Virus genome (UHGV): UHGV-1448388 | Length of the DNA: 19,865 nucleotides | DNA from: a virus | Direction: 5' to 3' (one strand) | Shown: positions 1 to 19,865 of the stretch, piece by piece | How positions within the stretch are numbered: the stretch's first letter is position 1 | Layout: the number at the start of each line of letters is the position of its first letter | The notes under the pieces: generated by a model | What the model saw: only the letters and a program-made list of their open reading frames with translations | Told to the model about the DNA's origin: nothing | Databases searched by the model: none | Program-made: the position numbers and the translations under genes

Positions 1-719
1 ATGACATTGTCATATACAAACGTTTTATCCTGCGTCCAGGCGTTGTACCACGGTGTATCTGTAATTTTAAATAACTCTCCCTGGATAAAATCTTCAGAAA
101 CATAAAAAAGAGGCTGACCCGGTATTCTCTCAAATAAAAAACGAGCATTTTTAAATCGACTGACATCTGGAAGAGTTGATACTTTAAAAGTAAGCCCTCG
201 CCCATCTATCTTTTCACCACCTGTTGCAACAGAAAGTAATTCTGATAGAGCTGATGTATCATCATGAACACCATCACCAATAGCCCCCCAACCTCTTACA
301 TCATAACTGTCTCTCCATCTTGCTATCTGAAGTTTTGGGTATTTATTCGCTCCATCTGTGTCTTCTAATTGCTGCCGTAACTGATCAGGATCATACTTCA
401 GCACATTAGGAAAATAGAACTGCTGCGCACCATACGCATCATAAACAGCCATAGAATGGCCTTGCACGGTAACGAATTTGGCAATCTGTCCGTTATATAC
501 CGGATATCCAGCAGCGTTAATGATTATTGGTTGCGAAACAGGAACGTGAGAACCGTCTTCATTCTCCACATAGACCTGAATCTGGTTTTCTGTATTTACA
601 GGATCAGTGTCAATTTTACCGATATAAATTTTGCCATTGGCTACGGCTTTAAAAGAACGCGCCATAGTGAAGAGTTGCGAAGGCATCGATACGATCACAT
701 TGGCTGTAATGTCTGTCAT
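1..719 (-). CDS. Tailspike protein, N-terminal 239 codons (P22 gp9-type head-binding domain plus the start of a beta-helix receptor-binding domain); 3' end lies beyond the window
   Basis: Reverse-complement translation from ATG at 719..717 gives [11 protein letters not shown]...[19 protein letters not shown]...[15 protein letters not shown]...NVLKYDPDQ, which matches the P22-family tailspike head-binding domain as I recall it. Downstream residues carry a [15 protein letters not shown] motif typical of pectate-lyase-like beta-helix domains. GGAG Shine-Dalgarno 9 nt upstream. The ORF track missed it because it is truncated by the window edge. Confidence 0.85.
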
Positions 720-775
720 TTAATTTGCTCCAGATACAAGGAATCGCCGAAGCATGGCTACGGTGAATTTTGGGC

Positions 776-801
776 ATAAAAAAACCCAGCCGAAGCTGGG
801 T
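776..801 (-). terminator. Rho-independent terminator between ant and the tailspike gene
   Basis: Minus strand reads a CCCAGC-TTCG-GCTGGG hairpin (plus 785-800) followed directly by a run of 7-8 T (plus A-run 777-784), 19 nt downstream of the ant stop codon. Confidence 0.55.
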
Positions 802-819
802 CGTTGCGTTGGTTATCTA

Positions 820-1743
820 TCAGTAGTTATGTACTGAAGGAGGTAATTCTTTATTCTTAAGTCTCATCCATGCGGAAAGATTCGTTGGTCCGTCTGGCTC
901 ATTAATATCAACATCTCGTGTATGGTTGATTAAAACATCTCTCGCCATTCCGATAACATACGAGAATTCATGACCGTAGTCGTAGCATCTGCCGGAATAG
1001 TTCGATTGAATTTGTTTTAGCGCCTGATACAGTTCGCGGAATAATGCCTGTGAGCGGTTGGCATAATCCCATAGCCATACAAGGCTGTTTACTTCTTTTG
1101 CAGAAAGCTCGTTGGTTTTCTTCTCTTGTTTGCCAATGAACTCACCTTCAAGTGGAACTCGAGCTGCAAGTGATAGTGCTTCGGTAAACTGCTCCTCACT
1201 GATTTCTTTGTACGAACATCCAAAATGGGATTTCAGTGACGACCACATGGTGATCATCGCCTTAGCCTGTTTTTCTTTTGGCAGAGACTGACCGCGACTC
1301 ATGACGAGTTGTTTAATGGCTTCCTGCTGTTCAGTGGTGATTTTACCCTGCAACGCCTTTTTAGCTTTGCGTGGGTTAACTACATGGCCTTTAGTCCAGT
1401 ACTCGTAGAGCACATCGTCACACTCTTCCTGATACTGGATTACCTTGTCGCGGATTTCAGGGCGGACTTTGTTAGGACTGATGCTGTTCAACCAAGCTGC
1501 CAATTTTCGTAAAGCCATACAAATCATGGCTTGCACCCCACCGGCAGAAGGTATGGTGATTTCCACCATACCATTCGAGAATCGTTGAGAAATCTTCTTA
1601 TGTTGAGATTTCCAGTCTAGCCCCATTCCCTCAACGATAGGTTTCATTGGGGTATACGGTTCGCCGTTGTGATTGACAACATAAAGCTCTGCGCCGTGGA
1701 ATGGTACATTGATAGTAGATACTGCTGTTGCTATACTTTTCAT
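820..1743 (-). CDS. ant: Antirepressor Ant (AntA/AntB-type N-terminal domain)
   Basis: 307-aa ORF. N-terminal motif HNGEPYTPMKPIVEGMGLDWKSQ...IQYQEECDDVLYEYWTKG is characteristic of the phage antirepressor family. Position downstream of arc and upstream of the tailspike matches the P22 immI layout. AGGAA Shine-Dalgarno upstream. Confidence 0.7.
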   Translation of the reverse strand: MKSIATAVSTINVPFHGAELYVVNHNGEPYTPMKPIVEGMGLDWKSQHKKISQRFSNGMVEITIPSAGGVQAMICMALRKLAAWLNSISPNKVRPEIRDKVIQYQEECDDVLYEYWTKGHVVNPRKAKKALQGKITTEQQEAIKQLVMSRGQSLPKEKQAKAMITMWSSLKSHFGCSYKEISEEQFTEALSLAARVPLEGEFIGKQEKKTNELSAKEVNSLVWLWDYANRSQALFRELYQALKQIQSNYSGRCYDYGHEFSYVIGMARDVLINHTRDVDINEPDGPTNLSAWMRLKNKELPPSVHNY

Positions 1744-1806
1744 GTCGTTAATTCCTATGCGTGGTTTTACGATACCGAAGCCCTGACTGTTCCCGCAGTT
1801 GGGGCT

Positions 1807-2010
1807 TCAACTTTCTGCTCTATCAGTTATATCTTTCCCTTCGTATACTTCACCTATATTGCTAATGCTGGCAGAACATCCAAGATGCTTGTATCTTATG
1901 ATGTCCAACACGCAGTCACTACACAGCATCCGACCTGTTTCTTTAGAGTAAATGTATGTTTGATCAGCGTCTGATTCGCTAATGCCGCAGAAACAACATT
2001 CTTTACTCAT
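1807..2010 (-). CDS. Small Cys4 zinc-ribbon-like protein (67 aa), hypothetical
   Basis: ORF with CxxC (C5, C8) and CxxC (C30, C33) pairs. Strong GAGGGGG Shine-Dalgarno about 7 nt upstream. Its ATG overlaps the arc stop codon (ATGA), implying translational coupling. Confidence 0.45.
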   Translation of the reverse strand: MSKECCFCGISESDADQTYIYSKETGRMLCSDCVLDIIRYKHLGCSASISNIGEVYEGKDITDRAES

Positions 2011-2147
2011 ACCATCACCCCCTCTCTCTTCAAGCTGTCCAGCACCCGTTTAATTACTTCTGCGCTAAACGATCGACACTCTTCCTTTGCTTTCTCTTCA
2101 AGGATTTTTTCTAACTTCTCTGGCATACGCAGTGTTTTTACCTTCAT
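2007..2147 (-). CDS. arc: Arc-like ribbon-helix-helix repressor (46 aa from the internal ATG)
   Basis: MKVKTLRMPEKLEKILEEKAKEECRSFSAEVIKRVLDSLKREG has the beta-strand plus two-helix RHH layout and a size similar to P22 Arc. GGAGGA Shine-Dalgarno 5-6 nt upstream of the ATG at 2147. The longer 68-aa ORF-track version would run through the promoter region. Confidence 0.6.
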   Translation of the reverse strand: MKVKTLRMPEKLEKILEEKAKEECRSFSAEVIKRVLDSLKREGVMV

Positions 2148-2252
2148 TGCATCCTCCGCTGTATGTGGTACGCATACATAGTATTTAGGTACGCATTGAT
2201 AGTCAATAGACACCTACATATCCTGTGGTAAAAAATTATTCAGGGTGTGCCG
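2148..2252. promoter_or_regulatory. Divergent immI-type promoter/operator region (candidate back-to-back sigma70 promoters with repeat elements)
   Basis: Plus-strand candidate: -35 TTGATA (2196-2201), 17-bp spacer, -10 TATCCT (2219-2224). Minus-strand candidate: -35 TTGACT (plus 2201-2206), 17-bp spacer, -10 TACTAT (plus 2178-2183). The two -35 hexamers lie within the palindrome ATTGA-tag-TCAAT (2195-2207). Direct repeats GGTACGCAT at 2167-2175 and 2188-2196 (21 bp apart), and TGTGGTA at 2164-2170 and 2224-2230. Confidence 0.45.
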
Positions 2253-2510
2253 ATGTCTGATCGTAAGTACAAAAACCCTCAAGTGAATCTGAGGCTTCCT
2301 GTAGAGATAAAGGAACGTCTTATTGAACTGGCTGAGGCTAATTCTCGTTCATTAAATGCTGAGATGGTCGCTGCACTTGAAGCATGGACCGAAAAAAATA
2401 AACACATTCAAGCACTAGACCTTGCAACTATAGCATCACGATTGATAGATCTTGAACATGATGTTGAGAAGTTGAAATGCATGTATGGCAACAATAAAGA
2501 CGAAAGTTAG
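2253..2510 (+). CDS. Ribbon-helix-helix DNA-binding protein (Mnt/Arc family paralogue, 85 aa)
   Basis: ATG at 2253; the ORF-track start is a GTG two codons upstream. NPQVNLRLPVEIKERLIELAEANSRSLNAEMVAALEAW fits the RHH beta-strand/helix/helix pattern. AGGGTG Shine-Dalgarno-like sequence upstream. Confidence 0.6.
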   Translation: MSDRKYKNPQVNLRLPVEIKERLIELAEANSRSLNAEMVAALEAWTEKNKHIQALDLATIASRLIDLEHDVEKLKCMYGNNKDES

Positions 2511-2533
2511 AGATACTAACTTGGAGTGATGGC

Positions 2534-2782
2534 ATGGCTAGAGATGATCCGCACTTTAACTTCCGTATGCCTTTGGAAGTAAGAGAAAAATTGAAATTAA
2601 GAGCCGAGGCTAACGGAAGGTCAATGAACTCTGAGTTATTACAAATCGTTCAGGATGCGCTATCAAAACCATCACCGATTGCAGGTTACCGTGACGAAGC
2701 AGAACGTATGGCTGATCAGCAAGCAGAAATTGTTAAGAAGATGGTGTTTGAAACCCTGAAAAAAATGTACGAGACCAGATAG
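2534..2782 (+). CDS. mnt: Mnt repressor (ribbon-helix-helix)
   Basis: 82-aa product MARDDPHFNFRMPLEVREKLKLRAEANGRSMNSELLQIVQDALSKPSP... closely matches P22 Mnt as I recall it. GGAG Shine-Dalgarno 7 nt upstream. Transcribed opposite to arc-ant, as in P22 immI. Confidence 0.85.
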   Translation: MARDDPHFNFRMPLEVREKLKLRAEANGRSMNSELLQIVQDALSKPSPIAGYRDEAERMADQQAEIVKKMVFETLKKMYETR

Positions 2783-2824
2783 GTCAATGTTTGTTCGTTG
2801 ATATAAAATAACAAGGTATACATT

Positions 2825-3424
2825 GTGATTGAGATAGGCGTTATGGCCATCCTGAATCAAGAGCCAGGAAAAATTGAAAACGTTTTTTCTGACATATCAA
2901 CATCTATCGAGCGTTCAATTTCAGACTTTGATCGCAGTCATAGCGGCTCTTTGTCTAAAAAACAGGCTTCTGAAGCTCTTAGCAAGATCTACTGCGTTAT
3001 GTCACCTGTAGAGGAAGTTTGCAAAAAGTACATTACATTCATTGACATATTAAGTAATGGTACAGAAGAAGATATTTCCTCACTTAATATTCAACATGAC
3101 GATGTAGATATGTTGAACGATCAGATATCTAAGCTTGATTATGGTATCGCGAAACTGTTGTATACCTTCTTCATCGCTGAGAACAGCGATGCGTGGAAGC
3201 CCCATATGTCAACTCTTACAACAATGAAAAACCACTCAATCAATACTTTTATAGAATACAAAAGGCTAACAATGGGGCTTGTGACGCTAGCAATGCAGCA
3301 CATACCACTATCATATGCTGAACCTGAAGAGTTCACTGAAGAAGAGTTGGCTTCCTTCAAGAAATCAGTTGAAGATTCACATAAAAGATTTGGCATGGAA
3401 GCACCAAAATGGAAAACCGCATAA
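2825..3424 (+). CDS. Hypothetical acidic protein (199 aa; possibly 193 aa from ATG 2843), first gene of an AT-rich accessory cassette
   Basis: Intact ORF in AT-rich DNA. Start is GTG at 2825 (AAGG 8 nt upstream) or ATG at 2843. The 3' end overlaps the next gene by 16 nt. Acidic composition; no family I recognise. Confidence 0.5.
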   Translation: MIEIGVMAILNQEPGKIENVFSDISTSIERSISDFDRSHSGSLSKKQASEALSKIYCVMSPVEEVCKKYITFIDILSNGTEEDISSLNIQHDDVDMLNDQISKLDYGIAKLLYTFFIAENSDAWKPHMSTLTTMKNHSINTFIEYKRLTMGLVTLAMQHIPLSYAEPEEFTEEELASFKKSVEDSHKRFGMEAPKWKTA

Positions 3425-3828
3425 GCATTGTTGTAGATGCAGCGGCTGGACCATTAGAACAATACTTTGCGAAGGCTCTTGCAAACTACAAAAACAGAGG
3501 CACCGTTTCAGCTTATCTTGGTAAGATTGGTGGGTTTGAGAGAAACCATCACGCCGTCTTATCGGGAATTTACAAGTCGCACATCAGGATCCCTGGAGTA
3601 GATGATCCTTGGTTAAGAACAACGCCAATACATCGTAGAGTTAGCGATAACTTTTTGATATTTGCGGTACACAACACATATCCAATTCATATCCAGATCA
3701 TTGCTATCATTAAACCTGATGGTCATGAGAAGGTAAAAAAACTATTGCCAGCCATCATTGATATAACTGAAAAAAGATTCCAATCTCTAAATGAGAGGGA
3801 GCTTAACTCGTTGATTTCATACAAATAA
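3409..3828 (+). CDS. YafO-family toxin-like protein (139 aa)
   Basis: Motifs ANYKNRG, FERNHHAVL and NFLIFAVHN...IHIQIIAIIKPDGHEK...EKRF align with E. coli YafO (FISYKRDG, FERVAHIHL, AHLVYCQG...AWLLIAILKPEPHK...AEAFRMRF) as I recall it. Basic protein whose start overlaps the upstream acidic ORF. Confidence 0.55.
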   Translation: MENRISIVVDAAAGPLEQYFAKALANYKNRGTVSAYLGKIGGFERNHHAVLSGIYKSHIRIPGVDDPWLRTTPIHRRVSDNFLIFAVHNTYPIHIQIIAIIKPDGHEKVKKLLPAIIDITEKRFQSLNERELNSLISYK

Positions 3829-3850
3829 AATATCAACTAAGGGGGTTGGT

Positions 3851-4174
3851 GTGTATACAACAGTTATCGCGATAGCTATCGCACTCATTGTGGTTCAGTA
3901 CCAACTGGCATCTTTAAAACAAAAGATATCTGACCTCAAGACTGAGAACGAAGCACTTAAAAACTCAATAAAAGATGAGAAGAACAAACTATCATTCACT
4001 ATATCTGATATTGAGCAATCCATTGAAATTATTGAGAATAATATTAACAGATTAAAAAAAGAAGATATTCATGAAATCAATGACAATATCAAGGATTTGA
4101 AATCTTGGCTTAGGAATGTAGGACAAATCGCCACATCAACACGAGATAAGCTCAATACATCCATGGATGATTAA
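3851..4174 (+). CDS. Small membrane-anchored coiled-coil protein (107 aa), hypothetical
   Basis: GTG start with strong AAGGGGG Shine-Dalgarno 5 nt upstream. N-terminal hydrophobic helix YTTVIAIAIALIVVQYQLA, followed by a K/E-rich heptad-like coiled-coil. Very AT-rich. Its stop codon abuts the gp16 stop codon. Confidence 0.5.
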   Translation: MYTTVIAIAIALIVVQYQLASLKQKISDLKTENEALKNSIKDEKNKLSFTISDIEQSIEIIENNINRLKKEDIHEINDNIKDLKSWLRNVGQIATSTRDKLNTSMDD

Positions 4175-6334
4175 TTACTCCTGTGCCATTCCGCTTAGCG
4201 ACGCTACAATGCCAGCCCTCGCTAAGCGATTGAACTCTTCGTTTCCAACTGCATCGCGTATTGCTTTTACGGCGGCTTTATTTGCCATAAATCTGCGTTC
4301 CGCCGCCGCTAATGCTTCTTTACTTCCGCCAGCTCTTACTGCTTTCGTGGCTTCCTGAACTGCTTTCTCTATCGCATACCGACCACTACGTGTGGTGGCA
4401 ATTTTAGATACAGCACCTTTTAGCCCGGCGCCAACTAAAGCACCTGCGGCAGCGCCTGCAATGCCCCCTCCTGCTCCACCAACAATGGCACCTGATGTTG
4501 AATTGGCAATTGCATTTAACACTGTTGATGTGACGTTGGATAAACCGGCATCCAGATCGCGTAGTACATTGGCAGTTCTCCCTGTTCTTTCAATATACTG
4601 CTGAGGTTTCACTGCTGCTCTTGCAAGAGTGCCATATGCATCTGCAATTCTTCCAAGCTCTGAGGAATATCGGCTAATGGCTTTTACATTTTGTGGAGTG
4701 AGTATCTCTGCGATATGGTTAATTCCTGCTGCATCAGCTTTACCACCACGTACACCATGCGAGATAGCATCTTGCAACATTGATGATATAGCAGGAACAC
4801 GCTCTGATTCTGGCAGCGCGCGGATCATAGAATGGAATCCAGCAGGACCATTAAGACCTTTAGCTGACGATGATTGAAGGGATTTTACTCCATTCGTAAT
4901 CAGTGCATCTGTTGCCAAATCACGCCCGAAAACAGACTCTGCACTCTCTTGTGCTGATAACCTCGCTTTAGACAGATCATTAGCTTTTTGCCAGTCATCA
5001 AGAAATCCGCCGTTTTCCGCCATTGTGCGCATATCATCAGTAATTGCCCGGCGTATTTCCCCTGCTCTCCTTGCCGCATTTGCCTCTCCGCTACGCTTAT
5101 ATTTTTGCTCCGCATCAGCAAATTTCGCTCTCCATGCTTTCATGCCGTCAAATGTTACTCCACCTTGATTGTTTGCCTGAACAAACTGTTTCATTTCAGG
5201 AGTAAGCGGTATGCCGGCAGATCGCTCTGCCTGAATAACGGCATTACCATTTAGCATTCTTGCTTTTTGATTTGGCATTGTTGACCGCACGTCATCCCAT
5301 GCCGCGCGCTCGGCATCCTTCATCTGATCAAGATTTTGAAGAATCCTTTGTTTTATAGCCGCACTTTTTTCTGATGCCGTTCCAGATGCGGCCCCAAATT
5401 CATCAAGGTTTCGACTTAACTTTGATGATATTTCGTTAAATGCTGCCTGATGGGCGTCCTGAACAATTCCTGGTGTTGATGCCAATGCGCCTTCGGCTTG
5501 TGCAATTCCACGACTTCCAGATCGCATTCCTGGTGTTAATGCGTTTATATCAATTCCAGCAGACTCAGCCGCTTTTGCTACATCTTCGGACACATTAGCG
5601 GCCTGACTGGCAATTGACTGACGCCCAGCACCTGACTTTGCCATCCTAGAAACATCATTAGCAGAATTCAGTGCTGCACCACCAAGAGCCTGTGAAACCC
5701 TTGGCGCAATAACGCGCCCGACACCTGAAAGAACGCCTTGAGCACCAATATTGATACCACCGTTAATGGCAGCATTTTGTGCAAAGTCGCCCTCCTGATT
5801 TGCAGCATCAGCAAGAGAACCTGCAATCATGTTTCCGGCGGAACCGATATCTCCAGCGAGCTTTGCTGTCGCTCCAGCAGCTTTTGCCGCTGTGCCAATT
5901 GGCAGGAGATACCCACCAATTGTTTCACCGGCTTGCGCGTAAGGGTCTGTCGGTCGCTCGGCAGGGCGATAAACATCATCCAAAACCTTGGGGCCGCCAA
6001 GCCCCTGGCTGATTGCATTAATCAGACTTGCGCCACCCTGCAATACGTCAAATGGTATGTTTACCAGACCACGACCAGCCTGTTCTGCAATTTGCCCTGC
6101 ACTTTGACCACCTGTGAGCCAATCACCAGCTTGTTGCATCAATGATGGTTCTTCTTTCTGCTGCTGAGGCGGAGGGTATGCTGCATAAAACTGATCTCTT
6201 GCTTCAGCCCATTTGTCACCAGCCTTAGGGGCAACAACCTCATCAAAATATTGCGCTTGAGCCTGTGCTTTCTGTTCTTCAGTTAACGCCTGATACTGTG
6301 GAGAAGCGATAACATCTTTCCATGCTTTAGCCAT
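4175..6334 (-). CDS. DNA ejection (injection) protein, P22 gp16-like
   Basis: 719-aa ORF in the gp16 position after gp20. Ala/Gly-rich with low-complexity segments. Start overlaps the gp20 stop (TAATG). Confidence 0.7.
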
Positions 6335-7683
6335 TAATCACCCCATAAAGACGAGAAACCGGACTTATTGCTGTCGCTTCCTGATTTTCGCTCACTAACA
6401 TATGTGTCATAACCTGATGAACTATATCCCATTGATTCAGCCTCCCTTGCTGCAACCTTTTGAAATACAGAATATTGCGATCGGATTTCAGATAACTGTT
6501 TTCTGACGACCTCTTCAGGCTGTGTTATATCGAGTTTCGCGATCAGGTTTTCCAGTTTTTGGCCTTCAGCATTGGAGAGGCTCCCCATACCTCGCATAAT
6601 CTGCACGTTCTGGACAAACGCACCCGACTTTAATTCTTCTATCGCATTACGGTTTGCAAGCCCTTCAGCACTTGTGAAGCCATCTATATTTCTTCCTTCG
6701 AAGCGACCGATACCTTCAAGCTCCTTCTTACCAAGCAAAGAATCTATTTTCTCTATCCCTCGCTCACCAGTAATCAACGCATTGTTGTAATTATTGTTGC
6801 CATCAAGCCATCTCTTAGCCTGAGACATTCTGGCTGACGTTGCAGCTTTACCGGTTAGAGGATCAATTCCCGTCGCTGCTATCTGTGAGTTAAGAGACAA
6901 AACATCCATATCCTGAAGTTGTCCTGCTCTTTCAAGGGCCGCCTGTGACTGCTTAAACACATACTTGTCGTGATTCAGTCTTGCCATTTGAGCCTTATAG
7001 GAAAGATCCTGCCCCCTAATAGCCCTCGCATTCGTCATGTCATTATTGCGAATGGTTTCGTTAATTCTTTGCTGCTCCTGCTGGCGACCAACCATCTTGT
7101 CCTGAACAGCAAACGCCTTTTCTGGTCCAAGCGCACCGAGAGACATAGTAGTCAGCATGTGTGATAGCTGCTCTGGATTCTGGATACCTGTCTGAATCAT
7201 CCAATCAGCATTCGCCCCCACGCGATTTAACCTGTCCTTGTTGTCAGTAATGAATTTACTGTAGGCTTCCGGTCCCTGAGAAAGAGCGACGTTAGCCCTC
7301 ATGGCTAAATCGCCCATATCGTTGCGTTGCTGCTCATTAAGACCGGAAAATGCCTGTTGTGCCTGCGCAACAAACGCTGGATTTTCCTTGGCAAACTTAA
7401 ATAGTCCCGATGGATCACCAGAAGCCCATGCATCAGCATGAACCTTATTGAACGCATTAATCGCTTTCTGTTGCTGGTCCTGCTTATAAATATCAGCAAC
7501 TCCAGCCAGACCACGTAACGCGGTCAGACCAACGTTATTTGCACCTGATTGAGCCAGTTCATTGTTTTCGCGGATCAGACCAAGCGTTGCGTTAATGTCG
7601 CTTGCCTTTGGCGCATTCTCATTTTGCGCACCAATTCCAGCCAGAAAACCACCAGAATTAATACCCTGTTGCCACGTAGCCAT
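6334..7683 (-). CDS. DNA ejection protein, P22 gp20-like
   Basis: 449-aa ORF; position and size agree with P22 gp20 between gp7 and gp16. Confidence 0.7.
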
Positions 7684-7693
7684 TGATTACCCC

Positions 7694-8386
7694 TTAAAAC
7701 AACGAGCCAAGCAGACCAAGACCAGCACCGATACCAGCACCCCACGGAGTTGATAGCTCGAGAGCACTGGCTATGCCACCACCCAAAAGCGCACCGGATG
7801 CAGCACCACTAACACCCTGCCGCAATGCTGACGGTCGGTTGGCGTTTGCCGCTGCAAGAGCCGCGCTTTGCTGTGAAATCTGACTCATGTTGTTGGCATA
7901 TGTTTGCCCGGCGTTTGCCTGCCCCTGAAGAGCGCCAAGACCGATATTTGCCAGGTTGTTGTAATTGTTCATTTGTCCAGATAGCCATTGCTGACCAAGC
8001 GTTGGTGCGATTGTTGCTAACTGATTACTGGTTGCGGTGGAACCCAATCCACCTGTTGCTTCCGCTGCCGCCAGACTCTGATAGCGAGCCTGACCTGCAA
8101 GGTCTTTATACTGCTGAGAGTTGTAATACTGGTTAAGTGCCTGACCTTGCCCTTCCAGAGACGATAAGTTCTCAAGGCTGCCGACATACTTCCCAGCCAG
8201 AGGAGTAAACAGCTTCAGGTTGTTCATGATGGTGTTGAACTGCTGATTTTGCAGGTCTGCGGCATACTTCTGAGCTTCTGCTGCATACTTTGCGCTTTTA
8301 TCAGAACTGCCACCTTTCCCGCCTTTTTCAGGGTAATAAGGTTCCTCGCCGCGCAGTTTTCTGCCCAGCGTAAATGCATATAACAT
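7694..8386 (-). CDS. DNA ejection protein, P22 gp7-like
   Basis: 230-aa ORF (P22 gp7 is about 229 aa). Gly-rich hydrophobic C-terminus. Position after gp14. Confidence 0.7.
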   Translation of the reverse strand: MLYAFTLGRKLRGEEPYYPEKGGKGGSSDKSAKYAAEAQKYAADLQNQQFNTIMNNLKLFTPLAGKYVGSLENLSSLEGQGQALNQYYNSQQYKDLAGQARYQSLAAAEATGGLGSTATSNQLATIAPTLGQQWLSGQMNNYNNLANIGLGALQGQANAGQTYANNMSQISQQSAALAAANANRPSALRQGVSGAASGALLGGGIASALELSTPWGAGIGAGLGLLGSLF

Positions 8387-8388
8387 GG

Positions 8389-8844
8389 CTATCTCCCGTG
8401 ATTCAGGAAGTCGATTAGTTCTTCGCGTGTGGCGCTGTAAAACGTCACGTCATCCACGCCTTTGAAGTATTTCTTGATGGTTCCTACACGCTTAAGGCCA
8501 ATCATTGCGCAGTACATCTGCCCGTGGCGGAATTTGCGTGCAGCAAATGATGTGACGCACTGAACGGTGGTGTTGGTCAGAATGTATCGCCAGAACGCCA
8601 GCCCTATTTCCTTGCTGAAGCCGCGAATCTCTGGCAGGTACATGGCGTGGCAATCGAATGTAAGCGGCTGAATCTCCTGATAGTAAACAATGCCGCCAAA
8701 CTGACCGTGCACGTTCACCTCAAAGTAACGGCAATCAGGTTTGTAGTCGTATCCATCACCGTTGTTGCTCCCGGCGATGATGTCAGGGTGATTTCCTACT
8801 GCTTCGATCAGGTCGATGTTTCGCGTTGGTTTGAATGTAATCAT
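8389..8844 (-). CDS. P22 gp14-like head assembly / ejection-associated protein
   Basis: 151-aa ORF in the gp14 position; start overlaps the gp26 stop (ATGA). Confidence 0.6.
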   Translation of the reverse strand: MITFKPTRNIDLIEAVGNHPDIIAGSNNGDGYDYKPDCRYFEVNVHGQFGGIVYYQEIQPLTFDCHAMYLPEIRGFSKEIGLAFWRYILTNTTVQCVTSFAARKFRHGQMYCAMIGLKRVGTIKKYFKGVDDVTFYSATREELIDFLNHGR

Positions 8845-9545
8845 CAGTCAATCAGCCCATGTAATCTAAGTGCTGTTTCAAGCGCCAGAATACGCTGCCG
8901 CGCCTGCTCCAAACCTGTAGCGATAGCTGCGACTTCGGATTGTGTGTACGTAGTGCCGACCGTGTATGACTGGTTAGCGTTGAATGAGCCAAGAAGTGGT
9001 GTGCCTGTGGCCGCTGTCCATCCGGTCTGCCTTGCTCCAACGACCTGAATTCCATCAACTGAATATGATGTTTTTACATCCAGCGGTGACGCAAGAGACT
9101 GCGATTCTGTTACGGTTTTCGATACGTAATCACTCTTAATGTCAGATATATCGCTTTCTACGCCATCCAGTCTTTGGTCAACAGTGACCAGATGCGCCTG
9201 AATATCGATAACCTCATCCAGCAAGTAATCAACATCGCTACGCAGTACAACTATCTTCCCTTCGGCGGTTGTTAACCTGACCTCAAGGAGATTTATCGCT
9301 TTTGTGTTTGCGGTGATTCTTGCATCGTGGTCAGCCAGTTCGACATCCTGTTCATCGTTTTTCACCTGAGCATCGTAAGCGCCCTGACCAGCCTGATTTG
9401 CTTTCCCGGCAATTGCGCCGACATCAGCCCCCTGATTAATGACATACAGCAGGTAAGACTGGCTGAATATATTGCGTGGAAGGATTGATGTATCGAGCCG
9501 CGTCGCCTGCACAATAACAGGGGTGTTGAGATTCGAATCAGCCAT
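8844..9545 (-). CDS. Tail needle protein, P22 gp26-like (233 aa)
   Basis: From the internal [80 protein letters not shown]... matches the P22 gp26 N-terminus as I recall it. Start overlaps the gp10 stop (TAATG). The 267-aa ORF-track version is an N-terminal over-extension. Confidence 0.85.
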
Positions 9546-10963
9546 TACTCGATCCTTATCTGGCAGCCAGACAGAGTGACAGGTGACTTCGTGATAACGC
9601 GCAATTTGAAGCCGACATTTTTCCTGATGCGCCCGACTCGCTTCCACAAAACGCGTTTGTCGTAAACAAACGGTTCATTCTGCTCAATCATCTGCTCACG
9701 ACCGTAATTGATGCCGTCAGTGGTTGCAGAGAGAAAAAGGCGGTCGGCGTACTGCGCAACGCCAGTTGAAGATTCAACTTCAAGGTCGAAAACTCTGGCG
9801 TTATCCGCTTTGAACAGAGGAGTAAACAGCAGATGCTCCTGTTGCTTGTCGTACTGGCTGCTGATGTCGAATTGCAATTTCCCGGTCACGGACTCCAGCT
9901 TATCGCCGCACGTTATCTGATTGCCTTCGTAAATGAAGTCGATAGCGCGGTACACATCGTCATACAGACCTGTTTTCAGTACACACCATTGCGGAGCATT
10001 GGCGCTTGAAGATGCGTCGTATACGAGGACATGGCGCGGAAGATGGATAATCAGCAGCTCATGCGCATCAAATCGCAGAGACTCCATCACACCATCAGCC
10101 AGTTCATCAGCAGTGTAGGAGCGAAGAATTTTCTCAATGCTCGCGCTGGCGATTGGTGACACCTGCCCGGAACCGATGATGTATACAGACGGCGCACCTG
10201 TTGCCGGATTGCTGATGAACGCATAGGAATCAGCGAATGGCGTTTTGCAATAGGTTCCGGCGATGCCTTTTTGCACCATCAGTGATGGCTGTGCGACATA
10301 CAAAGCAGCACCAACGGTGGTTGCGCCAGTCAGGGAGAAATATTCAATAGTCGATGAACCAAAGCAGACGATGAAGTCTCGCCATGTCCCGATACCGATG
10401 ATGCCGTCCGGCTGCGATTCTGCGCGATATTGTGCACTGTATCGGTCAGGGTGCGATTCGTCTTCAAGGTCAGTGATAAACCATGAATCAGTTCCGTCTT
10501 TTGACCACGCATAACGCCCACGTAAGCGAGTAATGTCGCGAACTGAACCTAACTCATACTGCGTGAATCCACTGTCTGTAGGCCAGTTTGAGACGGTTTT
10601 AACCGTGCCATCATAACGATACTCGACCAGTTGACCATTAACGCCTACAGCCTGTGATGTTCGACCATGCGCCATTGATACGCGACCACTTCCGGCGACG
10701 TCACCGACTTCGCTTTCTCCTTTGTACAGCTTGCCGCCACACACGCGATAAACAGCACTCTGCGCCATGTTGTACTCGACGCCGCGCGATATACCATTCA
10801 CATCAGAACGTTTGGCAATGCCCGGGAATGAGCGAAGATATCCGCTGCTGTTCAGGATTTCTTTGGGCGTAGCCAACATATTCACTGGCAGATAGTCGAT
10901 ATAGTCGGCGTTTCGAAAGTCTTTGCCGACACCTTTCATAAGCGGAAGTTGCTGAATCGGCAT
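9545..10963 (-). CDS. Tail accessory (hub) protein, P22 gp10-like
   Basis: 472-aa ORF, the same length as P22 gp10, between gp4 and gp26. Confidence 0.8.
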
Positions 10964-10972
10964 TTATTCACC

Positions 10973-11434
10973 TCACGTACTCGGATCATCTTTCTCGATG
11001 TAAAACCGATTCCACGTAAACGCGCTTTTGTTACCACTACCGCGAGGCATGTCATTTCGCCGCTCAAGTGGTGGTATTTTGGTTAAAGCGATACAGATTG
11101 TCTGATATGCACTGTCAGCAGCGGTAAGGAGAGCGTCTGACGGCTGAATGACGTTATCCATGCACACTTGCACAGCGAGTTTCAAAGCGACGCCATCATT
11201 TGCCCATGCAGGGATACCTGAATCATCGTCAGGTAACGGCATGATGCCGTTTTCTGTATCAGCAAACTGATATCCAAGCTCGATACCTTTAGCCTGCCAT
11301 GCTGCCATCATGTCTTCGAGGTCATTAATGGCATCTTCAATTGCCTGAGGGTCAGCATCTGTCAACGTGGCATTGGAATACAGCCCGGCTTTTCGTAAAG
11401 CCTTTAGAACGAGATCACCCTTCGTTTTCGCCAT
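10973..11434 (-). CDS. Head-to-tail adaptor / tail accessory protein, P22 gp4-like
   Basis: 153-aa ORF immediately downstream of the coat region and upstream of gp10. GGAAG Shine-Dalgarno upstream. Confidence 0.7.
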   Translation of the reverse strand: MAKTKGDLVLKALRKAGLYSNATLTDADPQAIEDAINDLEDMMAAWQAKGIELGYQFADTENGIMPLPDDDSGIPAWANDGVALKLAVQVCMDNVIQPSDALLTAADSAYQTICIALTKIPPLERRNDMPRGSGNKSAFTWNRFYIEKDDPST

Positions 11435-11603
11435 CTTCTTCCGCCTTAGCCACTTTTTGCTTCGTTGCGGTTTCTTCAGGAGTTTTTACCCAACCTTTTT
11501 TCAGGTGAGATTTAACTTCTTCGTCATCAACAATGACGTAATCGACAGCAAACTGACCACAGGTGATCATGTTGCCAGGCTTATAGAGCATTGTTCGTGC
11601 CAT
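11415..11603 (-). CDS. Small hypothetical protein (62 aa) between the coat and gp4 genes
   Basis: ATG at 11603 preceded by a GGGAGAAGA Shine-Dalgarno, lying just downstream of the coat terminator hairpin. The ORF-track version starts at a TTG inside the hairpin and is less plausible. Overlaps the gp4 start by 20 nt. Confidence 0.4.
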   Translation of the reverse strand: MARTMLYKPGNMITCGQFAVDYVIVDDEEVKSHLKKGWVKTPEETATKQKVAKAEEDGENEG

Positions 11604-11614
11604 TGTCTTCTCCC

Positions 11615-11638
11615 AATAAAAATGGGGCCGAAGCCCCA
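11615..11638 (-). terminator. Rho-independent terminator/attenuator immediately downstream of the coat gene
   Basis: Minus strand reads GGGGC-TTCG-GCCCC followed by ATTTTTATT, beginning 8 nt after the coat stop codon. Confidence 0.55.
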
Positions 11639-11644
11639 CCAAAA

Positions 11645-12898
11645 TTACTGCCCGGCAATAACGATGCCCGTATATTCAGGAACAAGTACAGAGCAACCGT
11701 ACAGAGTGGTGAAACGAGCAGTGGTTACGCCTTTGATGTGGTCGAAGGCATAAGACATGATCAGCGTAGCGCCCTGCTCGGTGGTTGCTGTCATTACCTG
11801 TGGACCCTGACCTGTCGGGAATGCCAGTTTGCCGTACATCAGCTCAACAGAACCATCAGCCCAGAAGAGGTTAGCAGGTGCTGCGTTCTTGTTGAGAATG
11901 GTGATTGCTGCTGATTCTGCCGGTTTGGCATCGACGTTTGCATATGGACGACTCGCAACATCAGTATTTTCAACAGGGAGAATCTTTGGAGAAATTGTTA
12001 CGGTAGTTCCGCTAACAGCCAGAACACGGAATACCTGCGGTTGACCGGTGGTATCTTTTGTGATCTGGTGTACGGAATTCACACCGGCAATGGTGAACGC
12101 ATCACCAACCTGCAAGCCAGATGCAGATACCGTAATAGTCCCCTGTCGGTTATCAACTGGCATACCATTTGAATCTTTCGCTTCAACCTTGTGTTCAGGT
12201 TGGCCTGATACTGTCAAGGATTCAGTGCTTCCTTTCGGTAATCGACCAGAAATATCGGTCTTGTAGCTATCGAAGGACGCAACCGGAGGGATTTGCGCTT
12301 TTTCGTATGCTGTCAGGGTTGCGCCCTGAGCATAGGCACGGTGACCAAGCTCGCCAGCAAGGTCTTTGTAGTTGAAGGGGTTCCAGAAAGAGCGACGGTT
12401 GATACCCTGAGGTACACCAATCGCCGTCATGGTGGCATCAATACCTGCCGCACAGTTCCACAAATCACGGCCCTGTGTACCTGCGGTTGAGTCAGCCATC
12501 GTGATCACGTTAGTAGCACGCTGCGTGACCATGGAAATCAGGTCAGAGTCAATCTGTGCAGCAAGGCGCATACCTGCGGCGCGACCAGCTTCAGTTTTAT
12601 GTTCCGGATCACGCATTTCACGCGCATCCAGAGTGTACAGAATGTTTTTCGGCTCCTTGAACACTGAAGGAACAAGGCGCTGAACCAGTGCTGTTGGCGT
12701 TTTGCTGCTGAGGTCGAGGCCTTCCTCAATATTCATGTGGTAATGCTGCGGACGATACAGAACATCACCTGCTCGCTGCATTGCTGTATCACCGGGACGG
12801 AGTTTTTTAGCGTTACGGGAAACTACGCAGGCGGCCTCAAAGCCTTCAACGTAGTTTTCGAACATGATTTCAAGGTCTTTTGCTAATTGGTTAGCCAT
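11645..12898 (-). CDS. Major capsid (coat) protein, P22 gp5-like (HK97 fold)
   Basis: 417-aa ORF. C-terminal segments (YANVD, NLFWADGSVELM, terminal ...GIVIAGQ) parallel P22 coat protein as I recall it. Follows the scaffold gene. Confidence 0.9.
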   Translation of the reverse strand: MANQLAKDLEIMFENYVEGFEAACVVSRNAKKLRPGDTAMQRAGDVLYRPQHYHMNIEEGLDLSSKTPTALVQRLVPSVFKEPKNILYTLDAREMRDPEHKTEAGRAAGMRLAAQIDSDLISMVTQRATNVITMADSTAGTQGRDLWNCAAGIDATMTAIGVPQGINRRSFWNPFNYKDLAGELGHRAYAQGATLTAYEKAQIPPVASFDSYKTDISGRLPKGSTESLTVSGQPEHKVEAKDSNGMPVDNRQGTITVSASGLQVGDAFTIAGVNSVHQITKDTTGQPQVFRVLAVSGTTVTISPKILPVENTDVASRPYANVDAKPAESAAITILNKNAAPANLFWADGSVELMYGKLAFPTGQGPQVMTATTEQGATLIMSYAFDHIKGVTTARFTTLYGCSVLVPEYTGIVIAGQ

Positions 12899-12916
12899 GC
12901 TTAATGCTCCAATAGG

Positions 12917-13810
12917 TTATTTTTTTGCCTTTTTAGCGGCGAAATACGGCGTCCAGTCACCAGTTTCCAGCGCCTTGGCTTTCAATTTGTCGAGGTTGTT
13001 GATTACTGCGCCGTTGCTCCCCTTAACCGTCGGGGTTGTGGCTGCCGTGGTTTTTGCTTTTGGCATGATTCTGGCCTTCGATTCGATACGTTCCAGCAGA
13101 CGACCAATTGCTACGGGGTTGGTAGCTTCTGCCAGTTGCTTGCGCAGTTCAGCGTTGCGACCAAGCGCCAGAACAACGATTTCCGGCTTCTCTGACTCAA
13201 ACAGGATCGCGTTTTGTGTCTCGATGGGGATTTCCTCGAGTACGGCCTGCTCAGCTTCCTGATAGCCAGGAACTTTGAGAGCCTTAACACGTTGCTGATA
13301 TTTGGATAATCGCTCTTGATAGGCAGCCTGAAGCTCCTGCTCCTTCTGCTTGCGAGCCATCTCCTGTTGCTGGTACTTGCCATTATCCTCTGCCCACTTA
13401 GCCATGCGTTGCTGGTAGATTTCTTCATCGAAACCGATGTCCTCATCATCCAGTTTTGGCATTCGCGGTGGTTGAGTGATTACCGGCTGCTGCTCGACGG
13501 GTTTCTGAGACTGACGCATCAGCTCTTTCAGCTCGCGGTCTTTCTCTTTAATCGTCTTGCGCAGGTGTTTTACCAGTCCATGCTCAGCGCCATCTTCGCT
13601 GGTTGGCGAATCCAGCTTTTCGTCACCAAAGTAGAATTCCTGTTCTGATTCGTCGTCATCAGTTTCAGTAGCCTCCTCTGCATCATTGCCTGAGGACTCA
13701 CTGCCATCTTCTGTTTCGACTTTTTCAGCCAGTTCGACATCATCAGGAATCTGCTCTGACGCGTCGGTTTCGATTTCAACTTCTGGTGTGTTTTCTGCCA
13801 TCTGGTCCAT
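12917..13810 (-). CDS. Scaffolding protein, P22 gp8-like
   Basis: 297-aa ORF between portal and coat. Highly acidic N-terminus, helical charged middle region and basic C-terminal tail. Confidence 0.75.
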   Translation of the reverse strand: MDQMAENTPEVEIETDASEQIPDDVELAEKVETEDGSESSGNDAEEATETDDDESEQEFYFGDEKLDSPTSEDGAEHGLVKHLRKTIKEKDRELKELMRQSQKPVEQQPVITQPPRMPKLDDEDIGFDEEIYQQRMAKWAEDNGKYQQQEMARKQKEQELQAAYQERLSKYQQRVKALKVPGYQEAEQAVLEEIPIETQNAILFESEKPEIVVLALGRNAELRKQLAEATNPVAIGRLLERIESKARIMPKAKTTAATTPTVKGSNGAVINNLDKLKAKALETGDWTPYFAAKKAKK

Positions 13811-13900
13811 TTGTTACCCCTGTTTACTCGATGTTCAGCCCATCGGAAGGCAATAGGGTGCCAGGCCTCATAAAGACAGCCATTGCACGTTATGGGTTAA

Positions 13901-16099
13901 TTACTGCTGTGGTTGTTGCTGAGTTGATTTTTGCAGGATGCTGCTGATGTCCATGCGCTGCGCATGGCCCTGTGCCTGACTTTTCAGGACAAGCTCTGCA
14001 TCAGCACGGGCATTGTCTCCTTGCTGTTGCTGGAACTGTCCGAGCAGTTTCAGAGCCTCGCGGATATCAGATTTCTGCTGGCTATCGGCAGATGCGAGGA
14101 TTTTCACAACATTTGCCGCTGCAACCTGAGCATCAGTCTGTGCCTGGAATGCTTTAACCTGAATGGCTGCCTGCTCGTTCTGCGCTTTCTGCAATTCAGC
14201 CTGACCAGCAAGAAGCTGACCTTGCGCAGCAACCATAGCCGGATCTGGCTGACTGGCCTGTTGTTGTTTCGCCTGCTCAACCATCTGCTGTTCTTCTGGC
14301 GTTCTCGGCTTGATAACTCCAGACAGAAGCAACTGATTGCGGTTGTATTCTTTAAGGTCGTCCATCCCTTCGCCGTCCATATTGTCGAGGATCATCGACG
14401 ATACAAGGTCGTGTTTCGGCGTTCCGGGCGGGATAAGTGCCAGCATGGAAAGTAACGACTTAACCGTTGCGTCACGGCGAGTAGCGAACGACTGACCGAC
14501 ATCGACAGTCACTTCATAGTTACCCTGCGAAAGGTCGTTAAGCGCGATAACCTGCCCTGTCTGACGGTCAACCACTTCACCAGTCATCAGCGCCACGTCA
14601 TCGCTGCCGTCCTCATTAACGATACGCATCGGCGTATCGCTGCCATAGACTTCACGAGCCATAGAAAGCCACACAACGCCAGCGCGACGCATGGATTTAG
14701 CCATGTTGTCCATGTAGATATAGGACTGCGTATCCATCCGGTTAAAGATGCTATCAACGGTATCGGTAGCAACGTTGCTCGGCATGTTCTCAAGCTGCGA
14801 CGCACCTGTAATTTGCTGAATAGCCGTTCCGGTGTACTGCAATAGCCCGGCAAGAGCTGGAGGCATTTGTGTCGGAGGCGTATAACTGCTGACCTGAGCC
14901 TGCGCAGTAATATCTCCGTTTTTGTTTTTCAGACTGACCATCGGCAGGAACGCCGGGCGCTTTTTGTTGCGCTCCGCCCAATGAGTAGCGAGAGGACCAG
15001 GAATCATGTCAACATCAACTACAGGAATGCCATCACCGCCAGCCTGAGTAGCGTTATCTGCAATCATGGAAACCATCAGGTTCTCAAGACGCTGTGCATC
15101 CATCGCTTTTGCTGCGTGGCCTTCGATTCGTTCCTGATTATCAACAAATGAGCGACGTCCATATACCGGGATGAGAGGAATATGTTCGCCCGGAATACGC
15201 TTCGGTTCTTCCAGCCATTCAGCGCCAGACAGAAGGCCGCAATAAACGCGGCGTTTCTTCACCGTTCGCTCGCCAATCAGTTCGAATGCACCATCGGTCA
15301 GCTCGTCGACAATATCTTTGATTTGCTCTTCATCATAGATTGCCGTTTCTCCGCTAACAGGGTTGCGCCATGCCGTGAGCTTCACCTTCTCTATGCGAAC
15401 TTCGTAGTAGCGCCCAACATAGATGGCATCTGGCGTTGACCAGTCATATTGAGTGCCAGTCTCATCACGAGAAAGGCCTGCCGCGATGGAATCAGGGTAT
15501 TCAGCCTCGAACGCTTTAGGCGTCATGGAGAACATTTCCATAGCCCACATAGCATCAGAACGGTCATATTGCTTGCTGTCCTGATCGAAGAAGACGCATG
15601 TCGCTGGGTCGTAAACAGGAAGAAGGCTGATGCGTCGCTGCTCGTTACTTGGGTCCATTTCATCTTCGTAATCGGCACACATGCGGAAACAACCGAATCC
15701 GCCCGTTACAGCATCATCAAATGCGTTATCACACGCTTCGCCACCTGATGTTTCCTGATAGTCAGCGCGGAATTTGCCGTTCATCTTTTTGGCTAACGCT
15801 TCCGATGCCTTGTCATCCTTCGGCCTGAATTTAACGCTGATGCGATTCTGTCGATACTCGCCAATGATGCGATCACATTCACGGGCAATCTTATTCAGTT
15901 CAAAGCGCGGGTAATGCTCAAACCTGCCTTCATCAAATGAGTAACCAGCGTTTGTGCTGCCTTCCCACTGTGCGCCGGATACCCGGACGAAACGTTGAGC
16001 CTCAATAATCTGCTCACGCATATCCTGCGTTGCTGACCAGGCATTATCAAAGTTGCACAGCACCTTGCGATGCCAGTCAGTCATCTTTTTTTCTGCCAT
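13901..16099 (-). CDS. Portal protein, P22 gp1-like
   Basis: 732-aa ORF directly downstream of the large terminase. Long Gln/Ala-rich C-terminal helical segment typical of the P22 portal barrel. Confidence 0.9.
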   Translation of the reverse strand: MAEKKMTDWHRKVLCNFDNAWSATQDMREQIIEAQRFVRVSGAQWEGSTNAGYSFDEGRFEHYPRFELNKIARECDRIIGEYRQNRISVKFRPKDDKASEALAKKMNGKFRADYQETSGGEACDNAFDDAVTGGFGCFRMCADYEDEMDPSNEQRRISLLPVYDPATCVFFDQDSKQYDRSDAMWAMEMFSMTPKAFEAEYPDSIAAGLSRDETGTQYDWSTPDAIYVGRYYEVRIEKVKLTAWRNPVSGETAIYDEEQIKDIVDELTDGAFELIGERTVKKRRVYCGLLSGAEWLEEPKRIPGEHIPLIPVYGRRSFVDNQERIEGHAAKAMDAQRLENLMVSMIADNATQAGGDGIPVVDVDMIPGPLATHWAERNKKRPAFLPMVSLKNKNGDITAQAQVSSYTPPTQMPPALAGLLQYTGTAIQQITGASQLENMPSNVATDTVDSIFNRMDTQSYIYMDNMAKSMRRAGVVWLSMAREVYGSDTPMRIVNEDGSDDVALMTGEVVDRQTGQVIALNDLSQGNYEVTVDVGQSFATRRDATVKSLLSMLALIPPGTPKHDLVSSMILDNMDGEGMDDLKEYNRNQLLLSGVIKPRTPEEQQMVEQAKQQQASQPDPAMVAAQGQLLAGQAELQKAQNEQAAIQVKAFQAQTDAQVAAANVVKILASADSQQKSDIREALKLLGQFQQQQGDNARADAELVLKSQAQGHAQRMDISSILQKSTQQQPQQ

Positions 16100-16100
16100 A

Positions 16101-17516
16101 TCAACCTACACCACAAGGAATTGAGTAACTGGAATAGTCGGGTTGCGCAGCCGACTCCGGGCAATGCATACACATCATCAGCGCATCAGCCAGGTTAGGA
16201 GATGGGATACCGAGCTTCTGCTTCATTTCGACCTTAGTCATAAGCTCCAGTTTCCCGTTATTATTGAATTTGCGCTGAATCTGCGTCAGTTCTGCAAACA
16301 GTTTCTCCAGCATCTTCTCGCCTATCGCTTCTTTGTCGAAGCTCAGCATGTCGTCGGGGTCTGCATACTCACCGTGGACAACCGCCCGATATGTCAGATA
16401 CAGCCTGTCAGCCAGCGCGTAATAGAATTGCGCTCGCTTATTGCGGAATACATCGCCAATAGTGCGAACGTTGTCACCCTGTACGACTTCATCAGCCCAT
16501 GCTCCGGCCTGATACGGAGCATCTTCATCGAATGGCGATTCGCTGCCCTTGAACATCGTGGCGGTAATTTTCTTGCCGGAGAATGCTTCCGTTGTCTGTC
16601 TGCGTAGCCCTGCACCGACACCATCGCCATCCCACAGGTAATGGTCAGCGCCGTCTTCAATCGCCAGCGAAGTAGCCCAGTCAGCACCCTCGTTGATGTC
16701 CATCAGCAGACCTTCGGCAATGCGCTTAACTACCGAACCGTGACGCGATGCATAACCTTTAGCATCTGGCCCTGTATCTGATGGGTCATGCGCAGAGACA
16801 ACAGCGCCTTTCGCTTTCCATCCGAGTTTCTTGTGCGCATCGGTTGCGGCTTCAAGCCATTCACGTTTGATGATTGCCATATCACTTGCGCTTACTGGCT
16901 CACCAAGCCAGATGTGACGATACAGTGTCGGGTTTCTGCGTTTACACTCTTCCATCTCCAGACGGAGAACTTCAGGAAAGTGCGGGTTGTCGGTGTAGTT
17001 CACCGTCAGCAGACAAATATCATCGGGAGGGTTTACTACGAATCGCTGATAGGTATCGTCGAGGATGTTTTTCGGGTTGAAGCTCACCCATATTTCGGAA
17101 AATGGCTTGCGGATGGTTGGTATCAGGATATCCCATGATTCCTTCGTTACCGCTTCCGCTTCCTCCACCCAGCAGATATCAATGCCTTCGAGCGATTTAA
17201 TCTTCGTCGGGTTGTTTTTGATGCCGTAGAACATGAACTCAGCATTCGTCCCGAGATGACGAATCATGGAACGCTGAATTTCAAACTCAGCCGTATACCC
17301 TTCACGCTCTATGGTGTCTTCAAGCAGCCGGATTACCGAATCGCTGATACTGTTTTGCAGTTCACGAGCGCAGAGAATACGCACTGGCTGCCGACGCGCC
17401 GCTTCAACAAGCAGTCTCGCAATTGCCCATGATTTACCGCTACCTCGACCGCCTTTGGCGACTTTGTAGCGATGCGCCTCAATGAACGGTTCAAAGATAG
17501 GATTAATCGAGGTCAT
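16101..17516 (-). CDS. terL: Terminase large subunit
   Basis: 471-aa ORF with a Walker A-like KGGRGSGKS motif near the N-terminus. Start overlaps the terS stop (ATGA). Confidence 0.9.
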   Translation of the reverse strand: MTSINPIFEPFIEAHRYKVAKGGRGSGKSWAIARLLVEAARRQPVRILCARELQNSISDSVIRLLEDTIEREGYTAEFEIQRSMIRHLGTNAEFMFYGIKNNPTKIKSLEGIDICWVEEAEAVTKESWDILIPTIRKPFSEIWVSFNPKNILDDTYQRFVVNPPDDICLLTVNYTDNPHFPEVLRLEMEECKRRNPTLYRHIWLGEPVSASDMAIIKREWLEAATDAHKKLGWKAKGAVVSAHDPSDTGPDAKGYASRHGSVVKRIAEGLLMDINEGADWATSLAIEDGADHYLWDGDGVGAGLRRQTTEAFSGKKITATMFKGSESPFDEDAPYQAGAWADEVVQGDNVRTIGDVFRNKRAQFYYALADRLYLTYRAVVHGEYADPDDMLSFDKEAIGEKMLEKLFAELTQIQRKFNNNGKLELMTKVEMKQKLGIPSPNLADALMMCMHCPESAAQPDYSSYSIPCGVG

Positions 17517-17953
17517 TTTCCGAATAGAGTACTCATCGGTGATGTTTCAATCTGGATTGCGCCGCCGTCTTTGCCTGTTAGCTCGTGATCAACCTTGTCG
17601 CGCCATTTATCCTTCTGTCGGTTCTTAAGCCAGAAGATGGCAGCTGTTGTATCAGGCGGGTAATACTTCTCAAGAGGAGTTTCGACAATTCTGTTTTCAA
17701 TAACACGAATATCGATGTCTGGAGCCACGAAGCCCATAGCGCGTTGATAAAGACGGTCACTAACTTCTGCATCAGCGACGGCCTTACCCTTTTTTATGGA
17801 CTCCGAAAACTCAGGATAATCAAGCTTCCACTTGTTAATAGTTGACTCACTGACTTCGAAGAAATCAGCAAGCTCTGCATCGGTGTAGCCCAGCAAGCAC
17901 AGTTTGCGTGCCTGTTCGGCATACGCCTCTTGATACTTTGTTGGGCGCGCCAT
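17513..17953 (-). CDS. terS: Terminase small subunit
   Basis: 146-aa ORF upstream of and overlapping terL. Helix-turn-helix-like N-terminal region (LGYTDAELADFFEVSESTINKWK) and a C-terminal GKDGGAIQIETSPMSTLFGK tail. GGAG Shine-Dalgarno upstream. Confidence 0.8.
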   Translation of the reverse strand: MARPTKYQEAYAEQARKLCLLGYTDAELADFFEVSESTINKWKLDYPEFSESIKKGKAVADAEVSDRLYQRAMGFVAPDIDIRVIENRIVETPLEKYYPPDTTAAIFWLKNRQKDKWRDKVDHELTGKDGGAIQIETSPMSTLFGK

Positions 17954-17955
17954 GT

Positions 17956-18198
17956 TTATGCTCCGGTGGTGAACAGGTCTAACGCTTCCTTCGATTTACG
18001 CACCGCTTCGATAGTGCGGGTCGTGATATCTGAATTAGCGCCGCCTGACTGGAAGTGAATTTTGAATAGCTCAAGCTTCAGTTCGTCAGTGCCAATGAAC
18101 TGAAATGCTTCCTCTGCGGCTGCGTTCTGGTTCATGACCAGCTTGTAAATCTCTAACTGGAATTTCTGTTCTTCAGTCATGGGAATAATCTCTGCCAT
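17956..18198 (-). CDS. Small hypothetical protein (80 aa) upstream of terS
   Basis: ORF with an ACGGAG Shine-Dalgarno 7 nt upstream; stop is 2 nt before the terS ATG. Acidic, helical; no family I recognise. Confidence 0.5.
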   Translation of the reverse strand: MAEIIPMTEEQKFQLEIYKLVMNQNAAAEEAFQFIGTDELKLELFKIHFQSGGANSDITTRTIEAVRKSKEALDLFTTGA

Positions 18199-18425
18199 TG
18201 TTGGCTCCGTTTATCCGTTAAAAGGGATATCAGTTAAGTTATCCCGTGTAGGGTATAAGCCATTGTCGAGACCACTCATTGAATGGTCTCTGCAATAACC
18301 GATGTCTTTCCATCAGTCCGCCACCACAAAGAATCTTTTTTGCCATAAGGCAGGAGGTTCATCTTTCAGTGGCTGCCAGTGTTATTTCCCCACTTTCTGG
18401 CTTGGGTTGTTTCGCTGTACTGCCG

Positions 18426-18968
18426 TTAATTGGTGAGTCCGGGGATTACGGTTTGCCCGTGCTGTTCAAGGCGTTCAATTCTCGCCAGTAGCTGAGGCTT
18501 CTTAATTTTTCCCCAGCGATTAAGCAGGCGGCCTGACATGCTGGCAACATCCTTCTCTTTCATGTACTCCAGCATTACGGCATTTCTCTCTTCTTCAAAT
18601 TGACGATGACCAACCTGAAGCATGGCGTACATCCAGTTGAATGCGTTGATGTAAGCAATTTTGATACGCATTGCTTCTTTTTTGGTGTAGGACATAACCA
18701 AAAGCATCAACCCATCCTTGCGGAGACGGTAGAATTTTTGCGGCTTACCATTCTGTAACTCATTGTTTTTATAGCAAAGCTCAAAGTTGAGCTTTGTATC
18801 AAACTCAGGAGGGCAAGCTTCTATGGTTCGTTCAATGTCACGAACCACGTTCTTCGGCAGCTTTCCAAATGCTTTTGCCACCATAAAAGAATCTGTAACC
18901 GGATCGTTGTTTGCTACAAAAATTAGGTCTCTGAAATCTATATCGTTAACAACGGTTGGGTAGTTCAT
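18426..18968 (-). CDS. rha: Rha-family phage regulatory protein
   Basis: The VTDSFMVAKAFGKLPKNVVRDIERTI motif matches the Rha family signature. Start is taken at the internal ATG (MNYPTVVND...); the ORF-track start at 19037 has no Shine-Dalgarno. Confidence 0.7.
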   Translation of the reverse strand: MNYPTVVNDIDFRDLIFVANNDPVTDSFMVAKAFGKLPKNVVRDIERTIEACPPEFDTKLNFELCYKNNELQNGKPQKFYRLRKDGLMLLVMSYTKKEAMRIKIAYINAFNWMYAMLQVGHRQFEEERNAVMLEYMKEKDVASMSGRLLNRWGKIKKPQLLARIERLEQHGQTVIPGLTN

Positions 18969-19114
18969 TGCGTCTTTACCTTTTAGAAAGATGAGCCTGT
19001 TCGCACAGAAAAGCCGCCCCGAGATGGTCGCCACCATATACGGCAGTTCTCAGGCTCAGCTTTCTGAAAGACTCGGGATTGTTACGCGCTGCGATGCGCG
19101 GTTTACTGCAGATA

Positions 19115-19140
19115 TAAAAAAGCCCCGCGAATGCGAGGCT
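19115..19140 (-). terminator. Candidate rho-independent terminator downstream of the lysis genes
   Basis: Minus strand reads an AGCCTCGC-ATTC-GCGGGGCT hairpin (one mismatch) followed by TTTTTTAT. Confidence 0.35.
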
Positions 19141-19313
19141 AAATCCTGGTATTTGTAATGACTGGCTCTTATCTCAACGCAGCCCCTTACCGCGCGCCAG
19201 ATGCTCAATATCAAGCATCAGCAATGAGATGTTTAATCTGGATTCACTCCAGAAGTGATCACCACCCTGTCTACAGAGCCAGATGTGAAGGATGATGAGT
19301 AAAATTATCGCTA

Positions 19314-19781
19314 TCATCGAAGGCATTGCGTCCTGATGTATTCCTGAAGCGTTCTCAATGCTGTTTGGTCGCGGATAATTCCGTCCCGGATACCGAGAAC
19401 GTTTCGTCCAGCAACTGGAGAGAGTTCGACGGTGGCATCATTGCCCATGCCGGAGGCGCTGGAGGTTTCGGCTGAGGATGGCACAGGGCATTTTCCTTTG
19501 ACGAGCACCCGACCACCATTATCAAGCTTGCGCCGAAGAGCATCATTTTCAGCTTTCGCATCAGCTAACTCCTTCGTGTATTTATCATCGAGTGCATCAG
19601 CATCACGCTGGCGCTGCTGCATGTCAGTAATGGTGGCGTTCGCCTTCTCCAGTTCACTGGCCTTGTTATCGCGCTGTTCTTTGTAGGCGATTGCATTATC
19701 ACGGTAATGATTAACAGCCCATGACAGGCAGACGATGATGCAGATAACCAGAGCGGAGATAATCGCGGTTACTCTGCTCAT
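19314..19781 (-). CDS. Rz: Rz i-spanin (inner-membrane spanin)
   Basis: From the ATG at 19781, [31 protein letters not shown]...[16 protein letters not shown] closely matches lambda Rz as I recall it. The ATG overlaps the endolysin stop (ATGA). Confidence 0.9.
19355..19561 (-). CDS. Rz1: Rz1 o-spanin lipoprotein, nested in the +1 frame of Rz
   Basis: [21 protein letters not shown]...PPAPPAW has a lipobox (VVGC) and Pro-rich region as in lambda Rz1, and is wholly embedded in Rz. Confidence 0.8.
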
Positions 19782-19865
19782 TGTTTCCCCCACAAACAGA
19801 CTTCACGCTCAATCTCACGGCGAGTCATCAGTCCTTTCCATTGATTACCGCCAGCGTATGTCCAG
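19778..19865 (-). CDS. Endolysin (probable lysozyme), C-terminal 28 codons; 5' end beyond the window
   Basis: Open frame reading ...[28 protein letters not shown] ends in a TGA that overlaps the Rz ATG; this is the position of the endolysin gene in lambdoid lysis cassettes. Confidence 0.55.

Follow-up and report, generated by a model that had tools for sequence, protein, structure and literature searches.

At the left end of the 19,865-nucleotide stretch of UHGV virus genome UHGV-1448388 that was analyzed here (hereafter the window), positions 719 to 1 on the minus strand hold an uninterrupted frame of 239 codons, the translation of which begins [30 protein letters not shown] and the start codon of which is the ATG at 719-717. 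This frame is the 5' part of a tailspike gene, and the window edge cuts the gene at codon 239, leaving the first quarter of a 981-aa protein inside the window. A sequence-only reading of the region had described features of this tailspike that are confirmed below, while leaving the truncation at codon 239 unmentioned. The features of the locus are as follows:

1..719 (-): 5' part of the tailspike gene (siaK1 of phage CUS-3, codons 1-239 of 981); open frame, 100% identical to siaK1 of CP000711.1
381..719 (-): P22-type head-binding (virion-attachment) domain, residues 1-113, by PF09008 and the solved P22 and Sf6 domains
365..386 (-): main recombination joint, codons ~112-118, at DPDQ and just past it, by DNA matches, identity profile, and protein alignment
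285..380 (-): residues 114-145, forming the neck/linker of the endosialidase module and corresponding to K1F gp17 214-245 and phi92 gp143 44-75
240..298 (-): nested second breakpoint zone, ~residues 141-160, at which the Gally-type and 20AR0300-type tailspikes part from CUS-3
84..284 (-): endosialidase N-terminal domain, residues 146-212, by PF12218 and alignment to K1F endoNF chains
1..83 (-): start of the catalytic six-bladed beta-propeller, 27 residues (213-239), by PF12217; the remainder lies beyond the window
728..731 (-): Shine-Dalgarno sequence GGAG, 8 nt 5' of the ATG, read off the sequence
775..802 (-): terminator-like hairpin and T-run of the intrinsic type, with an 8-bp stem including 5 GC pairs, then TTTTTAT
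820..1743 (-): ant, the P22-type antirepressor gene and upstream neighbor (P22_AR_N, E = 1e-45; P22_AR_C, E = 5e-29; CUS-3 annotation)

The hairpin lies between ant and the tailspike gene, within the "bsq1 boundary sequence" of the CUS-3 record, and in phage HK620 a tANT is annotated at the corresponding position. The presence of ant fixes the P22-like gene order of ant followed by tailspike, and the wider gene context is likewise P22-like, i.e., ant, mnt/arc, genes 16, 20, 7, 14, 26, 10, and 4, coat, scaffold, portal, and terminase. The tailspike gene is the last late gene of a P22-like virion-assembly cluster and comes after ant, with the head-binding domain encoded at its 5' end, and the tailspikes P22 gp9, Sf6 gp14, and HK620 gp9 are encoded at the same place, downstream of ant/immI. 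Base composition was also weighed as an indicator of foreign origin and set aside: the head-binding part has 42.5% GC and residues 114-239 have 39.2%, against 47.7% for the whole window, and since both parts of the tailspike are low, GC is uninformative about the joint.

Two further loci lie upstream. Two tandem Arc/Mnt-family repressor genes (2247-2782, plus strand), of which only the second has the Mnt C-terminal domain, show the immI-type control region upstream of ant to be duplicated. The UTI89 RefSeq record includes a small, divergent arc gene, corresponding to window 2007-2147 on the minus strand. Opposite in strand to the late genes and flanked by gene 16 and mnt, a YafO-family toxin gene (3409-3828, plus strand; Pfam E = 3e-11) overlaps the end of a 199-aa ORF (2825-3424) for which no Pfam match was found, and this pair may be a toxin-antitoxin moron.

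When the phage collection was searched with megablast, window 1-860 proved to be 100% identical to Enterobacteria phage CUS-3 (CP000711.1), and a base-by-base comparison extended the correspondence to window 1-19340 (CUS-3 4753-24092), with the two sequences one SNP apart. The prophage of E. coli UTI89 has the same near-identity to the window as CUS-3. The sole SNP relative to CUS-3 in these 19.3 kb is at position 12802, where residue 33 of the coat protein is L in the window and F in CUS-3. The last 525 nt of the window (19341-19865) depart from both CUS-3 and UTI89 and represent another allele of the Rz/lysis region, with a 159-aa Rz encoded at 19314-19793. No near-identical full-length match was found for 19341-19865, the best full-coverage matches being 96.5% identical among 5426 E. 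coli genomes and 93% identical among phages. This different lysis allele indicates that the window comes from a mosaic relative and not from the deposited CUS-3 or UTI89 elements themselves; the window thus derives from a CUS-3-type prophage, a close mosaic relative of the deposited one.

Within positions 1-719 the window and CUS-3 do not differ at all (the coat-protein SNP and the Rz/lysis allele lie elsewhere), the 100% nucleotide identity continues through the upstream region, and the neighboring genes and their order are the same. In the CUS-3 record the gene is siaK1 (ABQ88383.1; 2946 nt, 981 aa), an "endosialidase tailspike protein" whose endo-alpha-sialidase activity is given with evidence code IDA (Stummeyer et al. 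2006, PMID 16689790, as cited there). That the tailspike gene is, at 100% identity, a known and named phage gene had escaped the sequence-only reading. Throughout this work, identity, domain architecture, joint position, and catalytic-residue conservation were read from sequence, and enzymatic activity and virion location were taken from the literature and from record annotation.

Residues 1-113 of the tailspike match the Pfam Head_binding family over its entire length (PF09008, profile positions 1-113 of 113; 223 bits vs a cut-off of 24; E = 6.4e-67) and can be aligned, with no gap, to the head-binding domain structures of P22 (PDB entries 1lkt and 2vky) and Sf6 (7sg7), ending at the DPDQ hinge. 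For P22 and Sf6 it is known from structures that this domain, as a trimer, attaches the spike to the tail hub of the virion. Identity over the domain is 84/112 (75%) to P22 and 102/112 (91%) to Sf6; taken with HK620 gp9, the three tailspikes P22 gp9, Sf6 gp14, and HK620 gp9 are 75-91% identical here and have the same DPDQ hinge. With VLKYDPDQ occupying residues 106-113, these matches, which are no product of chance, uphold the earlier proposal that the first ~113 residues are of the P22 head-binding type and end at that sequence. None of the alignments to P22, Sf6, and HK620 continues past the hinge at Q113, and similarity is gone after about residue 118-127. The receptor-binding parts of these three proteins are right-handed beta-helix O-antigen hydrolases, unlike that of CUS-3. 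A match of a different kind was to a bacterial "exopolysaccharide biosynthesis protein" (PDB entry 6tgf), residues 48-158 of which match head-binding residues 8-118 (E = 6e-8), which suggests a tailspike-derived bacterial enzyme.

The same boundary is visible at the DNA level. The HK620 DNA match stops at window position 373, and identity to HK620 is 70% over gene nt 1-30, 87-100% over nt 31-330, 67% over nt 331-360, and no better than random from there on. Identity to phages K1F and phi92 runs the opposite way, at random level before ~nt 340 and at 50-80% after it, the HK620 similarity falling away exactly where the K1F/phi92 similarity sets in (~nt 340). A match to the 719 nt was found in 1177 of 5426 complete E. 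coli genomes. When 60 of these hits, evenly spread over the E. coli sample, were inspected, DNA similarity ended at gene nt 334-355 in 43; another 8 covered the full query, 5 ended at nt 422-467, and 2 comprised the endosialidase part only. With 43 of the 60 spread hits ending at this one place, the DPDQ hinge is a genuine recombination joint at the population level, and it maps to codons 113-116. A recombination joint after VLKYDPDQ, between a P22-type domain and a non-P22 receptor-binding part, had been proposed from the sequence alone, and both the E. coli hits and the switch in identity from HK620 to K1F agree with it. The P22 chains cover residues 1-127 only, and no colinear alignment with the P22 tailspike throughout was seen. 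The chimera itself is already known: it is a named, biochemically characterized gene and a standard example of tailspike module exchange. A review describes the N-terminal domain as common to CUS-3, HK620, Sf6, and P22 and CUS-3's catalytic domain as a K1F-type endosialidase (PMC5380687).

Residues 114-239, the remainder of the frame inside the window, are covered in full by the endosialidases of K1F, phi92, K1G, and many others in tblastn searches (61-70% identity), and this full-query coverage places the beginning of the endosialidase module directly after DPDQ, with L114 equivalent to K1F L214 and phi92 L44. The first stretch, residues 114-145, is identical at 17/32 positions to K1F and at 21/32 to phi92 and forms the neck of the endosialidase module; it is no novel linker. 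It is followed by a complete End_N_terminal domain (PF12218, positions 1-67 of 67; 129 bits vs a cut-off of 26.3; E = 4.1e-38), to which the K1F endoNF chains 1v0e and 3gvl align from their own first residues. The last 27 residues match the start of the beta-propeller family (PF12217, positions 1-27 of 367 only; 42 bits vs a cut-off of 24; E = 5.6e-11), and 23 of them are identical to K1F 313-339. Over residues 114-239 as a whole, identity to K1F endoNF is 63.5%. The basis for assigning the fold was 60-64% identity to chains with crystal structures; a single-sequence AlphaFold2 model of residues 114-239 had a mean pLDDT of 33 and was unusable as a fold test. A protein search with the same residues returned 10 matches, all 73-216 aa long and several named as partial by their source, which were useless for alignment.

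Features past residue 239 were read from the sequence-identical CUS-3 record, their codons lying outside the window. Pfam searches with the full-length CUS-3 protein gave the following domains:

Residues 1-113: Head_binding (E = 5.2e-66)
Residues 146-212: End_N_terminal (E = 2.9e-37)
Residues 213-662: End_beta_propel, PF12217 (775 bits; E = 1e-233)
Residues 324-406: End_beta_barrel, PF12195, inserted (157 bits)
Residues 663-817: End_tail_spike, PF12219, the stalk (261 bits)
Residues 818-878: Peptidase_S74, PF13884, the chaperone (41 bits)

In the phage endosialidase family, alpha-2,8-polysialic acid is bound and cleaved by the propeller and stalk, which results in digestion through the K1 capsule, and the C-terminal domain chaperones trimer folding and is cut off at a conserved serine. 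Residues 145-817 of the full-length CUS-3 protein are colinear with the K1F endoNF chains 1v0e and 3gvl (1047-1048 bits), phi92 endoN92 (PDB entry 4hiz) covers residues 145-814 (913 bits), and the K1F stalk and chaperone structure 3gw6 matches residues 698-979. K1F gp17 (endoNF) is colinear from its residues 214-1064 with CUS-3 residues 114-981 and has the same order of Pfam domains, whereas its particle-binding N-terminus is unlike the 113-residue P22 head-binding domain of CUS-3. The phi92 protein (gp143, endoN92) shares the endosialidase module from the neck onward, at 59% overall identity to CUS-3, but its N-terminal adaptor is just 43 residues long and the phage is a myovirus. In the part encoded in the window, CUS-3 residue n corresponds to K1F residue n+100 in the full-length alignment. 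The catalytic residues of K1F endoNF are H350, R549, E581, R596, and R647 (PMC12632334), and all five are kept in CUS-3 siaK1, as H250, R456, E488, R503, and R554, outside the window. The chaperone cleavage serine is also kept (CUS-3 S818, equivalent to K1F S911, likewise outside the window), while K410 of K1F is replaced by G310 in CUS-3.

Codons past 239 lie beyond the window edge, and the propeller, stalk, and chaperone are therefore seen in identical-sequence records only. In a mosaic relative such as this, the tailspike gene could in principle differ or be disrupted at its far 3' end. One reading would therefore be that the gene belongs to a decayed prophage remnant and is truncated, frameshifted, or IS-disrupted beyond the window, such that the chimera is present but non-functional. 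In keeping with this, the right end of the window belongs to a mosaic element that was not found intact in the searched collections, and insertions do occur in related genes. In phage phiv205-1 (L005, 844-6239), transposase ORFs inserted within the head-binding domain split a homologous endosialidase tailspike gene into a 71-aa (216-nt) ORF, named "bifunctional tail protein", and a 917-aa remainder which keeps Head_binding positions 69-113 only, and in another E. coli genome (H199) an IS1 interrupts a related tailspike. Against it, the 19.3 kb of virion-assembly genes are intact and one SNP apart from those of the inducible CUS-3, and the full siaK1 gene is present at 99% identity or more in 132 E. 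coli records; at least 80% of the gene is present in 181 of the 5426 complete E. coli genomes. We regard decay as very unlikely, and the tailspike copy in UHGV-1448388 probably continues intact beyond codon 239.

The sequence-only reading had taken the partner of the head-binding domain for a pectate-lyase-like beta-helix depolymerase, on account of the motif [15 protein letters not shown]. The motif is indeed present, at residues 143-157 (window 249-293), but it straddles the start of the End_N_terminal domain and does not mark a beta-helix lyase here. Such motifs occur at the N-termini of many right-handed beta-helix proteins, and the beta-helix inference was therefore reasonable, though wrong. 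The segment [18 protein letters not shown] weakly matches beta-helix N-terminal caps, namely those of the GH55 glucanase 5m5z (8e-5), PfbA 3zpp (0.013), AlgE4 2pyg (0.13), CBA120 TSP 4oj5 (0.6), and phi92 gp150 6e0v (1); PF12708 matches residues 141-163 (E = 0.05), and the top PHROG match is named "tail spike protein with colanic acid degradation activity". The PF12708 match, however, reaches 13.8 bits vs a cut-off of 27 and spans 23 residues only. The PHROG label was discounted as having been inherited from other members, the Pfam and PDB matches being endosialidase-specific. Residues 146-239 instead match the endosialidase N-terminal and beta-propeller families (E = 4e-38 and 6e-11), and no pectate-lyase or beta-helix family was found by Pfam in the full-length CUS-3 protein. 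With the identical full-length gene encoding a six-domain endosialidase that has a beta-propeller catalytic domain, and with the beta-helix tailspikes of P22, Sf6, and HK620 aligning to residues 1-127 only, a head-binding domain fused to a pectate-lyase-like right-handed beta-helix depolymerase of new O-antigen or capsule specificity is exceedingly improbable. In the CUS-3 tailspike the motif opens the endosialidase N-terminal domain, and the beta-propeller comes next.

A second, nested joint lies within the module. Over residues 1-159 the tailspike of phage Gally (799 aa; L003, 3048-5447) shares 90% identity with CUS-3, beyond which the two are unrelated, and a prophage tailspike of E. coli 20AR0300 (707 aa; L009, 3001-5124) is 92% identical over residues 1-158 and then unrelated; in neither was a Pfam domain found past the head-binding domain. 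An 843-aa tail spike of known structure (PDB entry 9vvr) has the K1F-type neck and motif at residues 214-261, behind a K1F-type N-terminus, and diverges afterward. The 5 of 60 spread E. coli hits that end at gene nt 422-467 fall in the same zone. A further host of the endosialidase module, which here stands behind a non-P22 N-terminus, is a prophage of E. coli SCU-125 (L010, 3303-6422), whose DNA shares 98.5% identity with CUS-3 beginning at gene nt 522; its 1039-aa endosialidase has Pfam matches that start with End_N_terminal at residue 205, and no Head_binding domain was found by Pfam before that residue.

Together with the SCU-125 module, the patterns in Gally, 20AR0300, and 9vvr are those of an adaptor used in common, with a second breakpoint near residue 155. 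We tentatively raise the possibility, short of calling it probable, that the neck and the strand-helix motif "VRGWGA.GDG..D.T.A" (residues 114 to ~158) are a portable adaptor in their own right. At least three different particle-binding N-termini come before this segment (the P22 head-binding domain and those of K1F gp17 and phi92 gp143), and the receptor-binding parts that come after it are of at least three unrelated kinds (the endosialidase, the 799-aa spike of the Gally type, and the 707-aa spike of the 20AR0300 type). If the proposal is right, tailspike specificity in CUS-3-like phages would be swapped at two nested joints, and the cap-like motif would be a homology patch that lets the beta-propeller and other catalytic modules replace one another. 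No description of the second joint was found in the literature examined, among which the primary CUS-3 papers were not included.

Window 719..1 is thus almost certainly the start of an endosialidase tailspike gene, specifying the N-terminal quarter of the protein, in a P22-like prophage of E. coli K1 that is of the CUS-3 type. The head-binding domain (residues 1-113) would anchor the trimeric spike to the tail machine of a P22-like virion, other genes of which occupy the rest of the window, and the DPDQ hinge would join this domain to a complete phage endosialidase (GH58) module. The predicted order of the module is the neck (114-145), the N-terminal domain (146-212), the beta-propeller with its inserted beta-barrel (213-662), and the stalk (663-817), with a C-terminal intramolecular chaperone that would be released at Ser818. 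Going by the literature and the record annotation, the enzyme would bind and cleave alpha-2,8-polysialic acid, i.e., the K1 capsule, and capsule cleavage would let the phage tunnel to the cell surface and would make it K1-specific.

Just outside the window, the same prophage has neuO, a phase-variable capsule O-acetyltransferase gene that has been associated with virulence and with resistance to other K1 phages. For the tailspike, the correct label is endosialidase and not beta-helix lyase, and for the window it is CUS-3-type prophage. The chimera is a standard illustration of how host range is changed by swapping receptor-binding modules behind a conserved virion-attachment domain, and through the fusion a temperate P22-like phage gains specificity for the polysialic-acid K1 capsule found in neonatal-meningitis and uropathogenic E. 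coli.

Follow-up and report, generated by a model that had tools for sequence, protein, structure and literature searches.

In the antirepressor-control region of phage CUS-3, a P22-type mnt gene that lacks P22 operators lies directly behind the repressor gene of another immI type. The explanation that we consider best, with a probability of roughly 50%, is that this anatomy arose through a cassette swap and that the operator-less Mnt would silence ant in superinfecting P22-immI phages. The anatomical part rests on sequence comparison and the functional part is what we infer. The window that was analysed (19,865 nucleotides of the virus genome UHGV-1448388) matches phage CUS-3 (CP000711.1), an E. 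coli K1 prophage, at 100% identity, and the region concerned is its antirepressor-control module (immI, or "ant moron"; Table 1).

Table 1. Features of the CUS-3 antirepressor-control region and of the genes downstream, with positions in the window.
Feature	Position	Strand	Remarks
ant, P22-type antirepressor, 307 aa	820-1743	minus	P22_AR_N 1.1e-45, P22_AR_C 5e-29; ant in CP000711
sar antisense RNA	1745-1812	plus	Rfam RF00262, 84.6 bits, E = 2e-17; opposite the 5' end of ant
ORF67, small CxxC...CxxC protein	1807-2010	minus	phrog_7150, full length, E = 3.4e-50
Arc-like RHH repressor	2007-2147	minus	46 aa from ATG; opens the leftward arc-ORF67-ant arm
Divergent control region	2148-2252		promoter-like sites and repeats; conserved core 2160-2216
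19-bp dyad	2160-2178		TGTATGTGGTACGCATACA
31-bp dyad	2186-2216		TAGGTACGCATTGATAGTCAATAGACACCTA
9-mer direct repeat	2167 and 2188		GGTACGCAT
Leftward Pant-like promoter (predicted)	-35 at 2206-2201, -10 at 2183-2178		
Rightward Pmnt-like promoter (predicted)	-35 at 2196-2201, -10 at 2219-2224		
85-aa RHH protein, assigned as Mnt-equivalent of the resident immI type	2253-2510	plus	Pfam Arc, 1mnt match, phrog_795
Stack junction	2511-2533	plus	23 nt between the 85-aa gene and mnt
P22-type mnt, 82 aa	2534-2782	plus	Pfam Arc and Repressor_Mnt
Cargo: 199-aa ORF	2825-3424	plus	
Cargo: YafO-family toxin	3409-3828	plus	Pfam YafO_toxin 3.2e-11
Cargo: hkcB	3851-4174	plus	

P22 immI is a textbook regulatory switch. 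The CUS-3 module resembles it in its location between gene-16 and tailspike homologues and in having divergent promoters with one RHH repressor per arm, a sar RNA and a P22-type Ant; ant, sar and arc are found on one arm and mnt on the other, as in P22. The first-pass annotation had called the region an immI-like module, and this was borne out by the antirepressor domains of Ant (PF10547/PF10548), the sar RNA, for which the RF00262 match covers the full-length model (gathering score, 43), the divergent control region and the RHH repressors on each arm. The three RHH genes that it had listed are all open reading frames, with mnt second on its arm behind the 85-aa gene, and all their products scored above the PF03869 gathering threshold (20.4 bits) in Pfam: the 46-aa Arc-like protein with 33.8 bits (E = 3e-8), the 85-aa protein with 40.1 bits (E = 3.3e-10) and the 82-aa Mnt with 96.0 bits (E = 1.1e-27).

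When aligned with P22 Arc, the Arc-like protein (WP_000865489.1 in PGAP) showed 36% identity, with 46 residues against 53 in P22. Its mechanical ORF extends to a GTG at 2213, and the dN/dS of the gene among E. coli alleles is 0.03-0.08. Alignment with P22 Mnt gave 80% identity for the 82-aa protein, which also contains the C-terminal tetramerisation domain of Mnt (PF11423, E = 2.5e-15); one of the two plus-arm genes thus encodes a true P22-type Mnt. The 85-aa protein, compared with P22, is 32-34% identical and was not matched by PF11423 in Pfam. In the PDB it matches P22 Mnt best (1mnt, E = 1.9e-5, residues 8-71), with Arc next; it has phrog_795 in common with the 82-aa protein (7e-26 and 2e-35, respectively), and its N-terminal RHH domain displays an Arc-like beta-strand (PQVNLRLP). 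AF2 run on the single sequence, with no alignment, produced helices at residues 17-48 and 57-79 with a moderate mean pLDDT of 74; the monomer leaves the beta-strand unmodelled and was used for the predicted C-terminal helix (57-79) only.

Some of this was already on record. Both plus-strand genes have been labelled "mnt" in GenBank CP000711 since 2007, all three RHH genes are "Arc family DNA-binding protein" in PGAP/RefSeq (UTI89/NU14-type genomes), and the CUS-3 layout was drawn by Villafane et al. 2008 (PMC2629481). The possibility, raised in the first-pass annotation, that the arrangement had been described before therefore holds for annotation and drawing, but not for interpretation, as none was given there. 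The same authors regarded arc as apparently absent from CUS-3 (PMC2629481). We correct the CUS-3 record in this respect: an arc-like gene, the sar RNA and one further small gene are present, all falling in what GenBank lists as the "non-coding boundary sequence" of CUS-3. The small gene, ORF67, is positioned between the arc-like gene and sar/ant and belongs to the arc-ant arm, its ATG overlapping the stop codon of the arc-like gene (ATGA). It is nearly invariant, is present in 28 of 179 related loci and is unannotated both in CP000711 and in NU14 (PGAP). ORF67 has no Pfam match; a resemblance of its CCFCG...CSDC segment to the ClpX zinc finger is unsupported.

Judged by its conservation, the resident switch of CUS-3 is formed by the Arc-like 46-aa repressor, the back-to-back predicted promoters with their own candidate dyad operators, and the 85-aa protein, which we take to be its Mnt-equivalent; together they make up an immI type of their own that is widely conserved. 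This protein has both the position of an Mnt-equivalent (divergent from arc-ant) and the RHH domain, and we consider it the cognate one because it is conserved together with the control region across genera and is mostly solitary. A solitary gene of the 85-aa type with the same control region is present in SEN22 and in E. coli 100117, 779 and O104:H4. The type occurs in 146 of 5426 E. coli genomes, in tandem in only 44 of those, with about 100 genomes carrying the 85-aa gene alone. The core of the control region is nearly invariant among seven Escherichia/Salmonella loci, with variable flanking leaders. Five other genera also keep the gene pair together with the 57-bp core (Arsenophonus, Phlomobacter, Xenorhabdus, Photorhabdus and Chimaeribacter), where the core is 82-96% identical and the cognate proteins only 48-59%. 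The two candidate dyads are conserved along with the 85-aa protein across genera.

This control region belongs to a conserved type different from that of P22, with neither the Oarc/Omnt operators nor the promoter layout of P22: its operator/promoter DNA is unrelated, with overlapping, back-to-back -35 boxes. CUS-3 further departs from P22 in that its promoter-proximal repressor is of the other Mnt type, with the Arc-like beta-strand, and in that ORF67 stands between arc and ant. Salmonella phage SEN22 (SEN22_18/SEN22_19) shares the 85-aa-type repressor (SEN22_18, 82% identical, dN/dS 0.03) and a control core that is 96% identical, and the arc-like N-terminus MKVKTLRMPE is common to SEN22-type modules and CUS-3. 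In contrast to CUS-3, SEN22-type loci hold the resident Mnt-type gene only, SEN22_18 being the sole Mnt-like gene in SEN22; that gene ends in a P22-like terminator, ORF67 is missing and ant is disrupted by a transposon.

The proposal that the 85-aa protein adds a layer to a P22-type switch was thus turned around, with the P22-type mnt as the add-on. We regard the latter as the extra gene because no P22 Omnt or Oarc is found anywhere in the CUS-3 genome. Searches for these operators at up to three mismatches yielded none in the window or in the whole genome, and the best site resembling the P22-type Omnt (TAGGTCCACCGTGGACCTA) in all 40 kb of CUS-3 has 6 mismatches out of 18, the same as in shuffled sequence. 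Canonical P22-type loci have Omnt, with 0-1 mismatch, roughly 75 nt upstream of their mnt, whereas no cognate Omnt overlaps Pant beside the gene for the 82-aa protein. Residues 1-13 of this protein, the DNA-reading N-terminus, are identical to those of P22 Mnt; R2, H6, N8 and R10 of Mnt reportedly contact DNA, according to Knight and Sauer.

Alignment with P22 and E. coli E1620 revealed that positions 2515-2533 (ACTAACTTGGAGTGATGGC) are the final 19 nt of the leader of P22 mnt, including the GGAG ribosome-binding site, and that P22 promoter/operator DNA is absent from the junction. No promoter-like or terminator-like site was detected, at the scan threshold, between the 85-aa gene and mnt or after mnt. 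Given the 23-nt gap devoid of such sites, co-transcription of the two genes is the simplest reading. There is no terminator-like site on the plus strand between 2253 and 4300, and the cargo genes are probably co-transcribed with the two Mnt genes as well. Unlike its P22 counterpart, this mnt is without both Omnt and terminator and would read into cargo. The cargo genes match phrog_18235, phrog_1651 and phrog_5962, their names being those of PGAP; PADLOC returned no convincing defence-system match for them or for ORF67.

The likely origin of the arrangement was suggested by IMG/VR locus L102, which matches the window at 1-1494, 1728-1814 and 2515-5773 (92-97%) and carries P22 arc and a perfect Omnt between the matching blocks. 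L102-type homology stops at 1814, with the sar terminator hairpin as the left edge of the swapped cassette, and homology to canonical P22-type loci restarts at 2515. With these boundaries, CUS-3 looks like a P22-immI phage in which the arc/operator core was replaced and the old mnt left. The incoming cassette (1815-2514), composed of ORF67, the arc-like gene, the control region and the 85-aa gene, would have displaced P22 arc, operators and promoters, and the older mnt would have stayed directly behind the newcomer with just its 19-nt leader.

The stacked P22-type mnt looks free of relaxed constraint and appears functional. Its dN/dS relative to P22 is 0.09, and it differs from the near-identical canonical allele of L102 by 10 synonymous and 1 non-synonymous changes, a 99%-identical allele being the resident Mnt in L102-L107. 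All nine distinct stacked DNA alleles are intact and encode R2, H6, N8 and R10, and the pN/pS of the RHH domain is 0.09 for these nine compared to 0.07 for 24 canonical alleles. The CUS-3 and TW14425 sequences are identical up to about position 2659 and then diverge inside mnt; dN/dS between these two genes was discarded as a decisive selection test, the difference being due to recombination inside the gene.

Stacks, taken as runs of at least two Mnt-size RHH genes, were found with at least five partner types in 16 of the 80 IMG/VR loci that carry the 85-aa type, a non-dereplicated sample. The same compact architecture (ribosome-binding site kept, promoter/operator gone, spacing of 17-23 nt) recurs in at least five partner types and several genera. 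Locus L024 is a triple stack, and there, as in L070, it is the 85-aa type that stands second and operator-less, without any remnant of its own operators; stacked genes therefore do not as a rule depend on a local site. E. coli LI60C3 stacks a gene of the O157-prophage type, and none of the O157-type operator motifs searched for is present in its stack. TW14425 retained the junction and exchanged the cargo. Stacking is not universal, as none of 72 canonical P22-type residents has a stack behind it. Among the E. coli genomes, P22-type mnt was counted in 219, the P22-type control region in 173 and stacks in about 44, sums that agree. P22-type immI (173 genomes) co-circulates in E. coli with the rival O157 type (321 genomes). 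The CUS-3 lineage is close to clonal and yields many matches at 100% identity.

Based on this anatomy, we propose that transcription of both Mnt genes and the cargo would start, in a lysogen, at the resident Pmnt-like promoter. The phage's own Pant would be kept off by the 85-aa protein, and the P22-type Mnt, siteless in CUS-3, would target Omnt in trans in P22-immI phages, whether these are incoming or co-resident. Besides its own repressor, P22 Ant inactivates those of L, lambda and 21 (Lemire et al. 2011, PMC3121763), and silencing such a foreign broad-spectrum antirepressor would protect the CUS-3 repressor and lysogeny. Work on antirepressors that act in trans between prophages (Gifsy/Fels, and P22 Ant on the L, lambda and 21 repressors) supplies the selective logic, a foreign antirepressor inactivating the repressor of a heteroimmune prophage (PMC3121763); that work dealt with antirepressors, whereas the CUS-3 case concerns a stacked repressor. 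Altered cross-immunity between related prophages, which the first-pass annotation had put forward as a possible consequence of the layout, is a sensible suggestion. Repeated cassette replacement would build stacks of heterotypic Mnt genes, that is, layered secondary immunity. A wider claim, which we hold rather more tentatively and at somewhat below even odds, is that enterobacterial temperate phages build operator-less heterotypic Mnt arrays of up to three genes, each silencing a rival ant promoter, as a stackable immunity that shields the primary repressor, with CUS-3 mnt as the first named example. The literature searched yielded no description of stacked, tandem or second mnt genes, and to our knowledge there is no account of a stacked repressor, lacking its operator, that is directed at a foreign ant promoter.

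Among the alternatives, the one with most weight, although it seems to us a good deal less probable than action in trans, is that mnt is a neutral leftover, a recent passenger of the cassette replacement that is useless whether transcribed or not and will decay. Exactly such a replacement is seen in the L102 comparison; the cognate operator is absent from the phage, the lineage is young and clonal, and the L024 triple reads as a stratigraphic record of two replacements. Recombination inside mnt could, in addition, refresh the copy from canonical alleles, and the low pN/pS of stacked copies could have been imported in this way. Expression of the Mnt arm in a prophage is not a given either, since mnt transcripts were undetected in lysogens of Kapi1, a P22-like E. 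coli prophage (PMC12922286). A mere passenger, however, sits poorly with nine out of nine distinct stacked alleles being intact with all four contact residues, with a stacked pN/pS equal to the canonical one, with a compact architecture that recurs across partner types and genera, and with a junction kept in TW14425 despite the exchange of cargo.

Action of the P22-type Mnt in cis, within CUS-3 or on the host, is unlikely. The targets might be weak binding at the TAGGT-containing 31-bp dyad, or the promoter of a cargo or host gene. The outer arms of this dyad (TAGGTACGC and its partner) have TAGGT in common with TAGGTCCAC, the half-site of P22 Omnt, one arm matching it at 7 of 9 positions, and one transcript would yield both proteins. 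The centres of the half-sites, however, lie 22 bp apart, compared with 10 bp in Omnt, nowhere in the 40-kb phage is there a site better than chance, and the 85-aa type is itself stacked without its own operators in L024 and L070. This alternative amounts to the second-layer idea of the first-pass annotation with the roles swapped. In its original form, a P22-type Arc/Mnt switch with an additional 85-aa paralogue inserted before mnt, the idea is very improbable: it accommodates the gene order of the plus arm and the homology of the 85-aa RHH protein to Mnt and Arc, but CUS-3 has neither the operators nor the promoters of P22, the occurrence and variation of the control region follow the 85-aa type from genus to genus with no P22-type mnt present, and the 85-aa gene is alone in most loci.

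Phages L, ST64T and ST104 similarly keep an mnt-family gene in the ant moron, without arc or ant, and the authors describe the function of these orphan homologues as unknown or "remnant" (PMC8022706, PMC2629481). The role of P22 Ant, and of the orphan mnt in L and ST64T, is still called unclear. The L/ST64T-type Mnt homologue is 45% identical to the 85-aa protein. The orphan of L, ST64T and ST104 is solitary with its own upstream region, whereas that of CUS-3 lies inside a working immI operon of other specificity and is a genuine P22-type allele, which at other loci acts as the resident repressor.

If the stacked gene were merely a relic, it would represent ordinary mosaicism in a known phage. 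If, in line with silencing in trans, operator-less Mnt copies are kept against rival antirepressors, the orphan mnt genes of L and ST64T would be explained, and cross-immunity among prophages of pathogenic E. coli (ST95 K1, O157, O104) would become predictable from sequence in a simple manner. A repressor-based layer would then join prophage-encoded defence.

Positions 1700-2900 of the window match Enterobacteria phage CUS-3 (CP000711.1) with 100% identity; adding 4752 to a window position gives the position in that record. CUS-3 is a P22-like K1-specific prophage of E. coli RS218, and its RHH genes sit in the "ant moron", flanked by the ejection-protein and tailspike genes. The first-pass annotation had proposed three RHH genes here, and all three ORFs do exist, each with an above-threshold Pfam score for the Arc RHH domain. 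The layout is a real feature of a known phage, built from known families, and had already been annotated and drawn (Villafane et al. 2008, PMC2629481). That study counted six genes in the moron and considered arc apparently absent; this needs correction, since the arc-like gene, a full-length sar RNA and ORF67 are present, occupying the area of the "bsq2 boundary sequence". The record names both larger RHH genes mnt, and in NU14, UTI89 and other identical prophages PGAP calls all three "Arc family DNA-binding protein". The 82-aa protein additionally carries the Mnt C-terminal domain (Pfam). The 85-aa protein has P22 Mnt as its top solved-structure relative (1mnt, E=1.9e-5), followed by Arc, and shares phrog_795 with Mnt. 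The label of this PHROG, "partition protein ATPase", appears to be the source of the wrong product name that mnt bears in numerous RefSeq phage records (epsilon34, ST64T, SEN22 and SPN9CC among them).

Features of the CUS-3 immI region (window coordinates)
Feature	Position	Strand	Remark
ant	820-1743	-	annotated in CP000711.1
sar RNA	1745-1812		full length; Rfam, 84.6 bits
bsq2 boundary sequence	1753-2234		non-coding per CP000711.1
ORF67 (67 aa)	1807-2010	-	end-to-end match to phrog_7150; CCFC...CSDC protein
arc-like gene (46 aa)	2007-2147	-	
Leftward promoter-like site	-35 at 2206-2201, -10 at 2183-2178	-	promoter scan
Rightward promoter-like site	-35 at 2196-2201, -10 at 2219-2224	+	promoter scan
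57-bp core	2160-2216		
19-bp dyad	over leftward -10/+1 region		
31-bp dyad	over both -35 boxes		
Direct 9-mer repeat	in core		copies 21 bp apart
85-aa gene	2253-2510	+	mnt in CP000711.1
Terminator-like hairpin	2277-2294	-	weak; inside 5' end of 85-aa gene
82-aa gene	2534-2782	+	mnt in CP000711.1
Cargo after mnt	2825-3828	+	199-aa ORF overlaps YafO-family toxin (PF13957) by 16 nt

Cargo varies from locus to locus in the gap that separates the arc-like gene from sar/ant. CUS-3 has ORF67 there, E. coli 779 an unrelated 73-aa ORF (L011 2142-2363) and E. coli LI60C3 a 57-aa ORF (L013 2190-2363); in Salmonella phage SEN22 the position is empty. Wherever an ORF is present, ORF67 included, its ATG overlaps the stop of the arc-like gene as ATGA. 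The O157:H7 stretch homologous to ORF67 is 95.6% identical, has lost the first Cys pair at the N-terminus and is unannotated by PGAP.

What is new, besides the second immI type and the repeated stacking described below, concerns which Mnt is resident and which is extra. The 85-aa ORF had been read as an addition to a P22-type switch, a reading that the comparative data reversed and that we now regard as highly improbable. In SEN22 the sole Mnt-like gene is an 85-aa gene 82% identical to that of CUS-3; a small arc-like gene points away from it, and the DNA separating the two is nearly identical as well. The arc-like/85-aa pair is present, and P22-type mnt absent, in E. coli 100117, 779 and O104:H4; the control region with the 85-aa gene was found in 146 E. 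coli genomes. Arsenophonus, Phlomobacter, Xenorhabdus, Photorhabdus and Chimaeribacter have the pair as well; their proteins are just 48-59% identical to those of CUS-3, yet the 57-bp core is 82-96% identical and the leaders flanking it are unalignable. Such conservation is the signature of a predicted operator/promoter unit cognate to the conserved N-terminal strands MS(D/E)RKYKNPQVNLRLP and MKVKTLRMPE. The -35 boxes of the two promoter-like sites overlap, the -10 hexamers differ among genera but keep a TAnnnT pattern, and two SEN22 substitutions each raise the symmetry of the 31-bp dyad. We recognise here a second immI type, widely conserved and with predicted operators of its own.

The recognition strand of the 85-aa protein (PQVNLRLP, 2253-2300) is nearer Arc (PQFNLRWP) than Mnt (PHFNFRMP), and three ATAG(T/A) motifs in the core (2176-2212) resemble P22 Oarc half-sites, which suggests specificity shuffling between the Arc and Mnt lineages. 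The minus-strand hairpin might adjust the read-through of late-operon transcripts to ant and tailspike; the hkcB stop codon abuts that of the convergent 719-aa ejection-protein gene (4174/4175).

The P22-type mnt, in turn, lacks its operator. Alignment with P22 and with the canonical P22-type loci of E. coli starts at 2515, 19 nt ahead of the mnt ATG, so that the P22-homologous DNA ahead of the gene is the leader alone, including the GGAG ribosome-binding site. Neither Omnt nor Oarc was found at ≤3 mismatches in the window or the whole 40-kb CUS-3 genome, the top Omnt-like site having 6/18 mismatches, the level of shuffled sequence. Canonical loci carry Omnt with 0-1 mismatch ~75 nt upstream of mnt. 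The genome counts agree with operator loss in the stack: P22-type mnt in 219 E. coli genomes (220 places), the P22-type control region in 173 and the stack in ~44. The three-gene layout was at least 80% covered in 44 of 5426 complete E. coli genomes.

This arrangement arose by a cassette swap. A canonical P22-type locus from IMG/VR (L102) matches window positions 1-1494, 1728-1814 and 2515-5773 at 92-97% identity and has, from the sar hairpin to the mnt leader, P22 arc and a perfect Omnt. CUS-3 is thus an L102-like phage whose P22 arc/operator core was replaced by 1815-2514. As delimited by this alignment, the incoming block is ORF67, the arc-like gene, the control region and the 85-aa gene, the former mnt and cargo having remained in place. 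Mnt genes of differing specificity types have a conserved 3' end in common, coding for the C-terminus (...EALLETLKTMYGKD...), with 92-94% DNA identity (e.g., L024 2911-2983, window 2480-2510), and 75 genomes gave partial matches to that segment alone. This shared 3' end is probably a recombination joint reassorting N-terminal specificity domains, C-terminal domains and cargo.

Such stacking of operator-less Mnt genes has happened repeatedly. Of 80 IMG/VR loci that carry the 85-aa type, a set not dereplicated, 16 contain at least two consecutive same-strand Mnt-size RHH genes. The second gene is of the P22 type in L022-L030, of the type resident in O157:H7 lambdoid prophages in L031, L032 and E. 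coli LI60C3, and of three further types in L088, L092/L093 and Arsenophonus L014/L096. The 80 loci found with P22-type mnt comprise 72 canonical singles and 8 in which it is stacked behind the 85-aa type. In L024 (IMG/VR 2541047931_000005, 2495-3536), a minus-strand arc-like gene of a third type is followed by its resident Mnt, the CUS-3 85-aa gene and P22-type mnt, all spaced by 17-23 nt; this order resembles the layered trace of two immI core replacements in succession. The corresponding double is L070. In both loci the 85-aa gene retains 17 nt of its own leader, and no operator of its type was found. In every case examined, the promoter-proximal gene alone matches the local control region. 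Judged from control-region counts in E. coli (P22-type 173 genomes, O157 type 321, type 3 19), the specificities found in stacks are live ones in this species. Phages L, ST64T and ST104 have orphan mnt-like genes, viewed as remnants or of unknown function (PMC8022706); stacked heterotypic mnt genes had no description in the literature searched.

An ant/arc-like/Mnt-like module of another specificity lies inside a lambdoid-prophage tail cluster of O157:H7 (L009 2096-3751, NZ_CP017249), with minor tail protein L on one side and a C40 peptidase on the other, and modules of its type occur in 321/5426 E. coli genomes. Hence, immI-type modules extend beyond P22-like podophages.

Beyond the gene content, P22 operator absence, swap origin, stack recurrence and conservation documented here, we propose a role for the stacked gene in trans, to which we assign a probability of about 0.5. 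With no promoter or terminator between the plus-strand genes in a sequence scan, the rightward promoter would drive a single transcript over the 85-aa gene, mnt and cargo. The 85-aa and arc-like proteins would run CUS-3's own ant switch, and P22-type Mnt would act on the Omnt of P22-immI phages that superinfect or are co-resident, keeping their antirepressor Ant off. Specificity of Arc and Mnt is set by the N-terminal strand; the first 13 residues of the stacked Mnt are those of P22 Mnt, and 99%-identical alleles (L102-L107) are resident Mnts adjoining a perfect Omnt. The cargo genes may form a toxin-antitoxin or abortive-infection pair whose upstream member is unusually large; E. coli TW14425 has the same stack but, as cargo (L007 3589-4847), a hypothetical protein and a PIN-domain protein.

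The main alternative, that the stacked mnt is a neutral relic of the swap, is less probable. All 9 distinct stacked DNA alleles are intact, their RHH-domain pN/pS is 0.09 vs 0.07 for 24 canonical alleles, and the genes of CUS-3 and L102 differ by 10 synonymous and 1 non-synonymous changes. CUS-3 and TW14425 are identical to about 2659 and diverge beyond, making recombination inside mnt evident, so stacked-allele diversity may be imported from canonical copies. A role of P22-type Mnt in cis, on the TAGGT-armed dyad or elsewhere, seems unlikely.

P22 Ant inactivates the repressors of the heteroimmune phages L, lambda and 21 (PMC3121763). Silencing of a foreign ant by the stacked Mnt would thus protect the CUS-3 cI repressor, and the significance of these stacks would rise if such trans-immunity were demonstrated.

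Follow-up and report, generated by a model that had tools for sequence, protein, structure and literature searches.

The immunity-I (immI) circuit of phage CUS-3 resembles that of P22 with one extra gene, a 67-codon open reading frame (ORF67) lying between arc and the sar/ant junction. Judged from its sequence and that of its relatives, ORF67 is very probably a real translated gene. The arc/sar junction that houses it is in all likelihood a cassette slot with fixed boundaries within the arc-ORF67-ant operon, and its product most likely adopts a divergent ClpX-type zinc-binding domain (ZBD), a treble clef spanning residues ~1-42 with a disordered tail after it. Together, the immI findings offer a concrete, testable hypothesis on phage manipulation of host proteolysis. 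The explanation that we favour as a whole, and to which we would give somewhat less than an even chance, is that ORF67 is an immI accessory gene, carried as cargo of the cassette, whose ClpX-type ZBD acts on host ClpXP.

The window, that is, the whole stretch of 19,865 nucleotides that was analysed, corresponds to phage CUS-3 at 100% identity. This phage of neonatal-meningitis E. coli K1 has already been studied, and the immI region of P22 is a textbook regulatory circuit. The GenBank record of CUS-3 contains no arc, no sar RNA and no ORF67, and labels the arc-ant interval solely as "boundary sequence". The arc gene is annotated by PGAP in strain NU14 and not in the CUS-3 record, and ORF67 is omitted by RefSeq (PGAP) in all the complete genomes listed. 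The case of ORF67 is an example of how small phage genes are overlooked by annotation pipelines. According to a published comparison, CUS-3 apparently lacks arc (PMC2629481).

The immunity-I operon of CUS-3

On the minus strand of the window, the first cistron of the operon is arc (2007-2147), coding for a 46-aa Arc-family ribbon-helix-helix repressor (Pfam Arc, 3e-08, above the gathering score), and the last is ant (820-1743), annotated in CUS-3 and coding for a 307-aa antirepressor with the domains P22_AR_N (1.1e-45) and P22_AR_C (5e-29). Divergent from this operon, on the plus strand, is a first mnt-like ribbon-helix-helix gene (2253-2510; Pfam Arc, 3.4e-10), annotated as mnt in CUS-3; a second mnt gene (2534-2782, plus strand) matches Pfam Arc (1.1e-27) and, at its C-terminus, Repressor_Mnt (2.5e-15). 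The sar antisense RNA gene is present at full length at 1745-1812 on the plus strand. It matches Rfam RF00262 over model positions 1-68 of 68 with 84.6 bits against a gathering score of 43 (E = 1.7e-17), it is homologous to the annotated sar of phage epsilon34, and an Rfam search of the region gave nothing besides it. A promoter scan located a Psar-like promoter (TTGATA, 17-nt spacer, TATACT, extended -10 TG) at 1709-1737 on the plus strand, with 10 of 12 matches and at the same position as the annotated Psar of epsilon34. The candidate driver of arc-ORF67-ant is a Pant-like promoter (TTGACT, 17-nt spacer, TACTAT) at 2178-2206 on the minus strand, a consensus match only (9 of 12), whose position corresponds to Pant/arcO of epsilon34.

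An Arc-family first cistron, a P22_AR Ant, a divergent Mnt and a sar at the region of the ant ribosome-binding site, the features of a P22-type immI, are all found here. The two-cistron layout of P22, in which arc abuts the sar/ant junction, is not, as the 204 nt of ORF67 intervene. A first-pass annotation of this DNA had supposed that the ORF occupies the place of sar; this is refuted by the full-length sar and its Psar-like promoter, and since sar is retained, ORF67 is an extra cistron between arc and a P22-like sar/ant junction.

ORF67 starts with ATG and occupies positions 1807-2010 of the minus strand, TGA stop included (MSKECCFCGISESDADQTYIYSKETGRMLCSDCVLDIIRYKHLGCSASISNIGEVYEGKDITDRAES); it is delimited by the ORF listing, by its match to phrog_7150 and by its conserved slot and frame. 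Its two CxxC pairs (C5-x-x-C8 and C30-x-x-C33) are separated by 21 residues, and further cysteines are C6 and C45. At the junction with arc (minus strand, ...AAGAGAGAGGGGGTGATGGTATGAGTAAA), the arc TGA and the ORF67 ATG share ATGA, a 4-nt overlap that is seen in every lineage examined. Within the last arc codons lies the Shine-Dalgarno (SD) sequence of ORF67, GAGGGGGTGAT (2014-2024, minus strand), recognised from sequence and duplex energy and spaced 7 nt from the ATG, as measured from the end of its G-run. Its duplex energy with the 16S anti-SD, -12.4 kcal/mol, makes it the strongest SD of the operon, compared with -9.5 for arc and -4.2 for ant. The first-pass annotation had described a 67-aa ORF with two CxxC pairs between arc and ant, an ATGA overlap with the arc stop and a strong ribosome-binding site, and in these respects it was accurate. 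Downstream, ORF67 and ant are 63 nt apart, the usual sar interval, and the 3' end of sar reaches into ORF67, over its stop codon and the sense codon before it.

Conservation and predicted fold of ORF67

ORF67 and its relatives form four lineages (the CUS-3 type, the L167 type and two Salmonella types) with 25-37% protein identity, which share the frame, the slot (arc, 4-nt overlap, ORF, sar hairpin, ant) and the core residues; C5, C6, F7, C8, G9, S22, K23, T25, C30, C33 and I37, 11 residues, are invariant across all four. Nucleotide identity between lineages is just 44-50%, yet frame, start overlap and stop position are kept, and the sense frame is the only one that is open in all four. The coding frame, on whose conservation the first-pass annotation had made its own reading depend, is thus maintained in distant relatives. 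Two opposite-strand ORFs (1669-1974 and 1799-1951, plus strand) were rejected, as no antisense frame stays open across lineages. The exact ORF67 protein is indexed in 4,875 blocks of a public assembly collection and lies on at least 1,000 contigs in the same slot, and all 10 of the distinct contexts listed for it read arc-ORF-ant. Most copies of the CUS-3 type are 99-100% identical. Variants within a lineage leave the finger core intact; loop and tail change rapidly, and C5Y occurs as a rare variant.

In a dN/dS comparison, also proposed in that annotation, saturation affects the deep pairs (dS of 1.2-1.9, or beyond computation), and a value of ~1.2 comes from the sole usable close pair. Purifying selection cannot be proved from these values, and the case for the gene is therefore built on the conservation of frame, motif and slot.

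In protein family searches, ORF67 matches phrog_7150 from end to end at E = 3.4e-50, its residues 1-67 aligning with all 67 positions of the profile, and its relatives match the same family over positions 1-42 (5e-08 to 1.8e-09); none of the PHROG matches of ORF67 comes from a family with an assigned function. A tblastn search of 50,697 phage records with ORF67 and its relative P0019 found CUS-3 alone, and a profile search of genome contigs with the family alignment found zero relatives. An exhaustive HMMER search of 1.84 billion representatives returned one true relative, P0014; the other matches, long eukaryotic TPR/Ig repeat proteins with a score summed over many repeats, were discarded as spurious.

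Profile-profile comparison, shuffle controls and structure matches give moderate support to the ClpX-type fold. The ClpX-type profile was built from phage and E. coli ClpX N-termini (a homologue search with the finger of locus L004 gave one protein). The ORF67 family reached an hhalign probability of 88.4% against ClpX-type ZBDs (E = 2.8e-6); when the comparison was restricted to true ClpX N-termini, the probability was 80.1% (E = 1.4e-5). Column shuffles that preserve the cysteines scored 12-13 on average and 23-24.5 at most, and 0 of 200 reached the real score in either comparison. ORF67 alone has an hhalign probability of 33% against ClpX, and itself has no match in Pfam or NCBIfam. Among its relatives zf-C4_ClpX is the sole or top Pfam match, at scores below the gathering score of 27: 13.2 bits for P0014, 10.2 for P0019, 12.0 for the L167 type and 18.9 for the L083 type. 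The L004 type alone passes the zf-C4_ClpX threshold (42.2 bits, 7.6e-11), and phrog_5259 is matched both by ORF67 (6.7e-5) and by this Pfam-positive ClpX finger (1.2e-7). The relative P0019 bears the UniRef name 'ClpX-type ZB domain-containing protein'. Furthermore, the 21 residues between the CxxC pairs of ORF67 agree with the ClpX-type spacing (CxxC, ~18-21 residues, CxxC), and the four cysteines, invariant in the four lineages, align with the ClpX ligands.

A first AF2 model, made from a 4-sequence alignment, had a mean pLDDT of 55 and gave an uninformative fold search. In the better model, whose alignment took in one true ClpX-type sequence, the domain is predicted at a pLDDT of 75-80 as hairpin-hairpin-helix (E19-21, E28-30, H31-42), and both models place C30/C33 at a strand-helix junction followed by a helix of 9-12 residues. 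At moderate model confidence, this speaks for a treble clef over a zinc ribbon, in which two zinc knuckles each sit on a beta-hairpin and no helix bears ligands. In Foldseek, ClpX ZBD structures rank 1 and 3-5 at non-significant E values of 0.09-0.3, with RING domains scoring similarly; 2ds6 and 2ds5 match at a probability of 0.91-0.93, a TM score of 0.67-0.68 normalised to the target and an rmsd of 2.1-2.2 Å, again with non-significant E. When the PDB was searched by sequence, ORF67 and the family profile gave weak RING-finger matches (E = 0.005-0.4), which were set aside as cysteine-driven. The first-pass annotation had named a Cys4 zinc ribbon. A Cys4 zinc-finger mini-protein stands; according to the models the ribbon label is probably wrong, because a predicted helix begins at the second CxxC and because ClpX ZBDs come out best in both sequence and structure comparisons.

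The arc/sar cassette slot and the possible role of its cargo

The slot is bounded on its left by the last arc codons with their SD and on its right by the sar hairpin (1777-1808, unstranded), which was placed by a hairpin probe and a slot survey; the TGA stop common to all cargo genes takes up the first two bases of this hairpin. Among 114 sar-bearing contigs, 33 (~29%) have cargo in the slot, and Arc abuts the hairpin in 64. ClpX-ZBD-like fingers are the cargo in 20 of the 33, and three lineages of them are distinguished: ORF67, the L083 type (hhalign 94.5%) and the L004 type with its Pfam match. Time and again the arc/sar slot has taken up mini-proteins similar to the domain with which ClpX recognises substrates. 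It also holds non-finger cargo, namely a 73-aa soluble protein and an 89-aa membrane protein, and therefore does not dictate one function. A PADLOC scan of all cargo types returned zero matches. A ClpP-like gene next to mnt was considered as specific evidence of a functional link with ORF67 and rejected, because it is also found beside cargo other than fingers and is missing from many loci that do carry a finger, this window included.

We propose that arc, ORF67 and ant would be transcribed from the Pant-like promoter, with ORF67 as the middle cistron, translationally coupled to arc. As a cistron of that operon, ORF67 would appear together with the antirepressor, in one short burst in the absence of repression by Mnt and Arc. 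Its product is predicted to be a small zinc-binding protein with a treble-clef C4 finger (ligands C5, C8, C30 and C33) and a fast-evolving tail, one among several interchangeable cargo genes of the slot, and it may act as a free ZBD through protein-protein binding. The dimeric ZBD of ClpX is a focal point of the recognition of substrates and adaptors, and its hydrophobic pocket, which includes F16 and I46, binds lambda O, SspB, RssB and trigger factor (PMC7804408). In our alignments ClpX F16 corresponds to F7, invariant in all cargo lineages. ORF67 might compete with the host ClpX ZBD for the substrates or adaptors that dock on its hydrophobic pocket, or it might pair with the ClpX ZBD itself. 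The outcome would be an altered substrate choice of ClpXP while Pant is active, such that, for instance, a phage protein is protected or a protease-triggered host response is blocked. This specific role, a free ZBD decoy modulating host ClpXP, is possible, and we put it forward tentatively and with some doubt.

A wider form of the same proposal, that P22-like/lambdoid prophages carry interchangeable free ClpX-ZBD decoys in the antirepressor-operon slot and reprogram host ClpXP with them, appears rather unlikely on present evidence. Such a decoy family would come into play within minutes of the start of infection or upon loss of Mnt, and would sequester ZBD-docking adaptors and substrates or cap the ClpX ZBD; possible effects would be that Ant or other phage proteins are stabilised, or that toxin-antitoxin or abortive-infection responses are blocked. 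If this is true, ZBD decoys would form a new class of modulators by which phages change the specificity of AAA+ proteases, and if the ClpX link is wrong, ORF67 would be an ordinary small phage accessory gene. A literature search for phage-encoded ClpX-ZBD mimics, for ClpXP together with antirepressors and for genes between arc and ant gave nothing relevant.

ORF67 could instead be an accessory regulator specific to immI that tunes antirepressor output, as Mu Com or the P1 icd leader ORF do, with the C-terminal domain of Ant, Arc, Mnt, the prophage repressor or the ant mRNA/sar duplex as its target. Its location fits this idea, since in every context it lies between arc and sar/ant, co-transcribed and coupled to arc, its stop codon falls in the sar hairpin, and every Ant downstream of it carries P22_AR_C. 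We nevertheless consider such a regulator unlikely. The identical ORF67 protein is paired with three different Ant N-terminal domains and two Arc types, and this speaks against a partner fitted to the N-domain of Ant; the L083-type finger likewise pairs with two Ant types. The 64 of 114 sar-bearing loci in which Arc abuts the hairpin work without any cargo, and the slot accepts unrelated proteins, the membrane protein included. ORF67 does not resemble the Com, Ogr/Delta or TraR/DksA fingers in sequence, as the Pfam models of these families do not match it even at E <= 10, and it has no direct translational coupling to ant, because of the 63-nt gap and the separate ant ribosome-binding site.

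Another explanation of the location is that the Pant operon was favoured only because its promoter fires straight after DNA entry, in which case ORF67 would be host-takeover or anti-defence cargo with a finger that binds a host target unrelated to ClpX. The slot does act as an exchangeable cassette with diverse cargo, the distribution of ORF67 is narrow and mosaic, and a fast-changing loop and tail around a conserved core, with dN/dS of ~1.2 in one pair, are as expected of arms-race proteins. To this reading, too, we assign a low probability: no defence-associated model was matched and no characterised homologue was found, and the fingers of the slot, in three separate lineages, share their likeness to a single domain, the ClpX ZBD, instead of showing a random choice of folds, which points towards the ClpX pathway.

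It is very improbable that ORF67 is a decaying or selfish ORF without current function, open in CUS-3 through recent common descent only. In its favour, the gene is frameshifted in 304 O157/O145-type prophage records, it was left unannotated by PGAP and by the CUS-3 authors, and dN/dS is near 1 in one pair while most CUS-3-type copies are almost identical. The frameshifted copies, however, belong to prophages that are degraded elsewhere too (arc is truncated in Sakai, for example), the SD of ORF67 is the operon's strongest, and lineages with no more than half of their nucleotides in common keep the frame, start overlap, stop and 11 invariant residues, both CxxC pairs among them. Finally, that the 204 nt are a non-coding spacer or leader with an RNA role only (in ant mRNA structure or sar termination), as the 'boundary sequence' of the CUS-3 record and the overlap of the 3' end with sar might suggest, is effectively refuted because the lineages have the protein in common and not the nucleotide sequence, with antisense and off-frame readings closed and nothing beyond sar in Rfam.

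Comparison with known systems

The immI regions of P22 and epsilon34 share with CUS-3 a divergent mnt, an Arc-family first cistron, a P22_AR Ant and a sar promoter within the start of ant. They differ in that their arc ends at the sar hairpin, whereas CUS-3 has an added cistron of 204 nt; moreover, the CUS-3 arc is shorter and divergent (46 aa, ending ...SLKREGVMV) and there are two mnt-like genes. In phage regulatory operons, Mu Com, a Cys4 zinc finger, and P1 icd are small proteins encoded just upstream of a tightly controlled gene. Mu Com is an RNA-binding protein; for ORF67 there is no sign of RNA binding in the present data.

Closer parallels are the stand-alone 'ClpX C4-type zinc finger protein' WP_047668240.1 of locus L004 and the L083 type, which occupy the same slot in other P22-like prophages, with the same ATGA overlap, a TGA at the sar hairpin, a similar size (60-74 aa) and the same finger motif. 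Pairwise similarity between the L004 type and ORF67 is barely detectable (BLASTP E = 0.024), and the L083 type has an hhalign probability of 3.8% against the ORF67 family; these are lineages separate from ORF67, joined to it solely via ClpX-type profiles and phrog_5259.

Compared with the ClpX ZBD itself (PF06689 zf-C4_ClpX, PROSITE ClpX-type ZB; PDB 1OVX, 2DS5-2DS8), ORF67 stands alone as a protein of 67 aa without an AAA+ module, its first loop is 3 residues longer, Ile stands at the position of the fifth conserved cysteine of ClpX (C43), and its C-terminal tail has no counterpart in ClpX. The likeness lies in the motif CxFCG ... (I/L)CxxC(V/I) with its spacer of 18-21 residues, and in the predicted hairpin-hairpin-helix with the second CxxC at the N-terminus of the helix.

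ORF67 as a gene of the immI operon

The window matches Enterobacteria phage CUS-3 exactly; this is a Lederbergvirus carried as a prophage by E. coli K1 strain RS218. ORF67, a reading frame of 67 codons with an ATG start at 1807-2010 (-), is a genuine gene, absent from the annotation, that forms a third cistron in the P22-type immunity-I (immI) operon. It occupies an exchangeable cassette slot and probably encodes a mini-protein similar to the zinc-binding domain (ZBD) at the N-terminus of ClpX. Upstream lies arc (2007-2147, -), coding for a 46-aa Arc-family ribbon-helix-helix protein (Pfam Arc, 3e-08), and downstream ant (820-1743, -), with Pfam matches to P22_AR_N (1.1e-45) and P22_AR_C (5e-29). 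The arc/ORF67 junction reads ...AGAGAGGGGGTGATGGTATGAGT, so that an ATGA is common to the arc TGA and the ORF67 ATG. The Shine-Dalgarno (SD) sequence of ORF67, GAGGGGGTGAT, forms a duplex of -12.4 kcal/mol with the 16S anti-SD, stronger than those of arc (-9.5 kcal/mol) and ant (-4.2 kcal/mol), and the protein has the CxxC pairs C5/C8 and C30/C33 with further cysteines C6 and C45. The junction, the duplex energies and the ORF listing agree in every detail with what the first-pass annotation had observed, namely the reading frame, the CxxC pairs, the ribosome-binding site and the ATGA overlap. From its interpretation, the conserved gene between arc and ant stands, the replacement of sar is withdrawn, and the zinc ribbon is probably the wrong label for the fold.

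The premise that the reading frame had taken the place of sar was wrong. A full-length sar RNA at 1745-1812 (+) covers the whole Rfam model (positions 1-68 of 68; E = 1.7e-17), and its score of 84.6 bits exceeds the gathering score of 43. The 63 nt between ORF67 and ant correspond to the interval that sar normally occupies, so that ORF67 is one cistron more, placed between arc and a sar/ant junction otherwise like that of P22. The ORF67 stop codon (1807-1809) has two bases in common with the sar hairpin (1777-1808).

Beyond arc, two tandem mnt-like ribbon-helix-helix genes are found at 2253-2510 (+), with the Arc domain alone, and at 2534-2782 (+), to which the Repressor_Mnt C-terminal domain is confined. 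Two copies of the sequence GGTACGCAT, at 2167-2175 and 2188-2196 (within 2160-2196) and at a distance of 21 bp, adjoin a palindrome at 2160-2178, all between Pant-like and Pmnt-like promoters; repeats and palindrome are candidate Arc/Mnt operator half-sites. Genes for a 199-aa protein matching phrog_18235 (2825-3424, +) and a 139-aa YafO-family toxin (3409-3828, +; Pfam, 3.2e-11) overlap by 16 nt and may be a toxin-antitoxin-like pair within the ant moron.

Clustered at 90% identity, the close relatives of ORF67 fall into just five groups. Of 50,697 phage records, that of CUS-3 alone contains ORF67; the assembly collection indexes the exact protein in 4,875 blocks, and the context was arc-ORF67-ant in 10/10 distinct contexts among those listed. 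More divergent forms came from profile searches and a sar hairpin probe, namely P0014 and P0019, both Salmonella types (68 aa), and the L167 type of E. coli, Shigella and Klebsiella (63 aa), with 25-37% protein and 44-50% nucleotide identity to ORF67. Each lies between arc and ant, overlaps the arc stop with its ATG by 4 nt and ends at the sar hairpin. At this protein identity the coding frame is kept, as a conserved gene had been expected to do, and the sense frame is the only one open across all four lineages. Residues M1, C5, C6, F7, C8, G9, S22, K23, T25, C30, C33, I37 and E57 are invariant, and natural variation within lineages avoids the finger core and is concentrated in the first loop and the tail. 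The dN/dS comparison proposed beforehand was run and is not informative, deep pairs being saturated and the sole close pair, identical over residues 20-47, giving ~1.2.

ORF67 DNA is present in 373 of 5,426 complete E. coli genomes. Among 70 E. coli records with at least 99% identity, the 204 nt are intact in 6/6 of those listed; another 304 records have 95-99%, and every full-length match listed among them is of the frameshifted type, with 97.6% identity over 205 nt. The ORF67 copies in prophage Sp6 of O157:H7 Sakai and in the O145 prophages are frameshifted by one extra nucleotide (+1) in the T-run that follows codon 6, and in Sakai arc is truncated too. In Sp6 (locus L005, 1596-3251) and O145 (L006), the complete mnt-arc-ORF67-sar-ant module lies inside a lambdoid prophage tail cluster, flanked by the gene for minor tail protein L on one side and by those for tail assembly on the other. 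One 2.5-kb contig encodes P0001, a 112-aa in-frame Arc-ORF67 fusion (...SLKRGGDGMSKECC...) that derives from a short indel within the G-run of the SD and may reflect either a sequencing error or a fusion that is rare in nature.

The CUS-3 GenBank record labels window positions 1745-2234 only as "bsq2; boundary sequence", leaving arc, ORF67 and sar unannotated. RefSeq PGAP annotates arc and omits ORF67 in strain NU14 and in every complete genome among those listed, and the GenBank submissions that call ORF67 name it "hypothetical protein".

The slot between arc and sar

When IMG/VR was probed with the sar hairpin, the gene ending at the hairpin could be classified in at least 114 contigs, not de-replicated. 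Arc itself is directly at the hairpin in 64 contigs and ORF67, always intact, in 14. Other cargo comprises the L077 type, a 73-aa soluble non-Cys protein (phrog_11805; 10 contigs), the L083 type, a 74-aa Cys4 finger (3), the L127 type, an 89-aa membrane/coiled-coil protein (phrog_27312; 3), the L004 type, a ClpX finger (2), and the L167 type (1); 17 contigs are unclear. The slot of locus L060 holds a cargo class ending ...LDAAKKSKQ. ClpX-ZBD-like fingers, in at least three lineages of marginal mutual similarity, account for 20 of the 33 cargo-bearing contigs.

The slot is an exchangeable cassette site. All cargo-bearing loci examined have an arc whose product finishes with ...SLK(R/K)EG(V/I)x(V/I), even where Arc is otherwise P22-type; they also have a cargo ATG overlapping the stop of arc, and terminate the cargo with a common TGA on the edge of the hairpin. 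Furthermore, CUS-3 and the O157 prophages share ~97.6% identity over ORF67 and its sar flank but diverge far more in the neighbouring arc. These shared ends, overlaps and stop, together with the identity pattern, define the moving unit as the arc 3' end, SD, cargo and sar hairpin.

A single function determined by the slot is disfavoured, since the unrelated L077 and L127 types fill the same place. A tailored partnership of ORF67 with immI is likewise disfavoured: one and the same ORF67 protein occurs beside Ant proteins whose N-domain is P22_AR_N, KilA-N or Bro-N, and beside two types of Arc, and most sar-bearing loci function without any cargo. In the loci with identical ORF67 (L180, L184, L186), the downstream ant (~2766-3695) has one of three N-domains fused to the same P22_AR_C, which shows domain shuffling within ant.

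Likeness to the ClpX zinc-binding domain

ORF67 matched no family in Pfam or NCBIfam. In strain Z1323CEC0015 the slot holds a 60-aa protein, named "ClpX C4-type zinc finger protein" by PGAP, that matches Pfam zf-C4_ClpX (7.6e-11) and solved ClpX ZBDs (2e-07); it shares phrog_5259 (1.2e-07) with ORF67 (6.7e-05). The only or top Pfam family for P0014 (0.086), P0019 (0.75), the L167 type (0.2) and the L083 type (0.0015) is also zf-C4_ClpX, all below the Pfam threshold, and UniRef names P0019 "ClpX-type ZB domain-containing protein". With hhalign, the L083 type reached 94.5% probability against the ClpX ZBD, and the ORF67 family 88% against ClpX-type ZBDs (E = 2.8e-6) and 80% against bona fide ClpX N-termini only (E = 1.4e-5); ORF67 alone reached only 33% against ClpX. 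When all columns except the fixed Cys columns were shuffled, 0/200 shuffles (mean 12-13, maximum 23-24.5) attained the real scores of 32.2 and 28.7.

An AF2 model from a 6-sequence alignment, which included one true ClpX-type sequence, gives pLDDT 75-80 for residues 1-40 and a disordered tail, with two hairpins followed by a helix (31-42) starting at the second CxxC. In the Foldseek ranking a ClpX model came first, and the ZBD crystal structures 2ds6 and 2ds5 took places three to five (2ds6_A and 2ds5_A: probability 0.91-0.93, target-normalised TM 0.67-0.68, rmsd 2.1-2.2 A), with non-significant E-values of 0.09-0.3 and RING fingers scoring alike.

Several independent lines from profiles and predicted structure converge on the ClpX N-terminal ZBD, and we consider it likely that ORF67 is a divergent member of this type, a likeness that stops short of demonstrated family membership. 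Judged by hhalign, AF2 and Foldseek, it would then probably be a treble-clef finger, not the zinc ribbon proposed in the first-pass annotation.

ClpX-type fingers also occur in E. coli phages PhiR44_2, as the C-terminus of a 110-aa protein beside a partition-like gene (L054, 1324-1656), and P88, and stand-alone ones in other, unrelated phages. A ClpP-family gene (PF00574, 178 aa; L047, 2967-3503; also L180, L184 and L187) directly abuts mnt, adjoining it in all Salmonella-type and some E. coli loci (at least 33 loci). We rejected this gene as specific evidence for ClpX, as it turns up beside non-finger cargo of the L077 type as well, and the window lacks it.

Possible function and known systems

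In P22, arc and ant are expressed from Pant. The operon layout, coupling signals, slot and finger motif are directly readable; by P22 biology and the epsilon34 annotation, ORF67 would be expressed from Pant with arc and ant, presumably in a brief burst after infection or on loss of Mnt and not in the stable lysogen. Its fold similarity suggests that it may act through protein-protein contacts as a free ZBD.

The ClpX ZBD dimerises and is a major site at which substrates and adaptors are recognised; lambda O degradation requires it, and a hydrophobic pocket including F16 and I46 binds lambda O, SspB, RssB and trigger factor (PMC7804408). ClpX F16 aligns with F7, invariant across all cargo lineages, and I46 falls on ORF67 Y40 (F or L in relatives) if the alignment is extended gap-free. 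Because of the fold similarity and this role of the pocket, our leading, if tentative, suggestion is a decoy that might compete for ZBD ligands or pair with the ClpX ZBD, in which case ClpXP substrate choice would shift while Pant is on. Defence-system models matched none of the cargo types.

Our literature search found no paper describing such slot cargo proteins. The correction of annotation and literature, and the recurrence of ZBD-like cargo, justify following up what is a narrow family with an inferred mechanism. The epsilon34 genome paper took CUS-3 to be apparently without arc, so that its control of ant must differ from that of P22 (PMC2629481); this conclusion fails because arc is present. 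A promoter-like site at 1709-1737 (TTGATA, 17-nt spacer, TATACT, extended -10) and the CUS-3 sar agree in position with the Psar and sar annotated in epsilon34.

What the first reader, a model, noticed from the sequence alone, without database searches (positions are those of the whole stretch)
2825..4174. AT-rich three-gene accessory cassette wedged between mnt and the ejection-protein gene gp16
Three plus-strand ORFs (199 aa acidic; 139 aa basic YafO-like; 107 aa membrane-anchored coiled-coil) form a tight operon-like unit. The first two overlap by 16 nt and the third follows after 22 nt with a strong Shine-Dalgarno. The block is visibly far more AT-rich than the flanking structural genes and ends exactly at the gp16 stop codon. 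It sits at the boundary between the ejection genes and immI, where P22 itself carries superinfection-exclusion cargo (sieA). I do not recognise this gene combination as a described system; it looks like a toxin-antitoxin-based abortive-infection or superinfection-exclusion module.
Basis: partly seen in the sequence, partly recalled or inferred. Interest (0 to 1): 0.85.

Follow-up and report, generated by a model that had tools for sequence, protein, structure and literature searches.

The report
YafO toxin pair beside resident hkcB
The "three-gene cassette" in phage CUS-3 is a mobile two-gene toxin-antitoxin-like module (a YafO-family RNase toxin plus an undescribed ~200-residue helical partner) sitting beside hkcB, an unrelated membrane-protein gene that always abuts the ejection gene; this is ordinary prophage cargo apart from the unnamed partner family.

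Summary
The window is phage CUS-3 (CP000711, 100% identity). All three ORFs, the 16-nt overlap, the 22-nt spacer with its Shine-Dalgarno, the low GC and the stop-to-stop junction with gene 16 are real. The three genes are not one system.

ORF7 (199 aa) plus ORF8 (139 aa, Pfam YafO_toxin 43.6 bits) recur as an overlapping pair without hkcB in at least seven other genomic settings. These include Pectobacterium and Xenorhabdus chromosomes, a Salmonella P22-like prophage, two lambdoid prophages and a siphovirus.

hkcB (98% identical to epsilon34 gp14, 50% to HK620 hkcB) always lies stop-to-stop with gene 16, whatever fills the slot next to mnt. In SEN22 that slot holds a HicA toxin pair. None of the three proteins resembles P22 SieA, orf59a or HK620 hkcC, and none matches PADLOC.

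The new element is ORF7. It belongs to a tiny family (18 clusters among 1.84 billion representatives) with no Pfam, NCBIfam or PDB relative. It is unrelated to YafN. Its C-terminal tail comes in two types, each tied to a different downstream protein.

Best reading: a type II-like toxin-antitoxin moron with a new antitoxin family, probably expressed from the prophage. Toxicity, neutralisation and phage defence are all untested.

The parts
2247..2782 (+). Two tandem mnt-type ribbon-helix-helix repressor genes (2247-2510 and 2534-2782). They lie directly upstream on the same strand and are the probable source of prophage-state transcription into the pair.
   Evidence: Pfam Arc 3.4e-10, and Arc 1.1e-27 plus Repressor_Mnt 2.5e-15. 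Annotated mnt in CP000711. Promoter-like site at 2196-2224, and no terminator-like site between 2300 and 4400 on the + strand. Gaps are 23 and 42 nt.
2800..2819 (+). AT-rich element ATATAAAATAACAAGGT just upstream of ORF7. It is conserved in the close homologue loci and is a possible -10 box, operator or Shine-Dalgarno.
   Evidence: The element is shared by the CUS-3, Salmonella, Pectobacterium and Xenorhabdus copies although all other flanking DNA differs. The chromosomal copies add a TTGCTG/TTGCGT hexamer 16-17 nt upstream. Any function is inferred.
2825..3424 (+). ORF7 (ECRS218_0007): acidic, all-helical, 199 aa (193 aa if it starts at ATG 2843). It is the putative antitoxin or partner of ORF8 and belongs to a small unnamed family (phrog_18235 / phrog_35514).
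   Evidence: No Pfam, NCBIfam or PADLOC match. 16 clusters among 5.8 billion proteins and 18 among 1.84 billion representatives. AF2 pLDDT 76, seven helices. Only generic helical-bundle fold matches. Always followed by an overlapping or abutting small ORF.
3409..3828 (+). ORF8 (ECRS218_0008): basic 139-aa member of the YafO_toxin family and the putative mRNA-cleaving toxin. Its start overlaps the end of ORF7 by 16 nt.
   Evidence: Pfam PF13957 at 43.6 bits against a cut-off of 25. phrog_1651 at 6.5e-37. PGAP names it a YafO family toxin. H58, R77, P103, H106, E121 and F124 are invariant in an alignment that includes K-12 YafO.
3829..3850 (+). Mosaic junction and translation-initiation region of hkcB (CAACTAAGGGGGTTGGT before the GTG).
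   Evidence: Megablast homology to SEN22 and epsilon34 begins at window position ~3835. AAACTAAGGAGGTTGGT(G/A)TG is shared with epsilon34, SEN22, HK620 and Salmonella locus L008.
3851..4174 (+). hkcB: 107 aa, one N-terminal transmembrane segment followed by a coiled coil. It is a resident gene of the ant moron and is not part of the toxin pair.
   Evidence: 98% identical to epsilon34 gp14, 93% to SEN22_15 and 50% to HK620 hkcB. phrog_5962. Stop-to-stop with gene 16 in every locus examined. dN/dS 0.3-0.4.
4175..6334 (-). Gene 16 homologue (ejection / DNA transfer protein), the convergent neighbour that bounds the region.
   Evidence: Pfam Phage_P22_gp16 is recorded on the homologues.

Best explanation
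The region is a composite of two independent elements that share a strand.

(1) ORF7-ORF8 is a mobile bicistronic type II-like toxin-antitoxin module.
- ORF8 is a divergent YafO-family (RelE/ParE-superfamily) endoribonuclease toxin.
- ORF7 is its cognate neutralising partner and belongs to an undescribed all-helical family unrelated to YafN.
- Proposed mechanism (inferred): in the lysogen the pair is transcribed from Pmnt read-through, and perhaps from its own weak promoter. The 16-nt overlap couples translation so that ORF7 is made with ORF8.
- ORF7 holds ORF8 inactive, probably through its C-terminal helix and tail (about residues 172-199, ...SHKRFGMEAPKW).
- When ORF7 is lost or displaced, ORF8 cleaves mRNA and arrests translation. 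The trigger could be superinfection by another phage, a shut-off of expression, or loss of the prophage.
- The outcome would be abortive infection or prophage addiction.

(2) hkcB is a separate membrane-anchored coiled-coil protein fixed next to gene 16 in one lineage of P22-like phages. Its function is unknown.

Shown here: gene organisation, YafO family membership, strict pairwise co-occurrence, independence from hkcB, and purifying selection. Inferred: toxicity, neutralisation by binding, the role of the tail, expression in the lysogen, and the biological role.
For: - Toxin identity: Pfam YafO_toxin hit above its cut-off, and residues shared with K-12 YafO.
- Canonical arrangement: the acidic upstream gene (pI 5.0) and basic downstream gene (pI 9.65) overlap by 16 nt. 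The antitoxin-then-toxin order matches the order listed for the YafO family in PMC11980606.
- The same pair recurs in unrelated contexts: a Pectobacterium chromosome beside gcvP; two different Xenorhabdus chromosomal sites; a Salmonella P22-like prophage; a lambdoid prophage downstream of a cI-like repressor; a lambdoid nin region; and a siphovirus tail-gene moron.
- Pairing persists down to 19-24% identity in the ORF7 family.
- Tail modularity: the tail ending SHK..G.E.P.W always precedes a YafO toxin. The tail P.WV.SG.DF..W always precedes an unrelated phrog_5954 protein (hhalign probability 0.2%).
- Selection: pN 0.14-0.25 against pS about 0.8.
- Expression context: no terminator-like site from mnt through hkcB.
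- Slot behaviour: in SEN22 the same slot holds a HicA-toxin pair.
Against: - No experiment shows toxicity, binding or phage resistance.
- ORF7 is about twice the size of typical type II antitoxins and has no detectable DNA-binding domain.
- The ORF8 structure prediction failed (pLDDT 40), so the RNase fold is unconfirmed.
- ORF8 scores far below the NCBIfam YafO equivalog (13.9 against 153 bits). Its pairwise similarity to K-12 YafO is confined to one short motif.
- Neither gene matches a PADLOC model.
- The promoter scan found no more sites than expected by chance.
Confidence: 0.72

Rival explanations
1. Three-gene integrated system. ORF7, ORF8 and hkcB would act together as one membrane-linked abortive-infection or superinfection-exclusion machine.
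For: In CUS-3 the three genes lie on one strand with spacings of -16 and +22 nt and no predicted terminator. All 44 E. coli genomes that carry the pair appear to have the CUS-3-type arrangement.
Against: The pair exists without hkcB in at least seven other genomic settings. hkcB exists without the pair in epsilon34, SEN22, HK620, L028, L030, L036 and L037. The homology breakpoint lies between ORF8 and hkcB. The 44 E. coli copies are at least 95% identical, so they amount to one lineage rather than independent support.
Confidence: 0.04
2. The pair is not a toxin-antitoxin system. ORF8 would be a regulated RNase used by the phage itself, for example for host or competitor mRNA turnover or as a counter-defence. 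ORF7 would be a specificity, targeting or scaffold subunit rather than an inhibitor.
For: ORF7 is large (199 aa), forms a structured helical bundle and has no antitoxin-like domain. The strongly conserved motif IERS(I/F)SDFDRSH in the closer homologues suggests a function beyond simple masking. Several copies sit inside lytic-cycle operons, in the nin region and a tail module.
Against: Stand-alone chromosomal copies at three or more unrelated sites with no phage genes nearby fit selfish toxin-antitoxin behaviour. The opposite charges, translational coupling and toxin-specific tails are the classic antitoxin signature.
Confidence: 0.14
3. The pair is a true toxin-antitoxin system whose role is prophage or island addiction (post-segregational killing), with no anti-phage activity.
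For: It has a patchy, mobile distribution in prophages and small chromosomal islets. There is no PADLOC match. Its position behind maintenance repressors (mnt, cI-like) would tie expression to the lysogenic state.
Against: Nothing here discriminates between addiction and defence. This differs from the best explanation only in biological role, and the two roles can coexist.
Confidence: 0.3
4. hkcB, not the pair, is the exclusion function of this locus. It would be a positional analogue of SieA that interferes with ejection-protein (gp16/gp20) conduit assembly by related phages.
For: hkcB occupies the sieA position next to gene 16 and, like sieA, is transcribed convergently with it. It is membrane-anchored. 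It is invariably stop-to-stop with gene 16. A block of about 82% nucleotide identity spans the 3' half of hkcB and the 3' end of gene 16 between CUS-3 and HK620, whose gp16 proteins are only 26% identical overall; SieA escape mutations map to the gp16 C-terminus (PMC10883804). CUS-3 has no sieA homologue in this window.
Against: hkcB shows no sequence similarity to SieA. It has one transmembrane segment against three in SieA, and it lacks the FxRYPxEAxxFNK motif. By the positive-inside rule the coiled coil is more likely cytoplasmic (inference). There are no functional data.
Confidence: 0.2

Closest known systems
E. coli K-12 YafN-YafO type II toxin-antitoxin system (dinB operon)
   Same: The toxin falls in the same Pfam family (PF13957) and shares invariant His/Arg/Pro/Glu/Phe positions. 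The gene order is antitoxin then toxin, in a tight bicistron.
   Different: Pairwise similarity to K-12 YafO is limited to one 11-residue motif, and the NCBIfam equivalog score is far below its cut-off. The partner is not YafN or Phd/YefM-like (no BLAST hit; hhalign probability 1.6%). It is twice as long, all-helical, and has no recognisable DNA-binding domain. It is carried by phages and islets rather than lying in the SOS dinB operon.
Modular ('promiscuous') antitoxin domains such as Panacea/DUF4065, which pair with many toxin folds (compared from my own knowledge of the literature, not tested here)
   Same: One conserved helical body is combined with different C-terminal tails that track two unrelated downstream proteins.
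   Different: There is no sequence or fold match to any known antitoxin domain. Only two partner types were seen, and the family is tiny (18 representative clusters).
P22 'ant moron' / immI-sieA region of P22-like phages (PMC2629481; PMC10883804)
   Same: It occupies the same genomic slot between gene 16 and the tailspike gene, with the same mnt/arc/sar/ant neighbours. Cargo is hypervariable and expressed independently of the late operon.
   Different: CUS-3 carries no sieA, orf59a or hkcC homologue. Its cargo is a YafO-type pair plus hkcB.
HK620 hkcB / epsilon34 gene 14 (named, function unknown)
   Same: The third ORF is a full-length orthologue (50% and 98% identity) in the same position and orientation.
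   Different: Nothing of note. It is the same gene family, and no member has a demonstrated function.
HicAB-type module in Salmonella phage SEN22 (SEN22_17/16)
   Same: A toxin-antitoxin-type pair occupies the same mnt-hkcB slot in a sister phage.
   Different: It lies on the opposite strand and uses an unrelated toxin (HicA) and partner (a DUF1902-containing 217-aa protein).

Membership tests
Pfam YafO_toxin (PF13957) | Profile score above the curated gathering threshold | tested here: met
   ORF8 scores 43.6 bits against a cut-off of 25, E 3.2e-11, covering profile positions 2-98 of 101. Homologues in L023 and L024 score 58.9 and 67 bits.
YafO proper (NCBIfam PRK09885 equivalog, orthologue of E. 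coli K-12 YafO) | Equivalog-level score | tested here: not met
   13.9 bits against a cut-off of 153. BLASTP against K-12 YafO aligns only 11 residues, E 0.027.
RelE/ParE (BECR-fold) toxin superfamily | BECR fold of the toxin | tested here: inconclusive
   The AF2 model of ORF8 built on 8 sequences has mean pLDDT 40 and is unusable. A profile search of PDB sequences found nothing.
RelE/ParE (BECR-fold) toxin superfamily | mRNA cleavage causing translation arrest | not testable with these tools
   This needs in vivo or in vitro RNA cleavage assays.
Type II toxin-antitoxin system | Two small adjacent co-oriented genes, tightly spaced or overlapping, one encoding a known toxin domain | tested here: met
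   A 16-nt overlap is conserved in the 11 close-homologue loci compared (Salmonella, Pectobacterium, Xenorhabdus). More distant pairs overlap by 1-50 nt or abut within 4 nt.
Type II toxin-antitoxin system | Strict co-occurrence of the two genes across unrelated genomic contexts (mobile module) | tested here: met
   Every ORF7-family locus examined has a downstream partner.
Type II toxin-antitoxin system | Antitoxin binds and neutralises the toxin | not testable with these tools
The test needs co-expression rescue and pull-down experiments.
Type II toxin-antitoxin system | Antitoxin carries a DNA-binding domain for autoregulation (typical, not universal) | tested here: not met
   ORF7 gave no HTH, RHH, AbrB or Phd match in Pfam or NCBIfam. 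Its fold matches are generic helical bundles only.
YafN / Phd-YefM antitoxin family | Sequence or profile similarity of the upstream gene product | tested here: not met
   No BLAST alignment. hhalign probability 1.6%.
P22 SieA superinfection-exclusion protein | Sequence similarity, three transmembrane segments, and the FxRYPxEAxxFNK motif (PMC10883804) | tested here: not met
   None of the three ORFs is similar to SieA. tblastn of SieA against the whole window gave only a chance match, E 6.6, and the motif is absent. hkcB has one hydrophobic segment.
HK620 hkcB / epsilon34 gp14 family (phrog_5962) | Full-length similarity and a position convergent with and abutting gene 16 | tested here: met
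   98%, 93% and 50% identity over the full length. phrog_5962 at 5.7e-58. Position confirmed.
Known anti-phage defence systems (PADLOC-DB v2) | A significant match of any component to a defence-system model | tested here: not met
   ORF8 gave no hit. ORF7 and hkcB gave only coiled-coil-type noise, E at or above 9e-4 and at most 16 bits.
Tripartite toxin-antitoxin-chaperone (TAC) systems | A third gene encoding a SecB-like chaperone conserved alongside the pair | tested here: not met
   hkcB has no SecB match and is absent from the pair's other loci.

The most novel reading that the evidence does not exclude
The ORF7 family would be a previously unrecognised, phage-borne modular antitoxin or sensor domain. 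Its conserved helical body (AW.PH motif; IERSxSDFDRSH in the closer members) would sense an infection cue, and an exchangeable C-terminal tail would dock at least two unrelated toxins (YafO-type and phrog_5954-type). That would make it a new family of prophage-encoded abortive-infection modules and would explain why YafO toxins are reported without a partner in one prophage survey (PMC10449497). Separately, hkcB could be a SieA-independent exclusion factor that co-evolves with the gp16 C-terminus.
Probability: 0.22. Interest if true: 0.6.

Novelty: new variant of a known kind. Interest (0 to 1): 0.38.

Why it matters
Toxin-antitoxin modules in prophage cargo slots are common. The toxin here is already auto-annotated and the locus is a published hot spot, so most of the finding is ordinary.

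The useful parts are these:
- It gives a concrete cognate-partner candidate for a subgroup of YafO-family toxins that current annotation shows as lone toxins next to a 'hypothetical protein'.
- That partner family is small and has two tail types matched to two unrelated downstream proteins. This makes a tractable system for studying how antitoxin specificity is swapped.
- It separates hkcB, a gene fixed against the ejection gene in a sieA-like position, as its own candidate for exclusion assays in the P22, CUS-3 and HK620 genetic systems already in use.

Tried and rejected
- Defence-system identity: PADLOC gave only coiled-coil noise. Rejected.
- Homology to P22 SieA, orf59a or HK620 hkcC: none. 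Rejected.
- ORF7 as a YafN-like antitoxin: no similarity. Rejected.
- The afdb50 fold library was unavailable.
- The ORF8 structure prediction was too poor to use (pLDDT 40).
- The search for related loci with the broad family alignment failed for lack of a conserved stretch. The narrower alignment returned only close relatives.
- Distant homology between the two downstream toxin types: hhalign probability 0.2%, so I treat them as unrelated.
- Literature: nothing on hkcB function and nothing on a YafO partner of this type.
I replaced it with the RefSeq sequence and do not rely or on the PDB search that included it, except as a negative result.
Full report
**Identity of the window.** Megablast places window 2200-4700 at 100% identity on Enterobacteria phage CUS-3 (CP000711.1), the P22-like K1-specific prophage of E. 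coli RS218. The three ORFs are annotated there as ECRS218_0007 and ECRS218_0008 (both 'hypothetical protein') and ECRS218_0009 ('hkcB'). They lie between two mnt genes and the gene 16 homologue.

**Check of the observation.**
- The ORFs lie at 2825-3424 (199 aa), 3409-3828 (139 aa) and 3851-4174 (107 aa) on the + strand.
- The first two overlap by 16 nt. The third follows after 22 nt, behind AAGGGGG.
- ORF7 is acidic (pI 4.99) and ORF8 basic (pI 9.65). hkcB has one N-terminal hydrophobic segment at residues 3-23.
- GC is 0.389 for the pair and 0.335 for hkcB, against 0.487 for gene 16 and 0.477 for the window. The immI genes to the left are also low at 0.42.
- The hkcB stop (4172-4174) abuts the gene 16 stop (4175-4177) with no spacer.
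- ORF8 matches Pfam YafO_toxin at 43.6 bits against a gathering score of 25.
- Against Salmonella, Pectobacterium and Xenorhabdus homologues, synonymous sites are saturated (pS about 0.8) and pN is 0.14-0.25. Both are therefore real genes under purifying selection. hkcB has dN/dS 0.3-0.4.
The only ambiguity is the ORF7 start: GTG 2825, or ATG 2843, which the 121-member cluster P0001 uses.

**The three genes are not one unit.** Two lines of comparative evidence separate them.

*The pair travels alone.* ORF7-like and ORF8-like genes were found without hkcB in these places:
- Pectobacterium chromosomes, between an ABC-transporter operon and gcvP, with the same 16-nt overlap.
- Two different chromosomal sites in Xenorhabdus.
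- A Salmonella P22-like prophage, where a different 41-aa membrane ORF sits in the hkcB position.
- A lambdoid prophage, downstream of a cI-like repressor.
- A lambdoid nin region.
- The tail module of Flyfo siphovirus Tbat2_3 (hhalign probability 98.4% that its 190-aa upstream protein belongs to the ORF7 family).

*hkcB stays with gene 16 whatever lies to its left.*
- epsilon34 has a PEGA-like lipoprotein gene on the opposite strand.
- HK620 has hkcC.
- SEN22 has a HicA toxin plus a DUF1902 protein.
- Further prophages have other cargo.
- Other E. coli prophages carry a different 121-aa plus 111-aa overlapping pair.
- Of 5426 complete E. coli genomes, 74 match this hkcB allele (72 over most of its length) but only 44 carry the pair.
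- The nucleotide homology with SEN22 and epsilon34 begins at about window 3835, 7 nt after the ORF8 stop. It includes a shared translation-initiation sequence, AAACTAAGGAGGTTGGTGTG.

This slot is the 'ant moron' that Villafane, Casjens and colleagues described as being in rapid flux, with CUS-3 included in their comparison (PMC2629481).

**The pair.**
- ORF8 is a divergent YafO-family protein. It is above threshold for the Pfam family and far below the NCBIfam equivalog for YafO proper (13.9 against 153 bits).
- Only one short motif aligns pairwise with K-12 YafO.
- In a multiple alignment that includes the RefSeq K-12 protein, H58, R77, P103, H106, E121 and F124 are invariant.
- PGAP already names it a 'type II toxin-antitoxin system YafO family toxin' in RefSeq genomes.
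- YafO is listed among the RelE/ParE-superfamily mRNA-degrading toxins, with antitoxin-then-toxin gene order (PMC11980606).
- I could not confirm the fold. The AF2 model from 8 sequences had pLDDT 40, and a profile search of PDB sequences found nothing.

**ORF7, the unexpected part.**
- It has no Pfam, NCBIfam or PADLOC match and no PDB sequence relative.
- It shows no relation to YafN.
- A word-indexed search of 5.8 billion proteins returned 16 clusters. An exhaustive profile search of 1.84 billion representatives returned 18.
- In PHROGs the family is split between phrog_18235 and phrog_35514, both 'unknown function'.
- AF2 gives a moderately confident model (pLDDT 76): seven helices, then a low-confidence acidic linker around residues 158-171, then a final helix at 172-188.
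- Across the family, W124 and W196 are invariant, and A118, H127 and P194 nearly so. The motif IERS(I/F)SDFDRSH marks the closer members.

**Two tail types track two downstream proteins.**
- Type 1 members end in ...SHK.(F/L)G.E.P.W, and a YafO_toxin protein follows every one of them. They occur in the window, L005/6, L008, L009-11, L013-16, L023, L024/25 and L032.
- Type 2 members carry P.WV.SG.DF..W plus an extension. A 125-130-aa protein of phrog_5954 follows them; it has no Pfam match and no detectable similarity to the YafO group. They occur in L007, L026, L033 and L034/35.
- A conserved body with a partner-specific C-terminal tail is what one expects of an antitoxin whose tail binds the toxin. 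That is an inference.

**Expression (inferred).**
- In CUS-3 the genes mnt1, mnt2, ORF7, ORF8 and hkcB are co-oriented, with gaps of 23, 42, -16 and 22 nt.
- A promoter-like site lies before mnt1, and no terminator-like site lies between mnt and gene 16 on the + strand. The scan as a whole is no richer than shuffled sequence.
- The pair also follows mnt directly in the Salmonella prophage and in a metagenomic phage with unrelated tail genes. There Mnt is 62% identical but the ORF7 relative only 27%.
- In L023 it follows a cI-like repressor. Placement behind maintenance repressors suggests expression in the lysogen.
- The chromosomal copies keep a plausible promoter of their own (TTGCTG/TTGCGT, 16-17 nt, TAGAAT/TAAAAT). 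Its -10-like part, ATATAAAAT.A.AAGG, survives in CUS-3.

**hkcB.**
- It is 98% identical to epsilon34 gp14, 93% to SEN22_15 and 50% to HK620 hkcB, with a strongly conserved C-terminus.
- It has no similarity to SieA, and no SieA homologue or SieA motif occurs anywhere in the window.
- SieA is a 162-164-aa inner-membrane protein with three transmembrane segments. It blocks DNA delivery through gp16 and gp20. Only 22 of 66 sequenced P22-like phages carry it, and CUS-3 is itself excluded by P22 SieA at under 1e-8 (PMC10883804).
- hkcB therefore sits where sieA sits but is a different protein. An exclusion role is a hypothesis only.

**Verdict.**
- The 'undescribed three-gene system' dissolves into a mobile YafO-type pair plus a resident, already named gene, at a published cargo hot spot.
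- What is new is modest but real: an unnamed partner family for a subgroup of YafO toxins, with tail-encoded partner specificity.
- I file it as a new variant of a known kind (a type II-like toxin-antitoxin module with a new antitoxin family).
- Phage defence, addiction, or both remain open, because nothing computed here can distinguish them.

Noticed in passing
window 1745-1812 (+): A sar antisense RNA (Rfam RF00262, 84.6 bits against a gathering score of 43, full-length) lies between ant and the arc-like ORF. CP000711 labels this stretch only as 'bsq2 boundary sequence'.
   Followed up: partly
window 2007-2213 (-) and 1807-2010 (-): There is an unannotated Arc-like ORF (Pfam Arc E 7.5e-8; the true start is probably internal) followed by a 67-aa ORF with two CxxC pairs, both upstream of ant. 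The 2008 comparison (PMC2629481) said CUS-3 apparently lacks arc. The same Arc, small ORF, ant order appears in L008 and L028.
   Followed up: partly
window 4053-4387, and L003 (HK620): A block of about 82% nucleotide identity between CUS-3 and HK620 spans the 3' half of hkcB and the last ~70 codons of gene 16. The gp16 proteins are reported as only 26% identical overall (PMC10883804). The convergent stop-to-stop junction leaves no room for a terminator between the two genes.
   Followed up: partly
L008 6664-6789 (+): In a Salmonella P22-like prophage the hkcB position holds a 41-aa single-transmembrane ORF. It sits behind the same AAACTAAGGAGGTTGGT initiation sequence and is followed by a terminator-like hairpin. 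The slot next to gene 16 may therefore accept different small membrane proteins.
   Followed up: no
L007 2065-2457, L026 889-1266, L035 1034-1411, L033 881-1123: This is a second conserved downstream protein family (phrog_5954; motifs LPGRNK, LIQYA, LWHYHVG, FGDWTS) with no Pfam or NCBIfam match. It always follows type 2 ORF7-family genes and is a candidate new toxin.
   Followed up: partly
L036 / L037 2102-2795 (+): Other E. coli P22-like prophages fill the mnt-hkcB slot with a different overlapping pair of 121 aa and 111 aa. These give only weak rubredoxin-like and XhlA-like hints, and their function is unknown.
   Followed up: no
window 2247-2782 (+): There are two tandem mnt-type genes. 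The first (87 aa) has the Arc domain but no Mnt C-terminal domain, while the second (82 aa) has both.
   Followed up: no
L005 5960-6000, L009 / L010 3370-3410: In the chromosomal copies the element upstream of the pair reads AACCT(A/G)TA(A/G)AATTATAAGG, which is partly palindromic (ACCTATAA..TTATAAGGT). It could be an operator overlapping the -10 box.
   Followed up: no

Follow-up and report, generated by a model that had tools for sequence, protein, structure and literature searches.

Does a gene for a YafO-like protein that is not paired with YafN, the antitoxin encoded beside yafO in E. coli K-12, belong to a toxin-antitoxin (TA) unit, and if it does, what stands in the antitoxin's place? 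The question is raised by two overlapping genes at 2825-3828, here called the cassette, in the window analysed, which is the whole 19,865-nucleotide stretch of virus genome UHGV-1448388. Positions 2200-4300 are 100% identical to Enterobacteria phage CUS-3 (CP000711.1), a P22-like (Lederbergvirus), K1-specific prophage of E. coli RS218. The same stretch is 100% identical to prophages in UTI89, IHE3034, NU14, APEC O18 and other strains.

The downstream gene (3409-3828, plus strand, ATG start) was found exactly where the first-pass annotation had placed it, and encodes a 139-aa protein with a pI of 9.65. The resemblance to YafO that had been proposed from shared motifs was borne out by a Pfam profile search, in which PF13957 (YafO_toxin) was matched at E 3.2e-11 with 43.6 bits against a gathering cutoff of 25, over profile positions 2-98 of 101. 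PF13957 was matched by 13/13 sequences of the subfamily, the best at E 1e-39. An HMM of the toxin subfamily retrieved K-12 YafO at E 2.5e-8, and hhalign of the subfamily profile against K-12 YafO, the reference sequence being taken from NC_000913.3, gave a probability of 91.8% (E 7.5e-7, 96 columns). An alignment of 13 sequences, K-12 YafO among them, shows no variation at seven residues (H58, R77, D80, L83, P103, H106 and E121). BLASTP against YafO was not significant (E 0.028, with an approximate YafO sequence), so the similarity exists at the profile level only, and the NCBIfam YafO equivalog NF007377 scored 13.9 bits, short of its curated cutoff of 153. Judged by these profiles, the 139-aa protein is a member of the YafO_toxin family and not an orthologue of K-12 YafO. 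RefSeq names it 'type II toxin-antitoxin system YafO family toxin' (WP_000431541.1), and the original GenBank record labels it hypothetical. Because the RefSeq name is already in place, the YafO-family call is correct but not new, and novelty is confined to the partner. PF13957 is counted among the BECR-fold RelE/ParE mRNase families, in which the gene order is antitoxin and then toxin (PMC11980606); whether YafO itself depends on the ribosome is contested (PMC8546651). A search of PADLOC-DB v2 with the toxin homologue returned no match, and searches of PDB sequences with both cassette proteins and with the family profiles returned nothing meaningful.

The upstream gene (2825-3424, plus strand, GTG start) encodes the 199-aa protein ORF199 and was confirmed to overlap the toxin gene by 16 nt (3409-3424, plus strand) in another frame, an arrangement of translational coupling. 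It had also been suggested that this partner carries no recognizable antitoxin or DNA-binding signature, and that view was upheld: no match was obtained in Pfam, including its antitoxin domains, in NCBIfam or in PDB sequences, and hhalign found the family profile to be unrelated to YafN (probability 1.7%). In PADLOC-DB v2 there was only a weak, insignificant match to PtuB1 (E 0.0043, 14.8 bits). The RefSeq entry (WP_000569748.1) reads 'hypothetical protein', and phrog_18235 is the only PHROG assignment. ORF199 is acidic (pI 4.99), and its predicted model is all-helical, with bundle helices at residues 14-37, 45-78, 91-119 and 125-157, a low-confidence acidic linker (158-171), a C-terminal helix (172-188) and a tail ending in SHKRFGMEAPKW. 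No DNA-binding domain was detected by sequence searches or in the predicted model, and the fold, a plain helical bundle, gave no enzyme-like match. Within the family, the motif IERSISDFDRSH shows no variation among members as little as 27% identical; P0035 and P0037-P0040, distant members paired with YafO-like proteins, lack it. The motif AE-x4-W-x-P-H is present in nearly all members, the most distant ones included. When 1.84 billion representative proteins were searched exhaustively with HMMER, no more than 18 clusters were recovered; the family is real but rare. An imperfect palindrome at 2807-2830 overlaps the ribosome-binding site and start codon of ORF199 (AATAACAAGGTATAC / GTATACATTGTGATT), and a palindrome of different sequence is similarly placed in the cassette of X. 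szentirmaii (L006 3389-3412). The palindrome at the ORF199 start may act as an operator or as a translational hairpin, or may have arisen by chance.

Around the cassette, the local gene layout is that of a canonical immI region. The ant gene (820-1743, minus strand) is followed by the sar antisense RNA (1745-1812, plus strand; Rfam RF00262, 84.6 bits against a gathering score of 43), which is of the canonical P22 immI type and is unannotated in the CUS-3 record. Next come arc (about 2007-2147, minus strand) and two tandem Arc/Mnt-family repressor genes on the plus strand, identified with the Pfam Arc and Repressor_Mnt profiles: an 87-aa gene at 2247-2510 and a second at 2534-2782. The cassette lies between mnt and hkcB (3851-4174, plus strand, 107 aa), adjoining mnt, and the minus-strand ejection-protein genes 16, 20 and 7 lie beyond hkcB. 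As the first-pass annotation had stated, the only ribbon-helix-helix (RHH) genes nearby are the three immI Arc/Mnt genes; the two plus-strand ones stand directly upstream of the cassette, on its strand, and outside the cassette proper. They probably supply the transcription that enters it in the lysogen. P22 and epsilon34 have one such gene where CUS-3 has two in tandem. The Repressor_Mnt C-terminal domain is found in the second tandem gene only; the 87-aa protein resembles Arc at its N-terminus and differs in its C-terminal half. Between arc and sar/ant, a 67-aa Cys-rich ORF (1807-2010, minus strand) with two CxxC-like pairs (CCFCG...CSDC) overlaps the arc stop by 4 nt at its start. It has no Pfam match and no gene is annotated for it in GenBank or RefSeq, where the GenBank label for the region is 'bsq2 boundary sequence'; a small membrane ORF of another kind occupies the position in L015. 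From mnt to hkcB (between 2782 and 3851), prediction gave no terminator-like site.

In HkcB a hydrophobic segment at the N-terminus precedes a coiled coil, and the hkcB gene has the lowest GC content of the region (0.33). As a third component of the cassette hkcB was ruled out: it adjoins gene 16 in HK620, epsilon34 and SEN22, all of which are devoid of the cassette, and it is missing from all other cassette loci. Comparison with epsilon34 (L003 2788-3240) sets the bounds of the CUS-3 insert at about 2790-3835. The epsilon34 site is occupied by an unrelated lipoprotein gene (gp15) on the opposite strand; this gene matches the YafO-like gene in length (420 nt) and site, was considered as a relative on those grounds and was rejected. 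The interval from mnt to gene 16 holds ORF199 and the YafO gene in both CUS-3 and L015. In P22, it is sieA that adjoins mnt, and sieA is expressed in the prophage (PMC10883804). Given the different cargo beside mnt (the CUS-3 cassette, the epsilon34 lipoprotein gene and P22 sieA), the stretch between mnt and gene 16 is a moron hotspot of variable content.

Genomic context was available for 18 lineages of the ORF199 family, in which all ORFs were classed by HMMs of three families. In 18/18 lineages a partner gene directly follows the ORF199-family gene on the same strand. The spacing ranges from -16 to +4 nt in the 17 cassettes that could be measured, the 18th running off its contig, and the 16-nt overlap of CUS-3 recurs in L015 and in the Pectobacterium and Xenorhabdus cassettes. 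This synteny holds down to about 19% identity within the ORF199 family. Every cassette encodes an acidic ORF199-family protein (pI 4.6-6.2), usually with a basic partner; several distant pairs are exceptions, their toxins having a pI of 5.5-6.2. Carriers of the cassettes include prophages with three types of tail; on Xenorhabdus and Pectobacterium chromosomes they lie in housekeeping intergenic regions with no other ORF of note. A repressor gene stands directly upstream on the same strand in seven cassettes, namely mnt in the window (CUS-3), L015 and L004, the latter two loci having a single mnt, and a cI-like HTH+S24 repressor in prophages L016, L017, L028 and L034. In L018, L019, L020 and L033 the cassette is placed among tail or baseplate genes. 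Scans for promoters, terminators and palindromes upstream of the chromosomal cassettes returned nothing above background. One locus (L030 632-1479) is an eroded cassette with an intact ORF199 homologue and a YafO-like gene shortened to 68-78 aa. The genes for ORF199 and its partner are conserved as a tightly coupled pair that moves horizontally as one unit.

The partner is not the same protein in every lineage, and its identity follows the C-terminus of the ORF199 homologue. Homologues with the CUS-3 type of tail (type 1, '...SHK.xG..P.W'-stop) have a YafO-like PF13957 partner in 12/12 lineages, a class in which toxin identity falls to about 34-43% and ORF199 identity to about 19%. Homologues with a type-2 tail ('...P.WV.SGDDFV.W') are followed in 6/6 lineages by an unrelated 125-135-aa protein, so tail type and partner type are concordant in all 18 of the 18 lineages, as expected if the tail is the partner-binding segment. 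The type-2 partner belongs to phrog_5954 and is mostly basic; its genes lie at L004 2065-2457, L016 3618-3998, L017 3618-3995, L026 3121-3498 and L032 3116-3493, and the motifs LPGRNKPSTGVS, HYH.G, FGDWTS and HPP are invariant. It had no match in Pfam or NCBIfam. As a distant relative of YafO it was tried and rejected, the hhalign probability being 0.1%, and 0.4% with larger profiles. The phrog_5954 proteins are a candidate new toxin family. The C-terminus of YafN (...DDDFNDFK; L021 1506-1799) is superficially like the type-2 tail (...SGDDFVKW), and hhalign paired exactly these two segments, at a level that is not significant (E 0.03, probability 1.7%). A literature search found no description of the ORF199 family or of a CUS-3 TA module; the family, its two tail classes and the phrog_5954 partner are undescribed in the curated libraries and literature searched.

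The cassette was found intact, at 99% identity or above, in 44 of 5,426 complete E. coli genomes, and a species-genome scan by narrow alignment recovered five loci in 185,579 genomes. A tblastn search of 72,556 plasmids with ORF199 returned no match, and given this absence from plasmids an addiction role is unsupported. Both genes are under purifying selection, with dN/dS of 0.08-0.16 in unsaturated pairs; the toxin gene spans 0.08-0.22.

We consider it probable, with some reserve, that 2825-3828 is a self-contained type II-like TA moron, in which a YafO-type RNase is held by a tail-bearing antitoxin of a new kind, expressed in the lysogen and likely serving in defence or stabilisation. The 139-aa protein would be a divergent YafO-family (RelE/ParE-superfamily) endoribonuclease that shuts down translation by cleaving mRNA. 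Translationally coupled ORF199 is most likely the antitoxin and would be of a new kind: a helical bundle of ~155 residues, an acidic flexible linker and a C-terminal helix ending in a conserved Trp-containing tail. This tail may wrap and block the toxin in the manner of the C-termini of RelB, YefM and DinJ, and the bundle could act in sensing or oligomerisation. Since no DNA-binding domain is present in ORF199, we infer that in CUS-3 the cassette is expressed by read-through from the mnt promoter, which is active in the prophage, so that it would be co-transcribed with mnt. For the same reason, classical autoregulation is left unexplained, especially for the chromosomal copies. Of the features expected in a type II system, the tightly coupled bicistronic pair that moves as a unit between contexts is present; an antitoxin whose DNA-binding domain autoregulates the operon is not, and at 199 aa ORF199 is unusually large for an antitoxin. 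The recurrent placement behind repressors and the sieA-like position beside mnt suggest a role during lysogeny, which could be to stabilise the prophage or to defend the cell through abortive infection or against superinfection; defence of either kind is the most speculative step of the proposal. The PADLOC-DB defence models gave no convincing match for the cassette.

Other readings of the same two genes were weighed. The pair might be a dedicated two-protein phage or prophage function outside TA biology, in which the RNase is a regulated effector and ORF199 its activator, targeting subunit or sensor, acting for instance in turnover of host or competitor mRNA or as an anti-defence factor. The size, folding and strong conservation of ORF199, its lack of the DNA-binding domain typical of antitoxins, and the overwhelmingly phage-borne location of cassettes at moron sites, with none on a plasmid, are all compatible with such a function. 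Set against them are the classical TA signature of gene order, tight overlap, acidic/basic pairing and stand-alone chromosomal insertions, the exchange of C-terminal tails with partner type, as expected for a binding or neutralising segment, and the eroded locus L030, which keeps the partner and loses the toxin; we regard this reading as unlikely. Within a TA framework, ORF199 might instead neutralise its partner by a route other than sequestration, either enzymatically, through a type VII-like modification, or by promoting degradation of the toxin. Such a route would use the conserved residues E29/R30/D34/D36/R37/H39 and W124/H127, and the invariance of IERSISDFDRSH to 27% identity and the near-universal AE-x4-W-x-P-H motif speak for it. 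It appears improbable, since IERSISDFDRSH is missing from the distant YafO-paired members named above, the plain bundle has no enzyme-like match, and the concordance of tail and partner favours direct binding.

A different assignment of roles would make the neighbouring 87-aa Arc-like RHH protein (2247-2510) the true antitoxin and ORF199 a passenger. RHH proteins are common antitoxins, and CUS-3 has two Arc/Mnt genes in tandem against the one of P22 and epsilon34. However, no RHH gene is near the Xenorhabdus and Pectobacterium cassettes, and this absence from the chromosomal cassettes excludes the neighbouring RHH protein as the antitoxin; L015 and L004 have only a single mnt, and an ORF199 homologue stands beside the toxin in every locus. 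We hold this assignment to be very improbable. Least credible of all is that the YafO similarity arose by chance in an AT-rich ORF and that the genes are functionally unrelated, a caveat entered when the similarity was proposed. The insignificant BLASTP result, obtained with an approximate YafO sequence, and the NCBIfam equivalog score of only 13.9 bits can be cited for it, but the Pfam E-value of 3.2e-11, the PF13957 matches of 13/13 members and the hhalign probability of 91.8% effectively refute it, and a dN/dS of about 0.1 also stands against it.

Beyond the preferred reading of a type II-like TA moron lies a broader proposal, which we put forward tentatively and regard as possible but doubtful. 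The ORF199 family might be an undescribed modular antitoxin or sensor scaffold with swappable tails that serves at least two effector families, the YafO-type RNases and phrog_5954, in repressor-linked, prophage-expressed systems of abortive infection or superinfection defence, where the bundle would sense a cue from an invading phage and release the toxin.

If the TA reading is true, ORF199 would provide a new antitoxin family for YafO-type toxins, which are often reported in prophages as 'orphan' or 'YafO toxin alone' (PMC10449497) and for which 92% of the partner clusters in E. coli are unknown (PMC10790755). It would also flag phrog_5954 as a second, wholly uncharacterised candidate toxin family, and it would place a candidate lysogen-expressed defence module beside mnt, where P22 has sieA. 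For TA biology the advance would be incremental, as many new antitoxin families are now emerging for known toxins. CUS-3 is the prophage that O-acetylates the K1 capsule in strains from ExPEC, neonatal-meningitis and UPEC backgrounds such as RS218 and UTI89, and the cassette is easily testable in this well-studied, clinically relevant pathogen background.

Among known systems, the closest point of reference is yafN-yafO of K-12. Like the cassette, it is bicistronic and tightly spaced with the antitoxin gene upstream, and its toxin belongs to PF13957 with conserved H, R, D, H and E positions. The two toxins are 16% identical in alignment, and that of CUS-3 has a C-terminal extension of ~13 residues ('...LNERELxxL') that K-12 YafO lacks. 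Their partners, the 199-aa helical bundle of CUS-3 and the 97-aa YafN, are unrelated, and the CUS-3 cassette is borne on a prophage whereas yafNO sits in the SOS dinB operon of K-12. In position, the cassette resembles P22 sieA, which also lies beside mnt, with no kinship in sequence or fold. Other repressor-linked, prophage-expressed exclusion or defence genes include lambda rexAB, downstream of cI, and BTP1 bstA. Cassettes directly downstream of a cI-type repressor on the same strand are placed like such genes, again with no kinship in sequence or fold.

The exchange of partners recalls PanA/DUF4065, for which Kurata et al. 2022 and Ernits et al. 2023 reportedly described modular, 'hyperpromiscuous' antitoxin domains. 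There, as proposed for ORF199, a single conserved scaffold is combined with toxins of unrelated families, and variation falls in the part specific to the toxin; ORF199 differs in having no match to DUF4065 or any other Pfam family, and in an observed repertoire of just two partner families and 18 clusters. The toxins of RelB/RelE, YefM/YoeB and DinJ/YafQ are BECR-superfamily mRNases, a group in which PF13957 is also listed (PMC11980606). Their antitoxins carry an N-terminal RHH or Phd-type DNA-binding and dimerisation domain, in place of which ORF199 has a four-helix-bundle N-domain with no detectable DNA-binding fold. At the other end of the protein there may be a likeness: the C-terminal helix and extended tail of RelB, YefM and DinJ are thought to wrap the toxin, and the C-terminal helix and tail of ORF199 may do the same.

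Follow-up and report, generated by a model that had tools for sequence, protein, structure and literature searches.

An acidic, all-helical protein encoded beside a YafO-family toxin-like gene in prophage CUS-3 is a candidate antitoxin of an unannotated family

The DNA analysed here (the window, 19,865 nucleotides of virus genome UHGV-1448388) is identical over positions 2200-4300 (100% identity) to phage CUS-3 (CP000711.1), a P22-like (Lederbergvirus) prophage whose host is E. coli K1 strain RS218. It contains the immI region of P22-like phages, with ant (820-1743) and arc on the minus strand and the sar antisense RNA on the plus strand (1745-1812; Rfam RF00262, 84.6 bits, full length). Two tandem Arc/Mnt-family genes follow, both annotated mnt in CUS-3. 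The first (2247-2510) lacks the Mnt C-terminal domain (PF11423), which the second (2534-2782, plus strand) has in addition to an Arc domain. The P22-like relatives from Salmonella and metagenomes carry only one mnt. Next come the two genes under study, ORF199 (2825-3424, plus strand) and a YafO-family toxin-like gene (3409-3828, plus strand), and then hkcB (3851-4174, plus strand). HkcB, a 107-aa protein, combines a coiled coil with a hydrophobic helix at its N-terminus (Kyte-Doolittle 2.07) and matches phrog_5962 (unknown function). Beyond hkcB, on the opposite strand, lie genes 16 and 20, which encode ejection proteins. hkcB is common to HK620, epsilon34 and SEN22. Since the Salmonella, Pectobacterium and other loci with ORF199 and its partner lack it, hkcB is regarded as independent cargo of this slot.

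P22 and many of its relatives have sieA in this slot, which lies between genes 16 and 9 (PMC10883804). Epsilon34 has a different, reverse-oriented gene in the sieA slot, so the slot holds variable cargo. The slot region between gene 16 and immI/tailspike is expressed by the prophage (PMC10883804, Fig. 4 legend). CUS-3 not only has no sieA but is also a target of exclusion by P22 SieA (PMC10883804). G+C content across the mnt-to-hkcB block (2247-4174) is 33-42% per gene, compared with 47.7% for the window, which fits horizontally acquired moron DNA.

ORF199 (ECRS218_0007 of CUS-3; WP_000569748.1) extends from a GTG at 2825 to a TAA at 3422-3424, 199 codons in all, and is currently annotated as a hypothetical protein with a GTG start. 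An earlier note on this DNA had described it as an acidic 199-aa orphan lying 42 nt downstream of mnt and ending 16 nt inside a YafO-like gene in the -1 frame. The geometry is as described: the second mnt stops at 2780-2782, leaving the 42-nt gap, and the overlap with the toxin-like gene covers 3409-3424. The protein is indeed acidic, with a pI of 4.99 and a net charge of -11. The term orphan holds in that no annotated family covers the protein and fails in that PHROG 18235 matches it end to end (phrog_18235, E 9e-142) and homologues occur in Salmonella, Pectobacterium, Xenorhabdus and other prophages.

Orthologues from four lineages, including Salmonella, a metagenomic P22-like prophage and Pectobacterium, were compared to examine coding status. 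They are 62-68% identical in protein and synonymous change is saturated, with pN of 0.11-0.21 versus pS of 0.73-0.94. The single pair with computable dS gave a dN/dS of about 0.08. The other two forward frames across the same stretch contain 12 and 20 stops. These values indicate that ORF199 is a real protein-coding gene under purifying selection and not a chance frame. The 1-kb stretch that holds both genes (2825-3828) was found in 44 of 5,426 complete E. coli genomes (at least 99% identity over at least 80% of the length), in one copy per genome and chromosomal in every case. Carriers include UTI89, IHE3034, NU14, PMV-1 and APEC O18. Public assemblies also contain proteins near-identical to those of 2825-3828 in which ORF199 is truncated or frameshifted or the toxin is frame-fused (P0015, P0022, P0023, P0024 and P0079), and these variants may be sequencing errors or decaying copies.

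Both candidate starts proposed earlier, the GTG at 2825 and an ATG at codon 7 (2843-2845), are present, and comparison favours the first. GTG 2825 aligns with ATG in the Salmonella, metagenomic, Pectobacterium and L004 homologues, where AAGG or AAGGAA lies 4-8 nt upstream of this ATG. In CUS-3 a Shine-Dalgarno-like AAGG (2813-2816) stands 8 nt before the GTG. Met7 is invariant among close homologues only and is replaced by L, F, I or A in distant ones, which retain the N-terminal sequence M-I/L-G-L/I-x-A. The comparative data favour 2825 as the homologous start. Because distant members without Met7 keep the upstream N-terminus, the 193-aa form of some database entries (P0001), which begins at 2843, is most likely an annotation alternative. 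Translation may also begin at both codons.

Directly upstream of the start lies a motif of 19 bases, TGaTATAAAATAACAAGGT (2799-2817, plus strand), that is kept at the same position in all three P22-like lineages (CUS-3, Salmonella L009 and metagenomic L010/L011). It comprises a putative extended -10-like element, TGnTATAAA (2799-2807), and the AAGG. The corresponding region of L004 has TGcTATAAT plus AAGGAA, and a stand-alone copy in Pectobacterium has TTGCTG-16-TAGAAT plus AAGGAA. A hexamer scan called no promoter at 2799-2817 because a -35 element is absent there. Conservation of TGnTATAAA in the P22-like carriers, together with TTGCTG-16-TAGAAT in Pectobacterium, makes it plausible that ORF199 has a promoter of its own upstream of 2825. 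A transcript starting about 7 nt past the CUS-3 -10 would begin within the AAGG, so the promoter and the Shine-Dalgarno sequence may serve different transcripts. No terminator-like site was found between mnt and ORF199, and read-through from the mnt promoter (Pmnt) is therefore possible, as had been suggested. An imperfect palindrome at 2807-2830 (AATAACAAGGTATAC / GTATACATTGTGATT, 87% complementary) spans the Shine-Dalgarno sequence and GTG start of ORF199. The regions upstream of the Salmonella and L004 homologues do not contain it, and it may represent an operator or an mRNA hairpin or have arisen by chance.

At its 3' end ORF199 shares 16 dual-coding nucleotides with the toxin-like gene (ATGGAAAACCGCATAA, 3409-3424, plus strand). 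They are read as W-K-T-A-stop in ORF199 and as M-E-N-R-I in the toxin, whose frame relative to ORF199 is -1 ((3409-2825) mod 3 = 2). A Shine-Dalgarno-like GGAAG (3397-3401, plus strand) lies within the ORF199 coding sequence 7 nt before the toxin ATG at 3409, and orthologous loci have GGAG at this position. The 16-nt overlap is kept in six lineages, and other lineages with a YafO-type partner have overlaps of 10 or 1 nt or a 1-nt gap. The Salmonella, metagenomic and Pectobacterium loci match CUS-3 in the length of the overlap and almost completely in its sequence, and Xenorhabdus matches it in length. Junctions at representative loci include overlaps of 16, 16, 16, 16, 16, 10, 1, 11 and 4 nt and gaps of 2 and 7 nt, and the two genes of the Flyfo virus are separated by a 1-nt gap. 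Translational coupling through GGAAG and the overlap is plausible.

The toxin-like gene encodes a 139-aa protein of pI 9.65 that scores 43.6 bits against the Pfam model YafO_toxin (PF13957), for which the gathering cut-off is 25 bits. The gene product thus belongs to a recognised toxin family and fold, as does the toxin of a type II module, and PGAP names it "type II toxin-antitoxin system YafO family toxin". PF13957 is an mRNA-degrading family of the BECR/RelE superfamily (PMC11980606). The protein also matches phrog_1651 (E 6.5e-37), and its orthologues gave pN of 0.11-0.16 versus pS of 0.70-0.91. It does not reach the NCBIfam YafO equivalog NF007377 (13.9 bits versus a cut-off of 153) and matched none of the PADLOC v2 defence models. 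No RNA antitoxin was detected inside the pair by tandem-repeat or Rfam scans.

The identity of ORF199 was examined by sequence and profile searches. Neither the single sequence nor a 15-member profile gave a Pfam, NCBIfam, PADLOC or PDB sequence match. Apart from a weak match to PtuB (PADLOC v2; E 0.004, 14.8 bits), the searches returned noise, designed helical bundles and coiled-coil matches. phrog_18235 and phrog_1651 are both listed as having unknown function, so they provided no functional information. ORF199 and 14 other family members had no Pfam antitoxin match, and thus no Phd/YefM. No DNA-binding fold (RHH, HTH, Phd/YefM or AbrB) was detected in ORF199, so the half through which type II antitoxins usually autoregulate is either missing or unrecognised. 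Hydrophobic segments are absent from the protein, whose highest 19-residue Kyte-Doolittle mean is 0.82.

The family is small. A word-indexed search yielded 16 clusters among 5.8 billion proteins, and an exhaustive profile search of 1.84 billion representative proteins found 18 at E <= 0.001. The hosts are Escherichia, Salmonella, Pectobacterium and Xenorhabdus, and further members come from metagenomic and read-archive contigs. Among 50,697 phage records, tblastn detected ORF199 in CUS-3 alone and the toxin in CUS-3 and one bat-faeces siphovirus, nowhere else. A scan of species-representative genomes with a narrow ORF199 alignment gave three Pectobacterium loci and no others.

The AF2 model of ORF199 (mean pLDDT 80, pTM 0.67) has four long helices, at residues 14-38, 45-78, 91-119 and 125-157. 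They are followed by a low-confidence acidic linker at residues 158-171, PLSYAEPEEFTEEE, a C-terminal helix (172-188) and an 11-residue tail with a conserved P194-x-W196. Foldseek comparison of the model with viral structures returned nothing at E <= 0.001. Residues A118, W124, H127, P194 and W196 are conserved family-wide. The segment ERSISDFDRSH (residues 29-39, window 2909-2941) is almost invariant in members with either type of toxin described below and is missing in the most distant ones. In the model it occupies the end of helix 1 and the lower-confidence loop that follows. Its conservation goes beyond what simple neutralisation of a toxin explains.

The gene neighbourhood was then compared across 33 loci encoding an ORF199-family member. 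A BECR-type toxin gene lies directly downstream of it in 32 of them, and at the remaining locus (L016) the partner, cut by the contig end, is recognisably of the same family. A YafO-type (PF13957) partner is found in at least seven independent genomic contexts. Besides the CUS-3-like prophages, the pair occupies the slot between mnt and gene 16 in two other P22-like prophage lineages, which lack hkcB, and it directly follows a cI-like repressor gene in a lambdoid prophage. It is also carried by a metagenomic island with a transposase and by the Flyfo siphovirus Tbat2_3, where it follows the tape-measure gene. In the Xenorhabdus chromosome it lies between slt and an ABC-F gene, and in the Pectobacterium chromosome the insert consists of the pair alone, between an ABC-transporter operon and gcvP.

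The remaining loci have a second type of partner (type-2), proteins of 123-131 aa that form 41 clusters and have no Pfam model. Type-2 pairs follow mnt in yet another prophage type and are inserted in the tail/baseplate clusters of Salmonella and Klebsiella prophages, on the opposite strand in Klebsiella. Profile-profile comparison of YafO-type and type-2 partners (hhalign) was not significant, and their relationship is at the level of fold. The type-2 partners would be an undescribed second family of BECR-fold toxins. With either partner the genes are adjacent and co-oriented, as in type II modules, and the junctions range from overlaps of 11 or 16 nt to a 7-nt gap. ORF199 and the toxin gene move as a two-gene unit, which recurs at several prophage slots, in the tail region of a siphovirus and on bare chromosome.

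The two proteins also evolve together. Among eight YafO-type loci the pairwise identities of the partners are correlated with r = 0.99 (28 pairs), and the upstream protein diverges faster than its partner. Antitoxins usually diverge faster than their toxins. Members of the ORF199 family are acidic (pI 4.7-5.9) and their partners mostly basic, with pI values mostly of 8-10. Three partners that are not basic, L013 (6.1), L025 (5.9) and L014 (7.8), do not fit charge complementarity.

The C-terminal tail differs with the partner. Members encoded beside a YafO-type gene end in SHKxxGxExPxW followed by 0-3 residues, and those beside a type-2 gene in P-x-W-V-K/N-S/T-G-x-D-F-x-K-W plus a short tail. 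The form of the tail tracked the partner type without exception in the loci examined, and the helical body is common to both. P-x-W is retained where the junction is not the 16-nt overlap, as in L013 (1-nt overlap) and the Flyfo virus (1-nt gap). The motif is therefore under constraint at the protein level and is not a by-product of dual coding.

The earlier proposal that ORF199 is the partner of the toxin gene is borne out by the pairing and the tight junction across contexts and with two toxin types. Invariant pairing, overlap, co-divergence, joint mobility and the tail switch are the grounds on which we read ORF199 as a cognate type II antitoxin. ORF199 is probably the protein antitoxin of the YafO-family mRNA-interferase-like toxin, and as such would found an unannotated family. 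Both genes would be transcribed together by read-through from Pmnt, from a promoter just upstream of ORF199, or from both, and translation of the toxin gene would be coupled through the 16-nt overlap. Acidic ORF199 would bind the basic toxin and keep it inactive. The toxin-specific contact would most likely be made by the C-terminal helix and P-x-W tail, held on a flexible acidic linker, and this part of the protein is the likely neutralising element. The predicted arrangement of bundle, low-confidence linker and C-terminal helix fits a tethered neutralising segment. The four-helix bundle could be a scaffold, an oligomerisation module or a sensor. We infer binding, neutralisation, the region responsible for it, the mechanism of coupling and the biological role of the pair.

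Typical type II antitoxins are labile and have an autoregulatory half. A 199-aa protein that is predicted to be well folded is unlike these and counts against the antitoxin reading. The remark in the earlier note that ORF199 is large for an antitoxin stands, and no DNA-binding fold was detected in its 199 residues. As modelled, ORF199 is unusual among antitoxins in both size and fold. Together with the conserved N-terminal motif and the three non-basic partners, these features leave scope for the alternative raised in the earlier note, a phage-sensing or regulatory component.

Because the pair sits in slots in which temperate phages carry exclusion or defence genes expressed in the lysogen (the sieA slot, next to cI, and as morons in tail clusters), a role in defence or prophage retention is likely. 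In CUS-3 it may be a lysogen-expressed moron in the sieA slot that acts in abortive infection or superinfection defence, or else a prophage-stabilising addiction module. The suggestion of defence comes from location, and the copies in bare chromosome are just as compatible with a selfish addiction module.

These locations raise the question whether ORF199 is mainly the sensor or regulator of an abortive-infection system. The BECR RNase would be released or activated once the helical bundle of ORF199 had recognised a superinfecting phage by one of its proteins or processes. This explanation overlaps the antitoxin reading and differs from it in the trigger, which would be sensing and not proteolytic turnover. 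It is consistent with the moron and defence slots that the pair occupies (the P22 sieA slot, PMC10883804; next to a lambdoid repressor; reverse-oriented in tail clusters), with the large and, in the AF2 model, well-folded protein, and with the presence of ERSISDFDRSH in members of both toxin types, a distribution that points to a toxin-independent function. However, no PADLOC defence model was matched, and the chromosomal copies of Pectobacterium and Xenorhabdus lie outside recognisable prophages. We consider it rather unlikely that sensing is the main function. A tentative possibility is that the ORF199 family consists of phage-sensing antitoxins, in which the bundle with ERSISDFDRSH would detect a component of the superinfecting phage and release the BECR-fold RNase from the exchangeable tail. 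Were this so, the pair would be a previously unrecognised two-gene abortive-infection system, resident in exclusion and moron slots of P22-like, lambdoid and other prophages, including CUS-3.

Two further explanations were weighed. ORF199 could be a chaperone-like protein or adaptor that the downstream protein needs in order to fold, stay stable or be targeted; the true inhibitor would then be another factor, or the downstream protein would not be toxic, and we regard either version as improbable. That the functions of the two genes are unrelated and their overlap reflects only the compactness of phage genomes, or that ORF199 is an untranslated or decaying frame, is scarcely credible: start-stop overlaps are common in phage operons and the databases hold the few frameshifted or truncated variants listed above, but ORF199 is under strong purifying selection, the pairing holds at all loci in unrelated contexts and with two toxin types, the partners co-diverge, and in all 44 carrier E. 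coli genomes the pair shows identity of 99% or more across 80% or more of its length.

The closest named counterpart of the putative antitoxin-toxin pair is YafN-YafO of the E. coli K-12 dinB operon, with which it shares the order of antitoxin then toxin, a PF13957 toxin, and an acidic upstream and a basic downstream protein. YafN is a Phd/YefM-type antitoxin of roughly 97 aa. In contrast, ORF199 has 199 aa, is predicted to be all-helical and belongs to no Pfam antitoxin family. Furthermore, the CUS-3 toxin is a distant relative of YafO, with 13.9 bits for NF007377 against the required 153, and the CUS-3 pair occupies a prophage moron slot whereas YafN-YafO lies in the dinB operon. By these scores the CUS-3 pair is outside the YafNO orthologous group, and Pfam-family membership is shared by the toxin only.

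The PanA/NetFlax systems (PMC10440598) offer a second comparison. There, as here, one upstream family accompanies two sequence-unrelated toxin families, a terminal segment specific to the partner changes along with the toxin, and the carriers are prophages and other mobile elements. The ORF199 system differs in that both of its partners have the BECR fold, that the family is tiny (18 clusters), and that ORF199 has no Pfam family and hence no known antitoxin domain. YafO is absent from the NetFlax paper (PMC10440598).

The likeness to P22 SieA is confined to the genomic slot, from gene 16 to the immI/tailspike region. A SieA-type protein would be an inner-membrane protein with several transmembrane helices and homology to P22 SieA. 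ORF199 has no hydrophobic segment and no homology to SieA, and is paired with a toxin resembling a cytoplasmic RNase.

New antitoxin families paired with known toxins turn up regularly. A survey of E. coli found 13 partner clusters for YafO_toxin, 8% of them known antitoxins, so that unknown YafO partners have already been noted in bulk (PMC10790755). No description or test of the ORF199 family was found in the literature. If confirmed, ORF199 would represent a new family of antitoxins for RelE/ParE (BECR) toxins that is large, helical and without a recognisable DNA-binding domain, and whose tail is swapped between two toxin types. The analysis also provides a likely function for two "hypothetical" genes in CUS-3, a prophage of the K1 extra-intestinal pathogens UTI89, RS218 and IHE3034. 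Strains with this prophage include neonatal-meningitis and uropathogenic E. coli K1. Because it occupies the SieA slot of P22, the pair is a concrete candidate for a defence or prophage-maintenance function encoded by the prophage in K1 strains.

One further reading frame was observed in the immI region. It has 67 codons (1807-2010, minus strand), lies between arc and ant, and encodes Cys pairs (CCFCG...CSDC). At the 3' end it adjoins the sar RNA region. The frame is unannotated in CUS-3 and UTI89, and genes of 42-63 aa are called at its place in L009, L010 and L011.

Follow-up and report, generated by a model that had tools for sequence, protein, structure and literature searches.

The DNA analysed here is a viral stretch of 19,865 nucleotides, hereafter the window. 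Over positions 2800-4200 it corresponds at full length and with 100% identity (megablast) to Enterobacteria phage CUS-3 (CP000711.1), the prophage of E. coli K1 strain RS218, which belongs to the genus Lederbergvirus. The gene considered in this work is hkcB, already known and annotated as early as 2001; its name derives from phage HK620, where a homologue is found at the same place. A sequence-only reading of this DNA had proposed an open reading frame at 3851-4174 with an AAGGGGG ribosome-binding site, closing an AT-rich accessory cassette and adjoining the ejection-protein genes. All of this was confirmed: the GTG start codon comes 5 nt after AAGGGGG, hkcB is the fifth of five genes on the + strand, its GC content is 33.0% against 47.7% for the window, and its stop codon abuts that of a gene 16 homologue (Table 1).

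Table 1. Features at and around hkcB, with positions counted from the first letter of the window
Feature	Position	Strand	Residues	Basis and remarks
Promoter-like sites just 5' of mnt, candidate Pmnt	2196..2236	+		Consensus scan only; analogy with P22 Pmnt
Same-strand genes 5' of hkcB: two mnt/Arc-like repressor genes, orf199, YafO-like gene	2247..3828	+		Pfam Arc, Repressor_Mnt and YafO_toxin matches
Promoter-like TTAACT-17-TAAAAT inside the YafO-like gene at its 3' end, which may serve hkcB in CUS-3 as its own promoter	3803..3831	+		Consensus scan, 9/12 matches
Shine-Dalgarno AAGGGGG	3839..3845	+		From sequence; 5 nt 5' of the hkcB GTG
hkcB coding sequence	3851..4174	+	1-107	107 aa, GTG start, TAA stop; ORF list; CP000711.1 annotation 'hkcB, hypothetical protein'
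Single hydrophobic membrane-spanning segment, extreme N-terminus	3854..3916	+	2-22	Hydropathy; sequence YTTVIAIAIALIVVQYQLASL
Variable amphipathic helical region, heptad-like segments with register shifts	3917..4105	+	23-85	AlphaFold2 helix, register scan
W-x-x-N-V-G (W86-x-x-N89-V90-G91), sole invariant block of the family	4106..4123	+	86-91	Alignment including members at 27-36% identity
Conserved tail IATSTRDKLN(P/T)SMDD	4124..4171	+	92-107	Alignments
Stop-to-stop junction TAATTA, hkcB stop/gene 16 stop	4172..4177	.		0 bases between
Gene 16 homologue (ejection/DNA transfer protein, 719 aa), convergent neighbour of hkcB	4175..6334	-		Annotation

hkcB is a real gene, more than a chance reading frame, because its product matches PHROG 5962, a family with no assigned function, over its full length (E=5.7e-58, residues 1-107 on profile positions 3-109 of 109), because homologues are intact in 73 loci, and because dN/dS is 0.12-0.25. 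Among the 73 loci collected, the gene occurs in 36 different DNA sequences, which encode 32 different proteins. In the genome paper of phage epsilon34 the homologue is listed without known function as part of the 'ant moron', the variable region that runs from gene 16 to the tailspike gene (PMC2629481), and no functional study of HkcB and no experiment on it turned up in the literature searched under the gene name, the protein accessions and the topic. What is added here is the finding that the hkcB family is constrained, narrowly distributed, joined stop to stop with gene 16, independent of the genes upstream, exclusive of sieA, and built like gp15 of phage HK97.

The HkcB protein and its family

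The single N-terminal transmembrane helix of the sequence-only reading was recovered by hydropathy analysis, residues 2-22 reaching a Kyte-Doolittle mean of 2.6 over 15 residues and 2.07 over 19. This segment contains two polar residues, Q16 and Q18. Beyond it the protein is charged and polar, with hydrophobic residues spaced by 3-4 positions, and the AlphaFold2 model, built from an alignment of 11 sequences, consists of one helix spanning residues 2-106 with a mean pLDDT of 78. The K/E-rich heptad coiled coil that had also been proposed stood in part. The all-helical model and three heptad-like segments (approximately residues 19-47, 51-68 and 73-101, with register shifts in between) are in its favour; a continuous heptad repeat across the soluble domain was rejected as not significant, given that, with the soluble part taken as a whole, the power at period 3.5 showed no excess over shuffled sequences (a fraction of 0.13-0.39 of the shuffles reached it) and that the best period was 3.6. 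As a shorthand, 'heptad coiled coil' is approximately right, with no continuous canonical repeat implied, and 'K/E-rich' is likewise only approximate for a composition of I 16, K 12, L 10, N 10, D 9, S 9 and E 8.

The orientation of the protein in the membrane can be predicted from its charges. In ten of ten divergent representatives no lysine or arginine stands ahead of the hydrophobic segment, some of them carrying a glutamate there, and two or three such residues are present among the 15 that follow it. Because basic residues are absent before the segment and present after it, the positive-inside rule predicts an N-out/C-in topology, which would place the helical domain and the conserved tail in the cytoplasm.

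The matches of HkcB in profile and sequence searches of Pfam, NCBIfam, PADLOC and PDB sequences were all below threshold and of the generic coiled-coil kind. Among the defence models of PADLOC-DB 2.0 the only matches were to SMC-like arm coiled coils (E ~1e-3, 14-16 bits). A fold search of BFVD with the AlphaFold2 model returned zero matches, which is unsurprising because the model is a single long helix.

As far as was found, the homologues are confined to P22-like phages and prophages of Escherichia, Salmonella and Serratia. By word-indexed search, 18 clusters were recovered from 5.8 billion proteins, and an exhaustive profile search of 1.84 billion representatives gave 11 hits with E<=1e-3, about six of which are true relatives and none of which belongs to a characterised family. 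By tblastn against 50,697 phage records, HkcB was detected only in CUS-3, epsilon34, SEN22, HK620 and vB_EcoP-611R6, and scans of GTDB species-representative genomes found no relatives. The HkcB of HK620 and gp14 of epsilon34, which are 50% and 98% identical to the CUS-3 protein, are true homologues that fall in PHROG 5962, share the position, GTG start and leader seen in CUS-3, and are uncharacterised too. The most distant members come from Serratia marcescens (P0019, 36% identity) and from a metagenome (P0021, 27%).

Across all aligned members, invariance is limited to E32, L47 and the block W86-x-x-N89-V90-G91, and the tail IATSTRDKLNPSMDD is nearly invariant within Escherichia and Salmonella. 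The gene is under purifying selection, which is strongest on the C-terminal third. The dN/dS range given above was obtained by the Nei-Gojobori method from divergent pairs, with synonymous sites near saturation (pS 0.5-0.9); very close variants of the CUS-3 type gave a dN/dS of about 1, a value based on few changes. Nonsynonymous divergence is higher over residues 23-85 than over the C-terminal third, where comparison of the HK620 type with other types yielded pN of 0.13-0.16 against pS of 0.49-0.85. Since pN lies far below pS in this third, its conservation is held at the protein level and is not a mere consequence of recently shared DNA. The concentration of selection on the C-terminal module suggests a specific partner.

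The gene 16 junction and the genes upstream

The stop codons of hkcB and gene 16 are separated by 0 nt in 66 of the 73 loci, and this abutment persists in lineages down to about 25% identity. The gap widens to 3-4 nt in the two most distant members, those from Serratia and the metagenome; the other exceptions are one C-terminally truncated hkcB copy (gap 19) and three loci without an adjoining gene 16 homologue, and one further contig is too short to show the downstream reading frame. Both flanks of the junction are highly conserved, over the C-terminal 70 residues of gp16 on one side and the C-terminal 40 residues of HkcB on the other. In Escherichia and Salmonella, the gp16 encoded beside hkcB always belongs to the CUS-3/HK620 family (61-100% identity), whose CUS-3 and HK620 members are 77% identical to each other and which, as with CUS-3 gp16 itself, resembles P22 gp16 only at residues 64-218. 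The distant loci L009 and L010 adjoin a different type of gp16. Within the CUS-3/HK620 family the pairing is not strict: an HK620-type HkcB is paired with a CUS-3-like gp16 (96-99%) in 11 loci, such as L043, L068 and L074.

Inside gene 16, a 10-bp inverted repeat at 4191-4229 is able to fold, with a centroid of -19.2 kcal/mol. It was considered as an intrinsic terminator for hkcB and rejected: its z-score against shuffles is -1.44, no U-tract follows it, and HK620-type loci carry an uncompensated mismatch.

On the other side, hkcB ends a cassette of five genes on the + strand (2247-2510, 2534-2782, 2825-3424, 3409-3828 and 3851-4174), which are separated, in order, by 23, 42, -16 and 22 nt. 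The product of orf199 has 199 aa, and the YafO-like gene matches PF13957 (E=3e-11). No terminator-like site was found on the + strand in a scan of 2300-4600, from mnt to gene 16, and in CUS-3 the four upstream genes and hkcB are probably one transcription unit. The promoter-like sites listed in Table 1 come from a scanned region in which such sites are no more numerous than expected by chance. By analogy with P22, in which mnt and sieA are expressed from the prophage (PMC10883804), hkcB is probably made in the lysogen. During lytic growth its expression should be opposed by late transcription, because the gene is antisense to the late operon. The low GC content compared with the window, the antisense orientation and the presence of mnt directly 5' on the same strand in 26 loci together give hkcB the signature of a moron.

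The upstream neighbour varies widely over the 73 loci. Besides mnt on the same strand (26 loci), it is a divergent lipoprotein gene like epsilon34 gene 15 in 14 loci, a divergent hkcC in 10, a YafO-like gene in 6, a ClpP-like gene in 4, and other genes in the rest. Both types of HkcB, the CUS-3-like and the HK620-like, which are 50% identical, are found together with the orf199/YafO-like cassette as well as with each of the gp16 subtypes, and the survey indicates that the orf199/YafO-like pair moves as a separate cassette. As the upstream neighbours vary and the gene 16 junction is fixed, hkcB is not tied to the YafO-like gene. The region around hkcB has been described as being in rapid flux (PMC2629481), and hkcB is the one stable element of it. 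The sequence immediately before the gene is shared as well: the leader TGGTATCCTGCNCAAAACTAAGGAGGTTGGTGTG is common to most hkcB loci, CUS-3 retaining just AACTAAGGGGGTTGGTGTG, and the block AACTAAGG(A/G)GGTTGGTGTG, which covers the Shine-Dalgarno region, is kept in nearly all of the Escherichia and Salmonella relatives.

Resemblance to SieA and HK97 gp15

The slot occupied by hkcB is the one in which P22 keeps sieA. In P22, sieA lies 22 nt from gene 16, downstream of it and convergent with it, on the mnt strand; in CUS-3, HK620 and epsilon34, hkcB is found there instead, between the gene 16 and gene 9 homologues of a P22-like prophage, in the same orientation and within the ant moron. SieA is a superinfection exclusion protein that occurs in types A-C, and sieA was reported in only 22 of 66 P22-like phages (Leavitt et al., 2024, PMC10883804). 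The P22 protein fully excludes CUS-3, and the mutations by which phages escape SieA affect gp16 and gp20 in their C-terminal regions (Leavitt et al., 2024, PMC10883804).

In the loci examined, hkcB and sieA are mutually exclusive. P22 SieA had no tblastn match in any of the 73 hkcB loci, and the SieA motif FxRYPxEAxxFNK, sought in six frames by a regular expression allowing 2 substitutions, matched P22 alone and none of the 73. Both are inner-membrane proteins, which for HkcB is a prediction, and in both the most conserved motif is near the C-terminus, on the predicted cytoplasmic side. They differ in that HkcB has one hydrophobic segment whereas SieA has three or more (three in P22 SieA by the same hydropathy scan), and in that sieA owns a 22-nt spacer and a promoter, PsieA. 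Comparison of the two by hhalign gave no indication of homology (probability 0.4%).

Related prophages that lack hkcB fill the same slot differently. An E. coli P22-like prophage (L080) encodes there a 161-aa lipoprotein and, after it, a secreted protein of 104 aa, a second locus (L081) encodes a 122-aa protein, and a third (L082) carries a reading frame of about 62 aa with two hydrophobic segments, which reuses the leader, the ribosome-binding site and the GTG of hkcB. Because other envelope proteins are found at this site, the position beside the 3' end of gene 16 seems to be kept for small proteins of the envelope.

A second resemblance is to gp15 of HK97 (MEPLVVVFGIFGWMINLIVIFYLLRFSTRANEQVEALKEINKKQDAQIDLLIQVAHQRKDSL), a moron-encoded exclusion protein that becomes inserted in the inner membrane and prevents DNA from entering (Cumby et al., 2012, in the account of the review PMC3594210), and whose exclusion, in the same account, is abolished by swapped tail genes. 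Like HkcB, gp15 is the product of a small moron adjoining a DNA-conduit gene, in this case the tape measure gene, and it has an N-terminal transmembrane segment without a basic residue before it (the N-terminal end of gp15 is acidic), followed by basic residues and then by a helical tail, which in gp15 is K/E/Q-rich. The likeness is one of architecture only: gp15 has 62 aa compared with 107 for HkcB, is encoded on the strand of the tail operon with its own terminator, and acts on long-tailed phages, and hhalign gave no indication of homology between HkcB and gp15, which is related to YebO (probability 0.4%, 9 aligned columns).

Exclusion of incoming phages and the competing explanations

The explanation preferred here, put forward tentatively and at somewhat less than an even chance, is that the prophage expresses HkcB as an inner-membrane protein which disturbs the gp20/gp16 conduit of incoming P22-like phages. 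It draws by analogy on the position of the gene, the mutual exclusion with sieA, the use of the slot by other envelope proteins, the gp15-like architecture and the constrained C-terminal module, and on these grounds HkcB is a reasonable candidate for another protein, unrelated to SieA, that blocks the entry of phage DNA. Against it stand the absence of homology to SieA and gp15, the absence of a PADLOC match, and the single span of HkcB compared with the multi-pass SieA. The idea that the protein blocks incoming DNA, as the sequence-only reading had it, is thus plausible from genomic context and architecture, and homology to known exclusion or defence proteins does not add to it.

From these data we infer the topology, the expression in the lysogen, the exclusion activity and its target, and the steps would be as follows. 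HkcB would be a small bitopic inner-membrane protein with its N-terminal helix as the anchor, and its helical, probably oligomeric stalk of about 85 residues would most likely lie in the cytoplasm and terminate in the conserved W-x-x-N-V-G...IATSTRDKLNPSMDD module. A CUS-3 lysogen probably makes the protein from the final gene of the mnt transcription unit. Once in the inner membrane, HkcB would disturb the assembly or the opening of the gp20/gp16 DNA conduit of an incoming P22-like phage, and the incoming DNA would be kept out of the cytoplasm, much as P22 SieA, an unrelated multi-pass protein, excludes DNA from the same genomic slot.

The interest of such an activity is that SieA is the sole known protein of this group of phages by which a prophage jams the trans-envelope DNA conduit of a short-tailed phage. 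If HkcB excludes phages, it would add a new, non-homologous example to an established kind of system, and a second, simpler and unrelated protein acting from the same locus would provide an independent handle on the function of gp16 and gp20. It would also help to explain the two thirds of P22-like phages that were without sieA in a 2023 survey (PMC10883804). If HkcB does not exclude phages, hkcB is an ordinary uncharacterised moron gene.

The closest competitor, possible and somewhat less probable, is that HkcB is an envelope protein expressed by the prophage for some other benefit, such as protection against unrelated phages or colicins, or a change in stress tolerance or in the physiology of the envelope. 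The moron features of the gene (low GC, mnt strand, membrane anchor) speak for this reading as well, the cargo of the ant moron is varied and includes ClpP-like, YafO-like and lipoprotein genes, and HkcB is without homology to any exclusion protein. However, a general envelope benefit leaves unexplained why the linkage of hkcB to the 3' end of gene 16 is fixed in a region that is in flux (PMC2629481), and why hkcB replaces sieA and does not join it.

A more far-reaching form of the exclusion hypothesis can be drawn from the slot itself, and in its full detail it is rather unlikely. The 3' end of gene 16 would be a swap site for unrelated envelope proteins of an 'immunity-like' kind (SieA, HkcB, the lipoproteins and the 62-aa protein with two segments), each inherited with its C-terminal type of gp16 in a layout like that of colicins and their immunity genes. 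The immunity gene of a pore-forming colicin encodes a small inner-membrane protein and closely follows the gene for the membrane-inserting protein, in convergent orientation. The likeness to hkcB is an analogy of gene layout only, colicin immunity proteins being multi-pass. In this picture HkcB, anchored in the membrane, would form a helical oligomer facing the cytoplasm, and its conserved W-x-x-N-V-G tail would cap the incoming gp16 channel or cause it to mis-assemble; this, if true, would be a new mechanism and a new family of DNA-entry exclusion for short-tailed phages.

The same junction could be read from the side of the phage itself, which seems improbable: HkcB would serve the phage's own cycle together with its type of gp16, being produced early upon infection or induction and either preventing re-injection of a cell that is infected already or shielding the membrane from damage by newly made gp16 inside the cell. 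The occurrence of HkcB exclusively with the CUS-3/HK620 family of gp16 within Escherichia and Salmonella could reflect such a role or plain linkage, and the conservation of the stop-to-stop junction and of both C-termini flanking it would suit a partnership of this kind. Expression, however, should be countered by late transcription from the opposite strand, HkcB types and gp16 subtypes have been reshuffled in the 11 loci mentioned above, and BLASTP found no significant similarity between HkcB and gp16. The notion that HkcB mimics a gp16 segment, based on IATSTR in HkcB and IATTRS by the glycine-rich stretch of gp16, was examined in the same comparison and rejected, the best match having E=2 and leaving the segment unaligned.

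Still less probable is a role in the host, in which HkcB would mimic or bind bitopic coiled-coil proteins of the divisome or of cell-wall synthesis (FtsB/DivIC/FtsL-like or ZapG/YhcB-like) and modulate division or growth. FtsB, DivIC and FtsL, like the Rz i-spanins, combine one transmembrane segment with a coiled-coil-like helix, as HkcB does. At the junction between the transmembrane segment and the zipper (residues 15-44), weak matches to Pfam DivIC (PF04977) were obtained for 6 of 13 family members, NCBIfam FtsL matched with E=0.013-0.036, and the polar glutamines in the membrane segment would also be compatible with this role. Every match nevertheless falls below the curated cut-off (for DivIC, a best score of 21.2 bits over residues 15-44 only, against a gathering score of 28.9), and comparable scores are reached by many unrelated families of coiled coils. 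The N-terminus of FtsB is basic and its orientation N-in. HkcB is without such a basic N-terminus, the topology of both FtsB and the Rz spanins is opposite to the one predicted for HkcB, their genomic context is also unlike that of hkcB, and CUS-3 already has kil.

Very unlikely is the view that HkcB is a membrane effector or antitoxin in a module with the adjoining YafO-like toxin, a link that the sequence-only reading had suggested: in CUS-3 the YafO-like gene does precede hkcB on its strand, 22 nt away, but such a gene is directly upstream in just 6 of the 73 loci and both HkcB types occur with it and without it, so that the survey largely refutes the partnership. An Rz-like inner-membrane spanin or other lysis protein, to which the transmembrane segment with a helical, periplasmic-stalk-like extension and PHROG matches to Rz-like spanins (E=0.003-0.005) might have pointed, is refuted for practical purposes by the context, since CUS-3 carries a complete lysis cassette with S, R and Rz/Rz1 elsewhere, no lipobox reading frame was found embedded in hkcB or adjacent to it, hkcB is antisense to the late operon, and HkcB has no basic N-terminus.

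The idea that HkcB excludes incoming P22-like phages is cheap to test, as the required strains and hybrid phages exist (PMC10883804). If HkcB does exclude phages, it bears on the phage susceptibility of clinical E. coli lineages. Segments of a P22-like gene 16 were found in 611 E. coli genomes, and HkcB-like DNA was detected in 155 of 5426 complete E. coli genomes, in every case on the chromosome, the strains that carry it including UTI89, NU14 and other K1/ExPEC strains.

Mosaic structure of the gene 16 product

The product of gene 16 (gp16), encoded on the minus strand at 4175-6334 in convergent orientation to hkcB, showed 77% identity by BLASTP between CUS-3 and HK620 (L002 4123-6291). In the text of PMC10883804 the corresponding value is given as 26%, and this figure is used to explain the differing SieA sensitivity of the two phages. 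Relative to P22 gp16, the CUS-3 protein is mosaic: residues 64-218 share 69% identity with their P22 counterpart, and similarity to P22 gp16 was not found by BLASTP in the remainder of the protein. No match to CUS-3 gp16 was obtained in the Pfam copy searched. About 80 residues from the C-terminus, the protein carries a hydrophobic stretch (see table), which may be a membrane-inserting segment and lies near the conserved junction with hkcB.

Features collected around hkcB and gene 16 (window coordinates unless a locus is named)
Feature	Coordinates	Strand	Remarks
Cys-rich ORF, 67 aa	1807-2010	-	within CUS-3 'bsq2 boundary sequence'
Arc-like ORF	2007-2213	-	Pfam Arc match; without annotation in CUS-3 record
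Tandem mnt/Arc-like repressor genes (n = 2)	2247-2510 and 2534-2782	+	Pfam
199-aa ORF	2825-3424	+	PHROG 18235; no other family matched
YafO-like toxin gene	3409-3828	+	16-nt overlap with 199-aa ORF
10-bp perfect inverted repeat	4191-4229		CGCTTAGCGA ... TCGCTAAGCG; within gene 16 3' end
Glycine-/alanine-rich hydrophobic stretch of gp16	4424-4501	-	residues about 612-637
~62-aa ORF, E. coli ETEC4077	L082 about 8129-8317	-	two hydrophobic segments; fills hkcB slot; differs from hkcB
Further ant moron genes near gene 16	L080 7707-8192, 8218-8532; L003 3479-3898	-	lipoproteins or secreted protein; lipoboxes LLAGC, MLSGC

Neighbouring genes and other occupants of the slot

The ~62-aa ORF found at the 3' end of gene 16 in the ETEC4077 prophage shares with hkcB the leader that precedes it, the RBS and the GTG start, and its neighbour is a 754-aa gp16 of a different type. 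Since further ant moron genes close to gene 16, in another P22-like E. coli prophage (L080) and in locus L003, encode lipoproteins or a secreted protein, envelope proteins predominate in this region.

Upstream of hkcB, the layout of the 199-aa ORF and the YafO-like gene resembles that of a toxin-antitoxin pair, with no recognisable antitoxin. The same cassette was found again, at 99% identity, together with HK620-type hkcB in four loci (L064, L065, L067 and L073). The Mnt C-terminal domain was detected with Pfam in the second of the tandem repressor genes only. The Arc-like ORF matched Pfam Arc with 32.5 bits (E=7.5e-8; cut-off, 20.4 bits), and according to the epsilon34 paper arc is apparently absent from CUS-3 (PMC2629481). 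In the CUS-3 record, the boundary-sequence label is the sole one over this ORF and the Cys-rich ORF.

Inverted repeat, variants and remnant of hkcB

The inverted repeat lies 17 nt beyond the hkcB stop, with no U-tract downstream and a stability not above that of shuffles, and its counterpart is weakened in HK620-type loci. At residue 103 of HkcB (4157-4159), threonine is present in CUS-3 and in identical RS218-lineage sequences, and proline (NPSMDD) in nearly all remaining family members. One family member, P0012 (JGI), was named 'chromosome segregation ATPase' by one source, a coiled-coil artefact of automatic annotation. In E. coli HCM-22C-2 the hkcB module is reduced to its first 103 nt (L008 4001-4103) and fused to a truncated replicative helicase gene, which identifies this locus as the remnant of a deleted P22-like prophage.
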